Program-made: the position numbers and the translations under genes
IMG/VR virus record: IMGVR_UViG_3300034524_000090
Location: 32,001-96,000 of that record
Origin: a virus
DNA: 64,000 bases
Strand: one strand, 5' to 3'
Shown here: one piece after another, positions 1-64,000 of the stretch
Layout: each line of letters starts with the position of its first letter
How positions within the stretch are numbered: position 1 is the stretch's first letter
The notes under the pieces: generated by a model
What the model was told of the DNA's origin: nothing
Seen by the model: the letters and a program-made list of their open reading frames with translations, nothing else
Databases searched by the model: none

Positions 1-831
1 AATGTTAATCGTGCATATAATCATTTTACTTATGTTTCTATTGTGATGAAATACTATTTTTCCCAAGGAAATATTGTTGATGTTTATGATTACAAATTTA
101 ACTTTATTAAATCTGTTGCTTTTAATAATGTTGATTATATTGTAGGTATGACACATAATCTTAATACCAGTAGAGTTTATATTATGGGCTTAGTCACTGG
201 CAGTAATTTTATTATATATGAATGCGACTGGGATTTAAATATTTTGGGTACTAATAGTTTGACTTTAATTGATATTACTCTTTATGATTTTTTAGAAGGA
301 TTAGGTATTAATACTATTAATAATAAGTTCTATACTTTTGATGTGCGTGGTAGAGTGTACACAATAGATTTAGCTAGTAATACCATTACTTCAGTTTTTA
401 CGACAGATGATTTTGCCACCAATATCAATAACAATTTAAGCCCATATAAGGCATTAAAAATAGATGATTATTATGCTTTTTTCATTGATAAATTTAAGAA
501 AGAAATATATCAGGTTGATTTAGATAGAGCTATTATAGTTAATACATTTGAAATATCTACTCTTGATAATTTTAAGGATTTAAGTTTTGATAGTTTTAAT
601 AAGTATTTTTATGTGTTAGTGGATGGTTACCTATATAAATTTTATTGGAATCAAGTCAATCAGTTCTTGTATGAATTGGAAAATAGTCTAGCTAGTAAGG
701 ATATCTTAATTATAACTGATGATTTAGGCAAGTCTTTTGGTTTTTATGTTAAGTCGTATAGTATAGAACATAAACGTCAAGAACACAATAAGCCTTATTA
801 TGTAATTAGTTTGAAGGGGAAGATTGTTTAG
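1..831 (+). CDS. Tail-module protein, 5'-truncated, beta-propeller-like
   Basis: Frame is open from base 1; repeated beta-strand motifs; directly upstream of tail genes. Confidence 0.5.
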   Translation, partial: NVNRAYNHFTYVSIVMKYYFSQGNIVDVYDYKFNFIKSVAFNNVDYIVGMTHNLNTSRVYIMGLVTGSNFIIYECDWDLNILGTNSLTLIDITLYDFLEGLGINTINNKFYTFDVRGRVYTIDLASNTITSVFTTDDFATNINNNLSPYKALKIDDYYAFFIDKFKKEIYQVDLDRAIIVNTFEISTLDNFKDLSFDSFNKYFYVLVDGYLYKFYWNQVNQFLYELENSLASKDILIITDDLGKSFGFYVKSYSIEHKRQEHNKPYYVISLKGKIV

Positions 832-845
832 GAGGAGGTGTAGAT

Positions 846-3353
846 ATGATTGATGCTCCTGATAGTTTTAAGCAGGCATTTAAAAATAGTGATGTTAGGA
901 ACCTGATTTATAAGGTTACAATAATGAGAAATACGGAGCCTACGGAAATAGATATAACCGATAGAGTTAAAGATATAGAAATTACTCGTGATCTTGATAG
1001 TGCTAATGCAACTTGTAAACTTACTATAGACAATAGCGATTTTCAATTAAGTATTAATAATAAAGATAGTAATTATAATTTATGTAGAGGGGCTTATGAT
1101 CCTTTATTATATCCAAATCATATTGTAAAGGTTTATGCGGGTTTAGGAGAGACTAGTACAGAAAATGGTGCTAGTGTTTATATAGATAAATCAGCCACTA
1201 TTAATAATTTTTCAGAAGCAGAATTTTATAATACTGAGCCTATCCAAGATGGCATTATGTTATCTTATACTTTGGGGCAAGAATATTTGTTACAATCTCA
1301 GGAAACTATTACTTCTTATAACGATTGGGGCAAACGTTATTATACTAGTGGTTATGACGAATATCAGTGGGGTCAAATTTTGCGTTTAAATGGTACTGTT
1401 AAAAAAAAGATTTCAAGATTTTCTGTTATGATTTTAGCGGCCAGTTCAAAATTATATTATGGGCAAGGCTCTTTACAATGTTATTTGAAAAAGTGGTCTT
1501 GGGATGGAACTTATTGGAATAGTCATGATAATCCAGGGCCTCCACCGTTTAGTATCGGAGGTAGTATCAGTTCTAATATTATTACTAATCGTGTTGATGG
1601 TTGGATTGATTTTAAGTTTAACGATGCATACTTAGAACCTAATACAGATTATATATTTTATTTGTTTACTACTGCTCAAATTACTAAAAGAGATAAGTAT
1701 CTTAATCTTGATAGAATAGGTATTAATGATAACGCCCCAGGCTATAAACGTTATTATGAATTTGAAAATGAAGTTGTCACACAGCAACACCAACAGTTAG
1801 ATAAAAGTCTTGCGTTTAGATTATATGTTAGAGATATTATTTATAAAAATGAGGGTTATGCTGTTGTGCGTTTTGATTGTGGCCCTAATGTAAGTGAATA
1901 TATTTCTCTTTCTGGTATTTATTCTGGTAGCAGTGTTAGTTTTGAGTTCAGTAGTAGTATTGATAATATAAATTGGTCAGCTTGGTATCAGGATTTACAA
2001 CAAGTTCCTGTGGCAAGGTATTTAAAAGTCAAGATAAAATTAAGTACAACTGATACTTTATATAGTCCTATTGTAAATAGTATTACTCTTAATTATAGAG
2101 TATTAATATCTGCTTCTCCAGATGGTATGGTACAGATTTTTACTGGCATCACTGGCGATGATATTGAGGAAGATGCCAATAATGGTTTGATTCTAGTAGG
2201 ATGTCGTGATTTTTCTAAGTGTTTACAGGATGTCTATGTTTCCTTATCTAAGTCCTATGATTATAAATTAGTAGAGGATATTATAAGTGATTTAATAAAA
2301 ACTTATTTGCCCCAATCAGCTATTTATTCTGTTTTGGGAGATATAGATTTTGTTTATGAGCCTACTTTTTATATGATTCAACACTATCAGTTAAAGAATA
2401 TTAATTTGTGGGAAGGGTTACAACAATTGTCAGATTTAATGGGTTGGTATTTGATGTTTGATGAAAGTGGTGTATTGAGGCTATTTAGCAGAAAAAAACA
2501 AAGTGTGGCTGATGATATTTTTAATGAAGATTATATTGTAATGGAAACTCTAAATTTATCAGATGCAGACATAAGAAATGATATATTAGTTAAAGCAGAA
2601 CAACCTTCAGGCATAATACAGGTTGAGGTTAAAGATGAAGATTCTATAAGGGAATTTGGACGCAGATTTATGGAGGTAGATCGTAGTCTTACGTCTTATA
2701 TATATGATCATCAGTCTGCCCAAAATTTAGCTAATGCTATTCTTGAGGATTTACATTCACTAAGAAGCAAAGATGTTATAACTTTACCTTTTTATCCTTT
2801 TATTCAATTAGGTGATATTATTGGTATTAATAGTAATAGAGTTAGTTTAAGTAGTGACGAGCAATTATATAAAGTAATAGGCATTACCCATACCTTGAAC
2901 GAAACAAGTAAACAAACAGTAATACAGACGCAGTTATTTAAAAATCTATGGGAAACTGTTAGCTTTACTCCTTCTGCTCCTACAAATTTAACTACTGAAA
3001 TTGTATCTCGTACTATTAAACAATATCCAGGTTGTGGATGGAACGATCCTCAGAGAACGTTTTATTATCCAAGATTAACTTGGTCTATACCTACTACCAA
3101 TACCGATGGAAGCCCAATAGAGGGCCTTACAGGTTTTAATATATATCGTTCTACTGATAATGCAAATTATGTCTTTATAGCTTTTGTGCCTGCTAAATTG
3201 TCAGGAGTTGATACTAATGTTAATTGGTTTATTGACTATGGTAGTGGGCCAGGGACGTTTTATTATAGGATTTCGGCTATAAATAAATGGAATAAAAAAT
3301 CTCCTTATTCTGATACAGTAACTATTACTGTACCTAATTTTAGTGTAGGTTAG
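846..3353 (+). CDS. Tail/baseplate hub-like protein with C-terminal fibronectin-III domain
   Basis: GGAGG RBS; 'IDITDRV..IEITR', 'DSIREFGRR' and 'PFIQLGDII' hub-type motifs; FN3 'PSAPTNL..LTW..GFNIYRS..YYRISAIN..S'. Confidence 0.65.
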   Translation: MIDAPDSFKQAFKNSDVRNLIYKVTIMRNTEPTEIDITDRVKDIEITRDLDSANATCKLTIDNSDFQLSINNKDSNYNLCRGAYDPLLYPNHIVKVYAGLGETSTENGASVYIDKSATINNFSEAEFYNTEPIQDGIMLSYTLGQEYLLQSQETITSYNDWGKRYYTSGYDEYQWGQILRLNGTVKKKISRFSVMILAASSKLYYGQGSLQCYLKKWSWDGTYWNSHDNPGPPPFSIGGSISSNIITNRVDGWIDFKFNDAYLEPNTDYIFYLFTTAQITKRDKYLNLDRIGINDNAPGYKRYYEFENEVVTQQHQQLDKSLAFRLYVRDIIYKNEGYAVVRFDCGPNVSEYISLSGIYSGSSVSFEFSSSIDNINWSAWYQDLQQVPVARYLKVKIKLSTTDTLYSPIVNSITLNYRVLISASPDGMVQIFTGITGDDIEEDANNGLILVGCRDFSKCLQDVYVSLSKSYDYKLVEDIISDLIKTYLPQSAIYSVLGDIDFVYEPTFYMIQHYQLKNINLWEGLQQLSDLMGWYLMFDESGVLRLFSRKKQSVADDIFNEDYIVMETLNLSDADIRNDILVKAEQPSGIIQVEVKDEDSIREFGRRFMEVDRSLTSYIYDHQSAQNLANAILEDLHSLRSKDVITLPFYPFIQLGDIIGINSNRVSLSSDEQLYKVIGITHTLNETSKQTVIQTQLFKNLWETVSFTPSAPTNLTTEIVSRTIKQYPGCGWNDPQRTFYYPRLTWSIPTTNTDGSPIEGLTGFNIYRSTDNANYVFIAFVPAKLSGVDTNVNWFIDYGSGPGTFYYRISAINKWNKKSPYSDTVTITVPNFSVG

Positions 3354-3364
3354 GGGGGATAAAG

Positions 3365-6300
3365 TTGCCTACTTATTTAAAATATGAAACACAAACTAAA
3401 AATATAACTTATGATAATGGGAAAATTATTGCTATATATAATGATAATACAGTTGATATTGTCTTAGGTAATGGTGTAGATTTTTATGGTAATCCTATTA
3501 GCATCCAAAGAGTGCCTATTAAGGGTACTTATGTGCCTAAAATTGGTGATAATGTTTTAATTTCTTGGGAAGGCAATACGCCTGTTGTTATTGGAAGCAA
3601 CACTTCCACTCCTATTGATCTAAATTATTCTACAATAATATCTAGTCCAAATAGTATTGCTCCTAATATTATTAATAATTTGCATATTGAAAATGGTACA
3701 ATTACAGCTAGTAAATTACAAGCAGGGACAATCACTGCTGAATCTGGTGTAATTGCTAATGCGGCTATTGGAACGGCTCAAATTCAAGATTTAGCTGTAA
3801 CTAATGCCAAAATTGCTGATGCGGCTATAGATGCTGCTAAAATTAAGGATTTGACTGTAACTGATGCTAAGATACTTAATCTTGATGCCTCTAAAATTAC
3901 TAGCGGCGATATTTCTACAGAACGTTTAACTGCTAATATTATTTCGGCTATTAATTTATCAACTGGGGATGCCAAGATTGATGGCGCTAAAATTAAAGAG
4001 GCTTCTATAGATGATGCTCAAATTATTTCATTAACTGCTGATAAGATTGTTACTGGTGATTTAAGAGCCAATGTAATGACTACTAATGTTATAGATGCTA
4101 TAAATCTTTCTACTTCTTCAGCCACAATCGATCAAGCCAAAATTGGCAATTTAGATGCTTCTAAAATTACTTCAGGCGATATTGATGTTGAACGTTTAAA
4201 GGCTAATGTTATAGATGCTATAAATCAGACGGCGGTAACAGCTAGGATTTCACAGGCGAAAATTGAGGATTTAGATGCCTCTAAGATAGTATCAGGTAGT
4301 ATTTCTACTGATAGAATGAAAGCTAATGTAATTGATGCTATTAATTTGTCTACTAGTAGTGCCACTATTGACGGCGCAAAAATTACCGATGCTACTATTA
4401 CTAATGCTAAAATAGCTAGTATAGATGCTTCTAAGATGGTTTCTGGCGACATTTCTGCTGATAGGATGAAGACTAATGTTATAGAGGCTATTAATTTATC
4501 TACTTCAGGAGCAGTAATTGATCAAGCTAAAATAGGTTATTTGGATGCTTCTAAGATTCTTAGTGGTACTATTGACACCTCTAAGGTTACTATTTCGACT
4601 AATGCTTCTGGCCAAGGGGCCAGAATTGATATACAGCACGATGGTATTAATTTAATAGATGCTAATAATAATGTAATTGCTAGATTTAATACCGATTTAG
4701 GTTTTGTTGTGCATAGTCCTGCTGGCATGAAACTGGATAACCAGGGTAGTATTAGAATTGGCCCTACTGATGATATAGTTATTGATGCTGAAGGAATTAA
4801 AGCTAAAGCTGGCGGTATGGAATATACAGCTTTATTTACTGGTGATGGTTTAACTTTTATTGAGCCTAATAATCCAGATAATAAGTTAATTATAACTTCA
4901 GGCCAGTTAAAAATTACTACTGATGGTGGTCAAACTTTTAAAACTGCATTGACTGCTGAAGGTTTTTATGGAGATATTTTACTTGATAAAACTTTGCCGC
5001 CTAGCAAATTTGATACTACTCCTCCTGCTATTCCTACTTGGCGTGAAGAAGGGGTTACTTCTATTTTAGAACAGACACCAGAGACACAAATAGTAACGAT
5101 TGTTGTTAAGTGGAACGAAGTAACCGACAGTGATCTTGAAGGGTATAAAATATATCTTGAAGAGAACAATTCAGGTAATTTTTATCCTGTAGCAATTGTA
5201 GGTAAAACTAATGAGTATCATATTAGGGGTATTAAACCCAATACCCTTTATAGGGTTATGGTTTCTTCTTTTGACATACAGGGCAATGAATGTTCTACTA
5301 AATTGCCTAGTAATACTAATTTTACCACTTATCCTAGATCGGTTATTACGGCAAGCGATACTGTAGCTCCTGCTACTCCTTCTACTCCCCCTGAAGTTAC
5401 AACTGGTTTTAAACTTTTTATGTTAACTTGGCAGGAAGTAGTACAAAACCAAGATAGTACTCCATGTTACGATTTAAGTTATTATGAAATACAACGTTCT
5501 TCTTCTTTAAATTGGGACGAATGGACTACTATTGCGAAAATCAAAGGCACTTCTCTTATAGATAAAGATGTAGATTACAATATTAGATACCGTTATCGTT
5601 ACAGGGCCGTTGATACTTCGGGTAATGTTTCTGGTTGGTCGCCTGTAGTGGATGCTGGAAGTCCTGCTCAGGTTGGGGCTGGCGATATAGTAGCTCATTC
5701 TATTACTACAGAACATATTTCTACTGCTGGTCTTTCTGCTGATATTATTACTTCGGGTAAAATTAAAGGTGACTTAATTGAGGCTAATACAATTACTGCC
5801 GATAAATTTGAAAGCAGGCTTTATGGCGATTTAGTCCAAGCACTACGATATGTAGAAAGTCGTTTAAAAGTAAAGGTTTTTGAGTGGCTAGGTACAACTG
5901 ATAATTATAACCAAGGCACTTTTAATGGCACTTATGCTTCCAATGATATTTTGATGCTAGATACAGTTTATCATTGGGATACAAATATTAATTGGGACAG
6001 TGGTTATTATTGGGATAAGCCTGTAGTGACTTCTGGTTTTTGGGAAAGTAATGTATTAGATATGGGAGCCTTGAATACTATTTTATGTTTACCAAAGTTG
6101 TCATATACGGCCCCTTCTGGCGGTTATGCTAAATTTTATCTGAAATATTCTGAAGATAATATTACGTGGACTGATTATGTTGAATTTTCTGGTACTGTTA
6201 TTACTGCTCGTTATCTTAAAATGAAAGTTGAATTATACACGCCTGATAATAATAACAATGTTTTAGTTAATAGTTTACTGCTTCAGTGTTATGTTGATGA

Positions 6301-8797
6301 GCCAACTATTATACAAAATGATATAGAGGCCCACAAGAATGATTTTAATAATCCTCATCATGTTTACCATAATCAAACTCAGCCATTAGAGGTTAATGAG
6401 GCAGATACCAATACTATTAGAGATAAACACATTTCTAACTTAATGGCTAAACAATGGGAAGAACATAGATTAAACGATGATCTTGCGGCGCACGGAACAA
6501 ACACTACTTCTGTTATTAGTGTTGGCGGTATTAATATTAATAATAGTATTAATCTTAGCGGAAAAGCTTATATTGAAAGTGGTGCTACCGATTTAGTCCA
6601 AATAAGAAATGCCAGTAACAGCGACTATGGGGATTTAATTGTGAGAAATTTGACCGTCAAAGGGACTACTACTGTAATTGAATCTCAAAATCTCCAAGTG
6701 GGCGATAATATTATTACTTTAAATAGTTCTTATACTGGTAGTAGTCCTACTCAGAATGGTGGACTTGAAATTGAACGGGGAACTTTAACTAATGCATCTT
6801 TAATTTGGGATGAAGGTAATGATGTTTGGAAAGCAGGTTTAGCAGGTTCAGAAGCTATTATTTGGACTTCTGCGACAGATGGTAGTGGTTCGGGGCTGGA
6901 TGCAGATCTTTTAGATGGTCAACATGCTAGTTATTTTGCTCCTGCTAGTCATAATCATGATTCTACTTACTTGAAATTAAGTGGTGGAACTTTAACTGGT
7001 GATTTAACCTTTAGTATAACAACAAAAAATGCCGCTACTAAGGGATTAATTTGGTCTGGATTAACTGATGCCCATAAAATATTTGTTGAAGAATATGGGA
7101 ATTCAGAATCTACTAGATTGGTTATTTATAATGCAGATAATGGCGATGTAGATTATACTGTATTTAGATCAGGTACTAGTATAGATACACTTGAGGTTAG
7201 ACGGAACTATCTTTATACACCAGTCCAATTTAGATCTGGAGTAACTACTGGAACGGCCCCATTTACAATTAATAGCACAACAAAAGTAACAAATCTTAAT
7301 GTAGATATGGTTGATGATTGTCATGTCGGTAATGGTGCAAATAATATTCTACTGCTTGATACTAATGGCTTAGTACCATTAACAAATATACCTAATGTGC
7401 TTACTGGTAAAGATGCTGATACTGTTGATGGTAAACATGCTACCGATTTTGTCCAAAAAGTTTCAAATGCACAAATAATTTTAGGTTTTACTGGCTGGTC
7501 TAGAAATAATGGAGAGGCAAATGTTTTAGGAGAAATCTCTGCCAATAACGTATCTGGTGATGCAAGATTAATGATACACAGTATAGGCAGTGGTAAAACT
7601 AATGTTTATGTAGATGGGGAAATATATGTTAATGAAGGAAATTATAAAGTTTGGCACGCAGGCAACGATGGTGCTAGTTCTGGTTTAGATGCGGATCTAT
7701 TAGATGGCTATCATGCTGGCAATGCTTCTGGTCAGATACCTTTATCTAATGGCACCGTAAATACAAACTTAAATGCTGATTTGTTAGATGGCAAACATGC
7801 TTCGGATTTTGTTTTAAAGTCTGGAGATACAATAAATGGTAATCTTGTGATAAATGGTTATACCAATGTTTCTTTACCTTCTAGTATAGCTGGTTGGCGT
7901 TGGGGAGATGGAACAGGTTTATGGAATCCTAAGACTTCTTGGAAATTAGTGGGTGGTAGACATGCGGCTGATGGTGATTGTTATATATCGTTAGCTTCTT
8001 CTTCGGGCAAGATGCATTTAGTCTTAGATGGTGAAGTGTATGCTAATGAAGGTCAGTATGTATGTTGGAATGCTGGTAATGACGGCTCTGGCTCTGGTTT
8101 AGATGCAGATCTATTAGATGGTATGCAACCATCTACTTCTGCTACGGCTAATACTATAGTTCAACGTGATACTTCTGGCAATATTACTGCTAATACTTTT
8201 AATGGTGTCTTAAATGGCAATGCCACTACAGCCTCTAAATTACAAACAGCCAGAACAATAACTTTATCTGGAGATATTAGTGGTTCGGCTTCTTTTGACG
8301 GTTCTTCTGATATTACTATTTCAACTACTTTACCTAATTCTGGTGTAACTGCTGGCACATATACAAAAGTAACTGTTGATGCTAAAGGTAGAGTAACCAG
8401 TGGAACTACTTTATCTGCTTCTGATATTCCTAATTTAGATTGGTCTAAAATTACTACTGGTAAACCTACTACTCTTTCTGGTTATGGAATTACAGATGCA
8501 GTACGAAATGCTGGCAATACTCCTTCTATTCAGGCTGGTCTAGATGCTAATAAACCTACTGCTGGTATTGCTGGAAGATTATATATTGCTACCGATACTA
8601 AGACAATTTATAGAGATGATGGGACACAATGGATTATTTTAAGTTCAGGTAGTGGCGGGACTTCTCTTGATCCTGAAAGCGAGCAGATATTAAGCGCTTC
8701 TGAATATAGAGTACAATCTACTACTTCTACGGCCAAATTTGTTATTGAATATAATGAGGCCAATGATAGTTTAGATTTTGTTTATTATGCTAGTTAA
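3365..8797 (+). CDS. Long tail fibre/spike protein
   Basis: TTG start; beta-helix-like repeats, two FN3 domains, repeated 'GNDGSGSGLDADLLDG' knuckles, 'TASKLQTARTITLSGD' and 'GTYTKVTVDAKGRVT' fibre motifs. Confidence 0.85.
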   Translation: MPTYLKYETQTKNITYDNGKIIAIYNDNTVDIVLGNGVDFYGNPISIQRVPIKGTYVPKIGDNVLISWEGNTPVVIGSNTSTPIDLNYSTIISSPNSIAPNIINNLHIENGTITASKLQAGTITAESGVIANAAIGTAQIQDLAVTNAKIADAAIDAAKIKDLTVTDAKILNLDASKITSGDISTERLTANIISAINLSTGDAKIDGAKIKEASIDDAQIISLTADKIVTGDLRANVMTTNVIDAINLSTSSATIDQAKIGNLDASKITSGDIDVERLKANVIDAINQTAVTARISQAKIEDLDASKIVSGSISTDRMKANVIDAINLSTSSATIDGAKITDATITNAKIASIDASKMVSGDISADRMKTNVIEAINLSTSGAVIDQAKIGYLDASKILSGTIDTSKVTISTNASGQGARIDIQHDGINLIDANNNVIARFNTDLGFVVHSPAGMKLDNQGSIRIGPTDDIVIDAEGIKAKAGGMEYTALFTGDGLTFIEPNNPDNKLIITSGQLKITTDGGQTFKTALTAEGFYGDILLDKTLPPSKFDTTPPAIPTWREEGVTSILEQTPETQIVTIVVKWNEVTDSDLEGYKIYLEENNSGNFYPVAIVGKTNEYHIRGIKPNTLYRVMVSSFDIQGNECSTKLPSNTNFTTYPRSVITASDTVAPATPSTPPEVTTGFKLFMLTWQEVVQNQDSTPCYDLSYYEIQRSSSLNWDEWTTIAKIKGTSLIDKDVDYNIRYRYRYRAVDTSGNVSGWSPVVDAGSPAQVGAGDIVAHSITTEHISTAGLSADIITSGKIKGDLIEANTITADKFESRLYGDLVQALRYVESRLKVKVFEWLGTTDNYNQGTFNGTYASNDILMLDTVYHWDTNINWDSGYYWDKPVVTSGFWESNVLDMGALNTILCLPKLSYTAPSGGYAKFYLKYSEDNITWTDYVEFSGTVITARYLKMKVELYTPDNNNNVLVNSLLLQCYVDEPTIIQNDIEAHKNDFNNPHHVYHNQTQPLEVNEADTNTIRDKHISNLMAKQWEEHRLNDDLAAHGTNTTSVISVGGININNSINLSGKAYIESGATDLVQIRNASNSDYGDLIVRNLTVKGTTTVIESQNLQVGDNIITLNSSYTGSSPTQNGGLEIERGTLTNASLIWDEGNDVWKAGLAGSEAIIWTSATDGSGSGLDADLLDGQHASYFAPASHNHDSTYLKLSGGTLTGDLTFSITTKNAATKGLIWSGLTDAHKIFVEEYGNSESTRLVIYNADNGDVDYTVFRSGTSIDTLEVRRNYLYTPVQFRSGVTTGTAPFTINSTTKVTNLNVDMVDDCHVGNGANNILLLDTNGLVPLTNIPNVLTGKDADTVDGKHATDFVQKVSNAQIILGFTGWSRNNGEANVLGEISANNVSGDARLMIHSIGSGKTNVYVDGEIYVNEGNYKVWHAGNDGASSGLDADLLDGYHAGNASGQIPLSNGTVNTNLNADLLDGKHASDFVLKSGDTINGNLVINGYTNVSLPSSIAGWRWGDGTGLWNPKTSWKLVGGRHAADGDCYISLASSSGKMHLVLDGEVYANEGQYVCWNAGNDGSGSGLDADLLDGMQPSTSATANTIVQRDTSGNITANTFNGVLNGNATTASKLQTARTITLSGDISGSASFDGSSDITISTTLPNSGVTAGTYTKVTVDAKGRVTSGTTLSASDIPNLDWSKITTGKPTTLSGYGITDAVRNAGNTPSIQAGLDANKPTAGIAGRLYIATDTKTIYRDDGTQWIILSSGSGGTSLDPESEQILSASEYRVQSTTSTAKFVIEYNEANDSLDFVYYAS
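3700..4590 (+). repeat. Internal tandem peptide repeats (LDASKI.SG.I...R..ANVI.AINLST...ID.AKI) of the tail fibre
   Basis: Several imperfect copies in protein and DNA (gatgcttctaa/gatgcctctaa recurring); boundaries approximate. Confidence 0.8.
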
Positions 8798-8812
8798 AAA
8801 GGAGGGGTAGAT

Positions 8813-11800
8813 ATGGGTGTAATTGGAAGATTAAATAAAAATGGGGACTTACTAATTGCGGGAGAGGTAAATGAAAGACTACCAGCCGTGACGGATGGGT
8901 TGATAGCCTATTTTCCTTTTGATGGTACGTTAAATAAAAAAAAGGTTTCTATTACTGGCGCAAAGGTTCTTGGTTATCATGGAGGTACATCTCGACATCC
9001 TTGGTATGATTATTTTAATACTAATGCTATATTAACACATACTGATGATATATTGAGTATTTCAGTAGACATTGCTAAACAATACGATTTAATTGTTGTT
9101 GATAGGTATGTTTGGGATATTTCTTCTGTTATAATAAACAAACTTAAAGAATTTGTTGACGCTGGCATATCATGTGTTGCTATGGGTAATGATACAAGAA
9201 CTAATGTGTTTGTAAAGTCGTATAATACAACAGCTCATACTACGCATGATATTTATATAGAATCTGATATTCCTATAAAAGTTGAGAGTTATGTTTATAC
9301 TTGTGGCAGTGGCGATTTATATGGTGGAATAACTGAATTGCAAAATGGGGCTTATCCTTATTATAGAAGAGCAGATACAAATGAGATAACAGGATATATT
9401 TATGAATCTCCACAAAGTGGGGCTATATTTTATTTTGATCAAGAAGGGTTAACTGTTCAACCTTTTATAGAAAAGGCATTTTTATATGCTTTAGAAAGAA
9501 GTTCTGGAGGCATAACATATTCTAATGTCAGTTGGTTTAATGATAGTATAGCTATTGAATCGGGTACATCAAATTATATAACTATTTCCAACATGGAATC
9601 CTATGAAATTGGTTATACTGGTAATGTATGCGGTTTTACTAATAATTTTGATTCTAGGTTTGGGGCTGGTAATTGGAAAACAGAAATTATTCCAGCAAGT
9701 TATTCGCCAGTTCCAGGTTTGACAAAATGTCAAAGAATTGAAACTTATAGTAGTGGTTGGGGTGGTTGGATATCAGGTAATATTGGTCCTACTACTGGTA
9801 ATATTGTTTACGGGGTTTGGATTAGATTATTTTATGGTGAGATACAATGGGGAGATTTAAATACAACTAGTAGGTTATATATTACTACTGATGTAAGTAA
9901 AAAAACAGATCCGAAATATGATGTAATAGAACCTGGAAAATGGGTTTACGTAGCAAGGACTTTTCCTGCTACAAGTTCTGGCAGACATTTATATGCTAAT
10001 GGCCCTACTAAGGCCGATATATTAGCTGTGCAAATAGAAGATAAAATGTATCCTACTTCGTATGTTAATGGCAGTAGAAGTAATGCGCTTTTTGCTTTAC
10101 CCTCTACTCTATTAAATATTAATAATGGTGCAATAGTGGTTGATTTTTATTGGGAAGGGGTAAAGTATTCTAACCCAAGTAATCCTTGGATGATGATAAC
10201 TCATTCTTATACTTCGGCAGGATATGAGTACAATAAAATTAATATAGCCATATATGGAAATGCCAATAAATTATGTTGTAGATTAGCTAATAATACTCCT
10301 TCAACTTGGGTTTCTAATGGTTTTGATTTAAGTTTATTAACTAAGGGATGGAATCGTTATATAGTTACTTGGGATAAAGTGAATGGGAAATTAAAAGAAT
10401 GTTTGAATGGAAATATAACTGTTGAACAGACTCCAACATATTTTCCAGACTTAGCTCCTGAATATTTTTATATTGGTTCATGGGGTACATCTGGATTGTG
10501 GGCTAATATGAGATTTAAAAACCTGATTATTTACAATAAGTATTTGTCTGATGAAGAAATAAGTAAATTATGTAGATCACAGCATTCTTTTACGACAGTT
10601 GGGAATTTAATTGTTCAAAGTTATTTAGAAAGACCTATCGGAATATCTGAAGATATATTTTATTTTCCGTTAGGTAATGATACTAGAGATGAATATAAGT
10701 TTATAAAACCTGTTTCGGAGTCTAATGTAGTTTATGAGAATAATGCAGTATGGCTTGGAACCAGTGTAGCTAATCAGGTATCGAATCCCGATGGTAAGTC
10801 TGTAAATCTTACTTATCTTCCTCCAGGTACTTATAAACCAGGGTGGAATACTTCTCTCCATAATGACGCTATTGTTATTAATAATTGGAGTACAGGGTAT
10901 AATAGCGGCGTTCCTTCTCCTGATGTTGGGTATCATGCTAAATGGGTATTTGAGGGTATTGATGGTGCTAATGACCCTTGTATGAAATTTATTGATTTAA
11001 ATTCTCAGTTTGGCTTAACTCATAGATGGTTAGGTATTGCTCAAACTTTAGGTACACCTTCTAGTTTAGGGTGGTCTGTAGGGACAACAATTACTATATC
11101 ATGGTATCAGAAAAGTAGTGTTTTAAATAAAGGGGCACGTGTAGGTATCTACCATAAATGTTTAGATACAGGCAGTTATAGTTTTGAGACTTGTATACAG
11201 ACATTATATGTATCTAGAACTAATATTTGGGAAAAAGTTGGTTTTACTTATACTATTACAGATAATTGGGATTTAAGTGCAAGTTGTTTAATTTATGTGT
11301 ATGGTCATTATGGTGATGAGGGTATTTTATGGGTAGACAATGTGCAAGTAGAGCAACGCAATTTTATTACACCTTTTGTTAGCGGCACAAGAGGTATTTC
11401 AGACCTAGAATTTAATCTATATAGTTCTGTAGGGTTAGATTGGAACGGAGATTGGTCAATTATTTACTGGAAAAAACCAGTTGGAACTCATACTGGCAAT
11501 ACATTAACGGGGTATAATATTGAAAGTATTGGCTGTAACTCTAATAGTGTTGGTGGGGGTTATAGATGGTGGGGTAAGGATAGCGGTTATGATAGATTTA
11601 GAGTTTCTGGTATGGTATTATCAACATTTTCTCCATCAGATTATTTTAATAAATGGCAAATGGTAAGCATAGTTAAAAACGGAACTACTGTAACTTGGAA
11701 GTTTTGGATTTCTACAGGTGTTATTACTTACAGTGAAACATGGGGGACTATAGCTTCTAATTATTTTGTAACTCAATATGGGTATGATTTAAAACTTGGC

Positions 11801-11965
11801 GGTTGGGATAATAGCAATGTTTGCAATACTTATTTTAGAGATTTAATTGTTGTAAAAAAGGCTTTGTCTAATGATGAATTAAGTGCTTTATATAGATGTT
11901 TTATGCGGATACAGAGCAATAAACTTTATGTGCAAAATAATGTAAAAGAATGTTTTGTATTTTAA
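8813..11965 (+). CDS. Receptor-binding protein with two LamG/concanavalin-like modules and carbohydrate-binding inserts
   Basis: 'DGLIAYFPFDG' and 'IFYFPLGND' module starts; 'QIE....PTSYV.GSR' and 'QVEQ..FITPFV.GTR'; 'IYNKYLSDEEI' and 'KKALSNDEL' LamG ends. Confidence 0.75.
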   Translation: MGVIGRLNKNGDLLIAGEVNERLPAVTDGLIAYFPFDGTLNKKKVSITGAKVLGYHGGTSRHPWYDYFNTNAILTHTDDILSISVDIAKQYDLIVVDRYVWDISSVIINKLKEFVDAGISCVAMGNDTRTNVFVKSYNTTAHTTHDIYIESDIPIKVESYVYTCGSGDLYGGITELQNGAYPYYRRADTNEITGYIYESPQSGAIFYFDQEGLTVQPFIEKAFLYALERSSGGITYSNVSWFNDSIAIESGTSNYITISNMESYEIGYTGNVCGFTNNFDSRFGAGNWKTEIIPASYSPVPGLTKCQRIETYSSGWGGWISGNIGPTTGNIVYGVWIRLFYGEIQWGDLNTTSRLYITTDVSKKTDPKYDVIEPGKWVYVARTFPATSSGRHLYANGPTKADILAVQIEDKMYPTSYVNGSRSNALFALPSTLLNINNGAIVVDFYWEGVKYSNPSNPWMMITHSYTSAGYEYNKINIAIYGNANKLCCRLANNTPSTWVSNGFDLSLLTKGWNRYIVTWDKVNGKLKECLNGNITVEQTPTYFPDLAPEYFYIGSWGTSGLWANMRFKNLIIYNKYLSDEEISKLCRSQHSFTTVGNLIVQSYLERPIGISEDIFYFPLGNDTRDEYKFIKPVSESNVVYENNAVWLGTSVANQVSNPDGKSVNLTYLPPGTYKPGWNTSLHNDAIVINNWSTGYNSGVPSPDVGYHAKWVFEGIDGANDPCMKFIDLNSQFGLTHRWLGIAQTLGTPSSLGWSVGTTITISWYQKSSVLNKGARVGIYHKCLDTGSYSFETCIQTLYVSRTNIWEKVGFTYTITDNWDLSASCLIYVYGHYGDEGILWVDNVQVEQRNFITPFVSGTRGISDLEFNLYSSVGLDWNGDWSIIYWKKPVGTHTGNTLTGYNIESIGCNSNSVGGGYRWWGKDSGYDRFRVSGMVLSTFSPSDYFNKWQMVSIVKNGTTVTWKFWISTGVITYSETWGTIASNYFVTQYGYDLKLGGWDNSNVCNTYFRDLIVVKKALSNDELSALYRCFMRIQSNKLYVQNNVKECFVF

Positions 11966-11985
11966 ATTTAAAGGAGGGGTTTGTA

Positions 11986-12135
11986 ATGGCCGATTTACGT
12001 GGCGGTAGTACGGTAGCTGGTTATATTATTTGGCACGCAGGCAATCAGGGTTCGGGTAGTGGCATGGACGCTGATAGTTTAGATACTTTTCATTTAGACG
12101 ATATACTTTGTCAAATATGGATGAGTTTATTTTAG
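11986..12135 (+). CDS. 49-aa mini tail-fibre/adapter peptide
   Basis: AAGGAGG RBS before ATG 11986 (better than 11950); WHAGNQGSGSGMDAD knuckle; C-terminus resembles that of 12194..13792. Confidence 0.7.
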   Translation: MADLRGGSTVAGYIIWHAGNQGSGSGMDADSLDTFHLDDILCQIWMSLF

Positions 12136-12193
12136 TTGGCGGGATTAAAGGAAAATGACCTCATAATAATATAATGAGAGGGGGAATATTTTA

Positions 12194-13792
12194 ATGCCTC
12201 TTAGTCTTTTACCTTATCAATCCCCTTTAATAAGCCAAGCTGTTAATGACAATCTGAATTATTTAGATGCAAGCATAAAAAATGTGGTCAAAGATAATAT
12301 CGGCTATGGAATCAGGACGGGTTTATCTGTTAGTGCCCAAACTACCCCTAATATGACAGTTAAAGTATTACCAGGAGTAGCTTATTTACCTTCGGGGCAA
12401 AGAGTACAATTTTCTACAGAAACGGTTTTAACTATACCTAATCCTTCTGTAGTGCAACATTCTAGTGAGCCTCATACTACTGATACTAGCGGTGTATTTA
12501 CTACAGATTTAAAACCAATTACCGATTCTAGTGGTAATTATGCGACTATAAGTGCTATTACTGTTAGAAATGCTAGTGATAATACTGTAGTAACAGTTGA
12601 ATCGGTTGATCCAGTGAACGGTACGGTAGATACTGTTTTAACTGCCGCTACAAACGTTAAGATTGATTACTTTCACGGCCAACAGCGAATAGATATTATT
12701 GTTATTAATTCTTCTGGTGCCTTACAAGTAATTAGTGGAACACCAGCCGATAGTAATCCTCAAGTTCCTACCACTCCTACTGGAGCTATTAAACTAGCTG
12801 AAATCAAAGTTAACCCTAAAGCTAATATTTGTATTGAAAGTACCGATATAACTAATATTATAGATGCTGGCGGTCTAAAAATAGATGATAATTTAAATGT
12901 GGTAGTTTTTAAAGATTTAGTAGTTCTAGGTTCTCAGGTTGTAGGTAATACTGTTCAGCAAGATATAATTGTGCGTGGAAATATTTATAATGACCAAACT
13001 TCACAGCCCGTTACTATTAATGATGATGTATCAATAACAGGTAATATTACTATTACTGGTACTGTTGATGGCCGCGATATTTCGATAGACGGTGCTACAT
13101 TAGATACTCATATTGTTAAACAAGTCGATCCTACTTCTACTGATACTACAAAAGATAAACATCTTTCTAATGCCCTTGCTAAAGGTTGGGAAGATCATAA
13201 AAATTCTACTGGTAATCCTCATTCTACTCAACATAATCAATTGTTAAATATACCTACTGTCGATGTAACCTCTACTGATACAGTTTTAGATAAACATATT
13301 TCTAATGCTTTAGCTAAAGGATGGGAGGATCATAAAAATTCGCCGCACCTCCAATTAGGTGAAACTTCTACTACTGCCTATAGAGGTGATAGAGGAGCTT
13401 CTGCTTATAGTCATTCTATTACTGTTGGTAATCCCCACAGCACAACTCACGCCCAATTAGTAAGCGTTTTAGGAGCTAATCCTGCTTCTACTGATACAAC
13501 CAAAGATAAACATATTTCTGATCAAATGGCGAAACAATGGGAAGATCATAGACTTAATACCTCTAACCCTCACAATACTACTGCCGCCCAAGTAGGAGCT
13601 TTAGTAAGTATTAATTCTATTACAAACGCAGGTGGTAATATAGATCTTATTGCAGGTTCTAATATTTCTATTTCTGCTGATACGGTTAATAAAAAAATAA
13701 CTATAACTGGTTCTGGTACTTGGCCTGATTCGGATACCTTAGATACTCTTCATGCTGATGATTTTCTTTGTCAGATGTGGATGGAAGTGTAA
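12194..13792 (+). CDS. Second tail fibre protein
   Basis: 'GLSVSAQTTPNMTVKVLPGVAY' attachment domain; three DKH.S...AK.WEDH repeats; 'NPHNTTAAQVGA'. Confidence 0.8.
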   Translation: MPLSLLPYQSPLISQAVNDNLNYLDASIKNVVKDNIGYGIRTGLSVSAQTTPNMTVKVLPGVAYLPSGQRVQFSTETVLTIPNPSVVQHSSEPHTTDTSGVFTTDLKPITDSSGNYATISAITVRNASDNTVVTVESVDPVNGTVDTVLTAATNVKIDYFHGQQRIDIIVINSSGALQVISGTPADSNPQVPTTPTGAIKLAEIKVNPKANICIESTDITNIIDAGGLKIDDNLNVVVFKDLVVLGSQVVGNTVQQDIIVRGNIYNDQTSQPVTINDDVSITGNITITGTVDGRDISIDGATLDTHIVKQVDPTSTDTTKDKHLSNALAKGWEDHKNSTGNPHSTQHNQLLNIPTVDVTSTDTVLDKHISNALAKGWEDHKNSPHLQLGETSTTAYRGDRGASAYSHSITVGNPHSTTHAQLVSVLGANPASTDTTKDKHISDQMAKQWEDHRLNTSNPHNTTAAQVGALVSINSITNAGGNIDLIAGSNISISADTVNKKITITGSGTWPDSDTLDTLHADDFLCQMWMEV

Positions 13793-13825
13793 TAAAAATT
13801 TAACACAATTTTAACAAAATTACAC

Positions 13826-13854
13826 TTGACAAAAGCGTTTTTCTGAATTATAAT
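13826..13854 (+). promoter_or_regulatory. sigmaA-type promoter inside the tail module
   Basis: TTGACA-17 nt-TATAAT. Confidence 0.75.
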
Positions 13855-13879
13855 TATTTATCGAAAGGAGTTAATTGTT

Positions 13880-14209
13880 ATGGCTTATACTCCAAAACGT
13901 TTTTATATTGGTCAACCAGGAACTTCTGCTACTACCTTAGCTACTGTTCCTTCTGGTAAGACATGGATTGTAAAACAAATATGTCTTGCCAATACTACTG
14001 CTTCTGATGCTACTGTTACTATACATCTTGTTCCTTCGGGAGGGAGTGCTGGTGTAGGTAATATGATTGTGCCTGGAATAACCGTATATGCCAAATCTGT
14101 AGTTACAGTTGATTTAGCTCAAGTTATGACTGCTGGTGATTTTATTGCGGGTTTACAAGGTACTACTAGTGCTATTACTGTAACTATTTCTGGAGTGGAG
14201 GTTGGTTAG
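13880..14209 (+). CDS. Small virion beta-sandwich protein (fibre tip/adapter)
   Basis: RBS; 'TVPSGKTWIVKQICLANTT...VTISGVE' motif typical of tail modules. Confidence 0.6.
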   Translation: MAYTPKRFYIGQPGTSATTLATVPSGKTWIVKQICLANTTASDATVTIHLVPSGGSAGVGNMIVPGITVYAKSVVTVDLAQVMTAGDFIAGLQGTTSAITVTISGVEVG

Positions 14210-14591
14210 AATGGGGGTGCAGACTTTTCCACCAATTAGTTCTGCTGTAAAAAAAGTTCAGTCTGGTACAACCACTGCGGCGGGGAATGTAACTATAATG
14301 GCTGTTAACCCTCAAAAGACGATAGTATTAAGTGCATCTAAAAGTAGTGCAGGTTATGTGGCGGTGCGGGGAGATTTGTTTGTAGAAAGTGGTGCCAGTG
14401 CAAATCCTTTTGTAAAAAAATTTTATAATGCCACTGGCTCGTTTGATACCGCCGTCAGTAGCGGTAGATTTGGATACCTAGGCAATGGTTCTACCAATTT
14501 AACCGTAAAAGTCTACTCCGCAAGATTAGTTAATTCTACTACGATTTATTGCGATGGCCCCGTTGAATGGCAGGTGATTGAATATGTATAA
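14202..14591 (+). CDS. Tail fibre tip-like protein
   Basis: 'VKKVQSGT...VNPQKT...VEWQVIEY' motif; coupled to neighbours; start may be ATG 14211. Confidence 0.55.
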   Translation: MVRMGVQTFPPISSAVKKVQSGTTTAAGNVTIMAVNPQKTIVLSASKSSAGYVAVRGDLFVESGASANPFVKKFYNATGSFDTAVSSGRFGYLGNGSTNLTVKVYSARLVNSTTIYCDGPVEWQVIEYV

Positions 14592-15045
14592 TTATGTATT
14601 AGTTGATAAATTAACAGGTAAGATTATCAATGCCCTTCAAACACCAAATAAAGGTGTGACTTTAAAGCCAGAAAATAATAATCAAAAGGTGTGGGAAATT
14701 TCAGTAGAAGACTTTGATAATATTCTATCTGGACAATTTGGTTATTATAATTATATTACTAATCATTTTGAACCTGAAATTATACGTAAATGGGTATTAG
14801 TTACACCTGGTCCGTATAAAGTGGGTCTTGTTAATCTTGTATTTGAGCAATGGGATTTAAGTGATCGACCTTCTCTTATGCCAGTAACGACAATAATTAC
14901 TATTAATGGTCAAGCACAAGAAATATTTGTTGATGATGGTACGCTGGAAGTAGAATTGGATTGTCCTGATCCAAGTATAGTAAAAATTAAGATTGAGGCC
15001 TCACGTCATGAAACCCTGGAAACCGAGGTGGTCATTGGTGGCTAA
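14578..15045 (+). CDS. Tail-associated hypothetical protein (possible fibre chaperone)
   Basis: ORF overlapping both neighbours; position. Confidence 0.45.
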   Translation: MNMYNYVLVDKLTGKIINALQTPNKGVTLKPENNNQKVWEISVEDFDNILSGQFGYYNYITNHFEPEIIRKWVLVTPGPYKVGLVNLVFEQWDLSDRPSLMPVTTIITINGQAQEIFVDDGTLEVELDCPDPSIVKIKIEASRHETLETEVVIGG

Positions 15046-15250
15046 AATTGCGACTAAAATGGAGATACCTGAAGAGGTTAAAGAAATTAGACGGAAAGAG
15101 GAACAGTTGCGACTTGAGCGTGAAAAGAAAAAGCAAGAGTATCAAAATAAACTTGCTGTAATTGCCGATAAAAAAAACAAAGGGAAATTAACATTAGATG
15201 ACATAGACACGAAATTAGACATTATTTTAAGTATATTACAGGGCGAATGA
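15038..15250 (+). CDS. Small coiled-coil hypothetical protein
   Basis: GAGGTG RBS before GTG 15038 makes it the likelier start than 14993. Confidence 0.55.
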   Translation: MAKIATKMEIPEEVKEIRRKEEQLRLEREKKKQEYQNKLAVIADKKNKGKLTLDDIDTKLDIILSILQGE

Positions 15251-15275
15251 TTTATTTTAAAGGAGGTGAAAATAT

Positions 15276-15596
15276 ATGTCTATGCCTGATACTCTTTTTA
15301 CTTTTCAATATCTATCTACTTTAGCTGGCGCTTCTTTATTAACCTATTTAATTGTCCAATATACAAAAAGCTATATTGACAGCATAAAAAAGTTTTCTAC
15401 TGATTTATATGCGGTATTAGTGGGCACTGTAATTTTACTTTTGGCCCAAATTGCCCAAGGAGCCAATGCGTTAGATTGGCGTATTTATGTTTTATGTTTA
15501 TTTAATGGTTTTCTTGTGGCCGTTACATCTGGCAAAATTAATGACGTGGCTATTAAACCGCCCGCTTCCAATCAACAAAAAGACAATAATAATTAA
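15276..15596 (+). CDS. Holin-like membrane protein
   Basis: Three hydrophobic segments, 'LSTLAGASLLTYLIVQYTK...NGFLVA' pattern, end of structural module. Confidence 0.7.
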   Translation: MSMPDTLFTFQYLSTLAGASLLTYLIVQYTKSYIDSIKKFSTDLYAVLVGTVILLLAQIAQGANALDWRIYVLCLFNGFLVAVTSGKINDVAIKPPASNQQKDNNN

Positions 15597-15606
15597 CCAA
15601 TAATGC

Positions 15607-15635
15607 TTGACAAATTGGTAGACATAATCTATAAT
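15607..15635 (+). promoter_or_regulatory. sigmaA-type promoter of the replication operon
   Basis: TTGACA-17 nt-TATAAT. Confidence 0.8.
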
Positions 15636-15667
15636 TAGTAGCGAAGCTAAATGCTTCGCTACTAATT
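15633..15667. repeat. Perfect 15-bp inverted repeat over the -10/TSS (terminator and/or operator)
   Basis: aattagtagcgaagc-taaat-gcttcgctactaatt. Confidence 0.85.
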
Positions 15668-15683
15668 TCAAGGAGGTATTTTT

Positions 15684-15959
15684 GTGGATTGTTTAGAAAA
15701 AGCTTTGGGAGTTGTAAAAGAAATAGCTATGAAGAATGAAGAATTAGAGAGTTATAATAATGAATTAGAGCAACGTATTGATGAATTAAGACGTTTAAAA
15801 GATGATTATCAACATCTGCTTTGTTTTTTTAAATACCTTGTTAAAAAGAATGGTGGTGTAGTACAAATTCCTGAGTTAGCTTACTTAGATCCTGTTAGAG
15901 ACTTATATATGAGTTATAATCCTAGTAGTTCGTCTTATATATTTAGAGTAAATAATTGA
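15684..15959 (+). CDS. Hypothetical coiled-coil protein
   Basis: AAGGAGG RBS, GTG start. Confidence 0.65.
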   Translation: MDCLEKALGVVKEIAMKNEELESYNNELEQRIDELRRLKDDYQHLLCFFKYLVKKNGGVVQIPELAYLDPVRDLYMSYNPSSSSYIFRVNN

Positions 15960-15975
15960 TTAGGGAGGTATTATT

Positions 15976-16422
15976 TTGAGATTTTATTCTGAGGATTTAA
16001 TTAATCTTATTGGTAATTTTGAATTGTATATGTTGGGTTTTTTAGTATCTCAAACACTACAACAAAAAAGCAATGAAATTACAATAACAACAGATCAATA
16101 TCTTAATATGGAAATTAGAGATATTGTGACCGACAAAATTTTAGGCTATGAAGATAACAGCCATGAAAGTCTAGAATTTATGCTAAACATAATGGTATCT
16201 CTGGAATCAATGGGCTTATTAACTTTTGCGGTAGATTATGATAAAACTATGCATGTTAAGTTAAATCCCCAGGTATTCCAATATTTTATTACTGTTCCTG
16301 ATGAAGTTTTACATGACATAATTTTAGGCGATCAAAAAATAACAGATGAGAGACAAGCATTAGGCGAAGACGAAGAAAATATAGTACAATCTTCCTGCAA
16401 GGTGATACCTTTTCCAAAATGA
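15976..16422 (+). CDS. Hypothetical protein
   Basis: GGGAGG RBS, TTG start; overlaps next gene (ATGA). Confidence 0.6.
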   Translation: MRFYSEDLINLIGNFELYMLGFLVSQTLQQKSNEITITTDQYLNMEIRDIVTDKILGYEDNSHESLEFMLNIMVSLESMGLLTFAVDYDKTMHVKLNPQVFQYFITVPDEVLHDIILGDQKITDERQALGEDEENIVQSSCKVIPFPK

Positions 16423-16772
16423 GAAGTGGTTTGCAGGCTCATATTTTTTCCTTATTAAAAGAATTATTCCCTAATGCCCGTATACGTTGTGAACATTTAA
16501 TTAAATATAAAGGGCAAAATTTATATCTGGATTTTTTTATTCCTTTTTTGAATGTTGCTATTGAAGTTGACGGCAGACAACATGATGAGTACAACGATTT
16601 TTTTTATAATAGTTTTTTGCAGTATTATGAGGCGTATAGAAGAGATCGCCTAAAAGAAGAGTGGGCCGAAAAAAACAATGTAGCTTTGATAAGGATTAAG
16701 GAGCATGAGGTTTGCAAAGTAACCAAAGAACAATTATGGGAGAGGATAGTTGATGCCCGAAAAGAATACTGA
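16419..16772 (+). CDS. DUF559/Vsr-like PD-(D/E)XK endonuclease
   Basis: 'LYLDFFIP..NVAIEVDGRQH...RDRLKEEW...LIRI'. Confidence 0.8.
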   Translation: MRSGLQAHIFSLLKELFPNARIRCEHLIKYKGQNLYLDFFIPFLNVAIEVDGRQHDEYNDFFYNSFLQYYEAYRRDRLKEEWAEKNNVALIRIKEHEVCKVTKEQLWERIVDARKEY

Positions 16773-17829
16773 GCTAGATGTTCTTTTAAAAGAGGTTAAT
16801 AGGATTTTAGAACAAGATGAACAATTCTTTTTGGCTTCTAAACAGCCAGAAGGAACTACAGTACGTGTTATCCCAACTGGCTCTTTTAGTTTGGATATTG
16901 CTCTAGGCATTGGCGGTTGGCCTGTTGGGTGTTTTAATGAGCTATATGGACAAGAATCAGTTGGCAAAAGTTTTTTGGCCCTTATGTCCATTAAAGAAGC
17001 GCAAAAACTTTTTCCTGATAAATTTGCCCTTTACATTGATGCCGAACAGTCTTTAAATCCTCAATTAGCCCAACAGCTAGGCGTAAATCTTGATCGGTTG
17101 CTTATCAGCCGTACTAACAGTGCCAGAAAAGCATTTGGGTCATTGACCAAATGGTTAGAAAGTGGCGCAGTTAGTTTTGTTGTAGTGGATTCAATAGCGT
17201 CTTTGATAACGGAGAATGAAGAAGATGAGCAAGAAAATGTGGAAAAAGCCCAGGTGGGTTCTTTAGCTAGAGTTATGAATCAGGTAGCTAGAAAATTAAC
17301 TGCTTTGGTGGCACGTTCTGGTGCTACTGTGTTGTTATTGAATCAAATCCGTGAAAAGATCAATATGGGTTACGGCAGTAGTGATGTTACAACTCCAGGC
17401 GGCCATGCTTTACTCCATTCGGTATCGACAAGGGTATTTTTAAACTTTGCTAGCAGTACAAATACTATCAATGATAAACCTGTTTTTGTGCCACGTCAGA
17501 GTAAGCCTTTTTATTATAATGCCCAAGGAAAGGTTATTGGGGCTAGGATACATGCCGTAGTTAAGAAGAATAAAAAAGGGCCTTCTTTGGGGCAAGCGTT
17601 TTATGATGCTTACTGGCAAAAAGGCATAGATCGTGCAGGTGAAATAATTGATTTAGGGGTTTTTTATGAACTGCTTGGCTTACACAATGGCTGGTATTCC
17701 TACAAAGGTCAAAAATTTGCTCATGGACGTGAAAATGCTATTAAAAAACTACAGGATGATCCAGAATTTGCCGCTGAATTAGAAAGCCAAATAAAAGAAA
17801 TTGCTGGCATTATCAATAAGGAGGATTAA
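16750..17829 (+). CDS. recA: RecA-family recombinase
   Basis: 'IPTGSFSLDIALGIGG', Walker A GQESVGKS, 'YIDAE', 'VVVDSIASL', 'NQIREK', 'TPGG.AL'. Confidence 0.95.
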   Translation: MMPEKNTELDVLLKEVNRILEQDEQFFLASKQPEGTTVRVIPTGSFSLDIALGIGGWPVGCFNELYGQESVGKSFLALMSIKEAQKLFPDKFALYIDAEQSLNPQLAQQLGVNLDRLLISRTNSARKAFGSLTKWLESGAVSFVVVDSIASLITENEEDEQENVEKAQVGSLARVMNQVARKLTALVARSGATVLLLNQIREKINMGYGSSDVTTPGGHALLHSVSTRVFLNFASSTNTINDKPVFVPRQSKPFYYNAQGKVIGARIHAVVKKNKKGPSLGQAFYDAYWQKGIDRAGEIIDLGVFYELLGLHNGWYSYKGQKFAHGRENAIKKLQDDPEFAAELESQIKEIAGIINKED

Positions 17830-17834
17830 TTGTT

Positions 17835-18284
17835 GTGTCGCTAAAGAAGACAATAGAGATATTACAGAATCTAGGTATCCATATTTTTTCTTTTGACGAA
17901 ACATTTAAAGATACTGTTACAATGTCTATTGATGATTTAGACGATCTTGATGTTGTTACTATGTCTAAGTATATTTACATTTTAGCTCAATATATTACTT
18001 ATCTATTCCAGCAACGTAATTTTATTAAAATTAAAGAGGAGCAACTACAGAAGAAATATGAGGCTGTGTTAGCTTCTCTTATTCCCAAACAGCAGGCTAA
18101 AACCTTAAAGGAAAAACGGATGTTGGCGGCTAATACCCAAGAAGCCCAAGAAATTGAAAAACAACTTAATGAAGTTATGGCATTAAGAAAAAGTCTAGAA
18201 AATATCCCTGAAGGCTATATTGAAATATTAAATGCCTTAAAAAGGTATCATGAGACGTTGTTGAAACTCGGAGGTAAAAATTAA
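17835..18284 (+). CDS. UvsY-like recombination mediator
   Basis: Helical coiled-coil of about 150 aa between recombinase and helicase; position and character, no diagnostic motif. Confidence 0.5.
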   Translation: MSLKKTIEILQNLGIHIFSFDETFKDTVTMSIDDLDDLDVVTMSKYIYILAQYITYLFQQRNFIKIKEEQLQKKYEAVLASLIPKQQAKTLKEKRMLAANTQEAQEIEKQLNEVMALRKSLENIPEGYIEILNALKRYHETLLKLGGKN

Positions 18285-18286
18285 GT

Positions 18287-19642
18287 ATGGCTAAAATTGC
18301 GCCAGAACAACTTAGTCAATTGTCAGATGTGGCGGCTGAAAGGTCTATTTTGTCTATATTATTACATCATCAAGATTTAATGTATGAAGTTTTTGCTAAG
18401 ATTACTCCTGATGATTTTTATAATATCGGCAATCGTATAATTGCCAGGATTATTAAGTTATATTTTCTAGAAAAATCTACGGTAAAAAAGTTTAATATAG
18501 AAGTTCTGTCAGATATTTTAATCCAGGAAAACCTTTTAAGTAAAATTGGGGGTCAAGAATATCTAGAGGCTTTAAGTATCTTAGATATTCCCCAAGAAAA
18601 TCTTGATTATTATATTAAACGTGTTAAGTTTTGTTCTATGCGGCGTAAACTTTTGCAGGCAATTAAGGATATAGAAGAGGATCTATTTGATATAGAGGAT
18701 GTCGAAAATATAAATGATTTTTTTGCGGCTCAAGAAAATAAAGTACGAGAAGTGTTGTTAGAAAATACTCTTACTGAAGATGTTTATAATTTAACTGATG
18801 CGGCTACTATTTTAGAACAAGAAACAAGACATATAGTTATTCCTACTCTCTTTCCTGCTCTTGATAAAGAGTTGGGTGGCGGTCTTGAAGATGGTAAATT
18901 GTATGTGATAGCGGCTCGTTCTAAGGGTTTTAAATCTACTACTCTCTTAAATTTTGCCGCCAATATAGGTGTTAAACAAAATATTCCTGTTTTATATCTT
19001 GATACAGAAATGGATTCTCGTTCGCAACAACGCCGTTTATTGGCAATGACAGCTAATATTCCTGAAAAACGTTTACGGCAAAAAAATCTTTTAACCAACG
19101 AAGACATACAACGTCTTAATGACACCTTGAATTATCTTCAAGGCAAAAAAATCTATCATAAACTGATACCTAATTTTTCTGTAGAGCAAATTATATCTTA
19201 TGCTCGGCGGTACTGTTTACAAGAAGGTATTAAACTGTTAATTTTTGATTATATTAAAATGCCTAACGGCAATACTAATTTACAGGAACGTCAATTATTA
19301 GGCGTTATTACTAGCACTTTAAAAGATCTTGCTTCTGAATTAAGAATACCAGTTTTGACAGCCTGCCAACTTAACAGACAGGCTGTAGGTAAAGATAGTT
19401 ACAATGAAACATATATTGCTGAAAGTGACCGTATCCTTTGGTTTACTGATTATCTTTTTTACCAAAGACGTAAAACTGAAGAAGAAATTGAAGAACATGG
19501 CCGTGAAAATGGTACTTTGGTTATAGAAGCTGGCCCTTGCAGGCATCAATGTAATTATATTGGCTGGTTTAATATAGAACCTTCATTGAGATTAACTGAA
19601 ATTAAAAATATTGATTTAAGTTTAGATGCCCTATTTGATTAA
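18287..19642 (+). CDS. dnaB: Replicative DnaB-like helicase
   Basis: 'AERSIL', Walker A AARSKGFKS, 'YLDTEM', 'IFDYI', 'ACQLNR'. Confidence 0.92.
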   Translation: MAKIAPEQLSQLSDVAAERSILSILLHHQDLMYEVFAKITPDDFYNIGNRIIARIIKLYFLEKSTVKKFNIEVLSDILIQENLLSKIGGQEYLEALSILDIPQENLDYYIKRVKFCSMRRKLLQAIKDIEEDLFDIEDVENINDFFAAQENKVREVLLENTLTEDVYNLTDAATILEQETRHIVIPTLFPALDKELGGGLEDGKLYVIAARSKGFKSTTLLNFAANIGVKQNIPVLYLDTEMDSRSQQRRLLAMTANIPEKRLRQKNLLTNEDIQRLNDTLNYLQGKKIYHKLIPNFSVEQIISYARRYCLQEGIKLLIFDYIKMPNGNTNLQERQLLGVITSTLKDLASELRIPVLTACQLNRQAVGKDSYNETYIAESDRILWFTDYLFYQRRKTEEEIEEHGRENGTLVIEAGPCRHQCNYIGWFNIEPSLRLTEIKNIDLSLDALFD

Positions 19643-19644
19643 GG

Positions 19645-20742
19645 ATGGGGATTATGGCTAATGTTCATTATTTAGAACTACTGGCCTATATTGAAGAATA
19701 TATTGATGTAGAAAAATTGCTTTATATGTTAGGGGCCAAACACGTTAAAGTCTATGGTAGTAATATTAGGTCTGAGTGCGTGATTCATGGCGGTGATAAT
19801 GTTTTAGCTTTTAGTTATGATTTAAATAAGAAGGTCTGGAGTTGTTTTTCTAATAATTGTGGTGAAGGTTATAGGCGTAATCTTTATGATTTAGTATATC
19901 TTTATTTGTTAAAACAAAATAGTGCTCCTCCTACTGAGAAAGAGGTTTTTACTCTATTATTACAAGCCACTGATGTAAAAATTGAATTAGATGAGATTGA
20001 GTTTGGCTTTAGTAAGCCCATACAAGATAAGTTTGATAATATTTTATTTGCCACTAGGGTTAAACAACGGTACAATAAAAAATCGACAAAAAATAATTTG
20101 TTGGCTCTTGACGAATCAATAATAAATTGCTACAATATAACTGTTCATCCTTATTTGATAAATCGTGGACTAACACCAGAAACTATCCAGTTTTTCGATT
20201 TAAGATATGCTCCTCAGGGCTTATCTGAAAAAAACACTAAAAATTTTCCAGGGCGAATTATTATCCCAATACGGTCTATAGATAATAAACTCTTGGGTTT
20301 ATCAGGTAGATTGGCTACTGATGATAAAAAAATAATTAAGCAGTACAGTAAATATAAGCATTTATATTCGTTTCCACGTAATTCTGTTTTGTATAATGCA
20401 AATCATGCATTACCCTACATTAAAAAAACGAAAGCAGTTATTTTGGTTGAAGGGTTTTTTGATGTTATAGGTTTATGGCAAAAAGATATTAAAAATGTAG
20501 TTGCGGCAATGGGTAATTCAATAACAATTCAACAGGTTCAAGATTTGTTACCATATTTAAATAAAGTCTATGTATGTTTTGATGGCGATAAAGGAGGGAG
20601 AGATGGGGTTAAAAAGGTTGCTAGGATTTTAGGTAGACTGTGTAGTATTTATAATGTTAGGTTGCCCGAAGGGAAAGATCCAGATGAACTTTCAAAGACT
20701 GAATTAGTACAGAGCATTTTACAAGCAAAGAAAATTATCTAA
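19645..20742 (+). CDS. dnaG: DnaG-type primase
   Basis: CVIH...C..C zinc finger; 'RIIIPI', 'GLSGR', TOPRIM 'VEGFFDV', 'FDGDKGG', 'KDPDE'. Confidence 0.92.
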   Translation: MGIMANVHYLELLAYIEEYIDVEKLLYMLGAKHVKVYGSNIRSECVIHGGDNVLAFSYDLNKKVWSCFSNNCGEGYRRNLYDLVYLYLLKQNSAPPTEKEVFTLLLQATDVKIELDEIEFGFSKPIQDKFDNILFATRVKQRYNKKSTKNNLLALDESIINCYNITVHPYLINRGLTPETIQFFDLRYAPQGLSEKNTKNFPGRIIIPIRSIDNKLLGLSGRLATDDKKIIKQYSKYKHLYSFPRNSVLYNANHALPYIKKTKAVILVEGFFDVIGLWQKDIKNVVAAMGNSITIQQVQDLLPYLNKVYVCFDGDKGGRDGVKKVARILGRLCSIYNVRLPEGKDPDELSKTELVQSILQAKKII

Positions 20743-20755
20743 GGAGGAGTTTATT

Positions 20756-21262
20756 TTGGCTTTTAAATCTAAAAAAATGGCAAGTAAGAAAGGTTACAGT
20801 AAGTCTTTTTCTAGTTCTAAGGATAAAAACAGTTATAAAAAAGTACGTTTAACTGTTTCAGCACTTAACCAATGCGAATTTCAAGGCAATGTTACTGATG
20901 TAAAATATTCTAAGTCGCAAAATGGCCCTATGTTTTCTGGTCGTCTTTTGTTAGATCGTAATAAGTTTGTGTTTGTAAGGGCTTTTGAAGATGAAGCTAG
21001 AGAACTATATAAAGCTAAAGTGAAAGACGGAGATCCCTTGCATGTTATAGCCGAATATAGTCCATTCAGAACACAGGAAGGCAATTATCTTTATCAGTTT
21101 GTAATTCGTGAAATTTTGGATGTGGAAAACAAAAAAAAGGCGAAGAAAAACGTAGATGATTTTGATGATGAGGGTTATGAAGAAGATAGTGATGAAGAAA
21201 TAGAGGATGATGAAGAAGAATTTGAAGACGAAGAAGAGGAGGATGATGATCTATGGAGTTAA
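20756..21262 (+). CDS. Single-stranded DNA-binding protein
   Basis: OB-fold-like 'NQCEFQGNV' core, long acidic tail ending in an aromatic residue (DDDLWS). Confidence 0.75.
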   Translation: MAFKSKKMASKKGYSKSFSSSKDKNSYKKVRLTVSALNQCEFQGNVTDVKYSKSQNGPMFSGRLLLDRNKFVFVRAFEDEARELYKAKVKDGDPLHVIAEYSPFRTQEGNYLYQFVIREILDVENKKKAKKNVDDFDDEGYEEDSDEEIEDDEEEFEDEEEEDDDLWS

Positions 21263-21510
21263 AAAACTATGCTTTAGTTTTGCATTTTGACAATCAACAG
21301 GAATACAATGTAATGTTTCAAGCACCAGCACTAGAAAATAATCAGATCGATAATATTCTTAATGCGGTTGTCAGAGGTAGCACTAATATTCAAGGTATTG
21401 TTGTTAATCCACAACGGATTTTGTTTGCTCGTATTATGGAAATTCCTAATAAAACCCAGGAGGCAAATGTAGTAGTTGAGGAAGGAAATAAAGAGGATAT
21501 AAAGGGTTGA
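21253..21510 (+). CDS. Hypothetical protein
   Basis: GGAGG RBS inside ssb; overlapping ORF. Confidence 0.6.
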   Translation: MELKNYALVLHFDNQQEYNVMFQAPALENNQIDNILNAVVRGSTNIQGIVVNPQRILFARIMEIPNKTQEANVVVEEGNKEDIKG

Positions 21511-21514
21511 TGCT

Positions 21515-22876
21515 ATGTCTGTAGCCTTAGAGCAATTTGTTGTTACCAATGAATCTCCTTATAGCTTTAATGTTAGCCAAATTATTGATCCAGCAACATT
21601 TAATCCAGATAAATGGCTTCCTATTTCTTTAAATTTATTAGGTGCTGATTTTAATTTATCTGTTGTTAATGCTTATAGGGCTGTTGAAACACCTTTAATA
21701 AAAGTTATGACTAAATTGGGTTATTCTGTACTTTTGTCACCAGAACAATCTATAGGTAGTTTAATTTCTACGCCTGCTTTTGTTTGGCGTAAAGCAAAAG
21801 AGTTAATGTGCGGACAATGGCTAATAGTTCAGTTAGGGGGTGGGTCAGGTATAGAAAATACCTGGCCCACAAAAAGAAACACGGTATTAGATATTGATCC
21901 TCCTGATGAAGAATGTAAAATACTCTGGCAGGATTATCCTACAATTTTAACTGTCGAACTTGCTGAATGGCTAGGTTATTTTATGGCTGATGGCTTTATA
22001 ATACGCCAGGAAGATAGCGATCTAGTAGGATTTATTATAGATCTTGCTGATGATGGGCGTATTGAGACACATCTTTTAGGATTAACATATAAGCTTTTTA
22101 AGTTAGGTTCTCCTATTGAAGCAAAAGATGAGCTTATTGGACATGGCATCTATCATGGTCAACGTAGAGCTATTTATTGGCCTACTGCGGGTTTAGGTAA
22201 ATGGTTAGTATTACTGTTAGGTGAAAATCTAAGTCAAATTCCAGTTTGTATTCTTAGGGGTGGTATTGATTATATTCGTGCTTTTTTAAGAGGATTATTT
22301 ACTGCTAAATGTGAACCTGCCTTGGTAAAAGGCATAAGGATTTTTAGTAAGGATTTAAAATTCCTGCAACATATTCAGTCTGTTTTAGCGAGTTTAGGTA
22401 TTATTGCTAGTATCCATACTGGCGTTACCAGACAGGTTCCAACTAATCGAGAATATATTTATTATTTATCAGTAGTCTCAATTAAAAGCAAAAATATTTT
22501 TGCTGATACTATAGGTTTTTTCGATTCTCGCCAGCAGGATAGATTAAAAGAATTACAAAAAAATGGATGGAATAATGATTTTATTGATGTGATTCCATAT
22601 GAAGTTATTGAGACTACTGAACGCACAGTCGATAATAGCATTATTGTTCGTGCTAACGCTAGATCCAAGGTATCAAGCATTTTAGATAAGCACAAAATCA
22701 ATATTATCAATAAATATGCTATTCTGGAGGTGTTAAAACGCAATCAATTTTATGATCAAATAATCTATATAGAGCATTTAAAGTCTAATAATCTTGGATT
22801 AGAGTTTAATTTAGAGCATGGCGATAATATTTTAGTAAATAATTTTATTATACAAATGCCAAATTCAGAAATCTAA
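21515..22876 (+). CDS. Free-standing intein-derived protein (Hint + LAGLIDADG) with degenerate catalytic motifs
   Basis: Block A-like SVALEQFVVT, block B-like KVMTKLGYSVLLSPEQ, WRKAKEL..G, LGYFMADG, FLRGLFTAK, IQSVLASLGI, C-terminal DNILVNNFII lacking HN. Confidence 0.8.
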   Translation: MSVALEQFVVTNESPYSFNVSQIIDPATFNPDKWLPISLNLLGADFNLSVVNAYRAVETPLIKVMTKLGYSVLLSPEQSIGSLISTPAFVWRKAKELMCGQWLIVQLGGGSGIENTWPTKRNTVLDIDPPDEECKILWQDYPTILTVELAEWLGYFMADGFIIRQEDSDLVGFIIDLADDGRIETHLLGLTYKLFKLGSPIEAKDELIGHGIYHGQRRAIYWPTAGLGKWLVLLLGENLSQIPVCILRGGIDYIRAFLRGLFTAKCEPALVKGIRIFSKDLKFLQHIQSVLASLGIIASIHTGVTRQVPTNREYIYYLSVVSIKSKNIFADTIGFFDSRQQDRLKELQKNGWNNDFIDVIPYEVIETTERTVDNSIIVRANARSKVSSILDKHKINIINKYAILEVLKRNQFYDQIIYIEHLKSNNLGLEFNLEHGDNILVNNFIIQMPNSEI

Positions 22877-22886
22877 AGGAGAGGCA

Positions 22887-23348
22887 ATGCAAAAACTAGG
22901 TAGGATATTTTGGGCCAGTATAGTTTTTATATGTATTATAGTTATTTATCCCAAGCCTATTGAGGTAGAAGTTTTAGCATCAAAATTTCATTATACTTCT
23001 AGTGTTTCTCGTGCAGGAGATAAAATTAACAACCATAATAAAACAATCGAAGTTATTGCAACAGCTTATACTCAGTCAAAAAAAGAAGGCACTTTTGATG
23101 GTATAACATATACGGGACATAAAGTTAGGCGTGGTGTGGTAGCTGTAGATCCTAAAGTTATTCCTTTAGGATCTAAGCTTTGGATTGAGGGGTATGGCTA
23201 TGGCGAAGCCCTGGATACTGGTGGAGCCATAAAAGGTTATCGAATTGATCTTTTTATGGAGTCTAAAAAAGAGGCCCTTCAGTGGGGCCGTAAAAAAGTT
23301 AAAGCAATTATTTTAGAAACTGGAGGAATGTCTAATGGAAGTATTTGA
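22887..23348 (+). CDS. 3D-domain (MltA-like) cell-wall protein with N-terminal membrane anchor
   Basis: 'ATAY...VAVDPKVIPLGS...ALDTGGAIKG.RIDLF...WGR'. Confidence 0.92.
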   Translation: MQKLGRIFWASIVFICIIVIYPKPIEVEVLASKFHYTSSVSRAGDKINNHNKTIEVIATAYTQSKKEGTFDGITYTGHKVRRGVVAVDPKVIPLGSKLWIEGYGYGEALDTGGAIKGYRIDLFMESKKEALQWGRKKVKAIILETGGMSNGSI

Positions 23349-24441
23349 ACACTGGTATTCATTAAAAAATTATCTTACCACACAAGCTGAAAAAAAAGAA
23401 CCTAAATTGGATGGTTATTTTTTAGGATGTCAACCTTCTGCTCCTGATAAGCGTACTTACCAATTTAGCGTTTTAGCTCAATCTGTTTTACAAGTTCCAA
23501 CAGAATTGCCTGAGAGCTTTACTTCTGAAAATAATTTGCCTGATTGTTTTGAGCAGGGTAGGCGAGGAAGCTGTACTGCAAGCGCTCTTGTCTGGACAGT
23601 AAAGGCTTACCAAGAAGTTTCACAAGCTGATTGGCCCAGTAAAGGCTTATCAGTAGCTTATCTTTATGCTGAAGAGAAGAAAATCGATGGTATGCCTGAT
23701 CAGGAAGGTTCTACTATTTTTGCAGGTTTGAAAGTTTTACAGAAAAAGGGTGTTTGTCTAGAAACTACTCTCTCCTATTCTTCTCTTTTAAATTTGCCAG
23801 CCCCAAAAGTTCCTGCTACTAATGAGGTTATGGATCGGGAGGCTGTAAAATATAAAATCGGAAATTATGCCCAGATATGTGCTTCTAATGATAAAGAACG
23901 CAATGAAAATACAATAAAATTAATTAAACAAGGTATTTATGCTAATGGTGCTGTTGTTGTTGCTGTTGTAGTTGCCGAGAATTTTAACAACTATGACAAA
24001 AACTATATTATACCTTTACCTGAAGGTTATTTATTGGGTTTACATGCGGTTGGCCTTGTAGGATGGGATGATAAAAAACAGGCGTTTAGACTGCGTAATA
24101 GTTGGGGTAAATGGGGAGATAAAGGTTATGCTTGGTTACCTTATGACTTTGTTACTAAGGGTATGGATATTGACGGATATGGTCATATAATGTGGTATCT
24201 TCTAGAAGCTTGGACAGCATTAGATGAAATTGTTATCGATGATGCCAAAGAAATTAAACTTATTCCATATAATACTCGTGCCGTAGTTGATGGAGTTGAA
24301 TATTATGTTGATCAACCACCTATTATTGATCCTACTACGAATAGAACACTTGTACCGATACGGTTTGTCAGTAACCATATGGGCCGTATTGTAAGCTGGA
24401 ATGAAGCTACTAACGAGATTATAATTAAAAAACTTAATTAA
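23335..24441 (+). CDS. Papain-family (C1) cysteine peptidase with C-terminal copper-amine-oxidase-N-like domain
   Basis: QGRRGSCTA (Cys), HAVGLVGW (His), RNSWG (Asn); 'RTLVPIRFVS..G..VSW'. Confidence 0.88.
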   Translation: MEVFEHWYSLKNYLTTQAEKKEPKLDGYFLGCQPSAPDKRTYQFSVLAQSVLQVPTELPESFTSENNLPDCFEQGRRGSCTASALVWTVKAYQEVSQADWPSKGLSVAYLYAEEKKIDGMPDQEGSTIFAGLKVLQKKGVCLETTLSYSSLLNLPAPKVPATNEVMDREAVKYKIGNYAQICASNDKERNENTIKLIKQGIYANGAVVVAVVVAENFNNYDKNYIIPLPEGYLLGLHAVGLVGWDDKKQAFRLRNSWGKWGDKGYAWLPYDFVTKGMDIDGYGHIMWYLLEAWTALDEIVIDDAKEIKLIPYNTRAVVDGVEYYVDQPPIIDPTTNRTLVPIRFVSNHMGRIVSWNEATNEIIIKKLN

Positions 24442-24465
24442 GATTAAGTTATAGGTATTACTGGT

Positions 24466-24494
24466 GGCGGGTAGGTAATACCTACCCGCCTTTT
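24466..24494 (+). terminator. Intrinsic terminator
   Basis: ggcgggtagg-taata-cctacccgcc-tttt. Confidence 0.85.
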
Positions 24495-24515
24495 AAATAT
24501 AAAGGAGGAGGCTTT

Positions 24516-27500
24516 ATGGATTCTAACGTCTTAGATCTGCTACAAAGGCGTTATTTTCTAAAAGATGAAAATGGTAATCTTATAGAAAATTCTTGGGAAG
24601 AACTTTGCGCTAGAGTTGCCGAAAATATTGCCAGCGCAGAGACTTCTCTTGAAAATAAAGAGCGATATAAAGATTTGTTTTATAAGGCGTTAGTTAATAT
24701 GGATATGCTAGCTTCCAGTCCAGTATTGTTTAATGCCAATACTCCACTACAGCAATTAAGTAGTTGTTTTGTGGGCGAACAACCAATTTTAACTTCTGAA
24801 GGGTTTAAGCTAATTAAAGATATTAAGGTTGGAGATTTAGTTGTTACCCATCAAGGCAGATTACGTTCAGTTTTAAAGACTTCTAAGCGTTATACCGAAG
24901 AGACATTATATACAATTTCGGTTGATAAAATGTATAAAGATACTTTAAAGGTTACTGGTGATCATCCTATATTAGGGATAAAAAGAAAAGATCTTATATG
25001 TAAGCGTGCCCGTAATTTAATCTGCACAGGTAAATTAAATAAACGTTGTTTATCTCAACCTAAACAATATAAACATGATTGTGAAAGACTAGGTGAGCAA
25101 TTATTACCATATTGGATTAAAGCGGAAGATTTAGAAGTAGGCGATTATGTTGTTGTTGGTACTATAAAGGAAACCAAAGATATTGATTATATTCGGATTA
25201 GTGATTTTATACCTTGTGATGTGTATATTAAAGATGGAGACTTTATTAAAGTTGCAGGACGGCCAAATTATGGTAAAGAAATTCCAGATAAAATACAGAT
25301 TGATGAAGATTTTATGTATATTGTTGGCTTATATCTTGGCGATGGTAGTGTAGTTCATAAAGATTATAATGTATCAAGTTGTGTAGGCTTTAGTATTAAT
25401 TCTAATAGGAATGATGTAGTTGATAAAATATGTGATTGTATGTATAGGGTATTTAATCTTAAACCCAATATTCATAATTATCCTGAACAGAATACTATCC
25501 AGGTCAGGTATCATTCCTTAATACTTGGATTATTTTTTGAACAATTATTGGGTTCTTTTTGTGATAAAAAAAGAATTCCTGATTGGATTTTATATTTACC
25601 CGAATCTAAACTAAAAAGTTTATTGGAAGGAATTATGGATAGCGATGGTTATCATTATAAAAATGATGTTTATATTGTCATGTGTAATCGTGACATTATA
25701 GAAAAGTTGTGGCTTATTTTGTTGCGTTTAGGGATATTGGCTAATATAAAAGAATTACCTATTCCTAAAGGTGGCAACAAGACTCCTTACTTGCTTAATT
25801 ATAAAGTAAGTCATAATTCTCAACATATTAAACTTGATGATTATGTACTTTTTAGGGTTAATGATATATCTACAGATATTATATCTGACTATGTTTATAA
25901 CCTTGAAGTAGAAGAAGATAACACATATGTTGCCAATGGGATTGTTGTGCATAATTGTTTTATTATAGATATAGATGACAATATGGAAAGTATAGCAGAG
26001 GCATGGAAAGAAGCGAGTCTAATCTTTAAATCGGGCGGGGGTGTAGGTTTTAACATTAGTTCTTTAAGGCCCAAAGGGGCTTTGGTTAAATCTTCTAATG
26101 GCGAAGCATCAGGCCCTATATCGTTTATGAAGGTATTTAATACTATCGTTGAACAAGTTAAACAGGGTGGTCGTCGAAAAGGTGCAATTAAAGTTGATCT
26201 TAATGTTGAACATCCTGATATAATTGATTTTATCCATTGTAAAGATAATACTTCTGAACTTAATAATATGAATATATCGGTTTCCATTTCTGATGCTTTT
26301 ATGGAAGCTGTTAAAAATAACAAAGATTGGCCTTTAGTGTTTAATAATAAAGTATATAAAGTAGTAAAGGCCCGTGATCTTTGGGATGAAATTATTAAGT
26401 CGGCCTGGGCTACTGGCGAACCTGGATTATCTTTTAGGGATACAATGGATAGGGCTAATCCTAATCCACATTTGGGGCATGTGTGGGCCACAAATCCCTG
26501 CAGTGAGTTTGTTAATATCCCTTATTCAAGTTGTCTAACTGGAGATACTAAAGTATTAACATTAGAAGGTGTTCGAGAAATAAAAGATTTAGTAGGTACA
26601 AGTGGTTTTATTTTAAGTGAAAATAATAAGTTTAATAAGTATCAAAATGTAGTATTTAAAGGCGTAAGGCCAGTTTATGAAATTATATTAGAAGGCAATT
26701 TAAAAATACAGGCAACAAAAGATCATAAATTCTTTACTAATAATGGATGGAAGCCTTTAGAGGAAATTAAAAAGGGAATTAAAATTAAAACTAGATCGGG
26801 TTATCCGTTAGTTAGTATAGAAGATTATGATGAAGAATATGAGATGTATGGATGGATGCATGGTGACGGGTGGTTTACAGAAAATAGTGTTGGCATTTCT
26901 TTTAATGGTAAAGATGGAGATTTTGATGTAAAAGAACGGTTGTTGCCGATATTTCGTTCTGTTTTTGAAGCTAATAATATAAAACCATTAAAAGATGATT
27001 TATGTTCTTTTCAACTTCAGATAACCAATAAAAAGGCAATAAAAAAGTGTGAAGAATTGGGATTTGTTAAAGGTCATGCTGATAGTAAAAGGTTGCCAAT
27101 TAGTTTTTATACTTGGAATATTAAACAACAAATATCGTTTATAAGAGGTTTGTTTACGGCTGATGGGTATATTGGCAAGGGGAAAAATAGGGGTATTATT
27201 TTATGTTCTACTAGTCTTGTTTTACTTGAAGAAGTTCAAAAGTTTTTAGCATCTATTGGTATTCAAAGTAGAATTACTACGGCCTCATTTAAAACTTGTA
27301 AGAGGAAAGATCAGCATAAATTGATAATTAATAAAGAATCATCTTATATATTTTATAATGTTATTGGATTTTCTGGTACAGCAAAAAGAAATAAATTTAG
27401 TAATGAAGTTGTCTCGAAAATATATAAAGACAAAGACTTTTTAGAGGTTATCGATATTAGATATGTTGGCAATAAAAGTGTTTTTGATATTATAGAAGTT

Positions 27501-28916
27501 GAACAAACTAATAGTTTTTATGCCAATGGTTTATTAGTTCATAACTGTAACTTAGCCTCAATTAATCTTGAAAATATGGTTGAAAATGGTGAACTTAATT
27601 GGGAAAAGGTTGAATATTATACAAGACTAACGGTACGCTTTTTGGATGATATGATTGATGTTAATAAATTACCATTGAAAAAGATTGAAGAAGTTACTAA
27701 ACTTATTCGGCCTATAGGTTTGGGTACTATGGGCTATGCCAATATGTTATATAAGTTAGGCATCCCTTATGGCTCCCAAGAAGCTGAAAATCTAACAAAA
27801 TTACTCTATGAATTTATCTATGAGACAGCTCTAGATGAATCTCAAAAGTTGGCTGAAGAAAGAGGTGTTTATCCTGGTTGGAAAGGCTCAGTATGGGAAC
27901 AAAAAGGCATTAAAGTACGTAATGCTAATTTAATGTCGATAGCTCCTAATGGCTCTATTAGTTTTATTGCCCAAACTACAGGTGGTATTGAGCCTGAATT
28001 TGCTTTAGTTTATCAACGAACTACTAACGAAGGGGTTAAATATTTTGTTTGTAATAAGGTCTTTAAGAAGGTATTACAGGAAAATGGTTTGTATTCTGAA
28101 GAACTTTTAAAAGAAATTTTTGAAGCAGGAGGATCAATACAGGAACTAGATTTGCCTCAACAATTAAAAGATATTTTTGTTGTAGCTCATGATCTTGATC
28201 CTTATAAACATCTAAAGACATTGGCTGTAGTACAGAGATATGTCGATATGGCTTGTTCGAAAACTATAAATCTACCCTCCTCTGCTACACCTGACGTGGT
28301 AGGAGCTATTTATATGAAAGCCTGGGAATTGGGCATTAAAGGGGTTACTGTATATAGAGATGGTTGTAGACCCAATCAGGTTTTAGCTACTGGTGCAACT
28401 ACTAAGGTTGAACAAGAAAAAGGTCAGGATAATAATAGTCGTGGTTACATTATTCCTGCTAAACAAAAAGCCAAAGGAATTAGAACTAAACTTTCTACAG
28501 GTTGCGGTTCTTTGTGGCTTTCTGCTTTTGCTGATGAAGATGGTAATATAATTGAAGTGTTTACAGATATTGGCCGTGGTAATTGTATTAGTAACACACA
28601 GGCACTTTCCAGAATGATTAGTCTTGCTTTGAGAGGAGGGATTAAATTAGAAGATATTATTGAGCAGTTACAAAGCGCTTGCACCTGTCCAAGTTATGCT
28701 GTTGCCAAAGCTACAGGTAAAGGAGTTTCTCCTGGCAAGTCTTGTCCTTCTGCTATTGCTGTTGCTTTAAAAGAATTACAAAAAGAATTTAAGCCCAATA
28801 TTGAAAAAGAAACTAAAGTTGTTGTTAAAACTTTATGTCCTCAATGTGGTAATGAATTAGTGTCACAGAGCGGATGTTGGCAATGTAATAACTGTGGTTA
28901 TAGTAAATGTGGTTAA
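24516..28916 (+). CDS. nrdJ: Class II (B12-dependent) ribonucleotide reductase with two inteins and C-terminal TSCPD/zinc ribbon
   Basis: SGGGVG, QGGRRKGA, TNPCSE thiyl motif, CNLASINL, SIAPNGSIS, KGVTVYRDG, KSCP, terminal CxxC pairs; no small subunit nearby; 731 aa after removing inteins. Confidence 0.92.
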   Translation: MDSNVLDLLQRRYFLKDENGNLIENSWEELCARVAENIASAETSLENKERYKDLFYKALVNMDMLASSPVLFNANTPLQQLSSCFVGEQPILTSEGFKLIKDIKVGDLVVTHQGRLRSVLKTSKRYTEETLYTISVDKMYKDTLKVTGDHPILGIKRKDLICKRARNLICTGKLNKRCLSQPKQYKHDCERLGEQLLPYWIKAEDLEVGDYVVVGTIKETKDIDYIRISDFIPCDVYIKDGDFIKVAGRPNYGKEIPDKIQIDEDFMYIVGLYLGDGSVVHKDYNVSSCVGFSINSNRNDVVDKICDCMYRVFNLKPNIHNYPEQNTIQVRYHSLILGLFFEQLLGSFCDKKRIPDWILYLPESKLKSLLEGIMDSDGYHYKNDVYIVMCNRDIIEKLWLILLRLGILANIKELPIPKGGNKTPYLLNYKVSHNSQHIKLDDYVLFRVNDISTDIISDYVYNLEVEEDNTYVANGIVVHNCFIIDIDDNMESIAEAWKEASLIFKSGGGVGFNISSLRPKGALVKSSNGEASGPISFMKVFNTIVEQVKQGGRRKGAIKVDLNVEHPDIIDFIHCKDNTSELNNMNISVSISDAFMEAVKNNKDWPLVFNNKVYKVVKARDLWDEIIKSAWATGEPGLSFRDTMDRANPNPHLGHVWATNPCSEFVNIPYSSCLTGDTKVLTLEGVREIKDLVGTSGFILSENNKFNKYQNVVFKGVRPVYEIILEGNLKIQATKDHKFFTNNGWKPLEEIKKGIKIKTRSGYPLVSIEDYDEEYEMYGWMHGDGWFTENSVGISFNGKDGDFDVKERLLPIFRSVFEANNIKPLKDDLCSFQLQITNKKAIKKCEELGFVKGHADSKRLPISFYTWNIKQQISFIRGLFTADGYIGKGKNRGIILCSTSLVLLEEVQKFLASIGIQSRITTASFKTCKRKDQHKLIINKESSYIFYNVIGFSGTAKRNKFSNEVVSKIYKDKDFLEVIDIRYVGNKSVFDIIEVEQTNSFYANGLLVHNCNLASINLENMVENGELNWEKVEYYTRLTVRFLDDMIDVNKLPLKKIEEVTKLIRPIGLGTMGYANMLYKLGIPYGSQEAENLTKLLYEFIYETALDESQKLAEERGVYPGWKGSVWEQKGIKVRNANLMSIAPNGSISFIAQTTGGIEPEFALVYQRTTNEGVKYFVCNKVFKKVLQENGLYSEELLKEIFEAGGSIQELDLPQQLKDIFVVAHDLDPYKHLKTLAVVQRYVDMACSKTINLPSSATPDVVGAIYMKAWELGIKGVTVYRDGCRPNQVLATGATTKVEQEKGQDNNSRGYIIPAKQKAKGIRTKLSTGCGSLWLSAFADEDGNIIEVFTDIGRGNCISNTQALSRMISLALRGGIKLEDIIEQLQSACTCPSYAVAKATGKGVSPGKSCPSAIAVALKELQKEFKPNIEKETKVVVKTLCPQCGNELVSQSGCWQCNNCGYSKCG
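24765..25955 (+). mobile_element. Intein 1 (397 aa) with LAGLIDADG endonuclease
   Basis: QLSS|CFVGEQ...VTGDHP...GLYLGDG...EGIMDSDG...YVANGIVVHN|CF. Confidence 0.95.
26532..27545 (+). mobile_element. Intein 2 (338 aa) with LAGLIDADG endonuclease
   Basis: PYSS|CLTGDT...ATKDHKF...GWMHGDG...RGLFTADG...FYANGLLVHN|CNL. Confidence 0.95.
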
Positions 28917-29500
28917 TTAAAAGTTGGGAGGGATTAGGTTTGAGTATTTTTCAAGAAGGTAGATTAGGCATAGGCGTACAACCTTATCACATTAAATGGG
29001 CCAAGGTTAGACCTAATGCAATAATTCCTTCTAAGCGTCCTGGTGATGCTGGTTTTGATGTTTATGCTTGTATAGATGAGGATATTTGGATAGAGCCTGG
29101 GGAAACAGTTCTTGTCTCTACAGGAATTGCTTATGAAATTACTCCAGGCTGGCATCTAATTGCTAAAGAAAGAGGAAGTACGGGCAAAATAGGGTTAAAG
29201 ACTAGTGCGGGCGTAGTAGATGGGAGTTTTAGGGGAGAGATTTTTGCTTGCCTATATAATGCCAATGAAGAAAAGACTATTATACTAAGTGTTAATGAAG
29301 AACAGACTAAAGCTAAACTTCGTGCTGATGGTTTTACAGTTGATGATTATGATGAATTCTTTATTATCTATCCTATTACAAAAGCAATTCAACAATTAAT
29401 TCCCGTATACAGTCCAGATGGCACATGGGAAGAAGTTGACTATGAAAATTTGTCAAAAACTGAACGCGGTGATGGAAAATTAGGTAGTACAGGCAAATAA
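28907..29500 (+). CDS. dut: Trimeric dUTPase
   Basis: AGFDV, RGS, GVVDGSFRGE, QQLI, RGDGKLGSTG motifs; true start may be TTG 28940 after GGGAGG. Confidence 0.92.
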   Translation: MWLIKSWEGLGLSIFQEGRLGIGVQPYHIKWAKVRPNAIIPSKRPGDAGFDVYACIDEDIWIEPGETVLVSTGIAYEITPGWHLIAKERGSTGKIGLKTSAGVVDGSFRGEIFACLYNANEEKTIILSVNEEQTKAKLRADGFTVDDYDEFFIIYPITKAIQQLIPVYSPDGTWEEVDYENLSKTERGDGKLGSTGK

Positions 29501-29503
29501 ATC

Positions 29504-29532
29504 TTGACAAAATAATCTCTAAGTGCTACTAT
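29504..29532 (+). promoter_or_regulatory. sigmaA-type promoter with extended -10
   Basis: TTGACA-17 nt-TACTAT preceded by TGn; palindrome gctacta-taa-tagtagc overlaps the -10. Confidence 0.7.
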
Positions 29533-29538
29533 AATAGT

Positions 29539-29611
29539 AGCTAATTACCCTTGTCATTGTTGTATTCCTCCCTCGAGGCCCTGCTGTTCAGGGCAGGGCC
29601 TACTTTCTTTT
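29539..29611 (+). ncRNA. Candidate small RNA / attenuated leader of about 73 nt
   Basis: Lies between promoter and GC-rich hairpin aggccctgc/gcagggcct + T-rich tail; carries anti-SD TTCCTCCC and a 12-nt match antisense to the start of gene 51268..52590. Confidence 0.5.
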
Positions 29612-29627
29612 AAAATAGGAGGTTAAA

Positions 29628-30428
29628 ATGCAGTTAAATACAGTTTATAATATGGATTGTAGGCAAGGATTTTGGGAATTAGAAAAAGAAAATTTAAAAT
29701 TTGATCTTATTCTGGCTGATCCGCCTTATTTTTTAGACCGCAGTAAGACTATTAAGTTTAAAAATCGTAAAGATATAAACTCTCCTATTGAGTGGGATAC
29801 TTTTACAAGTGAGGATGAATATTTAAAGTGGACTGCCGATTGGCTAAATGAAGCTATTAATCTTCTTTCTCCTACTGGTCAATTAATTTGTTACTGTCGT
29901 GCTGAGTATATAAGCGATATAATTTCAATGATAAAGCAAAAAATAAACCACAAATGTACTATGTACTATGTAAAAACTAATCCTCCCCCTTCGGTGCGTA
30001 AACGTAATTACGTGTCAACGGTGGAGACTCTTCTTTGGTTCGTTAAAAATTCAACAAAATATACGTTTAATTTTCAACGACAACAAGATATGCGTAATGC
30101 TTTTATATTACCAATCCCAGGAGGCAAAGTAAGAAAGCAATATCCTCACCCTACCATGAAACCTTTACAACTTAGTGAGCATCTTATTAAAGTCCATACT
30201 AATGAAAATGATAATATTTTAATTCCGTTTGCTGGTGTTGGTACTGAATGTGTGGCCGCAAAAAGACTAAATAGGAATTTTGTAGGTTTTGAGATTGACC
30301 CTTATTATTATGAATTATGCCTTAAACGGCTTGGTATTAATAATATTGGTATCAATAATAATACGATAGAAAGGGCTGATACCAATGAACGACAAAAAAA
30401 TCCAACTAGGGAGGCATCTGTTGGTTGA
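29628..30428 (+). CDS. Orphan beta-class N6-A/N4-C DNA methyltransferase
   Basis: DPPY precedes HPTMKP and PFAGVGT, then GFEID. Confidence 0.92.
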   Translation: MQLNTVYNMDCRQGFWELEKENLKFDLILADPPYFLDRSKTIKFKNRKDINSPIEWDTFTSEDEYLKWTADWLNEAINLLSPTGQLICYCRAEYISDIISMIKQKINHKCTMYYVKTNPPPSVRKRNYVSTVETLLWFVKNSTKYTFNFQRQQDMRNAFILPIPGGKVRKQYPHPTMKPLQLSEHLIKVHTNENDNILIPFAGVGTECVAAKRLNRNFVGFEIDPYYYELCLKRLGINNIGINNNTIERADTNERQKNPTREASVG

Positions 30429-30756
30429 GGTAGTTTTAAAAGAAGAAAATGCTGATATTCTTGACAACATTAATCAAATTAAAAAGGAATTAATTGAAGC
30501 TGTAAGTTATACGGGCGCAACAATTAAAGATGTTAGTTTTGTAAGATTTGAGCCTCAAGGAGTTAGTGGCGTAATTGTGATTTCTGAATCTCATTTTTCT
30601 GTTCATACTTGGCCTGAATACAATACAGCCGTATTTGACTTTTTTACCTGTGGTAATTGTAATCCTTGGAAAGCCATATCGTATTTAGTTGAATCATTGG
30701 AGGTGAAAGATTTGGTTGTCCATGAAGTGCCGAGGTATATGCCAATAGCTGTTTGA
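30385..30756 (+). CDS. speD: S-adenosylmethionine decarboxylase proenzyme
   Basis: GRHLL, FEPQGVSGVIVISESHFSVHTWPE self-cleavage motif, DFFTCG. Confidence 0.92.
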   Translation: MNDKKIQLGRHLLVEVVLKEENADILDNINQIKKELIEAVSYTGATIKDVSFVRFEPQGVSGVIVISESHFSVHTWPEYNTAVFDFFTCGNCNPWKAISYLVESLEVKDLVVHEVPRYMPIAV

Positions 30757-30790
30757 CTGAAACAAAGTAAGGAGAGGATGGGATGGGGGC

Positions 30791-31951
30791 ATGTATGTTC
30801 CTTTACACGTCCATACCGAGTATTCGACATTAGACGGCATAGTTAAAGTACCAGATTATGTCAATAAAGTTAAAGAGTATGGATTGGAAGCTTGTGCTGT
30901 AACCGATCATGGTAATCTTGGTAGTGTTGTTAAATTTTATACTGAGTGCCGCAAAAATAATATTAAGCCTATTATTGGCTTAGAAGCTTATATTGTAGAT
31001 GATGTCAATGTTAAAGAACGTGATATGGCTCATATTGTCCTTTTAGCTAAGGACAAAGAAGGTTATTTAAATCTATTAAAGCTTAATAACTTATCTTTTC
31101 AGTATTTCTATTATAAACCACGCTTGGATTATAAGATTTTAAAAGAATACAGTAGTGGCCTTGTATGTATGTCAGCTTGTATGGCTGGACATATTCCTTC
31201 TGCCCTTCTACAAGGCGAGCATGATCGGGCCAGATATTATATTAACTTACTTTTGGAGATTTTTAAGGATGATTTTTACCTGGAAATCCAGGACAACAAT
31301 CTAGAAGATCAGTTCCTTGTTAATTCTCTTTTAGCCTCTTTGGGCAAAGAAAAAGGTGTACCTTTAGTGGCTACCAGTGATATACATTATCTTAATCCTG
31401 AAGAACAGGAAGCACATTTGGCGATTTTAGCCATACAGACGAAAAAAACCTTACAACAAATTCTTGATGGCAAAGATTTTTCAGGATTTGTTAATTCAGC
31501 CGATTTCTGTTTAAAGCCTTATGAGGTATTTAAAAATAACCTACAACAGTATCCAGAGGCTATAGCTGCCACTACCGTTATAGCTGATAAATGTAATCTT
31601 ACTATAGATGAGTTAGAAAATCCTAAGCCACTTTTTCCTGTTATTCAGTTGCCCAATAATATCACACCTGAAGAATACTTAACTAGATTAGTTAAATCAT
31701 CTTTATTACAACTAGATTTGCCGATAGACGATTACCAGAAATATTTTGATCGACTTCAGTATGAGTTGGAGGTTATTAATAAGCAAGGATTTGCTCCTTA
31801 TTTTTTGGTATTGAAGGATATAATTGATTTTTGTAGACGTGAAGGGATAAGGGTCGGACACGGCAGGGGTTCGGCCAGCGGTAGTTTAGTGAGTTATTTA
31901 TTAGGGATTACAAGAGTAGATCCGATTAGGCACGGTCTGTTATTTGAGCGT
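30791..31951 (+). CDS. dnaE: DNA polymerase III alpha, exon 1 (PHP domain to ...LLFER)
   Basis: HVHTEYSTLDG, TDHG, GRGSASGSL, LLFER. Confidence 0.95.
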
Positions 31952-32980
31952 AGTGTAGGTTGCGCTCGTTAAATCCCGTGAATTCGGTAAAAGCCCAAAC
32001 CGTCAAGGTCGGTGGGTAATACCGAGCCAAGCCTGTCGAATGGTCGAACCAAGTAGACAGGAAGGTGTAGAGACTAGAGAGTGAGGATGACCTACCAATA
32101 AACTCTCCACGAGAGCGGGACATAAAAGCGTTGGTATTATTGGAGGGACAGTATTGCCCATAATTAAATGTCAGTATTGCGGAAGGGAAGTATATAAAGA
32201 TCGACAACAAAAATTTTGTTCAAAAGAGTGTGCTGTTAAATTTAAACGAGAAACTACTCAAGAGATTGATTTTTTAACTAGCCCTAAAGTAGATACGGAA
32301 TTAAAATATTATCTTATAGGTTTAATTTGGGGAGATGGTTGTTTAGTACAACAAAAAAATAAATCGCCCCATATTGTATTGGCCTTAAAAGATAAAGAAC
32401 TACTTGAACAGATACGTTTATTATTATGTCCTCATCGTAAATTATATATTAATAAAAAACGAAAACCCCATCATTCTAATTCATATGTACTTGTTATTAG
32501 AAACTATTTTACGATAAAAGGCTTACAAGAATTGGGTCTAACACATCAAAAATCTAAAAATATTAGTTTTCCTAAAATAGAAGAACCTTTTATTATAGAT
32601 TTTATACGTGGATATTTTGATGCTAATGGGGCAATTTATTATGATGTTAGAGAAGAGGGTTATATATACAAATATGTCAAAATAACAACAGGAAGCAGAG
32701 ATTTTGCTTTAGGGTTAAAAGAGGTTTTAAAAAAATTAGGTTTTAATCCTGTTTTTTTTAAAGATAAAAGACATATGGCATACTATATACAATTAAGCCG
32801 CAAACAGGAAGTAGAGCAATTTGGCAATTTAATTTATTCTAATAAACAATGGTACTTAAAACGAAAATACCAACGCTTTTATGAAGATATAGTCCAAACT
32901 GGGCTGGAAATGACCAGCCGATGAAAATGAGGGAAACCTCCAGAGCGCAGGATAAAGAGCCTGCGGATAATAACAATTTG
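31952..32980 (+). mobile_element. Group I intron (1029 nt), probably subgroup IA
   Basis: Exon ends in U pairing with the guide (gagcgt/gcgctc, U.G pair); P3 tcccgtg/cacgaga; P7 gagacta and AAGATATAGTCC; terminal G; removal restores in-frame FER|FLNPDRVSMPDID. Confidence 0.93.
32154..32924 (+). CDS. Intron-encoded LAGLIDADG homing endonuclease with N-terminal Cys4 finger
   Basis: GGAGG + TTG; CQYC...FCSKEC; LIGLIWGDG; FIRGYFDANG. Confidence 0.9.
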   Translation: MPIIKCQYCGREVYKDRQQKFCSKECAVKFKRETTQEIDFLTSPKVDTELKYYLIGLIWGDGCLVQQKNKSPHIVLALKDKELLEQIRLLLCPHRKLYINKKRKPHHSNSYVLVIRNYFTIKGLQELGLTHQKSKNISFPKIEEPFIIDFIRGYFDANGAIYYDVREEGYIYKYVKITTGSRDFALGLKEVLKKLGFNPVFFKDKRHMAYYIQLSRKQEVEQFGNLIYSNKQWYLKRKYQRFYEDIVQTGLEMTSR

Positions 32981-34999
32981 TTCCTTAATCCAGACCGTGT
33001 TTCCATGCCCGATATAGATGTAGACATCGAAGAAACTCGCCGTGGTGAGGTAATACAATATTTATACGACAAATACGGCACTGATAAAGTATGTCACATA
33101 GGCACTTACGGCACTTTAAGCCTAAAAGCAGTTATTAAAGACGTAGCTAGGGCTTTAGATATTAGTTTTGAAATCGTTAATAATATAACCAAAAATATTC
33201 CTGATGAAATAGAAAGTATAACAGATATAGAACAAAGTGATCTTATAATTCAGATTGATAACCTTTTAGGTGAAGAAAAGCGTAAACAACTTTTAAGCAT
33301 TGCCAAAATCTTATATGATTTAAAACGTCATCCAAGTATTCATGCAGCTGGTGTGGTTCTATCTCCTATTCCACTTGATCAGATTGTGCCTGTACGGATT
33401 CAGGATGGAGATATTGTTACTCAATGGGAAATGGAAGATATTGAACATATAGGGCTAATTAAGTTTGACTTACTTGGCTTGCGAACTCTTAGCGTTGTAG
33501 AAGAATGTGTTAAAATGTGTAACATTGATCTTGACCAAATATCTTTTGAAGATGAAAAGGCGTGGGAACTAATTAGAAATGGTAGCACAATAGGATGTTT
33601 TCAGTTTGAGTCGCCTGGGATTAGAAAATTATTGAGGGATATGCAGGCTTCTACGTTTGAGGATTTAGTGGCAATTAATGCTTTATATCGCCCAGGGCCG
33701 CTTAACGCTAAAGATGAACAAGGCAAAACTATGGTAGAGCATTATGTAGATAGAAAATTAGGTTTTGAACCTGTAGAGTATGATCATCCTTTGTTGGAAT
33801 CAATATTAAAAAATACGTTCGGCATTATAGTTTACCAGGAACAACTGATGGAAATAGCCAAGGTTTTAGCAGGTTATACAATGTCAGAGGCAGATGAACT
33901 CCGCAAAGGCGTGGCAAAGAAAAAAACCGATATTGTTGTTCATCATCATCAAAAGTTTGTGGAAGGGTGTGTAAAAAATGGTATTAAACAAGACGTAGCT
34001 GAAAATATTTGGGGGCAGATAGAAACGTTCGCCGAATACGGCTTTAACCGCTCGCACAGTTGTTCGTATTCTTATCTCTCTTATTTTACTGCTTACTTGA
34101 AAGCCAACTATCCTTTACAGTATATGACTTGTGTGCTTAATTCGATTATAGATAAGCAGGATAAGATAGCCTATTATCTGCAAGAATGTTTACGTATGGG
34201 ATTAAAAATTTTACCGCCTGATATAAATAAGAGCTATTTTAACTTTAGTTTGGAAGGTGATGCTATTCGTTACGGCTTAGGCGCAATCAAAAAGGTTTCA
34301 TCGCAGTTTGTAGACGTATTAGTTAAAGAACGCCAGAAAGACCCTATTAGATCTCTGAAGGATTTAATTATAAGAATTAATCGTTCTGTAATGCGTAAAG
34401 ATCTCTTAATCAACCTTATTTTGGCAGGAACTTTAGATAGTATAGAGCCTTATACCAATAAATCTGCTCTATGCCAAACTGTAGAGGATATATATAAGTA
34501 CTTAACAAAATCACAACAAAAATTAAAAAAAGGCAAGATAACTGAAGAACAAATTAAGACATATATAGAAGACTATTCTTTACCTGATAATTTAAAACTA
34601 TATTCTAAACAAGAATTAGAGGCTTATGAGAAAGATATTTTGGGTTTTCCTTTGACTAAATATCTAATGTCAACAGAAAAACTTAGAAAAACACAGTCAA
34701 AATGCACTAATTTGATTGCTGATGTTCCTGCTTTGAAAAACGGTAAACAACTTATAGTAACTGGTATTGTAGAAGGTTTAAAAAATTATCCAGTCAAAAC
34801 TGGTAAATACAAAAACAAGCCTCTATATACTTTTTTCTTAAATGACTTGGATAGTAGTGTTAAATGTATAGTTTATCCTTCACAAAATATAAAAGTTAAT
34901 TTCAAAGAGGGTGATTTAATTGCTGTAAAAGCTCAAAAAACAACAGAAGAAAATGGCAGGCCATTATTGATCATTAAACAATATCGTAAAATTTCTTAG
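32981..34999 (+). CDS. dnaE: DNA polymerase III alpha, exon 2 (spliced product 1059 aa)
   Basis: PDIDVD, HAAGVV, KFDLLGL, FQFES, YRPGP, YQEQ, YGFNRSH, C-terminal OB fold. Confidence 0.95.
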   Translation, partial: FLNPDRVSMPDIDVDIEETRRGEVIQYLYDKYGTDKVCHIGTYGTLSLKAVIKDVARALDISFEIVNNITKNIPDEIESITDIEQSDLIIQIDNLLGEEKRKQLLSIAKILYDLKRHPSIHAAGVVLSPIPLDQIVPVRIQDGDIVTQWEMEDIEHIGLIKFDLLGLRTLSVVEECVKMCNIDLDQISFEDEKAWELIRNGSTIGCFQFESPGIRKLLRDMQASTFEDLVAINALYRPGPLNAKDEQGKTMVEHYVDRKLGFEPVEYDHPLLESILKNTFGIIVYQEQLMEIAKVLAGYTMSEADELRKGVAKKKTDIVVHHHQKFVEGCVKNGIKQDVAENIWGQIETFAEYGFNRSHSCSYSYLSYFTAYLKANYPLQYMTCVLNSIIDKQDKIAYYLQECLRMGLKILPPDINKSYFNFSLEGDAIRYGLGAIKKVSSQFVDVLVKERQKDPIRSLKDLIIRINRSVMRKDLLINLILAGTLDSIEPYTNKSALCQTVEDIYKYLTKSQQKLKKGKITEEQIKTYIEDYSLPDNLKLYSKQELEAYEKDILGFPLTKYLMSTEKLRKTQSKCTNLIADVPALKNGKQLIVTGIVEGLKNYPVKTGKYKNKPLYTFFLNDLDSSVKCIVYPSQNIKVNFKEGDLIAVKAQKTTEENGRPLLIIKQYRKIS

Positions 35000-35009
35000 G
35001 GGGGGTTCG

Positions 35010-35819
35010 ATGTCAGTAATTAAGTTAGGGCTAGATCCTGGTCATGGTGGTAGTGATCTAGGAGCTATAGGCCAGAAAGCTAAAGAAAAGGATGTAGTGC
35101 TTAAAATTGCTTTGAAGGTCAGAGATATTTTATCTCAATATGAAAATGTAGAGATATATATGACCCGTACTACTGATGTTGATGTTTCTCTAGAAGAGAG
35201 AGCAAAATTTGCTAATTCTGTAGGTGCGACAGGTTTTATTTCTATTCACGCTAATGCGGCATCATCGCCTAAAGCTCGTGGTACGGAAGTATGGGTGTGG
35301 AAAAAAGGCTATGAAGCCGAGAAGATGGCTCTTAGTATATTAAGAGCTTTGGCACAGATACCCTATCCTTCTTTGCTTCCAAGATACTGTATAGCAACAG
35401 AAGGAAACCAATTTGAAACTTATCTTTTACAAGATGATGTACTTCAGGCAACAATACCTTTGGCCTATTATGAACTAGATAATAGAGGTGTTAAAGAGGC
35501 TAATTTCTATGTACTGAAGTATACTACAATGCCTGCTGTTCTGGTAGAAACTGCATTTATTACTAATCCTGAAGAGGAAGATATGTTGATTAATCGTTAC
35601 GAGGAATTTGCCCAGGCTATTGCTGACGGTATTGTAAAGTATTATGGTTTAACGCCTAAACCAAAGGAAAAAACCTGGGAGGAAATACAACAGGAAGCTC
35701 TTGTGTGGGCCAAAACTGTAGGTTTATTAAATAGCCCACATGATATAAATGAGTCAATGACGGTAGGATTATGGGCCGTTTTGGAAAAACGCAAAAGAGA
35801 GGATTTAAAATGGTATTAA
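35010..35819 (+). CDS. N-acetylmuramoyl-L-alanine amidase (Amidase_3), possible endolysin
   Basis: LDPGHGG, EKD, SIHANA, PAVLVETAFITN. Confidence 0.92.
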   Translation: MSVIKLGLDPGHGGSDLGAIGQKAKEKDVVLKIALKVRDILSQYENVEIYMTRTTDVDVSLEERAKFANSVGATGFISIHANAASSPKARGTEVWVWKKGYEAEKMALSILRALAQIPYPSLLPRYCIATEGNQFETYLLQDDVLQATIPLAYYELDNRGVKEANFYVLKYTTMPAVLVETAFITNPEEEDMLINRYEEFAQAIADGIVKYYGLTPKPKEKTWEEIQQEALVWAKTVGLLNSPHDINESMTVGLWAVLEKRKREDLKWY

Positions 35820-35821
35820 AG

Positions 35822-35844
35822 CCAGAGGGGTTTATCCCCTCTGG
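35822..35844. terminator. Stem-loop after amidase (weak terminator or processing site)
   Basis: ccagagggg-tttat-cccctctgg; no U-tract. Confidence 0.5.
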
Positions 35845-35871
35845 TATCTTAAAAGTCATAGGAGGATAATA

Positions 35872-36993
35872 ATGCAGATCGAATATTTGTCTGCTTCCAG
35901 ACTGGAGACATATTTGCAATGTCCTAGAAAATACTACTATGTCTATGAAAAAGGCTACGATACCAGCAGTGACAATACTCGTTTCGGTTCTTTAATGCAT
36001 AGTATTTTAGAACATATACTAACAGTTGAGCCTGCGCCAGCAGATCCCCTTGAGTATGCTAAAGAAAAATTTAAAAATAATTGGCCGCAGTACGGCATAA
36101 TGACCGCTGATTATTTTACTACTGGCTATGCTTTATTGGAAAAGTTTTTCTTGGAAAACGATTATCTTGATTGGCGGCAGAGGATTATTGATACTCCCGA
36201 AAAACAGTTTGAGTTAAAACTAAACGATGAGGCAAAGGTAATTGGTTTTATTGATTTACCAATGCAAAAAGATCCCGAAACGCTATTGATTCTTGATTTC
36301 AAAACCTCTGTTGTGCCTAAAACCGAAGATGAGGCAAAAGCAGATGTTCAGATGAGTATTTATTATCTTGCTGGCAGGGAGCTTTATCCTCAATATAAAA
36401 ACATTGAGCTTACCCTGTATTATCTTCGTCATGGCCCTGTTACAACTACCAGGCCAGATGATTTTGCTTTAACGTTTAAAGATTATCTGCTGGCAAGATA
36501 TTATCAGATTAAGAACGATACTGAAGCTAGACCTATTCCTTCTGCTCTAGCCTGCGCTTACTGTCCAGGCCGCCATGAATGCGATGCTTTGACCAGTAGC
36601 ATACAAATTCCTTCAACTATAGAAGAAATGGTGGCAACCTATGAAGCCATAAAAGCTCAGATTAATGCTTTAAACAGCCGTAAGGAAGAAATTAGTAAAT
36701 TAATTCAACAACATCTAGATTTTATGGATGTGCATAATCTACAGGTTGAGAATAAACAGGTTAGTTTAGTTACTCCAAGGCAACTAAAGTATGATGTTTA
36801 CAGTGTCTATAAGGCTTTGGGTTTAAATGATTTTCTTAAAGTTGTTTCAATCGAAAAAAAGGCACTGGAAAAATTACTTAAAAACGATAATAAACGTTTG
36901 GCAAAAGCACGTGAGGGAGCCAAATACGAATACAGTACACCTTACATTAAAATTAGTAATGTAAAAAACTTTGATGTGGTTAACGACAATTAA
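35872..36993 (+). CDS. RecB/Cas4-like PD-(D/E)XK exonuclease
   Basis: LSASRL..Y.QCP, FGS.MH, GFID, DFKT, Q...Y, C..CP...C. Confidence 0.88.
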   Translation: MQIEYLSASRLETYLQCPRKYYYVYEKGYDTSSDNTRFGSLMHSILEHILTVEPAPADPLEYAKEKFKNNWPQYGIMTADYFTTGYALLEKFFLENDYLDWRQRIIDTPEKQFELKLNDEAKVIGFIDLPMQKDPETLLILDFKTSVVPKTEDEAKADVQMSIYYLAGRELYPQYKNIELTLYYLRHGPVTTTRPDDFALTFKDYLLARYYQIKNDTEARPIPSALACAYCPGRHECDALTSSIQIPSTIEEMVATYEAIKAQINALNSRKEEISKLIQQHLDFMDVHNLQVENKQVSLVTPRQLKYDVYSVYKALGLNDFLKVVSIEKKALEKLLKNDNKRLAKAREGAKYEYSTPYIKISNVKNFDVVNDN

Positions 36994-37594
36994 TCTTGAT
37001 ATTTTAGAAAAACAAATCGCAAGGCTCCCTCCTGTTGAGCAAGTGCATTTGTCTAACACTAGTGAGGCCAATAAAGAATTGCCTAATTTGCCTTCTTTTA
37101 GCTATACTTTTGATGAATTATGTAATTTATTACAAACTTTGCCCACTCAGGATGTTTATGGGGCTTATTATTTAAAGAGTGCTGTCGATAATGGCTGTAT
37201 AGAACCTGATCTTTTCCTTAGAGCTAAACGCAATTATCTCTCACTGTTACGTGAGTATCACTTATTCTTACTGTTACGTGATAAGATTAAAATTAAAAAA
37301 CTTTATTTTAATCGCCTGTTGGACGCATTAGGGTATGATTTAGTCATTGAGAGTAGACATAAAAAATACGGGATTAGGAGTTTTGTTGGTACGCCCTTTT
37401 CTTATCAAAAGTATGGTTTCAAATATGGTGGTAAAAGAGCAAAATTAATTCAATCTTTTTTAGGCATTAGTGAAATTATTGACTTACCTATCACCCGCTC
37501 TGAAGCACGAATTGTTAATGGCTATTGGCTCTATGATGAGCAAGAAGTTTATAATATATTAGCTAGGAGGGGTATTATCAATGGACGACATTAG
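36971..37594 (+). CDS. Putative restriction-fold nuclease-like protein
   Basis: 'LD..GYDLVI...YGIRSF' resembles a PD-(D/E)XK core; not diagnostic. Confidence 0.4.
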   Translation: MMWLTTINLDILEKQIARLPPVEQVHLSNTSEANKELPNLPSFSYTFDELCNLLQTLPTQDVYGAYYLKSAVDNGCIEPDLFLRAKRNYLSLLREYHLFLLLRDKIKIKKLYFNRLLDALGYDLVIESRHKKYGIRSFVGTPFSYQKYGFKYGGKRAKLIQSFLGISEIIDLPITRSEARIVNGYWLYDEQEVYNILARRGIINGRH

Positions 37595-38147
37595 AAAAAA
37601 TCTTGTTGAAACAGATAATGGCAGTTATTTGCCAGTGGTAGAACGCCTAAAACTTTTTTTAAAAATGAACAATAATTTTCAGTATGGTATTACGACAGTT
37701 TGTTTGGCTGAAAACGAGGATTATGTCACTTATAGTGCTTCATTTGTTACTCGTGAAGGTATACATCTTTTTACTATTGAACATTCGGAGCCTGTCAAAA
37801 AGAATTATGCTAAAACTAAAAACAAAGCACAATTGGGTGCGATTGCCAAGCTTTTAGCTATGGCGGGATTTGGCATTGATTTTGCACCCGAACTAAAAAC
37901 GGATGTTTTGGTAGACAAAAAAGTTGTTGATTTAAAAGACAATACTGAGCCAACGTCCGAAATAAGTAAATTATTAATTAAAAATCTTAATACCATGATT
38001 CAGACCTTAAATGACCTGTATCCAGATGAGAATTATACTTTGGAAGCAATATCGCAGGAGGTTCTTAATAAAAAGATGCCAGAAAATGAGGCCGAAGCAA
38101 AAAAAATTAAACGATATATTCAGCAGGTTTTAGCATCAGAAAAATAG
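37581..38147 (+). CDS. Possible single-strand annealing protein (Rad52-fold-like)
   Basis: 'YLPVVERLK.F' and 'AI.KLLA.AGFG' pattern; near an exonuclease. Confidence 0.45.
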   Translation: MDDIRKNLVETDNGSYLPVVERLKLFLKMNNNFQYGITTVCLAENEDYVTYSASFVTREGIHLFTIEHSEPVKKNYAKTKNKAQLGAIAKLLAMAGFGIDFAPELKTDVLVDKKVVDLKDNTEPTSEISKLLIKNLNTMIQTLNDLYPDENYTLEAISQEVLNKKMPENEAEAKKIKRYIQQVLASEK

Positions 38148-38169
38148 CAGAATATGTGAAAAGATTATC

Positions 38170-38198
38170 AATCCCCTCTTTCGAGGGGATTATTTTTT
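38170..38198 (+). terminator. Intrinsic terminator
   Basis: aatcccctc-tttc-gaggggatt + T-run. Confidence 0.85.
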
Positions 38199-38219
38199 GT
38201 GTAGGAGGTATAAAATCAC

Positions 38220-38248
38220 TTGTAAATGGATATAAATTATGATAAGAT
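38220..38248 (+). promoter_or_regulatory. sigmaA-like promoter
   Basis: TTGTAA-17 nt-TAAGAT with TGn extension. Confidence 0.5.
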
Positions 38249-38304
38249 AAAGTTACAAAAACTAAACAATTAAAAAGGAGGTTAATAAGAAGGAGGTTAA
38301 TAAG

Positions 38305-38823
38305 ATGGTAAGAAACTATGATTTTTTGCCCAAAAGGGTTTCCGAAGAGACTTTTTACAAAGTCTTGAACTTTCTTGCCAAATATGTCCAGGCGGCTGGT
38401 AAAACACGTATTACTCTGTCAATGGATGAGATTGCCGAAGAAACTAAATTGAATCGAGCTACGGTAGTAAAAGCAATTAAAGATTTAACAGAAAATGGAA
38501 TACTAACGATCAGAGGAGGTGGCGGTCGTGTTCCCTATGTTTATGACTATAATGGCCCTCCAAGTCAAATAACTTCTGAATTTACACTGGAAGCAAAGCT
38601 AAATTATGCCAAAAGAATGTTGCGCCTTTACTACAATGCCTTAAATCAATTTTATGATTTTGCTAATAGGATATTTGAAGTCGAAGAAAAAGATGATCAC
38701 TTTGTTGTTAAAGTCTATAAAAATGTTTATGGGGGTTTAGGTATAAATTGGGGAGATGCGAATTTATTAAGCGATTTTCAGGCACAATATATGGAACTAG
38801 AGGAAGAATTAAAACAAGATTAA
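38305..38823 (+). CDS. Winged-HTH transcription regulator (monocistronic)
   Basis: 'SMDEIAEETKLNRATVVKAIKDLTENGIL' HTH plus wing; own promoter and terminator. Confidence 0.8.
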   Translation: MVRNYDFLPKRVSEETFYKVLNFLAKYVQAAGKTRITLSMDEIAEETKLNRATVVKAIKDLTENGILTIRGGGGRVPYVYDYNGPPSQITSEFTLEAKLNYAKRMLRLYYNALNQFYDFANRIFEVEEKDDHFVVKVYKNVYGGLGINWGDANLLSDFQAQYMELEEELKQD

Positions 38824-38852
38824 AGATTTTACAATTAAATAAACGAAAGTTT

Positions 38853-38895
38853 TCCCCTGGCAAAATGCTTTAGCGGCCAGGGGATTTATTTTTTT
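38853..38895 (+). terminator. Intrinsic terminator
   Basis: tcccctggc...gccagggga + T-run. Confidence 0.75.
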
Positions 38896-38984
38896 ACCAG
38901 AAATTACATGACATACTTCTATTTTGACCCCAATAGTATTTAATAAAAAGTTTAATAAAAAAATGCACCAAAGGAGGCGGTGAG

Positions 38985-39836
38985 ATGCAGTTTATAGGTA
39001 TCGATGTAGGGCGAGACAGCGTTAAAGTAGCATCGGAAAATAAAAACTTTAAATTTAAAAGTAAAGTTAGCGAATGGAGGCCAAGGAGGTTGGTTAATGA
39101 TGACAAATATGAAGTCGAATTAGATGGACAAAAATATTTTATAGCGGATTTGGCTGATGAGGGTTTTTATGAGCGAGAAATGATGTTAGAGAGTAAAATC
39201 CATTTTGAAACTAAACTATTATTTTTAAGTGCTTTAGCTTTAACTGTAAACAATAGCAATGAAAAATATTGTATTGTTACTGGTCTGCCCGTGAAACAGC
39301 ACGTAGATAATACAAAAAAAGAATTAAACGACTTACTCAAAGGCAGTTATTCAGTAGTGATTAATAATCAGGCAGTTAATTTAAATTTAGGTGAAGTATG
39401 GGTTGTTCCTGAAGGTGCGGCTTCGGCCTGGGATTTAGTTTTAAACGAGCAAGGCAAACTTCTCCCCTCTCCCCTGTTAGTGGGTAAAGTACGAGTGATC
39501 GATATTGGTAGTAGGACAATTAATTACTGTACCCTGGAGAAACTGAAGTACATTGACCGTGAAAGCGGCACATTCGACTATGGCTGTGTGGTACTACAAA
39601 ACGCTGATATAAATAGTTATGAAGAGTTTGTAAGAAAGTTAATTGGGGATTTGTCAAAAGTATGGCTTACTTTAAAACCCACGGATACTGTAGTTATTAC
39701 TGGCGGCGGGAGTGTTTTGTTGCGGGAATACTTAAAACCACATTTTCCAGTTGTTTATTTTGGTGATGAGTTTAGCAACGCTAGAGGATATTATAAAATG
39801 GGGCGATTACGATGGAACAAGGAAAACGGAAAGTAG
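38985..39836 (+). CDS. parM: ParM/StbA-family actin-like ATPase
   Basis: GIDVG..SVK, VTGLP, VPEG, VIDIGSRTIN, ITGGGS, NARG. Confidence 0.9.
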   Translation: MQFIGIDVGRDSVKVASENKNFKFKSKVSEWRPRRLVNDDKYEVELDGQKYFIADLADEGFYEREMMLESKIHFETKLLFLSALALTVNNSNEKYCIVTGLPVKQHVDNTKKELNDLLKGSYSVVINNQAVNLNLGEVWVVPEGAASAWDLVLNEQGKLLPSPLLVGKVRVIDIGSRTINYCTLEKLKYIDRESGTFDYGCVVLQNADINSYEEFVRKLIGDLSKVWLTLKPTDTVVITGGGSVLLREYLKPHFPVVYFGDEFSNARGYYKMGRLRWNKENGK

Positions 39837-40099
39837 TATGGTTTAATATTGCAACTGAAAAAGATATTTTAAGTCATGCTGAAAATCAAAGTAATTTTTC
39901 ACGTTATGTTAAAAAATTAATTAAAGACGATATTACCTTTCAACAGACAGGGGTTGATCCTAAAGTGTTAGAGCATATTGAGATGATTATTGAAAGCCGT
40001 TTGGCAAATATTACAAATACGGTCTTACCTTTGCATGGTTCTTCTGTTAATAAGGAAATAGAACCCAAAATTTCCGACAATATTTGGGGATATTTCTAG
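39812..40099 (+). CDS. ParR-like ribbon-helix-helix adaptor
   Basis: 'KVVWFN...NFSRYVKKLI' RHH pattern, overlaps parM. Confidence 0.7.
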   Translation: MEQGKRKVVWFNIATEKDILSHAENQSNFSRYVKKLIKDDITFQQTGVDPKVLEHIEMIIESRLANITNTVLPLHGSSVNKEIEPKISDNIWGYF

Positions 40100-40115
40100 C
40101 TTGTCCTCTAAGCGA

Positions 40116-40144
40116 TAAAAATAAAAACCCTCTATGGAGGGTTA
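40116..40144 (-). terminator. Intrinsic terminator, mainly for the minus strand
   Basis: aaccctc-tatg-gagggtt with A-runs on the left. Confidence 0.65.
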
Positions 40145-40306
40145 ATAGAAAGATAGTTAGACTTCTCCCGATACACTTGCTAAAGCAAGTGTATGCGTGA
40201 GAATCCTAAAATATTCTTCTTGGGCATAAGATTTTTACTAGAATATATTGCCAAAGACCTCCTTGGGTAATTCATGGGAAAATTGGCTTGTTGTTGGCAA
40301 AAGTTA

Positions 40307-40390
40307 TTAGCTCTTTGAAAAGATTAATAAAGCAGTACCAATTAAAACCCAAACAATCGGGTGCAGGAAGATACTGTTAAAATACTTCAC
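40307..40390 (-). CDS. 27-aa single-pass hydrophobic peptide (not in ORF track)
   Basis: GGAGG-9 nt-GTG; MKYFNSIFLHPIVWVLIGTALLIFSKS*. Confidence 0.55.
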   Translation of the reverse strand: MKYFNSIFLHPIVWVLIGTALLIFSKS

Positions 40391-40471
40391 GTTATATCGC
40401 CTCCATTTGTATTGTGGCCGAAATCAATAGTTTTTATACGTCTAATTAAAAATTTTTCAGGAGGGTTTGAT

Positions 40472-40828
40472 ATGTATTTAATTATCATTGATGCCCGTTC
40501 AGAAGAAAAGAAAAAACGCCACCAGAAAATTTTTGCTCAAATAGGTACAATTGCGGCAGTAACAGCCTGCTGGAGTATAGGTAGTCCTGCTATGGCTTTA
40601 GCTTACAAGAAAGGCGAAGTGGCCGTTAAAGCTCAACCGATTATTGATCTGTTAAAGGATGTGGCTGAACCTGTTGCGTATGGCTGTTATGTGTATGCCT
40701 TTATCCGCTATATGTTAGGACAGGAAGCGGAAGCAAAAAGGATGTTAAGAGGTACTACCTGGGCACTTTTGGGTATTAATCTTCTTCCCTGGTTGTTCAA
40801 CATAATTAAAAGCATAGGTGATCAGTAA
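40472..40828 (+). CDS. VirB2/TrbC pilin-like membrane protein
   Basis: GGAGG RBS before ATG 40472; signal-like segment then two hydrophobic helices around 'GQEAEAKRML'. Confidence 0.6.
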   Translation: MYLIIIDARSEEKKKRHQKIFAQIGTIAAVTACWSIGSPAMALAYKKGEVAVKAQPIIDLLKDVAEPVAYGCYVYAFIRYMLGQEAEAKRMLRGTTWALLGINLLPWLFNIIKSIGDQ

Positions 40829-41079
40829 TGAGTATCTTAAAATTATGGCATATTCTAACTACTCCTGGTACTGAATTATTGGAAGAGGTCGTGGGTAGCG
40901 GCAAAGAAGCGGCATGGCAAAAATTATTAATCTTTTTATCCGAATATCTAGACCCTGTAGCAACAATTATTGCTCTAGTTTGTTTACTTTTGATTATGCT
41001 AGGTTCTCGCACAGCAGGTAAAATCTTGTATTGGGATATAGCCCTATTTATCCTGCTTAAACTTTTAATAATAGTGTAA
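40828..41079 (+). CDS. Small two-TM membrane protein
   Basis: TAATG coupling; two hydrophobic helices. Confidence 0.65.
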   Translation: MSILKLWHILTTPGTELLEEVVGSGKEAAWQKLLIFLSEYLDPVATIIALVCLLLIMLGSRTAGKILYWDIALFILLKLLIIV

Positions 41080-41091
41080 GGAGGAGATAAA

Positions 41092-43377
41092 GTGTTTAAT
41101 AGGGTTAAAGTCATACCTTGGCAGGAGTTTTTTAAAGGGGAGGAAAAACTCCAAAAAACTAGAAAACCCCTTCTTCTCTCCCCTTTTTCCCCCTTTTTAG
41201 TGGTTAAAAATTTACCTTTAGTTTCATTTCAGCTTATACCGAATAAGCACACCAATAATGAAAATAATTTTATGCTTTTAAAAGCCCTTGATGAGCTTTA
41301 CACGGTTCCCCTAAACAGGATCAGTTTGACCCAAAAACAAATAAATTATACACCCCTGCCGTATTTTGTTTGGGAAGTATGGTTTATAAATAAAAAAATT
41401 TATTTCCTGGCCCATATTCGTTCTGATTGGCGGGAATATATAGAACACAAATTGACCCTGGCATGGCCTAAAATTAATATCAATTATATGGAAAATATTC
41501 CTGTTTTACCTGATGAAAGCCGTATTTTTAATGTCACCTTAAAAAACCATTTTATTTTCCCCCTGGGAGTCAATAGACTTTTTAACCACCTTGAAACCTT
41601 GCTTGAAACGGTTAGAATAATGGATAACGAAGATAAAGCGGTTTTACAGTTTATTATTACGCCTTTAGGCCCTTCTTGGCATAGTAAAGCGGAATATTGT
41701 TATCAGCAAATTCGGCAGGGTAATATACCGCAAAAAATAGAACTTAAAACGCCGTTTTATTATGCGGCGGTAGCTTTGGAGCCTGTTATGCGGGAACTGT
41801 TAGATTTTACTACTTTTCTTTTTGGCGACACAAATAGCCGTGAAAAAGACTCTAACCATATTAGAGAAAAGGTGAGTTTTTCACTGTATCAGAGCGTGAT
41901 GAATAAAATTAGACAGCCTGCTTTTGATACTACCATCAGGATAGGCGTTTACAGTATTAATACAAATAGGATACAGGCTATCAGTTATAATATTTTTGCC
42001 TTTTTGAACTTACTGGCGGGAGAACATAATGAGTTTAAACTGAAGCCTTTACCTGCCGAAACCGTTAAAAAATTAAACAACAGAAATCAGGAGTTTAGAC
42101 TTAACCATGATATTTTAACCCTTATGGAGTTAAATAAGCTGATTTTGTTACCTAATCTGGCTTTACAAAATGAATATAAAGAGATCGAAAAGGTAAGTAA
42201 GCACGAGGTAGTTTTGCCTAAAATTTTGACTCAGGGAGGGCTTTTAATCGGCCATATGAATTACCAGAATGTCAGGCAGGAAGTGTATTTGCCTATTAAC
42301 AATCATGATGAGCTTTGTCTGCCTCATATTGTGATCGGCGGCATGGGCACAGGTAAAACTTCTTTTGGGGCCAATTTAGCCATAGAAGCCATACGGAATA
42401 ATATGGGGGCCATAATTATTGATCCCGCCAAGGGAGAAGCAGGCGATGAAATAGAACTGGCAGTGTCGAAAAACTTAATTAAAAGGATAAAATTCGGTCA
42501 GGAAATAGTTTGTCTGGACTGGCGAGAGGCTTTGCATGGTGAGAGGAGTAAAAATAGATTTGCTAACGAACTTCTTAATTTCTTTGAGGTAGCTTCGGAC
42601 GAGATAGGTTTTCAGACGATCCGTTATTTAAGGGCGGCGGCTAAAGCCGTACCTTCCAATCGTCTAAAAGATATTATTGAGCTTATGACCAACAGTAGTT
42701 ACAGAAAAAAAATAACGGCTAAAATGCGGGAGCAAGAAAAAGAGGTATGGGAAAATTTTAATACATTAAGCGATGCACGTCAGAATCAAATCCTGCATCC
42801 GATACTAAACCGTTTGGATATTATTTTAGGAGATGATTATTTAAGTGAATGTATGGAGGCCGAAGAGGGCTTAGACTTTGTGGAACTGTTAAAAACCCCT
42901 AAAGTAATTGTTCTTGATGTGCCTAAACGTGAGTTGGGTGCTGAAGCTGTAGATGTACTGGCTACTTTATTAATTACCAAAATTAATCTGGCGATGGTTT
43001 TAAGAAATACTGATTTTCCAGTTTTTGTTATTCAAGACGAGCCGCATCAGTACATGAAGAGCTACCGTATCTGGAAATCGGCGGCGATTGAAAGTAGAAA
43101 ATGGAAATTCAGTTTTGTATGGATGTTTCATGCCTGGGAGCAGTTGCCAAGAGATTTAATTAGTATAATCAGATCGGCTAATCCTCATTATCATTTATAC
43201 ACTTCATCAGAATTAACATATAGAGCTTTGGCTGAAGAAATAAAGCCGTTTGAAATACAGGAGGCGATTAATACCCCTACCCATTATGCCATTAATATTA
43301 TCAGGGCCAACAATAAGACTTTAACACCTTTTATGGCGAAGATGCTTCCACCTCCTTCTAAAAGAAAAAGGGGTTAA
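41092..43377 (+). CDS. VirB4/VirD4/HerA-FtsK superfamily ATPase
   Basis: Walker A GGMGTGKT, IIDPAKG, Walker B VIQDEPHQ, ESRKW. Confidence 0.8.
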   Translation: MFNRVKVIPWQEFFKGEEKLQKTRKPLLLSPFSPFLVVKNLPLVSFQLIPNKHTNNENNFMLLKALDELYTVPLNRISLTQKQINYTPLPYFVWEVWFINKKIYFLAHIRSDWREYIEHKLTLAWPKININYMENIPVLPDESRIFNVTLKNHFIFPLGVNRLFNHLETLLETVRIMDNEDKAVLQFIITPLGPSWHSKAEYCYQQIRQGNIPQKIELKTPFYYAAVALEPVMRELLDFTTFLFGDTNSREKDSNHIREKVSFSLYQSVMNKIRQPAFDTTIRIGVYSINTNRIQAISYNIFAFLNLLAGEHNEFKLKPLPAETVKKLNNRNQEFRLNHDILTLMELNKLILLPNLALQNEYKEIEKVSKHEVVLPKILTQGGLLIGHMNYQNVRQEVYLPINNHDELCLPHIVIGGMGTGKTSFGANLAIEAIRNNMGAIIIDPAKGEAGDEIELAVSKNLIKRIKFGQEIVCLDWREALHGERSKNRFANELLNFFEVASDEIGFQTIRYLRAAAKAVPSNRLKDIIELMTNSSYRKKITAKMREQEKEVWENFNTLSDARQNQILHPILNRLDIILGDDYLSECMEAEEGLDFVELLKTPKVIVLDVPKRELGAEAVDVLATLLITKINLAMVLRNTDFPVFVIQDEPHQYMKSYRIWKSAAIESRKWKFSFVWMFHAWEQLPRDLISIIRSANPHYHLYTSSELTYRALAEEIKPFEIQEAINTPTHYAINIIRANNKTLTPFMAKMLPPPSKRKRG

Positions 43378-43388
43378 CCCCCCTGTTT

Positions 43389-44300
43389 TTATATATTCCT
43401 GATTCTTTTGCGTGAAAACATTCGTTGAACAACGCTGGCTGTAGTATGTTTGTCTTTTATGTCCTGCTCAACCAGATGAACATATTTGATAGCCATCTCT
43501 AAGCCAGAATGTCCAAGTAAATAACGTAAGGAGTGGATGTCACCACCGCCACGTAAGAATTCTGTAGCGGCTATATGCCTTAAACTGTAGGCGTTTATTT
43601 TTAAACCTAGTTTTCGGCTGTATTTTTGTAATTTATGGTTCCATGAAGTTTCCAGCATAGGTTGTCCATCTTGGTTGCAGAAAACAGGTGAGTGGAGCCA
43701 TTCCCTGGGTCTAACTGCCAGGAGTTTATTTAGTGCTTCGGCGGTAACGGGCGTAATGGGCAGGATGCGGGTTGTTCTGGTTTTGGAAATTTCGGCCCTG
43801 ACGGTTACGGTAAGATTTTTGAGATCAATATCGGCTGGTATAAGCTGTAATGCTTCGCTTGGTCTGATGGCCGTATCTAAAGTTAATAGTATCAGTGTAT
43901 AATCCCTTAAACCCGCATAGGTTTTACGATCAGGTAGTTTTAGTAATTCTTGCAGGGTATCGGTATTGATGTTGATAAATTTTATTTCCGTTTTCTTTCT
44001 CTTAAATTTTTTTAAGGGGTTGTCGTCAATATATTCTTCTTCGACGCAGTAATTGAAAAAGGCTTTTAGATAGACCAGTCTTAAATTATAGGTGGCGGGT
44101 TTAACCCTTTCGGCCATATAAATGTTTATGGCTTCTTTCAGTTTGTCGGGCCATGCGTCTGGAAATCGTTTAAAAAAGCGTTCAACATGATTCTGGTAAT
44201 CTTTTAAAGTTTTTTCAGCTAGTCCTTGAGCCGTTTTATGCCAGATAAATTGTTGTAACGCCTGTCTCCAGTCTACCTTTTTTAGATTTACGCTGTGCAT
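43389..44300 (-). CDS. int: Tyrosine integrase
   Basis: TAIRPSEA (R), SKT (K), YSLRH, LGHS, KYVH (Y); N-terminal SAM-like domain. Confidence 0.93.
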   Translation of the reverse strand: MHSVNLKKVDWRQALQQFIWHKTAQGLAEKTLKDYQNHVERFFKRFPDAWPDKLKEAINIYMAERVKPATYNLRLVYLKAFFNYCVEEEYIDDNPLKKFKRKKTEIKFININTDTLQELLKLPDRKTYAGLRDYTLILLTLDTAIRPSEALQLIPADIDLKNLTVTVRAEISKTRTTRILPITPVTAEALNKLLAVRPREWLHSPVFCNQDGQPMLETSWNHKLQKYSRKLGLKINAYSLRHIAATEFLRGGGDIHSLRYLLGHSGLEMAIKYVHLVEQDIKDKHTTASVVQRMFSRKRIRNI

Positions 44301-44301
44301 A

Positions 44302-44340
44302 AAAAATAGCCTCCTACTTTTTCAGTAGAAGGCCATTTTT
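44302..44340 (-). terminator. Terminator-like hairpin containing the integrase RBS
   Basis: Minus strand aaaatggccttctact-gaaaa-agtaggaggctatttt, with the T-run directly abutting ATG. Confidence 0.7.
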
Positions 44341-44403
44341 AATAACAAAGGATTCGGTCTAACTTTTTCTTTTTTGGGGCCTATAAGCCCTTGATTTTCC
44401 TTC

Positions 44404-44451
44404 TGGTGCCTCAGGGCGGAATCGAACCGCCGACACGAGGATTTTCAGTCC
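44404..44451 (-). other. attP core: 3' half of tRNA-Phe(GAA)
   Basis: Minus strand ggactGAAaatcc-tcgtgtc-ggcggTTCGATTccgcc-ctgaggc-ACCA; no 5' acceptor strand or D-arm; about 100 bp from int. Confidence 0.9.
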
Positions 44452-44721
44452 GACTAATACGGCAAAAATCCTCCAAGGCTTGATATTGCTTAATTCGGCC
44501 TTCTACTGATTTTTTATTGACAGCGGATTTCCTTATGAAAAAAGGATTTTCTACTGTCGTAGATATATTATACGCCATTCCGACAAAAAATCCTTCTTGG
44601 TAGCCATATTTTTTTATCCACCCCCAAACCGATAGAATAAAGGATACAAATAAAAAAATAAAAAATAAAAATCGGCAAAGGCCAAGGGTCAAGATGACAA
44701 ACTAGATTAAAAAAGGGCAAT

Positions 44722-44760
44722 AAAAAAACCCCTTACGGGTGGTTATTCCCGTAAGGGGTT
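44722..44760 (-). terminator. Intrinsic terminator ending the early arm before attP
   Basis: 13-bp stem aaccccttacggg/cccgtaaggggtt, A-run on the left. Confidence 0.88.
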
Positions 44761-44775
44761 ATACATCTATAATAT

Positions 44776-45699
44776 CTAAGCGGCTAAAAGTTCATAAGTC
44801 TGATCCAAAAGCTCTGCGCCGTTAATAATATTTACAAAGTGGCGTTCCTTAAATGTCTTTGATTTTCTTAAAGGCTCTTTATGTGTAACATGATCTGCAA
44901 CAGCATTTAAAAAGCCCCAAGCAGTGCCTTTAAACTTCTGTAAATCAGGGGCTTTATCATAGCGATACAAAATATCGTTTCTTAGTCTTATTACGTTTTC
45001 TTTGGCTTTTTCGCTCATATCGTTTTTAGTTGGCAAAATAGTGTTGATAATCTCTTCTATATCTTTTTCTTTCAAAGAAATATTAACCATATTTTCAGCG
45101 GTTTTTTGTAGATTTTTTAAGTAAATATCAGTTAATTCTAATGTTCTTCTGGCTTCCTCTAATCGGCCCTGAATATCTCCTCTGTGAATTACACTCCAAG
45201 ACCGTTGAGCAGTTTTTAGTGCTAAATTTAATGTATTATTACATACAACACGTACTGGTGTTAATGCGACTTTTACTGGACTTTTGCCGTCATGACTATT
45301 AGTAAAAACTATATAAGGTATTGTAACATCATCAATAAGTTTTATTTCTGGTAAGCGGCCTAATAACCATATTTGTTTACCTTCTTTCAACGATCCTGCT
45401 GTTTCATATTTTAGTCCTTCGCCGATCAAAGAATCTGTAAAAACGAAGGCTTCTTTGTTTTGAATAATTTTGTAACGGTTGCTTACAATACCTAAAACTT
45501 TTCCATTATCGCTTCTCACGTTGGCCCAATAATTGGGCACTTTCCTTCCTTGCACATAAATTTCTTCAGGTATAACTTCCCAGTCTAAACCTGCTTGTTT
45601 AATCGCTTCTTCTGAAGTTGGGGGTTCATTAAGGATTCTACTCAGGCCATGCCAGGGCACTTCACGAACTGAAAACATAGTTTCAACTAATGCGCTCAT
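44776..45699 (-). CDS. DUF932 (TIGR03299-type phage/plasmid-like) protein
   Basis: 'VETMFSVREVPWHGL', 'YETAGSL..GK', 'NSHDG', 'TPVRVVCNNTL', 'GTAWG..NAV'. Confidence 0.9.
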   Translation of the reverse strand: MSALVETMFSVREVPWHGLSRILNEPPTSEEAIKQAGLDWEVIPEEIYVQGRKVPNYWANVRSDNGKVLGIVSNRYKIIQNKEAFVFTDSLIGEGLKYETAGSLKEGKQIWLLGRLPEIKLIDDVTIPYIVFTNSHDGKSPVKVALTPVRVVCNNTLNLALKTAQRSWSVIHRGDIQGRLEEARRTLELTDIYLKNLQKTAENMVNISLKEKDIEEIINTILPTKNDMSEKAKENVIRLRNDILYRYDKAPDLQKFKGTAWGFLNAVADHVTHKEPLRKSKTFKERHFVNIINGAELLDQTYELLAA

Positions 45700-45749
45700 T
45701 TTTATTTTATCCTCCTTGTGTTTTATTTTTTATGTTTAATTTTTGATTT

Positions 45750-46019
45750 TTAATTTACATTTATTTCGTGTATATATTTTGTTCCTTGTACTATTTGAAA
45801 TCTACAATGCATACACACAGGTTTGCCATAAAAAATATCATCAGTAGCATTGCCACAGAAAATACAAGAGTATTCATAGGGTTTTAATATAATTTGGTTT
45901 TTATCTATTATAAATTCTATCTCTGTTCCTTCTTCCCAATTTGCCGCTCTAACAATTTCAGGTGGCACAACTAATTTACCTTGTTTAATTGCACGTCTAA
46001 TATTAGTTTTTTTACTCAT
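45750..46019 (-). CDS. abrB: AbrB-family transition-state regulator
   Basis: 'RAIKQGKLVVPPE...IILKPY...CIFCG...GKPVC..C'. Confidence 0.85.
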   Translation of the reverse strand: MSKKTNIRRAIKQGKLVVPPEIVRAANWEEGTEIEFIIDKNQIILKPYEYSCIFCGNATDDIFYGKPVCMHCRFQIVQGTKYIHEINVN

Positions 46020-46022
46020 AAT

Positions 46023-46190
46023 TTAACAAATACCTCCTACGTGTGTCCAAGGGTTATAAATTTTAAATACCCAAATTTCTTTACCAGAATTGGTTTTTAT
46101 CCTTCCTGAAGGTATTCCCATAACTGCGTGAAATCCCATAGTTTTATTAGCCTTTTTTATTTGGCCCTTAATTTGTTTTCTATTTTTCAT
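46023..46190 (-). CDS. Small basic hypothetical protein (55 aa, not in ORF track)
   Basis: AAGGTG RBS, ATGA overlap with upstream gene; MKNRKQIKGQ... Confidence 0.5.
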   Translation of the reverse strand: MKNRKQIKGQIKKANKTMGFHAVMGIPSGRIKTNSGKEIWVFKIYNPWTHVGGIC

Positions 46191-46450
46191 TGTCTCACCT
46201 TCTTTAGTCTTTGTTGATGAACGGGATTAGGCTTATTTACCCAACCTCCTTCGTCTTCTCTATAATCTAATTCGCCACGTAATATTTTTGTTTCAGTTTC
46301 ATAATCAACAATTTCACCAGGACAATCGGTTGTCAACGAACCTTCAGCGAGCTTGCAAATTTTACACATTGCTAATCCACCTTCACAAATAGGACAATGG
46401 ATTTTCTCTATGCAATTACAATCTTCAGGCTTATAAAATATATGCTTCAT
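46187..46450 (-). CDS. Cys-rich hypothetical protein
   Basis: 'CPICEGGLAMCKIC..AEGSLTTDCPG'; AGGAG RBS. Confidence 0.7.
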   Translation of the reverse strand: MKHIFYKPEDCNCIEKIHCPICEGGLAMCKICKLAEGSLTTDCPGEIVDYETETKILRGELDYREDEGGWVNKPNPVHQQRLKKVRQ

Positions 46451-46493
46451 TAATAATCACTCCTACGTTTTTTCTTTGAAGTGTGAAGTAAAG

Positions 46494-46919
46494 TTATTTG
46501 TTTCTCTGGGTGGCTTCCCGATAAAGATAATACTTGCCTGCCCAAACAGCAAAATCATGTATGTCCTCTAGTTTGCCAGCCTCAAAAAGAGCATAAAACT
46601 CATCAGAACTCATCTTGTATTTGCGCTCATAACTTTGAAGTTGCTGTTCTAGGAACTTGATTATACTTCCCCGATCACCAGTTAATCGATATACAGTTCG
46701 CTCAAAGTCGTTATAGGACATCATCTTATCCTTATTAAGCCTAACTTTTACCATATTGTTCCACCCTTTGATGTTAAGCTTTTCGCATTTTAAACATGAT
46801 GCGTTTTCTCTTTGAAATTCGAGGCTTCCCCATGCTTGTTCTCTTATCTGCTCCTCTATTTTCCGCACAAGAATTCGAGCTTCGTTAATCCATTGCTGAT
46901 GTAAAAAACTGTTTGCCAC
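46494..46919 (-). CDS. Protein with C-terminal antitoxin-like (TumA-type) domain
   Basis: 'YERKYKMSSDEFY..FEAGKLED..DF..W...Y'; possible internal start at 46754. Confidence 0.55.
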   Translation of the reverse strand: MANSFLHQQWINEARILVRKIEEQIREQAWGSLEFQRENASCLKCEKLNIKGWNNMVKVRLNKDKMMSYNDFERTVYRLTGDRGSIIKFLEQQLQSYERKYKMSSDEFYALFEAGKLEDIHDFAVWAGKYYLYREATQRNK

Positions 46920-46958
46920 TTCGATCTACTCCCTCCACATTCTCTTTGGAATGTGTAG

Positions 46959-47147
46959 TTAGCGATTAACACTTTCTTCTAACTCATTTTCTAAATCGTG
47001 AAGATATATACTAACTCCAAACGCAAATTCGGTTACTTTGGGAGCACGTTCCTCCACCTGTTCTGCCATAGGTAAAAGTTCATTTAAATGTCTGCGTATG
47101 GTTTTGCACTTTTGTTTCATAAACCTATATTCATCTTTGGATAACAT
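46959..47147 (-). CDS. Hypothetical protein
   Basis: GGGAGG RBS; flanked by 20-bp repeats. Confidence 0.65.
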   Translation of the reverse strand: MLSKDEYRFMKQKCKTIRRHLNELLPMAEQVEERAPKVTEFAFGVSIYLHDLENELEESVNR

Positions 47148-47209
47148 AACAGTCCTCCCTTTTGCTTCACATCCTAAACATGATGTGTCTCATCGTTTGT
47201 TATGTGTAT

Positions 47210-47467
47210 TTACCTAAAAAACTCATTATAAAGCTCATTATATGCTTTTTCGTAGTTTTGAGGATTACCATCTCTTTTGACCCATTCATCATAGCAAGCA
47301 TCTACCTGCCAATGGAAATCAGACCGTGGATTGTTATTTGCATATGCTGATAGCCATATTTTATCTTTGGTTTCTTTAAACAATTCTTCTTTTGTCATTT
47401 GGGCTAGTTTTTTTAGATACAAAGATCTAGGTTTTCCATGATTGTCATTCCCGCTATATTTGTCCAT
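47210..47467 (-). CDS. Hypothetical protein
   Basis: AAGGAG RBS; flanked by 20-bp repeats. Confidence 0.7.
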   Translation of the reverse strand: MDKYSGNDNHGKPRSLYLKKLAQMTKEELFKETKDKIWLSAYANNNPRSDFHWQVDACYDEWVKRDGNPQNYEKAYNELYNEFFR

Positions 47468-47508
47468 TTCTTTTTTCTCCTTCGCATTTTCTTTGGAATG
47501 TGTTAATC

Positions 47509-47775
47509 TTAACTGCTGCTGACTGTAATATAAGCCTTATAGTTTTCAGGCAATTTTTGACCACAAATGGGACAATATGTGAACCTTATGTGCTCAGTAG
47601 TTCCACGTTTTGATACTCGTAATTCTTTTCCATTTTTTAAATACTGTTTTTTGGCAATCACAAACGGCCTAATATATGCCTCAATAACAAAATTTAAACT
47701 TACTGTAGCATTTCTACCATATTTCACATATTCTTTTGATAAACTGCTTGCTAATTCTGTTGCACAATTACACAT
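47509..47775 (-). CDS. Zinc-binding hypothetical protein
   Basis: MCNC...YCPICG. Confidence 0.65.
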   Translation of the reverse strand: MCNCATELASSLSKEYVKYGRNATVSLNFVIEAYIRPFVIAKKQYLKNGKELRVSKRGTTEHIRFTYCPICGQKLPENYKAYITVSSS

Positions 47776-47823
47776 TTATATTACCCCCATACATCTTAAT
47801 AATATTGTTCCTTTTTTATTATC

Positions 47824-48843
47824 TTAGTACACATAATGAGGTGTTTTTCCATCGTATATTATTTCTTCTTCTTGTTGTTCTTCCTGTTGTTCTTGTTCTT
47901 CTTGTTGTTGTTCAAGGTATTTTGTTAGAATTTCAATGCCTCTTGGGGTAATTTCACGTCCTCGACTGGTTTTTTTGATAAGCCCTAAAGTATACAGCCA
48001 GGGTTCTATTACTTCTTCAACAGTCGAAACAGGTACACCTAACAGGTTAGCTATACTTTTAGCGCCAACTGGTCTTTCAGCCCAAGCTAATTGCATAAGA
48101 TAAAAATAATCCCTATGTTCTAAACCCATTTCGTCTAATCCTAAGACCTCCATTGTTTCTAAGACAATATCAGGAGGTATTTCATTTGTTCCTTTTATTA
48201 CTGCCATATCAATAACACGGTATAAAAGATTTAAGGCTATTCGGGGTGTTAGTTTAGACCGTTTAGCAAGTTCAAACGCACCTTCAACACTAAGTCTAAA
48301 ACCTAATTCTTGTGCGGCAAGGGTGACTATCACACCGATTTCTTCAAATTGATAATCCTCCATTTCAATTATTAAATCAAACCTGTCCCGTAACGGCTTT
48401 GTTACATCGCCTAAACGGGTTGTGGCTCCTATAATAGTAATTATAGGTGTTCTGGCCTTTTTAATTTCATTACCTACTTTGACATCAATCATCCAATCTT
48501 CTAAAACTGTATATAATTTTTCTTCGACCTCTAAAGGTAATGAATGGATTTCGTCAATGAATAATATTTGTAGTTTATCATCGTGTTCAAAACTAATAAG
48601 TAGCTGAATTAGATCCTGTTCTGTACGAAGACTAGGCGCCATTACAACTTTAAATTCAGCTTCTAGTTCTTCAGCCAGAGCTTTAGCTAATGCTGTTTTT
48701 CCAGTTCCAGGTTTACCTACAAAAAGCATATGCGGGGGCACTCGTCCTGATAAGAGTGCCCCTCTAACAGCTAGTCGTATTTTATTTTTAGCTTTTTCTT
48801 GGCCTATATAGTAAGCTAAATTTTTAGGAGTATATAACTGCAT
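47824..48843 (-). CDS. ruvB: RuvB-like Holliday junction branch-migration ATPase
   Basis: YIGQ, GKPGTGKT, LFIDEIH, GATTR.G....PLRDRF, TPRIA, EPWL...GL...T.RGR. Confidence 0.92.
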   Translation of the reverse strand: MQLYTPKNLAYYIGQEKAKNKIRLAVRGALLSGRVPPHMLFVGKPGTGKTALAKALAEELEAEFKVVMAPSLRTEQDLIQLLISFEHDDKLQILFIDEIHSLPLEVEEKLYTVLEDWMIDVKVGNEIKKARTPIITIIGATTRLGDVTKPLRDRFDLIIEMEDYQFEEIGVIVTLAAQELGFRLSVEGAFELAKRSKLTPRIALNLLYRVIDMAVIKGTNEIPPDIVLETMEVLGLDEMGLEHRDYFYLMQLAWAERPVGAKSIANLLGVPVSTVEEVIEPWLYTLGLIKKTSRGREITPRGIEILTKYLEQQQEEQEQQEEQQEEEIIYDGKTPHYVY

Positions 48844-48846
48844 CAG

Positions 48847-49224
48847 TTAGGCCCCCTTTTTATCTTTTTTGTTGTTGCGTTCAACTTTTATAACTAATGC
48901 TTTTTCCTTATTATCCCAGGTGGCTAAATATTTTTTCAGCACTACATCAAAACTACTTAACCATTCGACAAATGTTCTACTAAAAGCCCTACCTGATCTG
49001 CCGTTATTTATAATATCTAGTTTCAAAGCACCCTCATTATCAGGTTTAAATTTTAATTCATTGGTTTCGTCATCAAAAATAGGTTTTAGTCTTATTGCAG
49101 ATTTTATATCGGGGCCTAAAGCACTTACAGCGGCTAAATTAAAATGTATAGCGCCTTTTGGAGTAATATTAATTGTAGGGTCTAAAAACCTGGTATAACT
49201 ACCGCCTTCAAATACGTGTTGCAT
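48847..49224 (-). CDS. Hypothetical protein
   Basis: AAGGAGGTG RBS before ATG 49224 (shorter than track ORF). Confidence 0.65.
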   Translation of the reverse strand: MQHVFEGGSYTRFLDPTINITPKGAIHFNLAAVSALGPDIKSAIRLKPIFDDETNELKFKPDNEGALKLDIINNGRSGRAFSRTFVEWLSSFDVVLKKYLATWDNKEKALVIKVERNNKKDKKGA

Positions 49225-49309
49225 TTTGGTTACACCTCCTTTGGTTTTTACTAGTATGCCCGTTTCTTCATCTAAATTATACATTTTATTTTCTCCATAA
49301 TCAAGAGTT

Positions 49310-50992
49310 TTATTTTGTACTAACATATTGTTTTAACACCTCACAAATAAATTTACTAACTTTTTTCGATTTTTGTTCTTCCAATATCGCTGAAGAAATT
49401 TCGGTTTTCTGTTGTAAAACCTGATAAATATGTTCGTCTATAGTTTCATTTCCTATCATATACCAGATATTAACAGTTTCTTTTGAGCCAATACGGTGAC
49501 ATCTTGCTTCTGCTTGTTCGTGTAAAGCAGGTATCCACATTAATTCTAAAAATAAAACATTACTTGCGGCTGTAAAATTAAGACCAACCCCTGTTGCACC
49601 AATACTTGCTATTAATAGCCTCTTATCTCTATTATTTTGAAATTCTTCAACTATCCTGTTTCGTTTTTTCATATTCGTATCGCCAGTTATAATTAATGCT
49701 TCTGGAAAATTTTCATGCAAGGTATATAAATTCTTTTTATAATGACCAAATACAACTAATTTCCCTTGCTCGTTTTCTAAAAAATTATTTATCCATTCAG
49801 TTGTCGCTTCTAATTTACCCCTTCCTGCTAACTGTTTTAAATAATTCAATTGCGTTAACGCTTCATTGTAGGTTATTTGCATAATTTTTCTCATATCATA
49901 ACCTTGCTGTTTGAGCCATTGAATAAAATCTTTTTCAGCAAGATCGTATTCTTCCCTGTTTGATATATCGACAACTAATGATGTTCTAATTCTATTAGGC
50001 AAGTCTTTTAAAACCATATCTTTTGTGCGCCTGATCATAATAGTTGCCCGTAGTTTTTTATTAAGTTCTTTTAAATTACTTGCGCCGCTATAATCCCACC
50101 CCCAAGGCTTTTGTTTTGCATCACAATATCGTTTAACATAATATCTGAAATCATTAAATTCGTGTGGGGCTAGTAAGTGTACTATTGACCACAATTCTAT
50201 TGGTTTATTTAAAATCGGCGTGCCAGTTAAGGCTAATATATGAGGAGTTTTTTTACCTAAAGATATTACACTTTTTGCCCGTTTAGTCCTTGTATTTTTT
50301 ATATAATGAGCTTCGTCCAAGATAATAACTTTTGGATTAATTTTTTTAAGTGTTTTTAGCCAGTAACTTATAATATCGTAATTGATAATTATTATCGGCT
50401 TATTTATATCAACTTTTTTTCGCCCCTCCAAAATAACATATTCATTATATTCCTCATCAGGTAAAACTTTTTGTATTTCTTTGGCCCAATTGTATTTTAA
50501 AAAAGCAGGACAAACGATTATAGCTGGTCTTAATTCAGGATGTAATTGTAACCATGCAAGTGATTGTGTTGTTTTCCCTACGCCTAGATCGTCTGTTAAT
50601 AAAACTCTACCCGAGCGTTCTTCAATTAAATACACGCCTGCTTGTTGAAACTTAAACAGCTCTCTTTTTAATACAGGTAATTCAATTTGTGCTTCTGTAA
50701 TATTAGAGCTTTGATATAGAGTGTTATATCGTTCTTTAAGGTTTTCAATTTCTTTATAAAGATTTATATCAACAGCAAAATCGTTAATAAAATTACTTAG
50801 TAACCTTATTGTGTCAAAATTTAATGGGGCCACCCAATTTTTAGTTTGTTTATTAAATTTACGCTTAGGCAGTTCTTTTACCAGTTCTAATAGGTGTTCA
50901 TTGTATTTGAAGCAAATAATTATATGTTTTTTATCGTCTGCTAGTTTTATACAGTTTTCTGGTTGTGATAAAGAAGGATTAAATAATTGCAC
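49310..50992 (-). CDS. SNF2-family helicase with N-terminal HARP-like domain
   Basis: 'FKYNEHLLELVK.LP.RKFN..TK.W'; DDLGVGKT, DEAH, LTGTP..N, GVGLN, QAEARCHRIG. Confidence 0.9.
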   Translation of the reverse strand: MQLFNPSLSQPENCIKLADDKKHIIICFKYNEHLLELVKELPKRKFNKQTKNWVAPLNFDTIRLLSNFINDFAVDINLYKEIENLKERYNTLYQSSNITEAQIELPVLKRELFKFQQAGVYLIEERSGRVLLTDDLGVGKTTQSLAWLQLHPELRPAIIVCPAFLKYNWAKEIQKVLPDEEYNEYVILEGRKKVDINKPIIIINYDIISYWLKTLKKINPKVIILDEAHYIKNTRTKRAKSVISLGKKTPHILALTGTPILNKPIELWSIVHLLAPHEFNDFRYYVKRYCDAKQKPWGWDYSGASNLKELNKKLRATIMIRRTKDMVLKDLPNRIRTSLVVDISNREEYDLAEKDFIQWLKQQGYDMRKIMQITYNEALTQLNYLKQLAGRGKLEATTEWINNFLENEQGKLVVFGHYKKNLYTLHENFPEALIITGDTNMKKRNRIVEEFQNNRDKRLLIASIGATGVGLNFTAASNVLFLELMWIPALHEQAEARCHRIGSKETVNIWYMIGNETIDEHIYQVLQQKTEISSAILEEQKSKKVSKFICEVLKQYVSTK

Positions 50993-51265
50993 TTAATCAC
51001 CTTCTTTAAGCATCATATTCTCTATACTTTTTATGTCATCATAACGGGCCATTTCTACTACAATAAGTTGTTCTAAGAATCTATCTTTGGGATTAATCGC
51101 TTCTACATACCATCTGCTTTTCTTTTTAGATATTTTAACTAAGTTAGGTTTATAGCCGTATTTTTGTAATATTTCATTTGCAATTTCGTTGATTCTTTGA
51201 CGCCGATAAAATAACGGTATATAGGCTTTTTTAATCTCTTTAGGTATACGTCCCAAAGCTCGCAT
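50993..51265 (-). CDS. Hypothetical protein
   Basis: GGAGG RBS, tightly packed. Confidence 0.6.
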   Translation of the reverse strand: MRALGRIPKEIKKAYIPLFYRRQRINEIANEILQKYGYKPNLVKISKKKSRWYVEAINPKDRFLEQLIVVEMARYDDIKSIENMMLKEGD

Positions 51266-51267
51266 AC

Positions 51268-52590
51268 TTATGCCTCCAAATATTTTGCAAAATGAAATTT
51301 ACCAAAAAGCAATTCCTTTACTAACCTTTGCCATTCCATTTCAAATTCTCTGGTGCTATCAAGAGTTTTTGTGTGTTTATGCAGAGCTTCATGTAATAAT
51401 GTCATTGTTACGTTTTCTACGCTGGTAAAAATTTCTATTGTTAAATAAATCGTATCCTTGATCTTATCATAGAAACCATCAATATTGCCACAATCAATTT
51501 TATTTATATAGCATTGTTGAGTAAGTTTTACAGGCTCTACTGGCCCTACAATTTTCTCTACAATATTTTTAGCAATCCTAAACATTTCTTTTTGTTTTTC
51601 ATCTAAACAACTAAATGGTATATCTACCTCATTAAATTTTTGTTCTATTATTTGTTGGCTATAGGGTACTCCTATACGTTCTAAAAATGCTTGAATTGCC
51701 CAAGGTAAATCCAATACCTGAAAACCTAAATATTCAGCAGTATTATCAGCTTTTGTATTATAACTTAAACATTTATTCTGGAATAATTTCATGACAATTG
51801 ATTTCCATAGTTCCCGATTTTGGGGCCATATTGATACTCTACTTTCGACATAATCGCTAAATTTATTTCTCATTTCTAGTATTTTTTCTAGAAAATATGT
51901 TATTACTTTTTTGCTTTGCGTTTCTTCTAAAGCGTTACGCATCATCTTTTCTAATTGTTGCATATCAACTACAGTCCGATCACGATTTTGAGCTTCTTTA
52001 CCAACTCCTTGAAAATTATAAGAGAATAATAAATTAGGCATCTCGGTTGCTAAAACACCATTAATAAAAACTTTTCCTCCAGGCAAACCGATAACAGGAT
52101 CAAGTTGTTTTATTTTTTCTTTCCGTAATTCTTTAAAATACTGTTTAGCCTGTTCCACTTCTTCAGGAGTGCATTCAATTTCAAACCTAGTTCCAACTTC
52201 TCTAGAAATCGATCTAATATTAAATGCTAAAACTTCACAACCCAATGCCTTAGAAAAGATTATTTCTGGTCTAATACGATAACCTACAGTATCTATAATC
52301 ATTTCCCTGCCTAATCTGGCTATAACCAGCATAGCCAATTTAAGTCCTTCGCCAAATTGTCCAATCAAATTATTATCGTCTCTTTTACTTGATTTGCCCA
52401 AAGCCAAATCTATAGTTGAAATACCAGGGCCATCATCTTCAATAATAAATTTATTTTTACCTCTATGAAAACGAATATTGCAATTGTATTTAGTTTTTGT
52501 GTCAAAGGCTTCTTGTAATATTTCTCGTAAAGCCTCTACTATTCCCCAATGAGGCACATATTCAGTAGAAATTGCAGTTTCAATACGCAT
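51268..52590 (-). CDS. GHKL-type ATPase fused to an HExxH domain
   Basis: 'WGIVEALREILQE..D', 'IEDDGPG', 'GKSSKR...IGQFGEGLKLA', 'GT'; C-terminal LLHEALH. Confidence 0.8.
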   Translation of the reverse strand: MRIETAISTEYVPHWGIVEALREILQEAFDTKTKYNCNIRFHRGKNKFIIEDDGPGISTIDLALGKSSKRDDNNLIGQFGEGLKLAMLVIARLGREMIIDTVGYRIRPEIIFSKALGCEVLAFNIRSISREVGTRFEIECTPEEVEQAKQYFKELRKEKIKQLDPVIGLPGGKVFINGVLATEMPNLLFSYNFQGVGKEAQNRDRTVVDMQQLEKMMRNALEETQSKKVITYFLEKILEMRNKFSDYVESRVSIWPQNRELWKSIVMKLFQNKCLSYNTKADNTAEYLGFQVLDLPWAIQAFLERIGVPYSQQIIEQKFNEVDIPFSCLDEKQKEMFRIAKNIVEKIVGPVEPVKLTQQCYINKIDCGNIDGFYDKIKDTIYLTIEIFTSVENVTMTLLHEALHKHTKTLDSTREFEMEWQRLVKELLFGKFHFAKYLEA

Positions 52591-52614
52591 TGTTGTATTT
52601 CCCCTCCTTAATAA

Positions 52615-52797
52615 TTATTCTTCCACTTCTTGATTAGATATTTCCCTGAATAATTGGCCGCACTTAGGACATTTAAACCAAGTACCCTTATATTCTAAGT
52701 CACCTTCATAATCACAAAAAGGACAATAAACAGGAGCTAAAGAAGAATAATCTTGATAGTTAAAGTTATCTGTAGTAGAATAATTAATTTCCAACAT
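52615..52797 (-). CDS. Zinc-ribbon protein
   Basis: CPFC...CPKC; AGGAGG RBS. Confidence 0.65.
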   Translation of the reverse strand: MLEINYSTTDNFNYQDYSSLAPVYCPFCDYEGDLEYKGTWFKCPKCGQLFREISNQEVEE

Positions 52798-53032
52798 AAT
52801 AATAACCTCCTTTGTCTTCCCAGTATTTATCTATTAGTTTTTTTATTTTTTGGATTGCCTCCTCTTTTGTATCTGCCCAATCTACTCCAAGAGTAGTATC
52901 GTCTTTATATGCCTCCCCTTCCCATTTACCAAGAAAAGGAGTGAATTTGCCCATTACAGGAGCTACCCAAAATTTAAATCCTTTATACTGATGATTTTCG
53001 CCCATAAAAAACTCTAAACATTTGCAAGGCAT
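52784..53032 (-). CDS. Hypothetical protein
   Basis: GGGGAG RBS. Confidence 0.6.
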   Translation of the reverse strand: MPCKCLEFFMGENHQYKGFKFWVAPVMGKFTPFLGKWEGEAYKDDTTLGVDWADTKEEAIQKIKKLIDKYWEDKGGYYYVGN

Positions 53033-53048
53033 TATTTACTCTCCCCTT

Positions 53049-53441
53049 CTATATATCCATTTGACAGATAAATTGTGTACCACAACGACATTCATAAGTA
53101 AAAACAAATGCGCCCTTATCTTTATTTTCTTTGGCAATATCATAATCTACAACATGCATATCTTTTGTTTCCCCACAAGCAGGACATTTTCTTTCAAAGT
53201 AAATATTGTTTTTATCAGTTAGTTTTTCTCTTTTCTTGGTCTTTTGTTTGGCTTTATCTTTTTTCATATCGGCTTTTGTTTTTCTGTCCTCATAACATTC
53301 TTTACATAATTTTACACTTGTACCAACTAAATAATATTCCTGCCCAACCTTTAATAAAGTTCCACACTGCCTGCATTTAACACTCTTTTGTCTGACAGTC
53401 TGTATTGTAGCATTATTATAATCCAAAACGGTTCTAGCCAT
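53049..53441 (-). CDS. Multi-CxxC zinc-binding protein
   Basis: CRQC, CKEC, CPAC, CRC; first gene after a sigmaA promoter. Confidence 0.7.
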   Translation of the reverse strand: MARTVLDYNNATIQTVRQKSVKCRQCGTLLKVGQEYYLVGTSVKLCKECYEDRKTKADMKKDKAKQKTKKREKLTDKNNIYFERKCPACGETKDMHVVDYDIAKENKDKGAFVFTYECRCGTQFICQMDI

Positions 53442-53481
53442 AGGCTAGCCTCCTTTTTGGTTGTTTAATTATTGTACCCCT

Positions 53482-53510
53482 ATTATAATTCATAAAATCT
53501 TTATTGTCAA
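53482..53510 (-). promoter_or_regulatory. sigmaA-type promoter
   Basis: Minus strand TTGACA-17 nt-TATAAT. Confidence 0.85.
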
Positions 53511-53529
53511 TTTTTCTTTATAGAAAATT

Positions 53530-53559
53530 AAAAGGGAAAGGGGCTACCCCTTTTCCTTT
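53530..53559 (-). terminator. Intrinsic terminator
   Basis: aaagggaaagggg-cta-ccccttttccttt. Confidence 0.7.
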
Positions 53560-53582
53560 ATTATTTCAATAACAAGCCGAAT

Positions 53583-54065
53583 TTATTCTTTTATTTCAAT
53601 CAAGTAAGGCCAATTACGTTCCAATGTGCCACCATTTCCGTATCCCTTATATGCTTTACTGACAGCCTCAATAACTTTTTCCCATTCTTGATCATTAATG
53701 TCTACTATCGTATAAAGTTGCATTGTGCCTCCAAAAACGTCTCGAAATATGCGGGCATTTCTTGTAACAGGACTATATTTACAAGCTATTTGGTCAATAA
53801 GTTTTAAAATATCGTCAAGCTCATTATCATCTTCAATTTTTAATGCTAAACGGTTAATTAAATCAGAAATCAATTCTGAAGGATAACAAAAAGGCGGTTC
53901 CCAATCTCCATATTGGCTTTCGCTTCTAGGTAAATAGAAATAAATTGGTATTTCTTTGTTGTTCAGTCTTGCAACACAATTGGGTTCTATAATATCTTCC
54001 AAATTCGTCATATAACTTTTTACTTCTTCTTCTAAAATATTCAATTGGGCTTGACTAAGGGCCAT
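53583..54065 (-). CDS. Hypothetical protein
   Basis: AAGGAGG before ATG 54065. Confidence 0.65.
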   Translation of the reverse strand: MALSQAQLNILEEEVKSYMTNLEDIIEPNCVARLNNKEIPIYFYLPRSESQYGDWEPPFCYPSELISDLINRLALKIEDDNELDDILKLIDQIACKYSPVTRNARIFRDVFGGTMQLYTIVDINDQEWEKVIEAVSKAYKGYGNGGTLERNWPYLIEIKE

Positions 54066-54078
54066 TTGTAATCCTCCT

Positions 54079-54570
54079 TTACGCTTCTCCAAATATTTTT
54101 TTACGTCCTTCTTCAATTACCTTATCAATTTCTTCTACATTTTGTTTCCCAAAAAGAAAAGCAACCAAAAACTTTCTTGCTGGCGGTATTACATTTTCTA
54201 TAAACCATTTTCTTATCCTGCCAGGATTTGGCTTTTCTTTTATATCAACCAACATTTTAGAAATTGGCAACGCAATAATGGATTTAATACCAATTAAGGG
54301 GTCAAAATAAGCCTGCTTAAAGGCTTCATCATAAACTTCTGACTTAAATTTTTCAAACTCAAATTCTCTGGCGGCCATAATTTTGCTGGCTTTTTCTAGT
54401 TCTTTTTCTTCATAATTTAACACATCATTCATGCCACCACAGTCTTCATATATATAGAATAAAATTTCGTCTATTTCTTTATCCAGTTTATTGCCATCGT
54501 CATCATATATCTCAGCTCTAATTATTTTATTATTATCAGTTTCAATAATAATTGAATATCTTTCGCTCAT
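54079..54570 (-). CDS. Hypothetical protein
   Basis: AGGAGG RBS. Confidence 0.7.
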   Translation of the reverse strand: MSERYSIIIETDNNKIIRAEIYDDDGNKLDKEIDEILFYIYEDCGGMNDVLNYEEKELEKASKIMAAREFEFEKFKSEVYDEAFKQAYFDPLIGIKSIIALPISKMLVDIKEKPNPGRIRKWFIENVIPPARKFLVAFLFGKQNVEEIDKVIEEGRKKIFGEA

Positions 54571-54594
54571 TTATTTAACCTCCTACTAAAATAG

Positions 54595-54990
54595 TCAGAT
54601 ATTATTTTTGTTAATAAGATTGTGCTGTTTGGCAACTTTAATTGCTTCTTCATAGGCTTCATCGAAGCTATTATAACCCAATTTTTCTTCTGTTTCAAAT
54701 GCCCTTTTGTTGTCAAAAAATATAAAGCAAAAACCCCAACTGTTTTTAATATAATTATAAATTACCTTAAGAATACACTGCGAAATATTATCTTGCGATA
54801 GAATTTCTTCTATAGCTACATAGTTAGAAGGCTCTATATTCATAATTTCAACATCTTTTGTGCATATATTACACCAAACATTTTTGCCAATAAATGGCAG
54901 ATCAGCTCCTGGGTCTAAAGGCTGGTCATACCAAGAACTAATATGACCACAAGATAAAATTATATTAGGGGAACCTTGTCGTTTAAACAT
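54595..54990 (-). CDS. Hypothetical zinc-binding protein, paralogue of 58824..59159
   Basis: CGH...DQP...DLPF.G...WCN.C shared. Confidence 0.7.
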   Translation of the reverse strand: MFKRQGSPNIILSCGHISSWYDQPLDPGADLPFIGKNVWCNICTKDVEIMNIEPSNYVAIEEILSQDNISQCILKVIYNYIKNSWGFCFIFFDNKRAFETEEKLGYNSFDEAYEEAIKVAKQHNLINKNNI

Positions 54991-55196
54991 AATTTAAACC
55001 TTCTTTAATATTATTTTAACTAAACACGCTCCTAAATTAAAGCCCCCCAAATACACTTTCTGTTCTAGATATTATCAAAAACGTCTAAAAGATAGAAAAA
55101 CATTAACAGAAATATAGTCCAAAATGTTAACCATTTAAACCCATAAAAGTCAATAAACAAATATTTCAATAAAACCAAACTAATAGACCTCCCTCC

Positions 55197-55451
55197 CTAC
55201 CCCACTTTTTTCCTTTGTGCAACATAAGAGGCCAGCTTAATACTGGCCTCCCAATCTCCCTTAGTATTACCTGCTATATAGTTATATGTTGCAAAAATAT
55301 CAAACGGTTTATAGCCCAAAGGTACTAACATTGCTTTTAGTTCTATATATTCCCTTGATTTCTTCACTCGTCTTTCTCGTAACATTTTTAAACAATTTTG
55401 TATCCGCAAAACCAAATTAGGATCAGGATTTTGCCGTTTCATGTTATACAC
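55197..55451 (-). CDS. Hypothetical protein
   Basis: GGGAG RBS; start probably ATG 55442. Confidence 0.6.
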   Translation of the reverse strand: MYNMKRQNPDPNLVLRIQNCLKMLRERRVKKSREYIELKAMLVPLGYKPFDIFATYNYIAGNTKGDWEASIKLASYVAQRKKVG

Positions 55452-55593
55452 TCCCTTTTTCGTTTAATTATTCTGTTGTTGTTTTTATAATTCAATATAT
55501 AGCCCCATATCAGCTTCTTCTCGTAAACATTCTTCACAGCCTGTACACCAAGGATCATTACATATTGGGCATGGATGTACGTCATATCTTGCA

Positions 55594-55854
55594 TCAATAT
55601 TTCTCATAAATAAACCTCCTTAGATTTTTTAAGGCTTCTTCGGCCTCTCTTTTATGTTCATAAAAGTTTTCTGTATAATCCACTATTAAACCATTTTCTT
55701 CTGGAGTTTCTCCTACTATTGTATAACCTTTTTTGAAATTTACTGCTTCTTTAGTATCAACAATAGCTTCTTGAGCTTCTTGAAGAGTATCAAATATATC
55801 AATATAATTCCCATTTTTGTCAATTGTAGCCCAACAAGTTTGAATAGTAATCAT
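55594..55854 (-). CDS. Hypothetical protein
   Basis: AAGGAG RBS. Confidence 0.65.
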   Translation of the reverse strand: MITIQTCWATIDKNGNYIDIFDTLQEAQEAIVDTKEAVNFKKGYTIVGETPEENGLIVDYTENFYEHKREAEEALKNLRRFIYEKY

Positions 55855-55878
55855 TTTTCTCTCTCCTTTATTTTTTAA

Positions 55879-56211
55879 TTAAAGTTCATATAAACTTAAG
55901 CTCCAAGCATAACCTAGCTCATAAAAATATCCATAACTCTCTAGTAATCTATAAAATTCTTGTAATAACTTAGGACACTTACCATAATTTATGACTTCAT
56001 AAAACGGCCCTTCAAAAGTCATAGTGATTGTTTTATCATTGGCGTATTTAGTATAGTCACTTCCTTTGTATCCTTCTTCCAATACCCATTTACCTTCTGT
56101 AAATGTAGACAATCTTTGATTGTTAAAATAAATAGTTACGTCTTCTTGACAATTATATTCAGTTAAAAGATCCGCAATAGCAAAAGCCAATTCTTCAAGA
56201 TTAGTTTGCAT
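55879..56211 (-). CDS. Hypothetical protein
   Basis: GGAGG before ATG 56211. Confidence 0.7.
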   Translation of the reverse strand: MQTNLEELAFAIADLLTEYNCQEDVTIYFNNQRLSTFTEGKWVLEEGYKGSDYTKYANDKTITMTFEGPFYEVINYGKCPKLLQEFYRLLESYGYFYELGYAWSLSLYEL

Positions 56212-56383
56212 TTGTGTTTTTCCTCCAATCAAATGATTTACAGGCAAGTTGATGAGGTTCGGAATTATGACCTAATTTACAAAATCCACCTTGTTCTATT
56301 ATATCTTGAAAAGTCATATTACCTTCACATAGAAGACAATAAAAACCAATTTTAAAAAATTTGCAATCAATACATCGCTTCAT
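56201..56383 (-). CDS. Cys-rich small protein
   Basis: CIDC...C...C..F; AAGGAGG RBS. Confidence 0.6.
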   Translation of the reverse strand: MKRCIDCKFFKIGFYCLLCEGNMTFQDIIEQGGFCKLGHNSEPHQLACKSFDWRKNTNAN

Positions 56384-56596
56384 TAATAATTACCCTCCTT
56401 TATTATAATTAAATCATTATACTTCCTTCTTCTTCGTAACCACAACTAGGACAAATGTAATAACCATATACATACATTTCATCGCCATAACCTACTTCTT
56501 TATCTTCCACTAAAAACCAAAGTTCACTACCACATTCATCACATTTCTCAAGGGTTTTAAATCGTTCGGCTACCATATTTTAACCTCCCTTTGTTT

Positions 56597-56806
56597 TTAT
56601 AGTCTATAATAATCATAACTATCATCAGGAAGGGGTAAAATTCCACAAGAACTCAATTCTTCAAGTCCTAATTTAATTATTTTTTTATCAGCTATACTTA
56701 TTTTTTCTGTGCTTCCACTTTCTATTTTATCCCATAATTCGCTTGGAACATTAATTCTTGTACGGATTTCGTACTCGGGTCGCTCAATAACAAATACTAG
56801 CTCCAT
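56597..56806 (-). CDS. Hypothetical protein
   Basis: AGGAGG RBS. Confidence 0.6.
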   Translation of the reverse strand: MELVFVIERPEYEIRTRINVPSELWDKIESGSTEKISIADKKIIKLGLEELSSCGILPLPDDSYDYYRL

Positions 56807-56825
56807 TGTTTTACTTACCTCCTAT

Positions 56826-57011
56826 TTATTCTGCGGTTATTAAATTTTCCCATAAATTTTGTATATCAACTAACATAGAATAAAGTTCTTCAGCCCCATA
56901 TTCTCCTTCTTCGTACTTAGTAAGAACCCTACACAATCTATCATAGATTATTTTTAAAGCTAAATTCTTTTCCATTTTGTAAAGAAGTTCTTTCTCGTAA
57001 TTATCAAACAT
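56826..57011 (-). CDS. Hypothetical protein
   Basis: GGGAG RBS. Confidence 0.6.
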   Translation of the reverse strand: MFDNYEKELLYKMEKNLALKIIYDRLCRVLTKYEEGEYGAEELYSMLVDIQNLWENLITAE

Positions 57012-57045
57012 AGTTCTGCTCCCTACCTTCAGTTCTAATCTAATT

Positions 57046-57780
57046 TTATATTCTCAAACCAGAATAAAAAGGTGGAAACTCCCTTAGCCATTCTGCGGCC
57101 TGTTTTTCTTCTTCAGTCCAAACATCTTTATTAAATACATCTTCAGTTCCTTCTACTCTTTTAGGGTAAACATAATACCCAAAATCAAAAACATTTCGGG
57201 CCACCATCCTGACAACATTGCCAGTAATATTTGATTTTATTTCTAAATCTGCGTAACCATCAACATCATCTTCACCGCCTCTAGGATTAATTAATTTATG
57301 TGTGTATACCACACTAAAACGGTTGTTTCTTTCAAGTTTAGTAAGTTTTTCTTTATTCTCTTCTTCCTCTGCTTCTTTTAAAAGCGTTTCCAATTTTTCA
57401 AGCCAATCAGTTAAAAATACTATTATTTTTTCTTGATAATAAGGTTTAACAGTAAACTTATAATAATATTTTCCAGTTAATTCTCGATTACGCCATTCAC
57501 CCCATTCAACATCCTCTTCACAAATTTCTTCAGCTATTTCCCATATATTATCCAAACCAGTCATTTTTCTTAACTCAAAAACTAAAGCCCTATAAACATC
57601 AATACTATCTAAGCTTGGGCTAATATTAAAAAAGTGATTTTCTAATGTGCCAGCATTAAAAATAAACGGTTGATCTAAGTTTTGTATTATCTTTCTAACA
57701 CATTTTATATCGTCCTGAATTTGAAACATGAAATCATAGATAATTTTTTGTTCTCCCAAAAAGACTTCTTTGGCTTTCAT
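57046..57780 (-). CDS. Hypothetical protein
   Basis: AAGGAGG RBS, 244 aa. Confidence 0.75.
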   Translation of the reverse strand: MKAKEVFLGEQKIIYDFMFQIQDDIKCVRKIIQNLDQPFIFNAGTLENHFFNISPSLDSIDVYRALVFELRKMTGLDNIWEIAEEICEEDVEWGEWRNRELTGKYYYKFTVKPYYQEKIIVFLTDWLEKLETLLKEAEEEENKEKLTKLERNNRFSVVYTHKLINPRGGEDDVDGYADLEIKSNITGNVVRMVARNVFDFGYYVYPKRVEGTEDVFNKDVWTEEEKQAAEWLREFPPFYSGLRI

Positions 57781-57925
57781 CTTTATTAAACCTCCTTTTC
57801 TTGTTATTTATATACTTCTATACCTCCCGTATAAGGAAGAATAGGTCGCCAAGAGTTTACCTCTTTTTCTCCCGACGCCTTTCCCCCGCACGGGTAAGAA
57901 AGATTTAAGATTAGGTAGAATTAGG

Positions 57926-58222
57926 TTACAAGCCCGTTTTATTCCTCCCTCTATTACAAATGTGTTCAAGGTCGTCAAAGTCTACTCGCCTGCAAATGTT
58001 CTTGAGGTTATCAAAGTCTAGACGCCCAAAAGCGGCTAGCGGTCTGATATACCACCCCGCATATTTCCTTCCTCCTCCTAGTAAGAAAGACAAGACCCTT
58101 TTACGAGTTATAAAAATTTCATCAGGTAAAAGATAAACCTCCCCATCTTGTTTAAGTATCTCTAGCCCTTCTTCGAGTTTGGCAACTTTTTGAAACTCTT
58201 CATTCTCCCAAAAGTTCTTCAT
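57926..58222 (-). CDS. Hypothetical protein
   Basis: AAGGAGG RBS. Confidence 0.6.
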   Translation of the reverse strand: MKNFWENEEFQKVAKLEEGLEILKQDGEVYLLPDEIFITRKRVLSFLLGGGRKYAGWYIRPLAAFGRLDFDNLKNICRRVDFDDLEHICNRGRNKTGL

Positions 58223-58497
58223 GCAATATCCCTCCTTATTTAATCATGTTTTTGGAAATTTTTGCCAAGATTAAGGCTCTCGGCGGATCGTATAGCGGTT
58301 ATTTCTGTAAGTAATCAAAATACCTTCCAAACGTTGCAAGAAGATTACCTTCTTTGTCTTTAACTCTAACACATTTTTCGCCATGAGTTGCTAATCCTGT
58401 AGATGTGAAAAACTCTACAACTTTATTACTTCTAATGCGTTTTTTGATAGATATTCTTTATGTTGGTTTATAGCCATAATTATTACCTCCTTTTTTT

Positions 58498-58827
58498 CTA
58501 TTCTTCTTCTATACCTGTTAACTCCCTAGCAACTTTTTCGGCCATATACCAAACTAAAAGGTTTTCATGTTGAGTACAATTACCAACATCGGCTCCATTA
58601 AAAGTGGCTATAAACTCATATACATTTTTATATCCATATTCTTCCGCTTCATCAATCAGACTTTCCCAAATTTCATCCTTAAATTTTTCGTATAGTTTAG
58701 TGGTATCACTGTAATAGGTTAAACCAGGAAAGCCTCCCTGTACCCCATATTCGGCTAAATCTCTAAGTGTTTGTTTATCAAAATTGGCCTTCATCCAATC
58801 CCGAAAAGTTTTGGCCCGAATAATCAT
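58498..58827 (-). CDS. Acidic helical early protein
   Basis: 'GGFPGLTYYSDTTKLYEKFKDEIWE...NLLVWYMAE' motif recalled from phage early regions. Confidence 0.7.
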   Translation of the reverse strand: MIIRAKTFRDWMKANFDKQTLRDLAEYGVQGGFPGLTYYSDTTKLYEKFKDEIWESLIDEAEEYGYKNVYEFIATFNGADVGNCTQHENLLVWYMAEKVARELTGIEEE

Positions 58828-59159
58828 TTTAAACCCCTCCTTAATAAAATATCTTCGATTTCCTCTACAGACTCAAAACCGCTTTCCCAATTATTTTCGT
58901 CTATTATATCTTCTATCATTATTTGATACCCCCAAATACCATTCTGAAAATCATAAAAAACCATAGCGGCTTCTTTTTCATTAAGCGTTATAATATCAAC
59001 AACAAAGCGTTCAGGAAAAATATCTACTATATTACGGTCAGTATTACAAACATTGCACCAAGCATTTCGGCCAACAAATGGTAAATCACTTCCAGACCAT
59101 CTAGGTTGATCATGCCACACAATCTCATGTCCACAATCAAGAGTAATATTAATTTTCAT
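58824..59159 (-). CDS. Hypothetical zinc-binding protein, paralogue of 54595..54990
   Basis: Shared N-terminal motif; GGGAGG RBS. Confidence 0.7.
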   Translation of the reverse strand: MKINITLDCGHEIVWHDQPRWSGSDLPFVGRNAWCNVCNTDRNIVDIFPERFVVDIITLNEKEAAMVFYDFQNGIWGYQIMIEDIIDENNWESGFESVEEIEDILLRRGLK

Positions 59160-59247
59160 CGTTAAAACCTCCCTTTATTTTGTTTTGATAAATATAAAAC
59201 CTTCCTCTTTTATTTGTGTTAAACAAAGTTATAATGTCACCATCTTT

Positions 59248-59577
59248 CTAGTCTATCTTTTTTGATTGTTGTTTTAATTTTATCTCCCAATTCCTTAAAT
59301 ATTCAGGATCAAGTTGCCAGTTGTCTAATTTTTCAAAGAAAGATTTCTGTCCCTCTTGCGTAGACAAGTCTACTGTTCCAAAACTAGTAGAATACTCCAG
59401 GTTTTCAACTGCATGTTTTATTGTTATACCTTGTGCAACTTTCCATAATAAAGGTTCTATATCACTCTTATATATGGCTGATATAATCCCTCTCAGCCAT
59501 TCTATATCATCATAATCGGTTGTAATAAGCACTTGACCTTTATTTTGAGGGTATTTAATAAGAACAGCATAACTCAT
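59248..59577 (-). CDS. Hypothetical protein
   Basis: AAGGAGG before ATG 59577. Confidence 0.65.
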   Translation of the reverse strand: MSYAVLIKYPQNKGQVLITTDYDDIEWLRGIISAIYKSDIEPLLWKVAQGITIKHAVENLEYSTSFGTVDLSTQEGQKSFFEKLDNWQLDPEYLRNWEIKLKQQSKKID

Positions 59578-59629
59578 AACTAATACCTCCTTTTTGTAGG
59601 TTATTCCTAAAATTTTCCACCGCCAAAAA

Positions 59630-59902
59630 CTATTCTTCATGTAAATATTTAAATAATATTTTCCCAGGCTCTTCTCTTAATCTCTCTAAATAAGAAATAA
59701 ACTCTCTAAAAGGTAATAATTCGTCTTTGTCTAATTCATTTCCATATTTATCTAAGACTTGATAAGGTAGATTTAATTTATATAAAGCACACATAACTCT
59801 CTTAATATCTTCTTCTCCTACTGCAATAGTTTTATATTGATCATACTTAAGCCGTCCTTCTGTAAAATGTAAAGTAGAAGGAAAAACGACAGTGTAAATC
59901 AT
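59630..59902 (-). CDS. Hypothetical protein
   Basis: AAGGAGG RBS. Confidence 0.65.
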   Translation of the reverse strand: MIYTVVFPSTLHFTEGRLKYDQYKTIAVGEEDIKRVMCALYKLNLPYQVLDKYGNELDKDELLPFREFISYLERLREEPGKILFKYLHEE

Positions 59903-60435
59903 ATTAATTACCTCCTTTTTAATTATATTATACCTATGTCTTTAAGCACAATTTTCGCCGCTGTCTTTTCTTCACACTAATTACAAGAACAATATTGAGA
60001 AGAAGCCAGATCCTTTAAAAACCTAATAATATCTTCATCAGAAGCCCCAATAAGATTTCTTGCTGTTTCACGGATAGAATTATTATGTCCTTTTTGAGCT
60101 AATTCCTTAATAAATTGACGATGCATTTAACCAACCTCCTTTTTTTCACACATATCACAAATTCCTTCAGGTTCCCAATCAAGATAATCATACTCAATTA
60201 TTTGGGCTAATTTTTCTAAACACTCATCACATACCCATTGGTAATGAGGATATAAGGCCATACTCATAATTTTATTCATGTTTCATACCTCCTTTACCTT
60301 TTTGTCAAGAAAGACACAAAGAAATAATTTACACTAAGAAGCAATAATGCGGCAAATATAGCAAATATAATTTCCATTATTCACCTTTTCCTTTTTTTAA
60401 GTTGTTTTACTTAATTATCTATAATTATTACCTTC

Positions 60436-60756
60436 TTATAATCCACTTTTAATTTCACAGTTCTTATCCTTTTCCGCTTCCTCTAATATTTTCTCTAGTT
60501 CTTTTTCAGTAATTATAATTGGCCCCGCTAAACATTCATCATTTTCCTCATCATATTCAGGACAATTAATACAGTCCTGGAAACGTCCATATATAGGACA
60601 ATAATCAAAATCAGCAGAAGTAGCATAGGTTACTTCCCAACCTTGATTAGTTCTTAAATATGTCTCATAAAAAATATAATCACCACCATTTCTTTCCTGC
60701 CCTAATTTTTCAGGGTAACGAATAATTGTAATATATTTTTCAGTAGAATTAATCAT
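60436..60756 (-). CDS. Hypothetical Cys-containing protein
   Basis: GGAGG before ATG 60756. Confidence 0.65.
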   Translation of the reverse strand: MINSTEKYITIIRYPEKLGQERNGGDYIFYETYLRTNQGWEVTYATSADFDYCPIYGRFQDCINCPEYDEENDECLAGPIIITEKELEKILEEAEKDKNCEIKSGL

Positions 60757-60810
60757 TGTAAATACCTCCATTAATTTTAATTATGAATATCTATATGATC
60801 TACTAGTTAT

Positions 60811-61047
60811 TTAATCTTCTTCTCCATAAGCACTCGGAATTTTACAACCACCTTCACAATATAAATCCTCATCCTCCCAATTAATTTCATATTCCAATTT
60901 TAACAGATTTTCTTCGTCATTAGCACAAATAGAACAAAGAATTTCGCCCTCTGGAGTAATATAATAGACAGGATACCCTCCAGGCCAAACATGAGAGGGC
61001 AATTTACCACCATATTCTTCTAAAAATCTTTTTGTTACTTTTGCCAT
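60811..61047 (-). CDS. Small acidic zinc-binding phage protein
   Basis: 'WPGGYP.YY....E.LC..CA...C..C..IPSAYG'. Confidence 0.7.
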   Translation of the reverse strand: MAKVTKRFLEEYGGKLPSHVWPGGYPVYYITPEGEILCSICANDEENLLKLEYEINWEDEDLYCEGGCKIPSAYGEED

Positions 61048-61098
61048 TGTAACTTCCTCCTTTATTAATTTTTATAAACTAAATCTGATAGATATTCT

Positions 61099-61347
61099 TT
61101 AACCTAAATATTCTTCAGGAGTGTAAAATCCTTTTGAAGCCTGGATATATTGTTCTCTCGTAATTTTACTACATTCTTTTAGATAGTCTCTATCTAATGC
61201 CCCATGTTGCCCAATTGGACAATAAGCAGTAATATATTTTCCTGTATAATCCCAAGGTTCATCTATAGCTACAAAGACTGAATCAGGGCTAAGGGGTTTA
61301 TCCTTATCCGCATCTTTATCTGAGTAATAACCGATAATATTATTCAT
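61099..61347 (-). CDS. Hypothetical protein
   Basis: 'TAYCPIGQH' motif; GGGAGG RBS. Confidence 0.7.
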   Translation of the reverse strand: MNNIIGYYSDKDADKDKPLSPDSVFVAIDEPWDYTGKYITAYCPIGQHGALDRDYLKECSKITREQYIQASKGFYTPEEYLG

Positions 61348-61429
61348 AATATCTCCTCCCTTTGGTTATTTAAAACCCAATCCGATAGATATTATAGCAG
61401 AAAGTGAAGAGATATATCACTTCCGTTTT

Positions 61430-61831
61430 CTAGAACCATGACGCAAATACAGGCCCAGGCTGGCCTTTTCTTACTTCTTCTACTAATTTCCTAGCATAGT
61501 TATAATCAGCCATATAACCTCTATGGTTTTTTCTTCTTAAAATAGCATCTTTTATTACATCTTTATTAATTTTAAGCAAAGTATCCTGTAATTCCCCTTT
61601 TCTAAAACCCGCCATATGCATATACCATTCGCAGAAAAATGGCGTATTTGTTTTATAAGCTATTATTGCATTAACTGCTGATTTAGGGGTAAAATAACCA
61701 AGAGATTCACAAATTAAATGGCTAACAATTCTCGGCCAACGATTTAAAATAAACTCCTGCATTTTTTCCTGTCTTAAAAACTCCCAACCCTCTTTTCCAT
61801 ATTGTTCAAATATATTTTGTAAGTTGATCAT
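61430..61831 (-). CDS. Hypothetical protein
   Basis: GAGGAGG RBS. Confidence 0.7.
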   Translation of the reverse strand: MINLQNIFEQYGKEGWEFLRQEKMQEFILNRWPRIVSHLICESLGYFTPKSAVNAIIAYKTNTPFFCEWYMHMAGFRKGELQDTLLKINKDVIKDAILRRKNHRGYMADYNYARKLVEEVRKGQPGPVFASWF

Positions 61832-61876
61832 ATAAATCCTCCTCTTTTAGTTATTTAAAACCCAAACTGATAAATA

Positions 61877-62020
61877 TTATACTATAGAAAAGGAAGGGGT
61901 ATTAGCTCTTCCTTTTTCTCGACAAAACTGTTTCTTTAAGAGTGCCCGTTTATTGGGCCTGATAAAATGATAAGATTTACGTGTCCAAAAATTTTGGGGC
62001 AAAGACATTTTCTTTTTCAT
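61877..62020 (-). CDS. Small basic protein (47 aa)
   Basis: AGGAGGAG before ATG 62020. Confidence 0.5.
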   Translation of the reverse strand: MKKKMSLPQNFWTRKSYHFIRPNKRALLKKQFCREKGRANTPSFSIV

Positions 62021-62045
62021 GTGTACACTCCTCCTGTCTAAAACA

Positions 62046-62489
62046 CTAAAGAGTTTCTTTTGCAATTTCTAAAATCACATCATCAATATAAATAGCCTGC
62101 CCTGTACAAGTCCTTCCCCACCAAATACCATATTCATTTTTTAATATCGGTTCGCCTTTTTCCTCTAATTTTTCGGCTAACCAATTCGATACCACCCACC
62201 ATTCATATATTTCTTGGGGTTCATCTCGCAGTGTATCTATCGTTAAAGATAATTCGTCAATTTGTTCTTCTATTTCTGCGGCCTTATTATCATCATCTTC
62301 TTTGTCAAGTAAATCATATAATTTCTCTTTTGCTTTTTCTAATTCCTCAATTTGTCTTTCGTCATATAAATTGATAATATCATCGTAACTAAATATATTC
62401 TTATTTAACAAATCGTCTACTAATGTAGTTTGGCAAACATATACGTGATTTTCATCAATTTTTTTAGCTTTTTCCATAATATCCCTCAT
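62046..62489 (-). CDS. Acidic hypothetical phage protein
   Basis: 'EIYEWWVVS.WLA.KL...GE......WWGRT.TGQAI..D' motif recalled from phage hypotheticals. Confidence 0.75.
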   Translation of the reverse strand: MRDIMEKAKKIDENHVYVCQTTLVDDLLNKNIFSYDDIINLYDERQIEELEKAKEKLYDLLDKEDDDNKAAEIEEQIDELSLTIDTLRDEPQEIYEWWVVSNWLAEKLEEKGEPILKNEYGIWWGRTCTGQAIYIDDVILEIAKETL

Positions 62490-62671
62490 TTTCTATTCCT
62501 CCTTAATTTAAATTCGTTTCTTTTAAATATAGGCAAACTATCTGTCCCACCTGCTATTGCGATATAATAATATTCTCCATCATAATCCTTAATAATTCCC
62601 CATTCCCCATAATAAATTGATTTCTTATCTGTAATATAAACCTTTTCCCCAATTAATTTACTTGTTTTCAT
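62486..62671 (-). CDS. Small SH3/KOW-like protein
   Basis: 'IGEKVYIT...YYGEWGII...YYIAI'. Confidence 0.55.
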   Translation of the reverse strand: MKTSKLIGEKVYITDKKSIYYGEWGIIKDYDGEYYYIAIAGGTDSLPIFKRNEFKLRRNRK

Positions 62672-62705
62672 ATATAATACCTTTAATTCTTTTCTTCCTG
62701 GCTTA

Positions 62706-62927
62706 TTAACTCCCTTTTCCTAATATTTTACCAGCATTTCGACCAAAATAAAGTTCTAATTTAGCTTTATTCAGATACCTAATAATAAAATCGTTACCAG
62801 ATTTTTTTAAGTTCAATACTTCTACCCAATAACTATCTTCTCTCATTTGACGCAAAAACGCCTGTAAGTGAGGAAACATATTATTAATATTATTACAGAT
62901 TGTAGTAGCTTCTTTTTCGGTTAGCAT
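62706..62927 (-). CDS. Hypothetical protein, paralogue of 63765..63980
   Basis: MLTEK.A..ICN.IN..FPHL.A shared. Confidence 0.7.
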   Translation of the reverse strand: MLTEKEATTICNNINNMFPHLQAFLRQMREDSYWVEVLNLKKSGNDFIIRYLNKAKLELYFGRNAGKILGKGS

Positions 62928-63375
62928 TTTTTATCTCTTCCTCATTTGTAATATATTTAATACACTCACTAACAATTTTATAACTTTTTATTCCACCTAT
63001 CACCCAAAACTCAATTAGATTATGTTGAGCATCAGTTAAAACAAATCCATGTATTATATATTTATTTTTTCTGTGATGATAAAAACAATACAAGATAGCC
63101 TCTTTATCTTGAACATAATTTTTAATTTTTGCTTTTATTTTTTGTGGCAGTCGAAAATATTCCACAAAAGGTCTTAAATCATATTCAGTCAAATACCCAT
63201 AAGGAACTTGTTGTCCAACAGGATTTTTTAATAAATTCATAGGTCTTATATAACTACTATATTGAGTATTACTGATAACATTACCAATCGAAATCACATT
63301 TGTTTGACGGTCAAAGGTTTTATGACCAGTATTTATGAACATTTTATTAGGATTTATCCATTCTTTTGTTTTCAT
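62893..63375 (-). CDS. Hypothetical protein
   Basis: GGGAGG RBS. Confidence 0.7.
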   Translation of the reverse strand: MKTKEWINPNKMFINTGHKTFDRQTNVISIGNVISNTQYSSYIRPMNLLKNPVGQQVPYGYLTEYDLRPFVEYFRLPQKIKAKIKNYVQDKEAILYCFYHHRKNKYIIHGFVLTDAQHNLIEFWVIGGIKSYKIVSECIKYITNEEEIKNANRKRSYYNL

Positions 63376-63421
63376 TAATCTATTAAACCTCCCTTATTTT
63401 AATTAAACCCAAACCGATAGA

Positions 63422-63736
63422 TTAAATAGGCCCATCAACCTCGCTATTTAAATATAAAGTACATATATCACATTGACCCCCGCATTTCTTAATTTTATAT
63501 TCATATTTTGGTGGCTTGATAATTTCTGTAATTGGTCGATTTAAAAATTTGGCCTCAGTAGAAAAATCAAACAAACAATCCATTAGCTCATTCAATCTTG
63601 TCTCCATATAGTCATCAACAAATTTTTGATTCTCTTCTTTTAGTATTTCAATATATTTTTCAGCCTTTTCCCTGCCTTTGAAACATCTAATAAACCCCAT
63701 GCAATTATTTTTAAAATAACTGCATACTGCAAACAT
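63422..63736 (-). CDS. Hypothetical protein
   Basis: AAGGAGG RBS. Confidence 0.65.
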   Translation of the reverse strand: MFAVCSYFKNNCMGFIRCFKGREKAEKYIEILKEENQKFVDDYMETRLNELMDCLFDFSTEAKFLNRPITEIIKPPKYEYKIKKCGGQCDICTLYLNSEVDGPI

Positions 63737-63764
63737 ATTTATTACCTCCTTTGAAAATTATATA

Positions 63765-63980
63765 TTATAGACATCCTATTATCATTTTTTCAGCATGTTT
63801 GCCAAAATGATCGAATAAATCTTCGATCTTCCTGATACGGAAATCACAGTTTTCATCTTTATTAAGATTAATAACATCTACTTCATACCTATATCCCATT
63901 TCTCTTATTGTGGCTTCCAAATGCGGGAAAAGTTTATTTATTTGGTTGCAAATATACCGTGCTTGTTTTTCTGTTAACAT
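63765..63980 (-). CDS. Hypothetical protein, paralogue of 62706..62927
   Basis: AAGGAGGAG RBS; shared N-terminus. Confidence 0.7.
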   Translation of the reverse strand: MLTEKQARYICNQINKLFPHLEATIREMGYRYEVDVINLNKDENCDFRIRKIEDLFDHFGKHAEKMIIGCL

Positions 63981-64000
63981 ATCAAACTCCTCCTTGTACC

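What the first reader, a model, noticed from the sequence alone, without database searches (positions are those of the whole stretch)
29504..29611. Candidate trans-acting sRNA antisense to the start codon/RBS of the GHKL-HExxH early gene 23 kb away
Seen: a sigmaA promoter is followed within about 75 nt by a 9-bp GC hairpin and T-rich tail. The unpaired part, CATTGTTGTATT-CCTCCC (29555-29572), has 12 consecutive identities with + strand 52588-52599. It is therefore exactly complementary to the AUG and spacer of minus-strand gene 51268..52590, and pairing continues into its Shine-Dalgarno after a one-base bulge. Weaker interrupted complementarity exists to the start of 60811..61047 (ttgccattgt-aac-ttcctcc). 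Known: C-rich anti-SD seeds are how many Firmicute sRNAs block translation. Inference: an RNA from the replication module switches off early genes, and the same leader may attenuate MTase-speD-dnaE expression.
Basis: partly seen in the sequence, partly recalled or inferred. Interest (0 to 1): 0.75.

Follow-up and report, generated by a model that had tools for sequence, protein, structure and literature searches.

The report
Strain-specific phage promoter–terminator unit, possible antisense RNA
A short gene-free promoter-to-terminator unit in a 120-kb phage probably makes a ~72-nt RNA, but the proposed pairing with the GHKL gene start is no better than chance, while a far better 22-base match is to the start of a small orphan gene 40 kb away.

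Summary
The sequence facts hold. TTGACA-17-TGcTACTAT (29504-29532) is followed by 36 unstructured nt, a 10-bp GC hairpin (29576-29601) and a T-rich tail. It sits between a dUTPase-like gene and a DNA methylase gene. It is the only gene-free promoter→terminator unit in the 119.8-kb phage contig.

The 12-nt identity with the GHKL gene start is real but ordinary. The GHKL start ranks 5th of 181 translation starts. 71 of 153 control "anti-start" sequences had an equal or better second target. 34 of 153 share ≥12 nt with another start.

The exceptional match lies outside the window. Bases 29548-29569 would form a continuous 22-bp duplex (21 Watson-Crick pairs, 1 G·U) with the SD–AUG–codons 1-3 of a 54-codon orphan ORF at contig 101407..101571. 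The best value in 500 shuffles was 18.

A co-occurring sibling strain (~90% identical) has a contig that joins 29500 directly to 29576. So the promoter and seed are absent or replaced there, and the hairpin is kept.

There are no RNA data, no Rfam hit and no usable relatives.

My best reading (0.4) is a recently acquired antisense RNA or leader aimed at the 54-aa ORF. The near-equal rival (0.33) is an internal promoter in front of a leaky operon terminator, carrying a non-functional relic.

The parts
29504..29532 (+). Sigma-A-type promoter: TTGACA (29504-29509), 17-nt spacer, TG at 29524-29525, -10 TACTAT (29527-29532). Predicted start of transcription about 29539-29540.
   Evidence: Score 11 with the TG. 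Sites scoring 11 or more: 14 intergenic against 7 genic in the contig.
29525..29541 (.). Perfect 17-bp palindrome GCTACTAT-A-ATAGTAGC over the -10 box and start site. Possible operator; function untested.
   Evidence: It is one of only 28 perfect 8-bp-arm palindromes (spacer 0-3) in 119.8 kb. The motif CTATAAT(T)AGTAGC is shared with the promoter at 15607.
29540..29611 (+). Predicted ~72-nt RNA: a 36-nt unstructured 5' part plus the terminator hairpin and U-rich tail.
   Evidence: MFE -21.4 kcal/mol, z = -2.29, 5' part unpaired. No transcript data.
29548..29569 (+). 22-nt copy of the SD-AUG-codons 1-3 region of the 54-codon ORF at contig 101407..101571 (minus strand, outside the window; window-equivalent 69407..69571). 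In the + strand RNA it is antisense to that start and would form 22 continuous pairs, one of them G·U.
   Evidence: 21 of 22 identities, no homology in the flanks. Longest run with one mismatch or fewer in 500 shuffled genomes was 18. Duplex -38.9 kcal/mol, rank 1 of 181 starts and best non-self site of 39,920 windows.
29555..29566 (+). It is identical to 52588-52599. Its complement, AATACAACAAT(G), is also the unit of an 8-bp tandem array outside the window.
   Evidence: The 11-mer AATACAACAAT occurs 5 times in the contig against 0.1 expected.
29576..29601 (+). Terminator hairpin: 10-bp stem, 6-nt loop.
   Evidence: -20.3 kcal/mol. It is retained in the sibling strain.
29602..29611 (+). T-rich tail ACTTTCTTTT. 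It is interrupted by C at 29607, and that base is missing in the sibling strain.
29617..29630 (+). SD (AGGAGG, 29617-29622) and ATG (29628) of the DNA methylase gene. They follow the terminator tail directly, with no room for another promoter.
29519..29557 (-). Minus-strand 12-codon mini-ORF (MTRVISYYYSST) behind GGGAGG-N9-ATG. It shares only MTR with the 54-aa ORF.
   Evidence: No convincing minus-strand promoter upstream.
28907..29500 (+). dUTPase-like gene. Its stop codon abuts the element.
29628..30428 (+). N6/N4 DNA methylase gene, first gene downstream. It is followed by speD and a split dnaE.
52588..52607 (-).
   Evidence: Energy -27.1 kcal/mol, rank 5 of 181.

Best explanation
The element is a real, recently acquired and strain-specific transcription unit. 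A host sigma-A promoter fires into the pre-existing terminator of the RNR-dUTPase operon. This should give a ~72-nt RNA and, by read-through, the leader of the methylase-speD-dnaE mRNA.

The single-stranded 5' part of that RNA is an antisense copy of the ribosome-binding site, AUG and first three codons of a 54-codon orphan ORF 40 kb away on the other strand. The most likely RNA-level function is therefore antisense occlusion of that ORF's start. A 22-bp duplex would also be long enough for RNase III cleavage.

Pairing with other starts, including the GHKL gene, would be the generic weak pairing that any anti-SD sequence has.

Shown: the sequence anatomy, the uniqueness of the unit, the statistical excess of the 22-mer, and the polymorphism between strains. 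Inferred: that the RNA is made, that it accumulates, and that it acts on the 54-aa ORF.
For: - Promoter: TTGACA-17-TGnTACTAT lies in a 127-nt intergenic gap. Sites of this quality are about 20-fold enriched in intergenic DNA (14 against 7).
- Terminator: -20 kcal/mol, among the strongest + strand intergenic hairpins.
- Uniqueness: it is the only 1 of 7 promoter-to-terminator pairs (25-260 nt apart) that overlaps no gene. Elsewhere in the genome the order is terminator then promoter.
- Structure: the 5' 36 nt are unpaired in the MFE and centroid folds.
- The 22-mer: 22-nt complementarity to the start of the 54-aa ORF, 17 nt contiguous, with the single difference giving U·G.
- Ranking: best of 181 starts by 8.5 kcal/mol and best non-self site genome-wide.
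- Controls: only 1 of 153 control anti-start sequences reaches -38.9. No two real starts share more than 15 nt. Zero of 500 shuffles exceed 18.
- Boundaries: the homology is sharply bounded, with no flank similarity. It is centred on the ribosome footprint and lies wholly between the predicted start site and the hairpin.
- Target reality: the 54-codon ORF has an AAAGGAG-N7-ATG start. By my own estimate, a 54-codon open frame has about a 2% chance at this base composition.
Against: - No RNA data of any kind.
- No Rfam family.
- No relatives close enough to test conservation or covariation.
- The promoter+seed segment 29501-29575 is absent or replaced in an abundant sibling strain, while the hairpin is kept. 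So the unit is dispensable and young, which is also what a neutral relic would look like.
- The U-tract is interrupted by a C that the sibling lacks. This fits a terminator weakened for read-through rather than an efficient sRNA terminator.
- The methylase gene has no other promoter, so read-through must occur.
- The 54-aa ORF is an orphan with no homologue in 5.8 billion proteins, no family and no Atlas neighbour. Its reality and function are unproven.
- Across all pairs of positions in the genome, about 0.4 matches of 22 nt with one mismatch are expected (my estimate). The excess holds only because this element was singled out beforehand.
- Part of the shared sequence, AATACAACAAT, belongs to a DNA repeat family.
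Confidence: 0.4

Rival explanations
1. An ordinary internal promoter plus a leaky operon terminator. A 75-nt mosaic insertion brought a promoter that boosts methylase-speD-dnaE expression. The hairpin is simply the terminator of the RNR-dUTPase operon. The 22-nt start-site copy is a non-functional relic of the recombination or template-switch event, and any short RNA is a by-product.
For: - The sibling strain keeps the hairpin but not 29501-29575, and it has an uninterrupted T-run.
- The methylase gene has no promoter of its own after the terminator.
- The RNR gene likewise sits directly behind a strong terminator (24466-24490) with no promoter between, so read-through of terminators is normal in this phage.
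- The copy is a direct repeat on the same DNA strand as the original, as template switching would give.
- The genome holds other short dispersed repeats of 19-32 nt.
- One substitution in 22 nt fits a recent neutral event. By my estimate from the spectrum, about 0.3 of random single changes would also leave a wobble pair.
Against: - A promoter reading antisense across a copied SD-AUG and then straight into a terminator is the design of known antisense regulators. It is hard to obtain by chance.
- The copy lies wholly inside the 36-nt single-stranded stretch and is centred on the start codon.
- Placing a new promoter 37 nt upstream of a -20 kcal/mol terminator is a poor way to drive downstream genes.
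- It is the only such arrangement in the genome.
Confidence: 0.33
2. One reading: a trans-acting C-rich anti-SD sRNA from the replication module. Its main job would be to switch off the GHKL-HExxH early gene (51268..52590) and other early genes such as 60811..61047.
For: - The 12-nt exact complementarity over the AUG and spacer plus a partial SD match is real. The duplex energy is -27.1 kcal/mol.
- The seed has 4 places with exact runs of 12 nt or more, against a mean of 0.41 in shuffles.
- 10 of the 24 best non-self sites are translation starts.
Against: - The excess is what any reverse complement of a start region shows. 71 of 153 controls have a second target at least as good, and 34 of 153 share 12 nt or more.
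- The GHKL start is 5th of 181 and 12th among non-self sites genome-wide, tied with non-start sites.
- Beyond the bulge the pairing into the SD is interrupted.
Confidence: 0.08
3. A cis-acting leader. In read-through transcripts the anti-SD/anti-AUG stretch folds back on the methylase SD and AUG. Alternatively, the promoter-proximal terminator is a regulated attenuator or antitermination site of the lambda pR'-tR' type. Either would control methylase-speD-dnaE.
For: - In the MFE fold of 29540-29660 and 29540-29700, bases 29560-29571 pair with the methylase SD and AUG.
- The SD unpaired probability is 0.12 with the leader against 0.44 without it, in the 29576-29700 context.
- The promoter-terminator-gene order matches attenuator layouts.
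Against: - The methylase start ranks only 130th of 181 for pairing with the seed (-13.1 kcal/mol).
- In the longer context 29576-29760, the SD is already 0.02 unpaired without the leader, because it pairs with the CUUUCU tail.
- No riboswitch or leader family matched.
- The sibling strain manages without the segment.
- No antiterminator gene was identified (not searched systematically).
Confidence: 0.09
4. A DNA-level site. The shared AATACAACAAT motif and/or the 17-bp palindrome over the -10 box would be binding sites for a phage DNA-binding protein (operator or iteron-like). The resemblance to gene starts would reflect that protein's sites rather than RNA pairing.
For: - AATACAACAAT occurs 5 times against 0.1 expected. 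Two copies lie in a 10-copy 8-bp tandem array (CAATACnn) next to an AT-rich stretch. That array is 270-350 nt upstream of the 54-aa ORF.
- The GHKL start and the array edge share CAACAATGCGT.
- A perfect palindrome overlaps the -10 box and start site.
Against: - The 22-mer extends well beyond the repeat unit on both sides.
- Only 1.5 repeat units are present at the element.
- The palindrome occurs once. No candidate binding protein was identified.
Confidence: 0.07
5. The segment is the ribosome-binding site of a translated minus-strand minigene (MTRVISYYYSST).
For: GGGAGG-N9-ATG is a good start. It is one of only 5 opposite-strand start-like motifs in 98 intergenic gaps, and one of 2 with ATG.
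Against: - No credible minus-strand promoter upstream.
- It lies inside a 43-kb block of + strand genes.
- Only 12 codons, and no similarity beyond MTR to the 54-aa ORF.
- The segment is absent or replaced in the sibling strain.
Confidence: 0.03

Closest known systems
Phage immunity antisense RNAs that block a ribosome-binding site: P1/P7 c4 RNA, P4 CI RNA, P22 sar (mechanisms recalled; for c4 only a search listing was seen)
   Same: A small phage-encoded RNA whose exposed stretch is complementary to the SD/AUG region of another phage gene. The complementarity was created by a duplicated sequence.
   Different: Those RNAs lie in or next to the operon they control, in the immunity region, and c4 and CI are processed from longer transcripts. 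Here the candidate target is 40 kb away on the other strand. The unit sits in the nucleotide-metabolism/replication block. Rfam, which to my recollection holds a C4 family, gave no match.
IS10 RNA-OUT and chromosomal type I antitoxin RNAs with 18-31-nt complementarity from local repeats, such as IstR-1 and AgrB (recalled)
   Same: A promoter reading antisense across a start codon and SD into a terminator hairpin. There are about 20 bp of perfect pairing over the translation start.
   Different: Those are cis-encoded or adjacent to their target. Here the 'sense gene' at the locus is only a 12-codon stump. The 54-aa ORF is charged and Cys-rich (CxxC-x3-CxxC), not a hydrophobic toxin (sequence).
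Firmicute C-rich anti-SD sRNAs, RoxS/RsaE type (abstract of PMC4409812 seen in the listing; mechanism recalled)
   Same: An unpaired C-rich stretch (UUCCUCCC) that can pair with GGAGG of many mRNAs, followed by an intrinsic terminator.
   Different: RoxS/RsaE are conserved host sRNAs with several C-rich loops and short seeds. This one is a single strain-specific unit with one long, near-perfect match. There is no Rfam match.
PeSL promoter/stem-loop cassettes of T4-type phages (passages of PMC2839356 read)
   Same: An intergenic composite of a strong sigma-70-like promoter and a terminator stem-loop, associated with insertions and deletions between closely related phages.
   Different: PeSLs are repeated about 50 times per genome. 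Their stem-loop lies upstream of, within or just at the promoter, so the promoter's own transcripts are not terminated. Here there is one unit, and the stem-loop lies about 37 nt downstream of the start site.
Lambda pR'-tR' (6S RNA) and OOP RNA (recalled)
   Same: A constitutive promoter followed closely by a terminator gives a short RNA, and read-through expresses the downstream operon.
   Different: No Q-like antiterminator or its binding element was looked for or found. OOP is cis-antisense.

Membership tests
Trans-acting base-pairing sRNA gene (generic definition) | Own promoter and intrinsic terminator enclosing no ORF | tested here: met
   This is at sequence level only.
Trans-acting base-pairing sRNA gene (generic definition) | A discrete transcript of the predicted size is detected | not testable with these tools
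   No RNA run holds the sequence.
Trans-acting base-pairing sRNA gene (generic definition) | An accessible seed whose complementarity to a target start exceeds background | tested here: met
   Met for the 54-aa ORF. Not met for the GHKL gene.
Trans-acting base-pairing sRNA gene (generic definition) | Conservation of the gene, and covariation of seed and target, in relatives | tested here: not met
   The only near relative seen, a sibling strain in run X3, lacks or has replaced 29501-29575. The target locus in that strain could not be examined. No other close relatives were found.
Any curated Rfam family (including phage antisense RNAs, leaders and riboswitches) | Match at the family's gathering score | tested here: not met
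   0 matches in the whole window.
P1 c4 / P4 CI-type immunity antisense RNA | Complementary to the ribosome-binding site of a phage gene | tested here: met
   A 22-bp duplex over the SD, AUG and codons 1-3 of the 54-aa ORF.
P1 c4 / P4 CI-type immunity antisense RNA | Encoded in the same operon or immunity region as its target | tested here: not met
   The target is 40 kb away on the opposite strand.
PeSL regulatory cassette | Many similar copies per genome, with the stem-loop placed upstream of or within the promoter | tested here: not met
   There is a single unit, and its stem-loop lies downstream of the start site.
Type I toxin-antitoxin pair | The target encodes a small hydrophobic membrane peptide, and the antitoxin RNA is adjacent | tested here: not met
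   The 54-aa sequence is charged and Cys-rich, with no hydrophobic stretch (read by eye). The RNA locus is 40 kb away.
Promoter-proximal terminator under antitermination (lambda pR'-tR' type) | A phage antiterminator and its recognition element at the promoter | not tested
   No systematic search for Q/N-like proteins was made.

The most novel reading that the evidence does not exclude
This could be a snapshot of sRNA birth in a phage population. One strain would have captured, between a sigma-A promoter and a pre-existing operon terminator, a 22-nt antisense copy of the translation start of an orphan early-block gene 40 kb away. That would create a trans-acting antisense RNA (and methylase-operon leader) that is polymorphic among co-occurring strains in the same subsurface samples.
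Probability: 0.3. Interest if true: 0.6.

Novelty: new member of a known kind. Interest (0 to 1): 0.35.

Why it matters
If the RNA is made and acts on the 54-aa ORF, it would be a rare case in a Firmicute-type phage of a trans-encoded antisense regulator with a clear origin: a copied ribosome-binding site. It would be caught while still polymorphic between sibling strains. That would be useful for understanding how phage sRNAs arise.

If it is only an internal promoter with a relic, the finding is ordinary. For the scan, the practical lesson is that a 12-nt match between an anti-SD-like sequence and a gene start carries almost no information in an AT-rich phage with strong GGAGG sites.

Tried and rejected
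- RNA evidence: no RNA holder was listed for window 26000-33000. Only DNA runs from subsurface or oil-field metagenomes hold it.
- Close relatives for covariation:
  - Megablast and blastn against phages found nothing useful.
  - The dUTPase and methylase protein scans of IMG/VR found no relatives.
  - dnaE-N gave only 11 loci at 28-35% identity.
  - The metagenome scan gave one 1470-nt contig at 65% identity that stops inside the dUTPase gene.
  - The genome-contig scan gave 3 distant methylases.
  - Exact-pattern scans for the hairpin and for the promoter palindrome gave 0 hits.
- The 20-mer CTTGTCATTGTTGTAYTCCT hit 4 IMG/VR contigs (3 independent lineages). All are unrelated gene starts of the form AGGAGTACAACAATGACAAG. 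By my estimate this is about the chance expectation for start-like sequences, so I did not use it as evidence.
- Protein cluster look-up:
  - There is a 96%-identical methylase on a 60-kb NCBI contig and a 99%-identical variant of the 112-aa neighbour gene on Logan contigs.
  - There is no variant of the 54-aa ORF.
  - Their DNA could not be fetched, so presence or absence of the module and of the target in those strains stays open.
- The 54-aa ORF has no PHROG family, no homologue and no Atlas neighbour. The 112-aa neighbour is likewise an orphan.
- Earlier notes of this scan: nothing found.
- Brevibacillus phage Sundance has the best dUTPase match (43% identity). It has no comparable unit after its dut gene and is not syntenic.
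- Cis sequestration of the methylase SD was tested by partition-function folding. The result depended on context.

Full report
**Context.** The window is bases 32001-96000 of a 119,804-bp IMG/VR phage contig, estimated 86% complete. GC content is about 33%.
- Genes run on the + strand to 43377 and on the minus strand from 43389 onward.
- The finding lies in a 127-nt gap. Upstream is a dUTPase-like gene (28907..29500). Upstream of that is an intein-bearing ribonucleotide reductase gene (24516..28916).
- Downstream is an N6/N4 DNA methylase gene (29628..30428), then speD and a dnaE split by a LAGLIDADG ORF.
- The nearest cultured relatives, judged by the dUTPase, are large Brevibacillus and Bacillus siphoviruses at about 40-43% identity.
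- The contig also encodes a tyrosine integrase and a large terminase.

**The observation.** All sequence statements are correct.
- TTGACA lies at 29504-29509. A 17-nt spacer follows, then TG at 29524-29525 and TACTAT at 29527-29532.
- The 72-nt RNA predicted from 29540 has an unpaired 36-nt 5' part and a 10-bp hairpin at 29576-29601. Its energy is -21.4 kcal/mol, z = -2.29. The tail is ACTTTCTTTT.
- CATTGTTGTATT (29555-29566) equals 52588-52599, which is the AUG and spacer of the GHKL-domain gene 51268..52590.

**Are the promoter and terminator real?**
- Promoter-like sites scoring 11 or more number 21 in the contig. 14 lie in about 10.3 kb of intergenic DNA and 7 in about 109.5 kb of genes. 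A site of this quality in a 127-nt gap is therefore unlikely to be chance.
- Two other + strand promoters are perfect TTGACA-17-TATAAT (13826 and 15607). The one at 15607 shares CTATAAT(T)AGTAGC with this element.
- The hairpin (-20.3 kcal/mol) is among the strongest + strand intergenic terminators.
- I paired 128 promoter-like sites with terminators of -10 kcal/mol or better lying 25-260 nt downstream. That gave 7 pairs, and only this one overlaps no gene.
- Elsewhere the order is terminator, then promoter, then RBS. Here it is promoter, terminator, RBS.
- The methylase SD follows the T-tail directly, so methylase transcripts must read through the hairpin. The same holds for the RNR gene behind the terminator at 24466-24490.

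**Is the GHKL match exceptional? No.**
- I used ViennaRNA duplexfold with the 36-nt 5' part against 181 translation starts (-30..+20). The GHKL start ranks 5th (-27.1 kcal/mol) and 60811..61047 ranks 6th (-26.9). The mean is -15.9 and the sd 5.1.
- The right control is a set of sequences that, like this one, look like the reverse complement of a start region. I made 153 pseudo-sRNAs from real starts with an SD score of 4 or more. Their best non-self target has a median of -27.0. 71 of 153 reach -27.1 or better, and 29 of 153 reach -30 or better. 34 of 153 share an exact run of 12 nt or more with another start.
- Genome-wide (39,920 windows of 44 nt, both strands), the GHKL site is the 12th best non-self site and ties with sites that are not starts.
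- In 500 block-shuffled genomes, at least one exact run of 12 nt or more with the 36-mer occurs in 33%.
- The element has 4 such places against a mean of 0.41. Two of the other three (57940 and contig 99891) lie mostly over the complement of GGGAGG, which abounds on the + strand of the minus-gene block; the third is the 54-aa ORF start described next.

**What is exceptional.** A search of the whole contig found a second copy of 29548-29569 at contig 101562-101583, with 21 of 22 identities and 17 contiguous.
- That site is the SD (AAAGGAG), 7-nt spacer, ATG and first three codons of a 54-codon minus-strand ORF, 101407..101571. The protein begins MTREERIL and contains C-x2-C-x3-C-x2-C. The ORF lies 5.5 kb beyond the window's end.
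- The + strand RNA from the element would form a continuous 22-bp duplex with that mRNA. The single difference gives U·G.
- The duplex energy is -38.9 kcal/mol. That is the best of 181 starts by 8.5 kcal/mol and the best non-self site genome-wide, where the next is -31.7.
- Only 1 of 153 controls reaches this value, and no two real starts share more than 15 nt.
- The longest run with one mismatch or fewer in 500 shuffles was 18.
- The homology is sharply bounded, and the flanks score no better than shuffles.
- The copy lies entirely between the predicted start site and the hairpin.
- So the two 22-mers are related by copying, not by convergence. The 20-mer also turns up as a gene start in 3 unrelated IMG/VR lineages. 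By my estimate that is about what chance gives across roughly 10^8 viral genes, so it does not explain two copies in one 180-gene genome.

**A complication.** The core AATACAACAAT occurs 5 times in the contig against 0.1 expected:
- once in the element;
- once at the GHKL start;
- twice inside a 10-copy tandem array of 8-bp units (CAATACnn, contig 101840-101921; TRF);
- once in the tape-measure gene.

The array lies beside an AT-rich stretch, about 270-350 nt upstream of the 54-aa ORF. A perfect 17-bp palindrome (29525-29541) also overlaps the -10 box and start site. It is one of 28 such palindromes in the contig. A DNA-level reading (operator or iteron-like sites) therefore cannot be excluded. 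However, the 22-mer extends well beyond the repeat unit.

**Comparative evidence.** No relative close enough to align the gap was obtainable. Contigs of four metagenome runs laid on 27000-32000 gave the only comparison.
- They show a sibling strain about 90% identical. For example, one 927-nt contig has 87 differences. It is about 10-fold more abundant than the window's strain in run X3.
- One of its contigs (depth 270) joins 29500 to 29576, with 64 nt on the shorter side. The tool could not say whether other letters lie between.
- Depth in bin 29505-29671 drops as expected if only the minor strain covers 29501-29575.
- Downstream, the sibling lacks the C at 29607, which gives an unbroken T-run. 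It also has small indels at 29623, 29632 and 29634.
- Caveat: this was read at 80% likeness from contigs, not reads.
- Taken at face value, the hairpin is the conserved terminator of the RNR-dUTPase operon. The 75 nt carrying the promoter and seed are a strain-specific module, either gained here or lost or replaced there.
- The target locus in the sibling could not be examined.
- The protein look-up shows a 99%-identical variant of the neighbouring 112-aa gene in Logan contigs, but no variant of the 54-aa ORF. Those contigs are 1128 nt or shorter, so this says little.

**Cis effects.** In read-through folds the seed pairs with the methylase SD and AUG. But by duplex energy the methylase start ranks 130th of 181. 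Without the leader, the SD is 0.44 unpaired in one context and 0.02 in a longer one, where it pairs with the CUUUCU tail. I therefore give the attenuation idea little weight.

**Mechanism and odds.**
- Most likely (0.4): the unit makes a ~72-nt RNA whose exposed 5' part blocks the ribosome-binding site of the 54-aa ORF, possibly with RNase III cleavage of the 22-bp duplex. Read-through supplies the methylase-speD-dnaE mRNA.
- A promoter reading antisense across a copied SD-AUG into a terminator is the design of IS10 RNA-OUT, P22 sar and type I antitoxin RNAs (recalled). It is hard to explain otherwise.
- Nearly as likely (0.33): the module is just an internal promoter acquired in a mosaic event, the 22-mer is a neutral relic, and the weakened T-tract serves read-through.

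**Comparison with known systems.**
- It works like the phage immunity antisense RNAs (P1 c4, P4 CI) and like Firmicute C-rich anti-SD sRNAs. It is a member of no curated family (0 Rfam matches).
- It differs from the phage RNAs in being 40 kb from its candidate target.
- It differs from the PeSL cassettes of T4-type phages in being single-copy and in having the stem-loop downstream of the start site (definition from passages of PMC2839356).

**Verdict.** The unit is real at the sequence level and unusual within this genome. Function is unproven, and the unit is dispensable in a sibling strain. If true, it is a new member of a known kind. Interest is moderate to low (0.35).

Noticed in passing
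outside the window: contig 101840-101921 (L023:5840-5921; L002 about 1780-1860): A tandem array of ten 8-bp units (minus-strand CAATACnn). It lies next to an AT-rich stretch in a roughly 900-nt non-coding region upstream of the 54-aa ORF. More tandem repeats of 16 and 36 nt lie at contig 100.5-100.95 kb. This could be an origin, a centromere or an operator array. Its unit overlaps the 12-mer of the finding.
   Followed up: partly
window 44620-44636, 61076-61092, 61373-61389, 61858-61874, 63405-63421; also contig 96260, 100445 and 100593: Eight copies (3 mismatches or fewer) of the minus-strand motif TCTATCGG[AT]TTGGGTTT. In several of the eight it lies directly behind a TATAAT-like box, and in most it lies 20-30 nt before the SD of a minus-strand gene, including 60811..61047. 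It may be a conserved leader or promoter-proximal element of that gene block.
   Followed up: partly
window 24516-28916 and 30791-34999: The ribonucleotide reductase gene carries Hint/intein and LAGLIDADG domains (1466 aa). dnaE is split into 30791..31972 and 32921..34999, with a LAGLIDADG ORF (32154..32924) between the two parts.
   Followed up: no
window 24466-24490: A strong terminator (-20.9 kcal/mol, TTTT tail) lies immediately before the RNR SD with no promoter between. RNR expression therefore also needs terminator read-through or antitermination.
   Followed up: no
window 15607-15680: A perfect TTGACA-17-TATAAT promoter whose transcript would begin with a 12-bp 5' hairpin (TAGTAGCGAAGC...GCTTCGCTACTA) just before the SD of 15684..15959. 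This looks like a 5' stabiliser.
   Followed up: no
window 30385-30756: A phage-encoded S-adenosylmethionine decarboxylase (speD; Pfam AdoMet_dc, E = 1e-32) lies directly after the DNA methylase gene.
   Followed up: no
window 27555-29466: A sibling strain in runs X3-X5 differs by about 10% in the RNR 3' part and the dUTPase gene. It has replaced segments at 28794-28982 (146 other letters) and 29272-29361 (78 other letters).
   Followed up: no
outside the window: contig 6484..7338 (minus strand): A tyrosine integrase (PHROG 1, E = 1e-56) lies near 21-nt inverted repeats at contig 6334 and 6452. The phage may be temperate.
   Followed up: no

Follow-up and report, generated by a model that had tools for sequence, protein, structure and literature searches.

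In the available text of PMC6449649, the plasmid dif (pdif) modules of Acinetobacter, on which XerC/XerD act, are small accessory modules that stand in a row and are bounded by short sites with a 6-bp centre and palindromic inner arms; the sites form two clusters by their central bases, some units lie between sites of opposite types, and a Xer-family enzyme is available. The locus described here resembles those modules in all of these respects. It differs from them, as that part of the source presents them, in that it lies in a tailed phage and not a plasmid, in that 7 bp rather than 11 are conserved per arm, in that its modules are single promoterless ORFs in one operon, and in that the inner arm bases beside the centre are unlike the dif consensus. 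Described Xer sites have 11-bp arms in the available parts of PMC2958812 and PMC6449649, and the dif sites tabulated in PMC2731167 share the CAT-N10-ATG register of the sites reported here.

A phage counterpart is provided by the promoter-early stem-loop (PeSL) cassettes of T4-type phages. In the accessible portion of PMC2839356, PeSLs are repeated elements that separate the ORFan genes of a variable region; they are the places to which the insertions, deletions and replacements of close relatives map, a hybrid element is seen after deletion, and the exchange is ascribed to homologous recombination. PeSLs are given there as about 100 bp long, with a sigma-70 promoter and a terminator hairpin, whereas the sites here are 20 bp long and have neither a promoter nor a conserved hairpin. 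Cluster O 17-bp dyads and Cluster A stoperators, in the sections available from PMC4351075, are also short dyads between small phage genes, away from promoters, with functions that are unknown or repressive. According to the same sections, each genome has more than 30 Cluster O dyads, whose arms do not vary and which are rarely found in rearrangements, in contrast to the 8-9 copies, variable arms, fixed centres and breaks at sites observed here.

The phage in question is large and temperate (genome size, 119.8 kb), and several of its small, unrelated genes are each separated from the next by a copy of a 20-base palindrome-like site. Phage genomes are mosaics, their small accessory genes often serve in anti-defence or host takeover, and the movement of accessory genes without damage to an operon is mostly ascribed to rare illegitimate recombination and selection. 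The locus shares with integron cassettes the presence of one promoterless gene per site, the reading of the array from an upstream promoter and crossover at the site; it differs in that there is no IntI and no attI or integrase-promoter platform beside the array, and in that the sites are 20 bp long, whereas attC sites are 57-141 bp. In recombinase-mediated cassette exchange with heterospecific lox/FRT sites, inverted 13-bp arms flank an asymmetric centre that decides pairing, and a module between unlike centres is exchangeable and not excisable. The arms here are 7 bp rather than 13 bp, the array is natural, and the enzyme is only a candidate.

Sites and modules within one operon

The window, meaning the whole stretch of 64,000 nucleotides analysed, contains sites A, B', B, C, D', D and E; F and G lie outside it.

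47483..47502, minus strand: class I site A (centre CAAAGA), which separates the 88-aa gene from the 85-aa gene and abuts an AAGGAG ribosome-binding site
47189..47206, minus strand: site B', an 18-nt variant whose sequence was read directly
47168..47187, minus strand: class II site B (centre TGTTTA), which follows B' after 1 nt and precedes the 62-aa gene
46936..46955, minus strand: class I site C, whose 7-6-7 palindrome is perfect; it separates the 62-aa gene from ORF-N
46802..46821, minus strand: site D', class I, with a weak right arm and a 2-nt overlap with D
46784..46803, minus strand: site D, class II; upstream of an internal ribosome-binding site and the ATG at 46754
46466..46485, minus strand: class I site E, whose right arm is weak; it separates the 86-aa gene from the 87-aa gene
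genome 109377-109396: site F, outside the window
genome 108614-108635: site G, outside the window

The preliminary description had reported four 20-mers and an 18-nt variant on the minus strand, and we recovered all five where it had placed them (A, B, C, E and B'). Each follows the stop codon of one minus-strand ORF and precedes the ribosome-binding site, of GGAG type, that serves the next. Its array of four copies was real and incomplete, since four more copies (D', D, F and G) had been missed. Sites F and G enclose one gene 30 kb away and thereby form a third unit in which a gene lies between a class II and a class I site. In all, 8-9 copies occur in the genome, seven of them within 1.05 kb inside one operon and none at a promoter.

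The sites have a 7-6-7 layout, in which imperfect inverted 7-bp arms (about CRCATYN / NRATGYG) surround a 6-bp centre that takes only two forms, CAAAGA (class I) and TGTTTA (class II); that of B is unlike that of A, C and E. Five sites retrieved by their arms alone have just these two centres, and the arms are more variable than the centres, with poor right arms in E and D'. Sequence conservation stops at the 20 bp. A Xer/dif site has 28 bp, with two 11-bp arms and a 6-bp centre; here, 7 bp are kept per arm, and the outer 4 bp on each side of such a layout are not. The sites had earlier been described as co-oriented, which palindromic arms cannot show; the centre does show it, lying on the sense strand in every copy (CAAAGA, 5/5; TGTTTA, 3/3). 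To judge from its letters, B' may be a decayed class I copy with a centre two bases short, and D' and D form a tandem pair 5' of the true start of the 86-aa gene, inside an annotated 141-aa ORF. The gap from site to ribosome-binding site ranges from 0 to 18 nt, and the sites occupy about half of the bases in the four gaps that hold A, B, C and E. Stretches in common between sites extend over 9 nt (E/A), 14 nt (C/A) and 11 nt (D/B), and the cluster contains 29 pairs of direct repeats of at least 9 nt.

These sites are more frequent than expected by chance. The exact arms CRCAT-N10-ATGYG have five matches in the genome (119,804 bp), compared to 0.13 on average and 1 at most in 100 shuffles, and arms of this kind with a spacer of 8, 9, 11 or 12 gave zero matches in the same genome. 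The strict 20-mer pattern has two matches (0.04 expected), and TYCAAAGARAA has four (0.57 expected), a count reached in 0/100 shuffles. When a centre plus at least 7/10 arm matches was required, 11 places were found, compared to 1.66 expected (maximum of 5 in 200 shuffles); eight of them are family members and the other three, in coding DNA, are probably chance matches. A genome-wide search for a dyad of any other kind found none. Motif scans of IMG/VR returned 1, 5 and 10 loci, all as single copies and, save for one remote SNF2 match, with no kinship to this phage. The four loci that were checked lie within long ORFs, and we took these matches to be chance.

The genes of the array and the signals of its operon are the following.

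53482..53510, minus strand: sigma-70-type promoter, consensus match 12/12
47509..47775, minus strand: 88-aa gene upstream of site A, with a C-terminal CxxC and a match to phrog_7033, function unknown
47210..47467, minus strand: p85 (85 aa, function unknown), module gene
46959..47147, minus strand: p62 (62 aa), module gene, ORFan
46755..46919, minus strand: ORF-N, 55 codons with a GTG start, in frame through D'/D into the next gene
46494..46754, minus strand: p86 (86 aa), module gene
46187..46450, minus strand: 87-aa zinc-ribbon-like gene downstream of site E, kept in all variants compared
44727..44760, minus strand: intrinsic terminator that closes the operon, 3' of the DUF932 gene

The promoter at 53482..53510 is likely the start of the operon, whose distal end is the array, about 6 kb downstream of that promoter. 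The earlier statements that the enclosed genes are mutually unrelated and show no promoter of their own both held, as the best pairwise E-value among the proteins is 0.27 and no promoter-like site scoring at least 10/12 was found in the four gaps; what the sites delimit are promoterless cassettes with a single gene, one per site. Homologues of p86 (86 and 91 aa, 70-75% identity) start at the ATG at 46754 and do not include the ORF-N part, and ORF-N is probably a remnant or a fused module. p86 also bears a weak resemblance to the TumA antitoxin (35.6 bits; cut-off, 100). p85 has homologues in Bacillus phage P59 (58.5% identity) and Microcystis phage Mwe-JY13, with neither the flanking gaps nor the motif in those two phages, and the 88-aa gene had no match among phage records. 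The host is probably a Firmicute, judging only from ribosome-binding sites of the GGAGG type and from Neomoorella thermoacetica, in which a 70% homologue was found.

Natural variants in related phages

Variants were sought in metagenome contigs from four of six listed runs (the runs include X2, X4, X5 and X6), compared with the window over 43000-51000; the informative variant contigs all come from one study (P2). One variant is a contig of 12,220 nt from X5 (depth, 41.6), in which 46469 is joined to 47487 and 1,017 bp are missing. Nine letters at the joint fit both sides, namely the centre and three bases common to E and A. The joint thus lies inside the common centre of E and A, and a single hybrid site results. 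Over the 1,795 nt of the E side (44675-46469), the contig has 2 differences from the window, and on the A side (47487-49626; 2,140 nt), it has 131, which indicates a mosaic switch at the site.

In a contig from X4, 46479-47161 (683 bp) is exchanged for 415 unrelated letters, with the left break at the border of centre and arm of E and the right break 6 nt beyond B. A contig from X2 has its right break at 47162, as in the X4 replacement, and in a second X2 contig the match ends at 46948, the border of the centre and the left arm of C, and is followed by 220 unlike letters. A loose end in an X4 contig has unlike sequence from 47502, the outer edge of A. Among the breaks listed, a sample of lower quality, 6 of 9 distinct positions lie within 6 nt of a site, in a comparison in which the sites plus 6 nt on each side make up about 197 of 8,001 bases; 6 of 7 do so when the X6 joint (45759/49545), flagged as weak (side of 21, depth of 2.66) and treated as unreliable, is left aside.

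Relatives therefore keep, lack or replace modules, and the breaks fall at the sites. The deletion, between two like-centred sites, the replacement, between a class II and a class I site, and the further breaks mark the sites as points of module exchange; they look like built-in joints for gene exchange between related phages. It had been proposed to look in relatives for precise presence or absence, or replacement, at the motif, and the X5 deletion and the X4 replacement supply exactly this, which justifies the term "cassette-like."

Searches for relatives in other collections found little. A blastn search of the region against phage records returned nothing, the RuvB-like and DUF932 neighbours gave remote matches or none in IMG/VR, tblastn in phages and plasmids found only bacterial-type RuvB (about 40%), and neither the alignment of the 86-aa protein nor the Xer-type protein had a match in IMG/VR. 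Two metagenome loci with DUF932 matches (50% identity) were set aside as unrelated elements without the motif. The RuvB-like alignment matched 80 loci in genomes, all of them ordinary RuvB of at most 42% identity and without the 70% Neomoorella homologue among them.

Candidate recombinases and competing explanations

The phage encodes two tyrosine recombinases.

43389..44300, minus strand: tyrosine integrase (303 aa)
44403..44452, minus strand: attP core, a 3' piece of a tRNA gene
genome 6484-7338: Xer-type recombinase (284 aa), the second recombinase, with no attP to account for its presence

The integrase lies about 2 kb downstream of the array, beyond the terminator. At its attP core, depth reaches 4,905 and loose ends at 44403-44452 continue into bacterial tRNA-gene contigs; the anticodon loop can be read as Phe. 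The Xer-type protein scores 218.4 bits with the XerA model (cut-off, 220) and 214.7 with that of XerC, aligns with solved XerA and XerD, and is intact, with the Arg, Lys, HxxR, His and Tyr motifs in place. Both recombinases stay below the cut-off of 265 bits of the NCBIfam integron-integrase model (114.8 and 39.1), in agreement with the non-integron reading of the preliminary description. The sites are about 47-71 kb away from the Xer-type gene, which adjoins a palindrome-rich region of its own that may contain the real target of the enzyme; in a phage with an actin-like partition gene, the enzyme may be needed only for dimer resolution.

We tentatively favour the view that the 20-bp sites are junctions for the insertion, deletion and swapping of gene modules among co-circulating variants, and we infer a recombinase mechanism. 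A module would run from the middle of one site to the middle of the next and include a ribosome-binding site and one promoterless ORF with its stop codon, and all modules would be transcribed from the operon promoter about 6 kb upstream. Exchange would be a conservative site-specific reaction of a tyrosine recombinase with crossover in the 6-bp centre, and only like-centred sites would recombine. Two direct class I sites would then allow deletion or insertion, and a module between a class II and a class I site would be swappable and not losable. The candidate enzymes are the phage Xer-type recombinase, the integrase and host XerCD. In its most specific form, that a Xer-type tyrosine recombinase, encoded by the phage or its host, works on minimal 7-6-7 sites whose two kinds of 6-bp centre are mutually incompatible, so that single promoterless genes can enter, leave or replace one another in register with the operon, the proposal is rather doubtful. 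The break positions in X2, X4 and X5, the two-centre geometry, the third unit 30 kb away and the intact Xer-family enzyme speak for a recombinase; the 7-bp conserved arms, the poor right arms of E and D' and the distance of the Xer-type gene speak against it, as does the fact that general recombination across the 9-14 nt in common gives the same products.

That last point leads to a possibility that we consider nearly as likely as a tyrosine-recombinase mechanism, namely PeSL-like junctions, in which the dyad is conserved first of all as a binding or regulatory sequence of a putative phage or host protein and general or relaxed homologous recombination crosses over in 9-14 identical bases without a dedicated recombinase. 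The variant products are those expected from recombination over the 9-nt E/A stretch, with the longer C/A and D/B stretches also available, and the arms are short for a recombinase site. The phage has genes for a PD-(D/E)XK-type exonuclease (phrog_69), an endonuclease VII-like protein, a SNF2 helicase and a RuvB-like ATPase, and the available text of PMC2839356 documents that modules of T4-type phages are shuffled at intergenic elements that recur. However, 9-14 nt of homology is little compared to the roughly 100 bp of a PeSL given there, no single-strand annealing protein was identified (two neighbouring ORFs matched no family), and no reason is offered for 6-bp centres that are invariant and fall into two discrete classes when the arms vary more. 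Only intergenic pairs among the 29 direct repeats were seen to be used, a weak point, since selection for intact genes could explain it.

Two further explanations were considered. An array of operators or roadblocks, like Cluster A stoperators, the SPbeta repeated elements (SPBRE) or the Cluster O dyads, at which a dimeric protein modulates read-through of distal genes and breaks fall at sites since viable rearrangements must be intergenic, seems improbable. Dyad symmetry, fixed spacing and a stoperator-like place between stop codon and ribosome-binding site would suit it, the end of the operon also codes for an AbrB-type protein, and sites that fill about half of the gap bases would often be touched by intergenic breaks by chance. 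Yet the X5 crossover falls within the common centre and two more breaks fall exactly at centre/arm borders, and centres that are better kept than arms are the reverse of a typical dimer operator. Nor are the sites numerous genome-wide or located in promoter regions, with only 8-9 copies, seven of them in one 1.05-kb cluster; SPBRE sites, in the part of PMC10516654 available, lie in promoter regions, so the SPBRE-like alternative raised in the preliminary description fits poorly with sites inside one operon and far from its promoter. The Cluster O dyads are rarely involved in rearrangements in the available sections of PMC4351075. Even less probable, to the point of being remote, are hairpins in the polycistronic mRNA that steer processing, stability or translation of each small gene. 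The sites do stand in the transcript just 5' of ribosome-binding sites, and C and B have fold energies of -6.4 and -5.8 kcal/mol; against this, A, E and B' are at 0.0 and D' at -0.3 kcal/mol (4/9 copies at 0 to -0.3), arms differ without compensatory changes (in site A, this leaves an A-C mismatch on the sense strand), the spacing to the ribosome-binding site is anywhere between 0 and 18 nt, and 44300-48000 had no Rfam match at E up to 1 save three weak ones outside the array. The same variable distance led us to reject translational operators, and T7-type promoters were rejected because we saw no candidate for a phage RNA polymerase and because the sites occur at just two places.

Implications for module exchange in phages

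Here, the joints of exchange are visible as a defined 20-bp site, together with natural deletion and replacement variants. If exchange by a Xer-type recombinase on two classes of centre is true, the array would be to phages what dif modules are to plasmids, and it would parallel the engineered exchange between heterospecific lox sites. An enzyme that reads these sites would provide simple, portable gene exchange in register with two orthogonal site classes, which would be of interest to both phage evolution and genome engineering. If no such enzyme is involved, the locus would be a compact case of very short conserved dyads that channel module exchange, and it would widen the PeSL concept to include a temperate phage whose host is probably a Firmicute.

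Junction sites and the genes between them

The preliminary description had reported four 20-bp imperfect palindromes and an 18-nt variant in consecutive gaps; all five were found in place, preceded in each case by a stop codon and followed by a GGAG-type ribosome-binding site, and the observation as a whole was confirmed and extended by further copies. Each 20-bp copy consists of two 7-bp arms around a 6-bp center, and the center separates class I (CAAAGA; copies A, C, E, D', and G) from class II (TGTTTA; copies B, D, and F). We read the 18-nt variant, B', as a putative class I copy with a shortened center. The new copies are as follows (window positions unless marked genome):

46802-46821: copy D', class I
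46784-46803: copy D, class II
genome 108614-108635: copy G, class I
genome 109377-109396: copy F, class II

Every copy carries the center of its class on the sense strand (five of five in class I, three of three in class II). The arms are less constant (left, approximately CRCATYN; right, from GAATGTG to AAAAACG), and beyond the 20 bp no conservation was found among the copies. The exact pattern CRCAT-N10-ATGYG occurs five times in the genome, compared with a mean of 0.13 and a maximum of 1 in 100 shuffles, and the arms CRCAT and ATGYG with a spacer of 8, 9, 11, or 12 gave zero matches in the genome. A search by arms only gave five copies with just these two centers, so that center constancy is not a search artifact. 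TYCAAAGARAA gave 4 matches where 0.57 were expected, and a combined center-plus-arms score of at least 7 of 10 was reached at 11 places (expected 1.66, maximum 5, in 200 shuffles). Eight of these places are the copies described here; the other three lie in coding DNA, which makes up about 93% of the genome in a rough gene set, and are probably chance matches.

In transcription order the array reads A, p85, B'B, p62, C, ORF-N, D'D, p86, E, where p85, p62, and p86 are genes for proteins of 85, 62, and 86 aa, and the sites occupy roughly half of the four gaps. The enclosed proteins are mutually unrelated, as had been proposed (best pairwise E value, 0.27). Bacillus phage P59 and Microcystis phage Mwe-JY13 carry p85 homologues, the latter between YqaJ and RecT genes, and the flanking gap and motif are absent from both. 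The p86 product shows a weak likeness, under the cutoff, to antitoxin TumA, and searches of phage records gave no match for p62, the 88-aa product of the gene upstream of A (p88), or a 223-aa protein. The gene for the last is an ORFan 30 kb from the array that is bracketed by F and G and thus forms a third class II-gene-class I unit.

D' and D fall within an annotated 141-aa open reading frame, but the only homologues that searches returned, of 86 and 91 aa and 70 to 75% identical, begin at Met56 (ATG 46754), a start with a separate ribosome-binding site. With this start, D' and D stand where sites normally precede a gene, and the first 55 codons (ORF-N) are a lineage-specific read-through. 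ORF-N (46755-46919) runs in frame across two junction sites into p86, is missing from the p86 homologues, and may be a module without its former stop codon or a remnant.

Genomic setting of the array

The window covers bases 32001-96000 of a single viral contig of 119,804 bp. Its genes lie on the plus strand up to 43377 and all on the minus strand from 43389 on, and the array occupies the distal end of a minus-strand operon with these limits:

53510-53482, minus strand: consensus sigma-70-type promoter at the operon start (12/12 match)
44760-44727, minus strand: strong terminator at the operon end

The operon encodes, in order, an endonuclease VII-like protein, a GHKL ATPase, an SNF2/HARP-type helicase, and a RuvB-like ATPase (these four at 47824-53441, upstream of the array), the small array genes, an AbrB-type protein, and a DUF932 protein. 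A 70% homologue of the RuvB-like protein is annotated in Neomoorella thermoacetica, a hint at the possible host lineage despite a phage GC content of about 33%. The terminator is followed by a tRNA gene piece that resembles attP and by a gene for a tyrosine integrase (Int). At the tRNA piece (approximately 44403-44452), contig depth reaches 4,905 and loose ends enter many bacterial tRNA contigs, which fits an attachment core.

Several other features of the region were noted. What looks like a plasmid-type partition set lies at 38305-40099 and comprises genes for a winged-helix and an actin-like (ALP_N) protein, with a small open reading frame downstream, although the phage has an integrase and attP as well. 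A 761-aa P-loop protein (41092-43377) matched phrog_5156, of unknown function (E = 3.8e-178), and no Pfam family. At 30791-34999, a 393-aa piece with an apparently PHP-like start, a separate 256-aa zinc-ribbon-like open reading frame, and a 692-aa piece follow one another; the two pieces seem to be parts of a split DNA polymerase III alpha-like gene. A second repeat, TCTATCGGTTTGGG, lies on the minus strand at 44623-44636, 61376-61389, 61861-61874, and 63408-63421, with further copies past the window end (approximately genome 96250-100600), in early intergenic gaps, where a TATAAT-like box often directly precedes it. When up to 2 mismatches are allowed, the window contains five matches (0.38 expected), of which four are minus-strand copies in gaps. 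The repeat may serve early promoters as a common leader or operator.

Deletion and replacement of modules at the sites

No relatives with readable DNA were found in phage records, IMG/VR, plasmids, metagenome contigs, or species genomes. The stretch itself is present in six public runs from three studies, five of them subsurface metagenomes and the sixth an oil-field metagenome; one of these runs may be the source of the sequence. Contigs of four runs (X2, X4, X5, and X6) were compared with 43000-51000. These variants show deletion and replacement of modules at the sites. An X5 contig (12,220 nt, depth 41.6) joins 46469 straight to 47487, skipping 1,017 bp; nine letters at the joint fit either side, namely, the center and three bases common to E and A. 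Because the joint lies inside these shared bases, one hybrid site replaces the window's five junctions and four reading frames. Compared with the window, the contig has 2 differences over the 1,795 nt of its E side and 131 over the 2,140 nt of its A side, and this switch in ancestry coincides with the site. We consider an assembly error at this joint unlikely, since a 9-nt repeat is far below the 31-letter words given for the assemblies.

An X4 contig matches 46334-46478, continues with 415 other letters, and matches again at 47162-47270, so that 683 bp, from the center of E to 6 nt past B, are exchanged for a different segment. One X2 contig breaks at 47162 as in X4, with 225 unlike letters; a second matches 46215-46948 without difference, up to the border of center and left arm of C, and continues with 220 unlike letters. 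An X4 contig departs from the window at the outer edge of A (47502) and continues with 255 unlike letters. The structural breaks listed, excluding the tRNA piece, are 45759, 49545, 46469-46478, 46948, 47162, 47487, 47502, and 50683, of which 45759 and 49545 form a weak X6 joint flagged as doubtful. Among the breaks listed, six of nine are within 6 nt of a site, and by our arithmetic the sites with a 6-nt margin cover about 197 of 8,001 bases; the informative variant contigs all come from one study. These natural variants support the cassette-like reading of the preliminary description, and we hold it very probable that exchange does take place at the sites. A caveat is that viable rearrangements must be intergenic anyway and that about half of the sequence in the four gaps is taken up by the sites.

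Possible mechanism and relation to known systems

We favor, with slightly less than even confidence, a site-specific, tyrosine-recombinase reaction, a mechanism that we infer from imperfect inverted arms flanking a 6-bp center invariant within its class, two discrete center classes, three breaks in the center or at its border, and a CAT-N10-ATG register shared with the dif sites given in PMC2731167. Such properties would be expected of core sites needing matching overlap regions. In addition to Int, the phage has an intact gene for an Xer-family enzyme (genome 6484-7338) that scores 218.4 bits on the XerA model (cutoff, 220) and whose catalytic motifs align with those of solved XerA and XerD. 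Against the tyrosine-recombinase reading, the conserved arms are only 7 bp each, compared with the 11-bp arms of Xer sites as described in PMC2958812 and PMC6449649. Also against it, recombination over 9 to 14 shared bases would give products identical to those of site-specific exchange; we rate exchange by short homology at the conserved dyad as only somewhat less likely than the recombinase reaction. A further point against the latter is that the gene for the Xer-type enzyme lies far from the array and adjoins a palindrome- and repeat-rich stretch of about 500 bp of its own. That stretch (genome 5950-6520, outside the window) is full of palindromes with arms of 20 to 31 nt and of TATAAG/AGATCT-type repeats, and it could be an origin, a partition site, or the site on which the enzyme itself acts; given the actin-like partition gene, the enzyme may serve dimer resolution.

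Other readings were rejected. RNA hairpins are contradicted by four of nine copies that remain unfolded (0 to −0.3 kcal/mol), by noncompensatory arm differences, and by the lack of any Rfam match there. The four gaps contain no good promoter match, as the preliminary description had stated, and at 39 to 43 nt are also too short for promoters. An integron would not fit the absence of IntI and of an attI platform or sites far shorter than attC. A genome-wide operator set is at odds with a total of 8 to 9 copies, 7 of which cluster inside 1.05 kb, and with an operon promoter that has no copy. In this last respect the array differs from the SPBRE sites, which, in the account of PMC10516654, lie in promoter regions and are bound by MrpR.

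The nearest described systems are Acinetobacter plasmid dif modules, T4-type phage PeSL cassettes, and Cluster O mycobacteriophage dyads. The first are outlined as accessory modules between Xer-type sites, which can be grouped by their central bases into two clusters (PMC6449649). The PeSL elements are repeated intergenic elements at which close relatives show insertion, deletion, and replacement, credited in that report to homologous recombination across about 100 bp (PMC2839356). The Cluster O dyads have a similar layout, yet rearrangements there, as reported in PMC4351075, rarely involve the dyads. No pertinent paper was among those listed when the literature was searched for phage cassette arrays with dif-like sites at their borders; this negative is a weak one. 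In our judgment, the array sites belong, as a variant, with the junction elements that channel module exchange.
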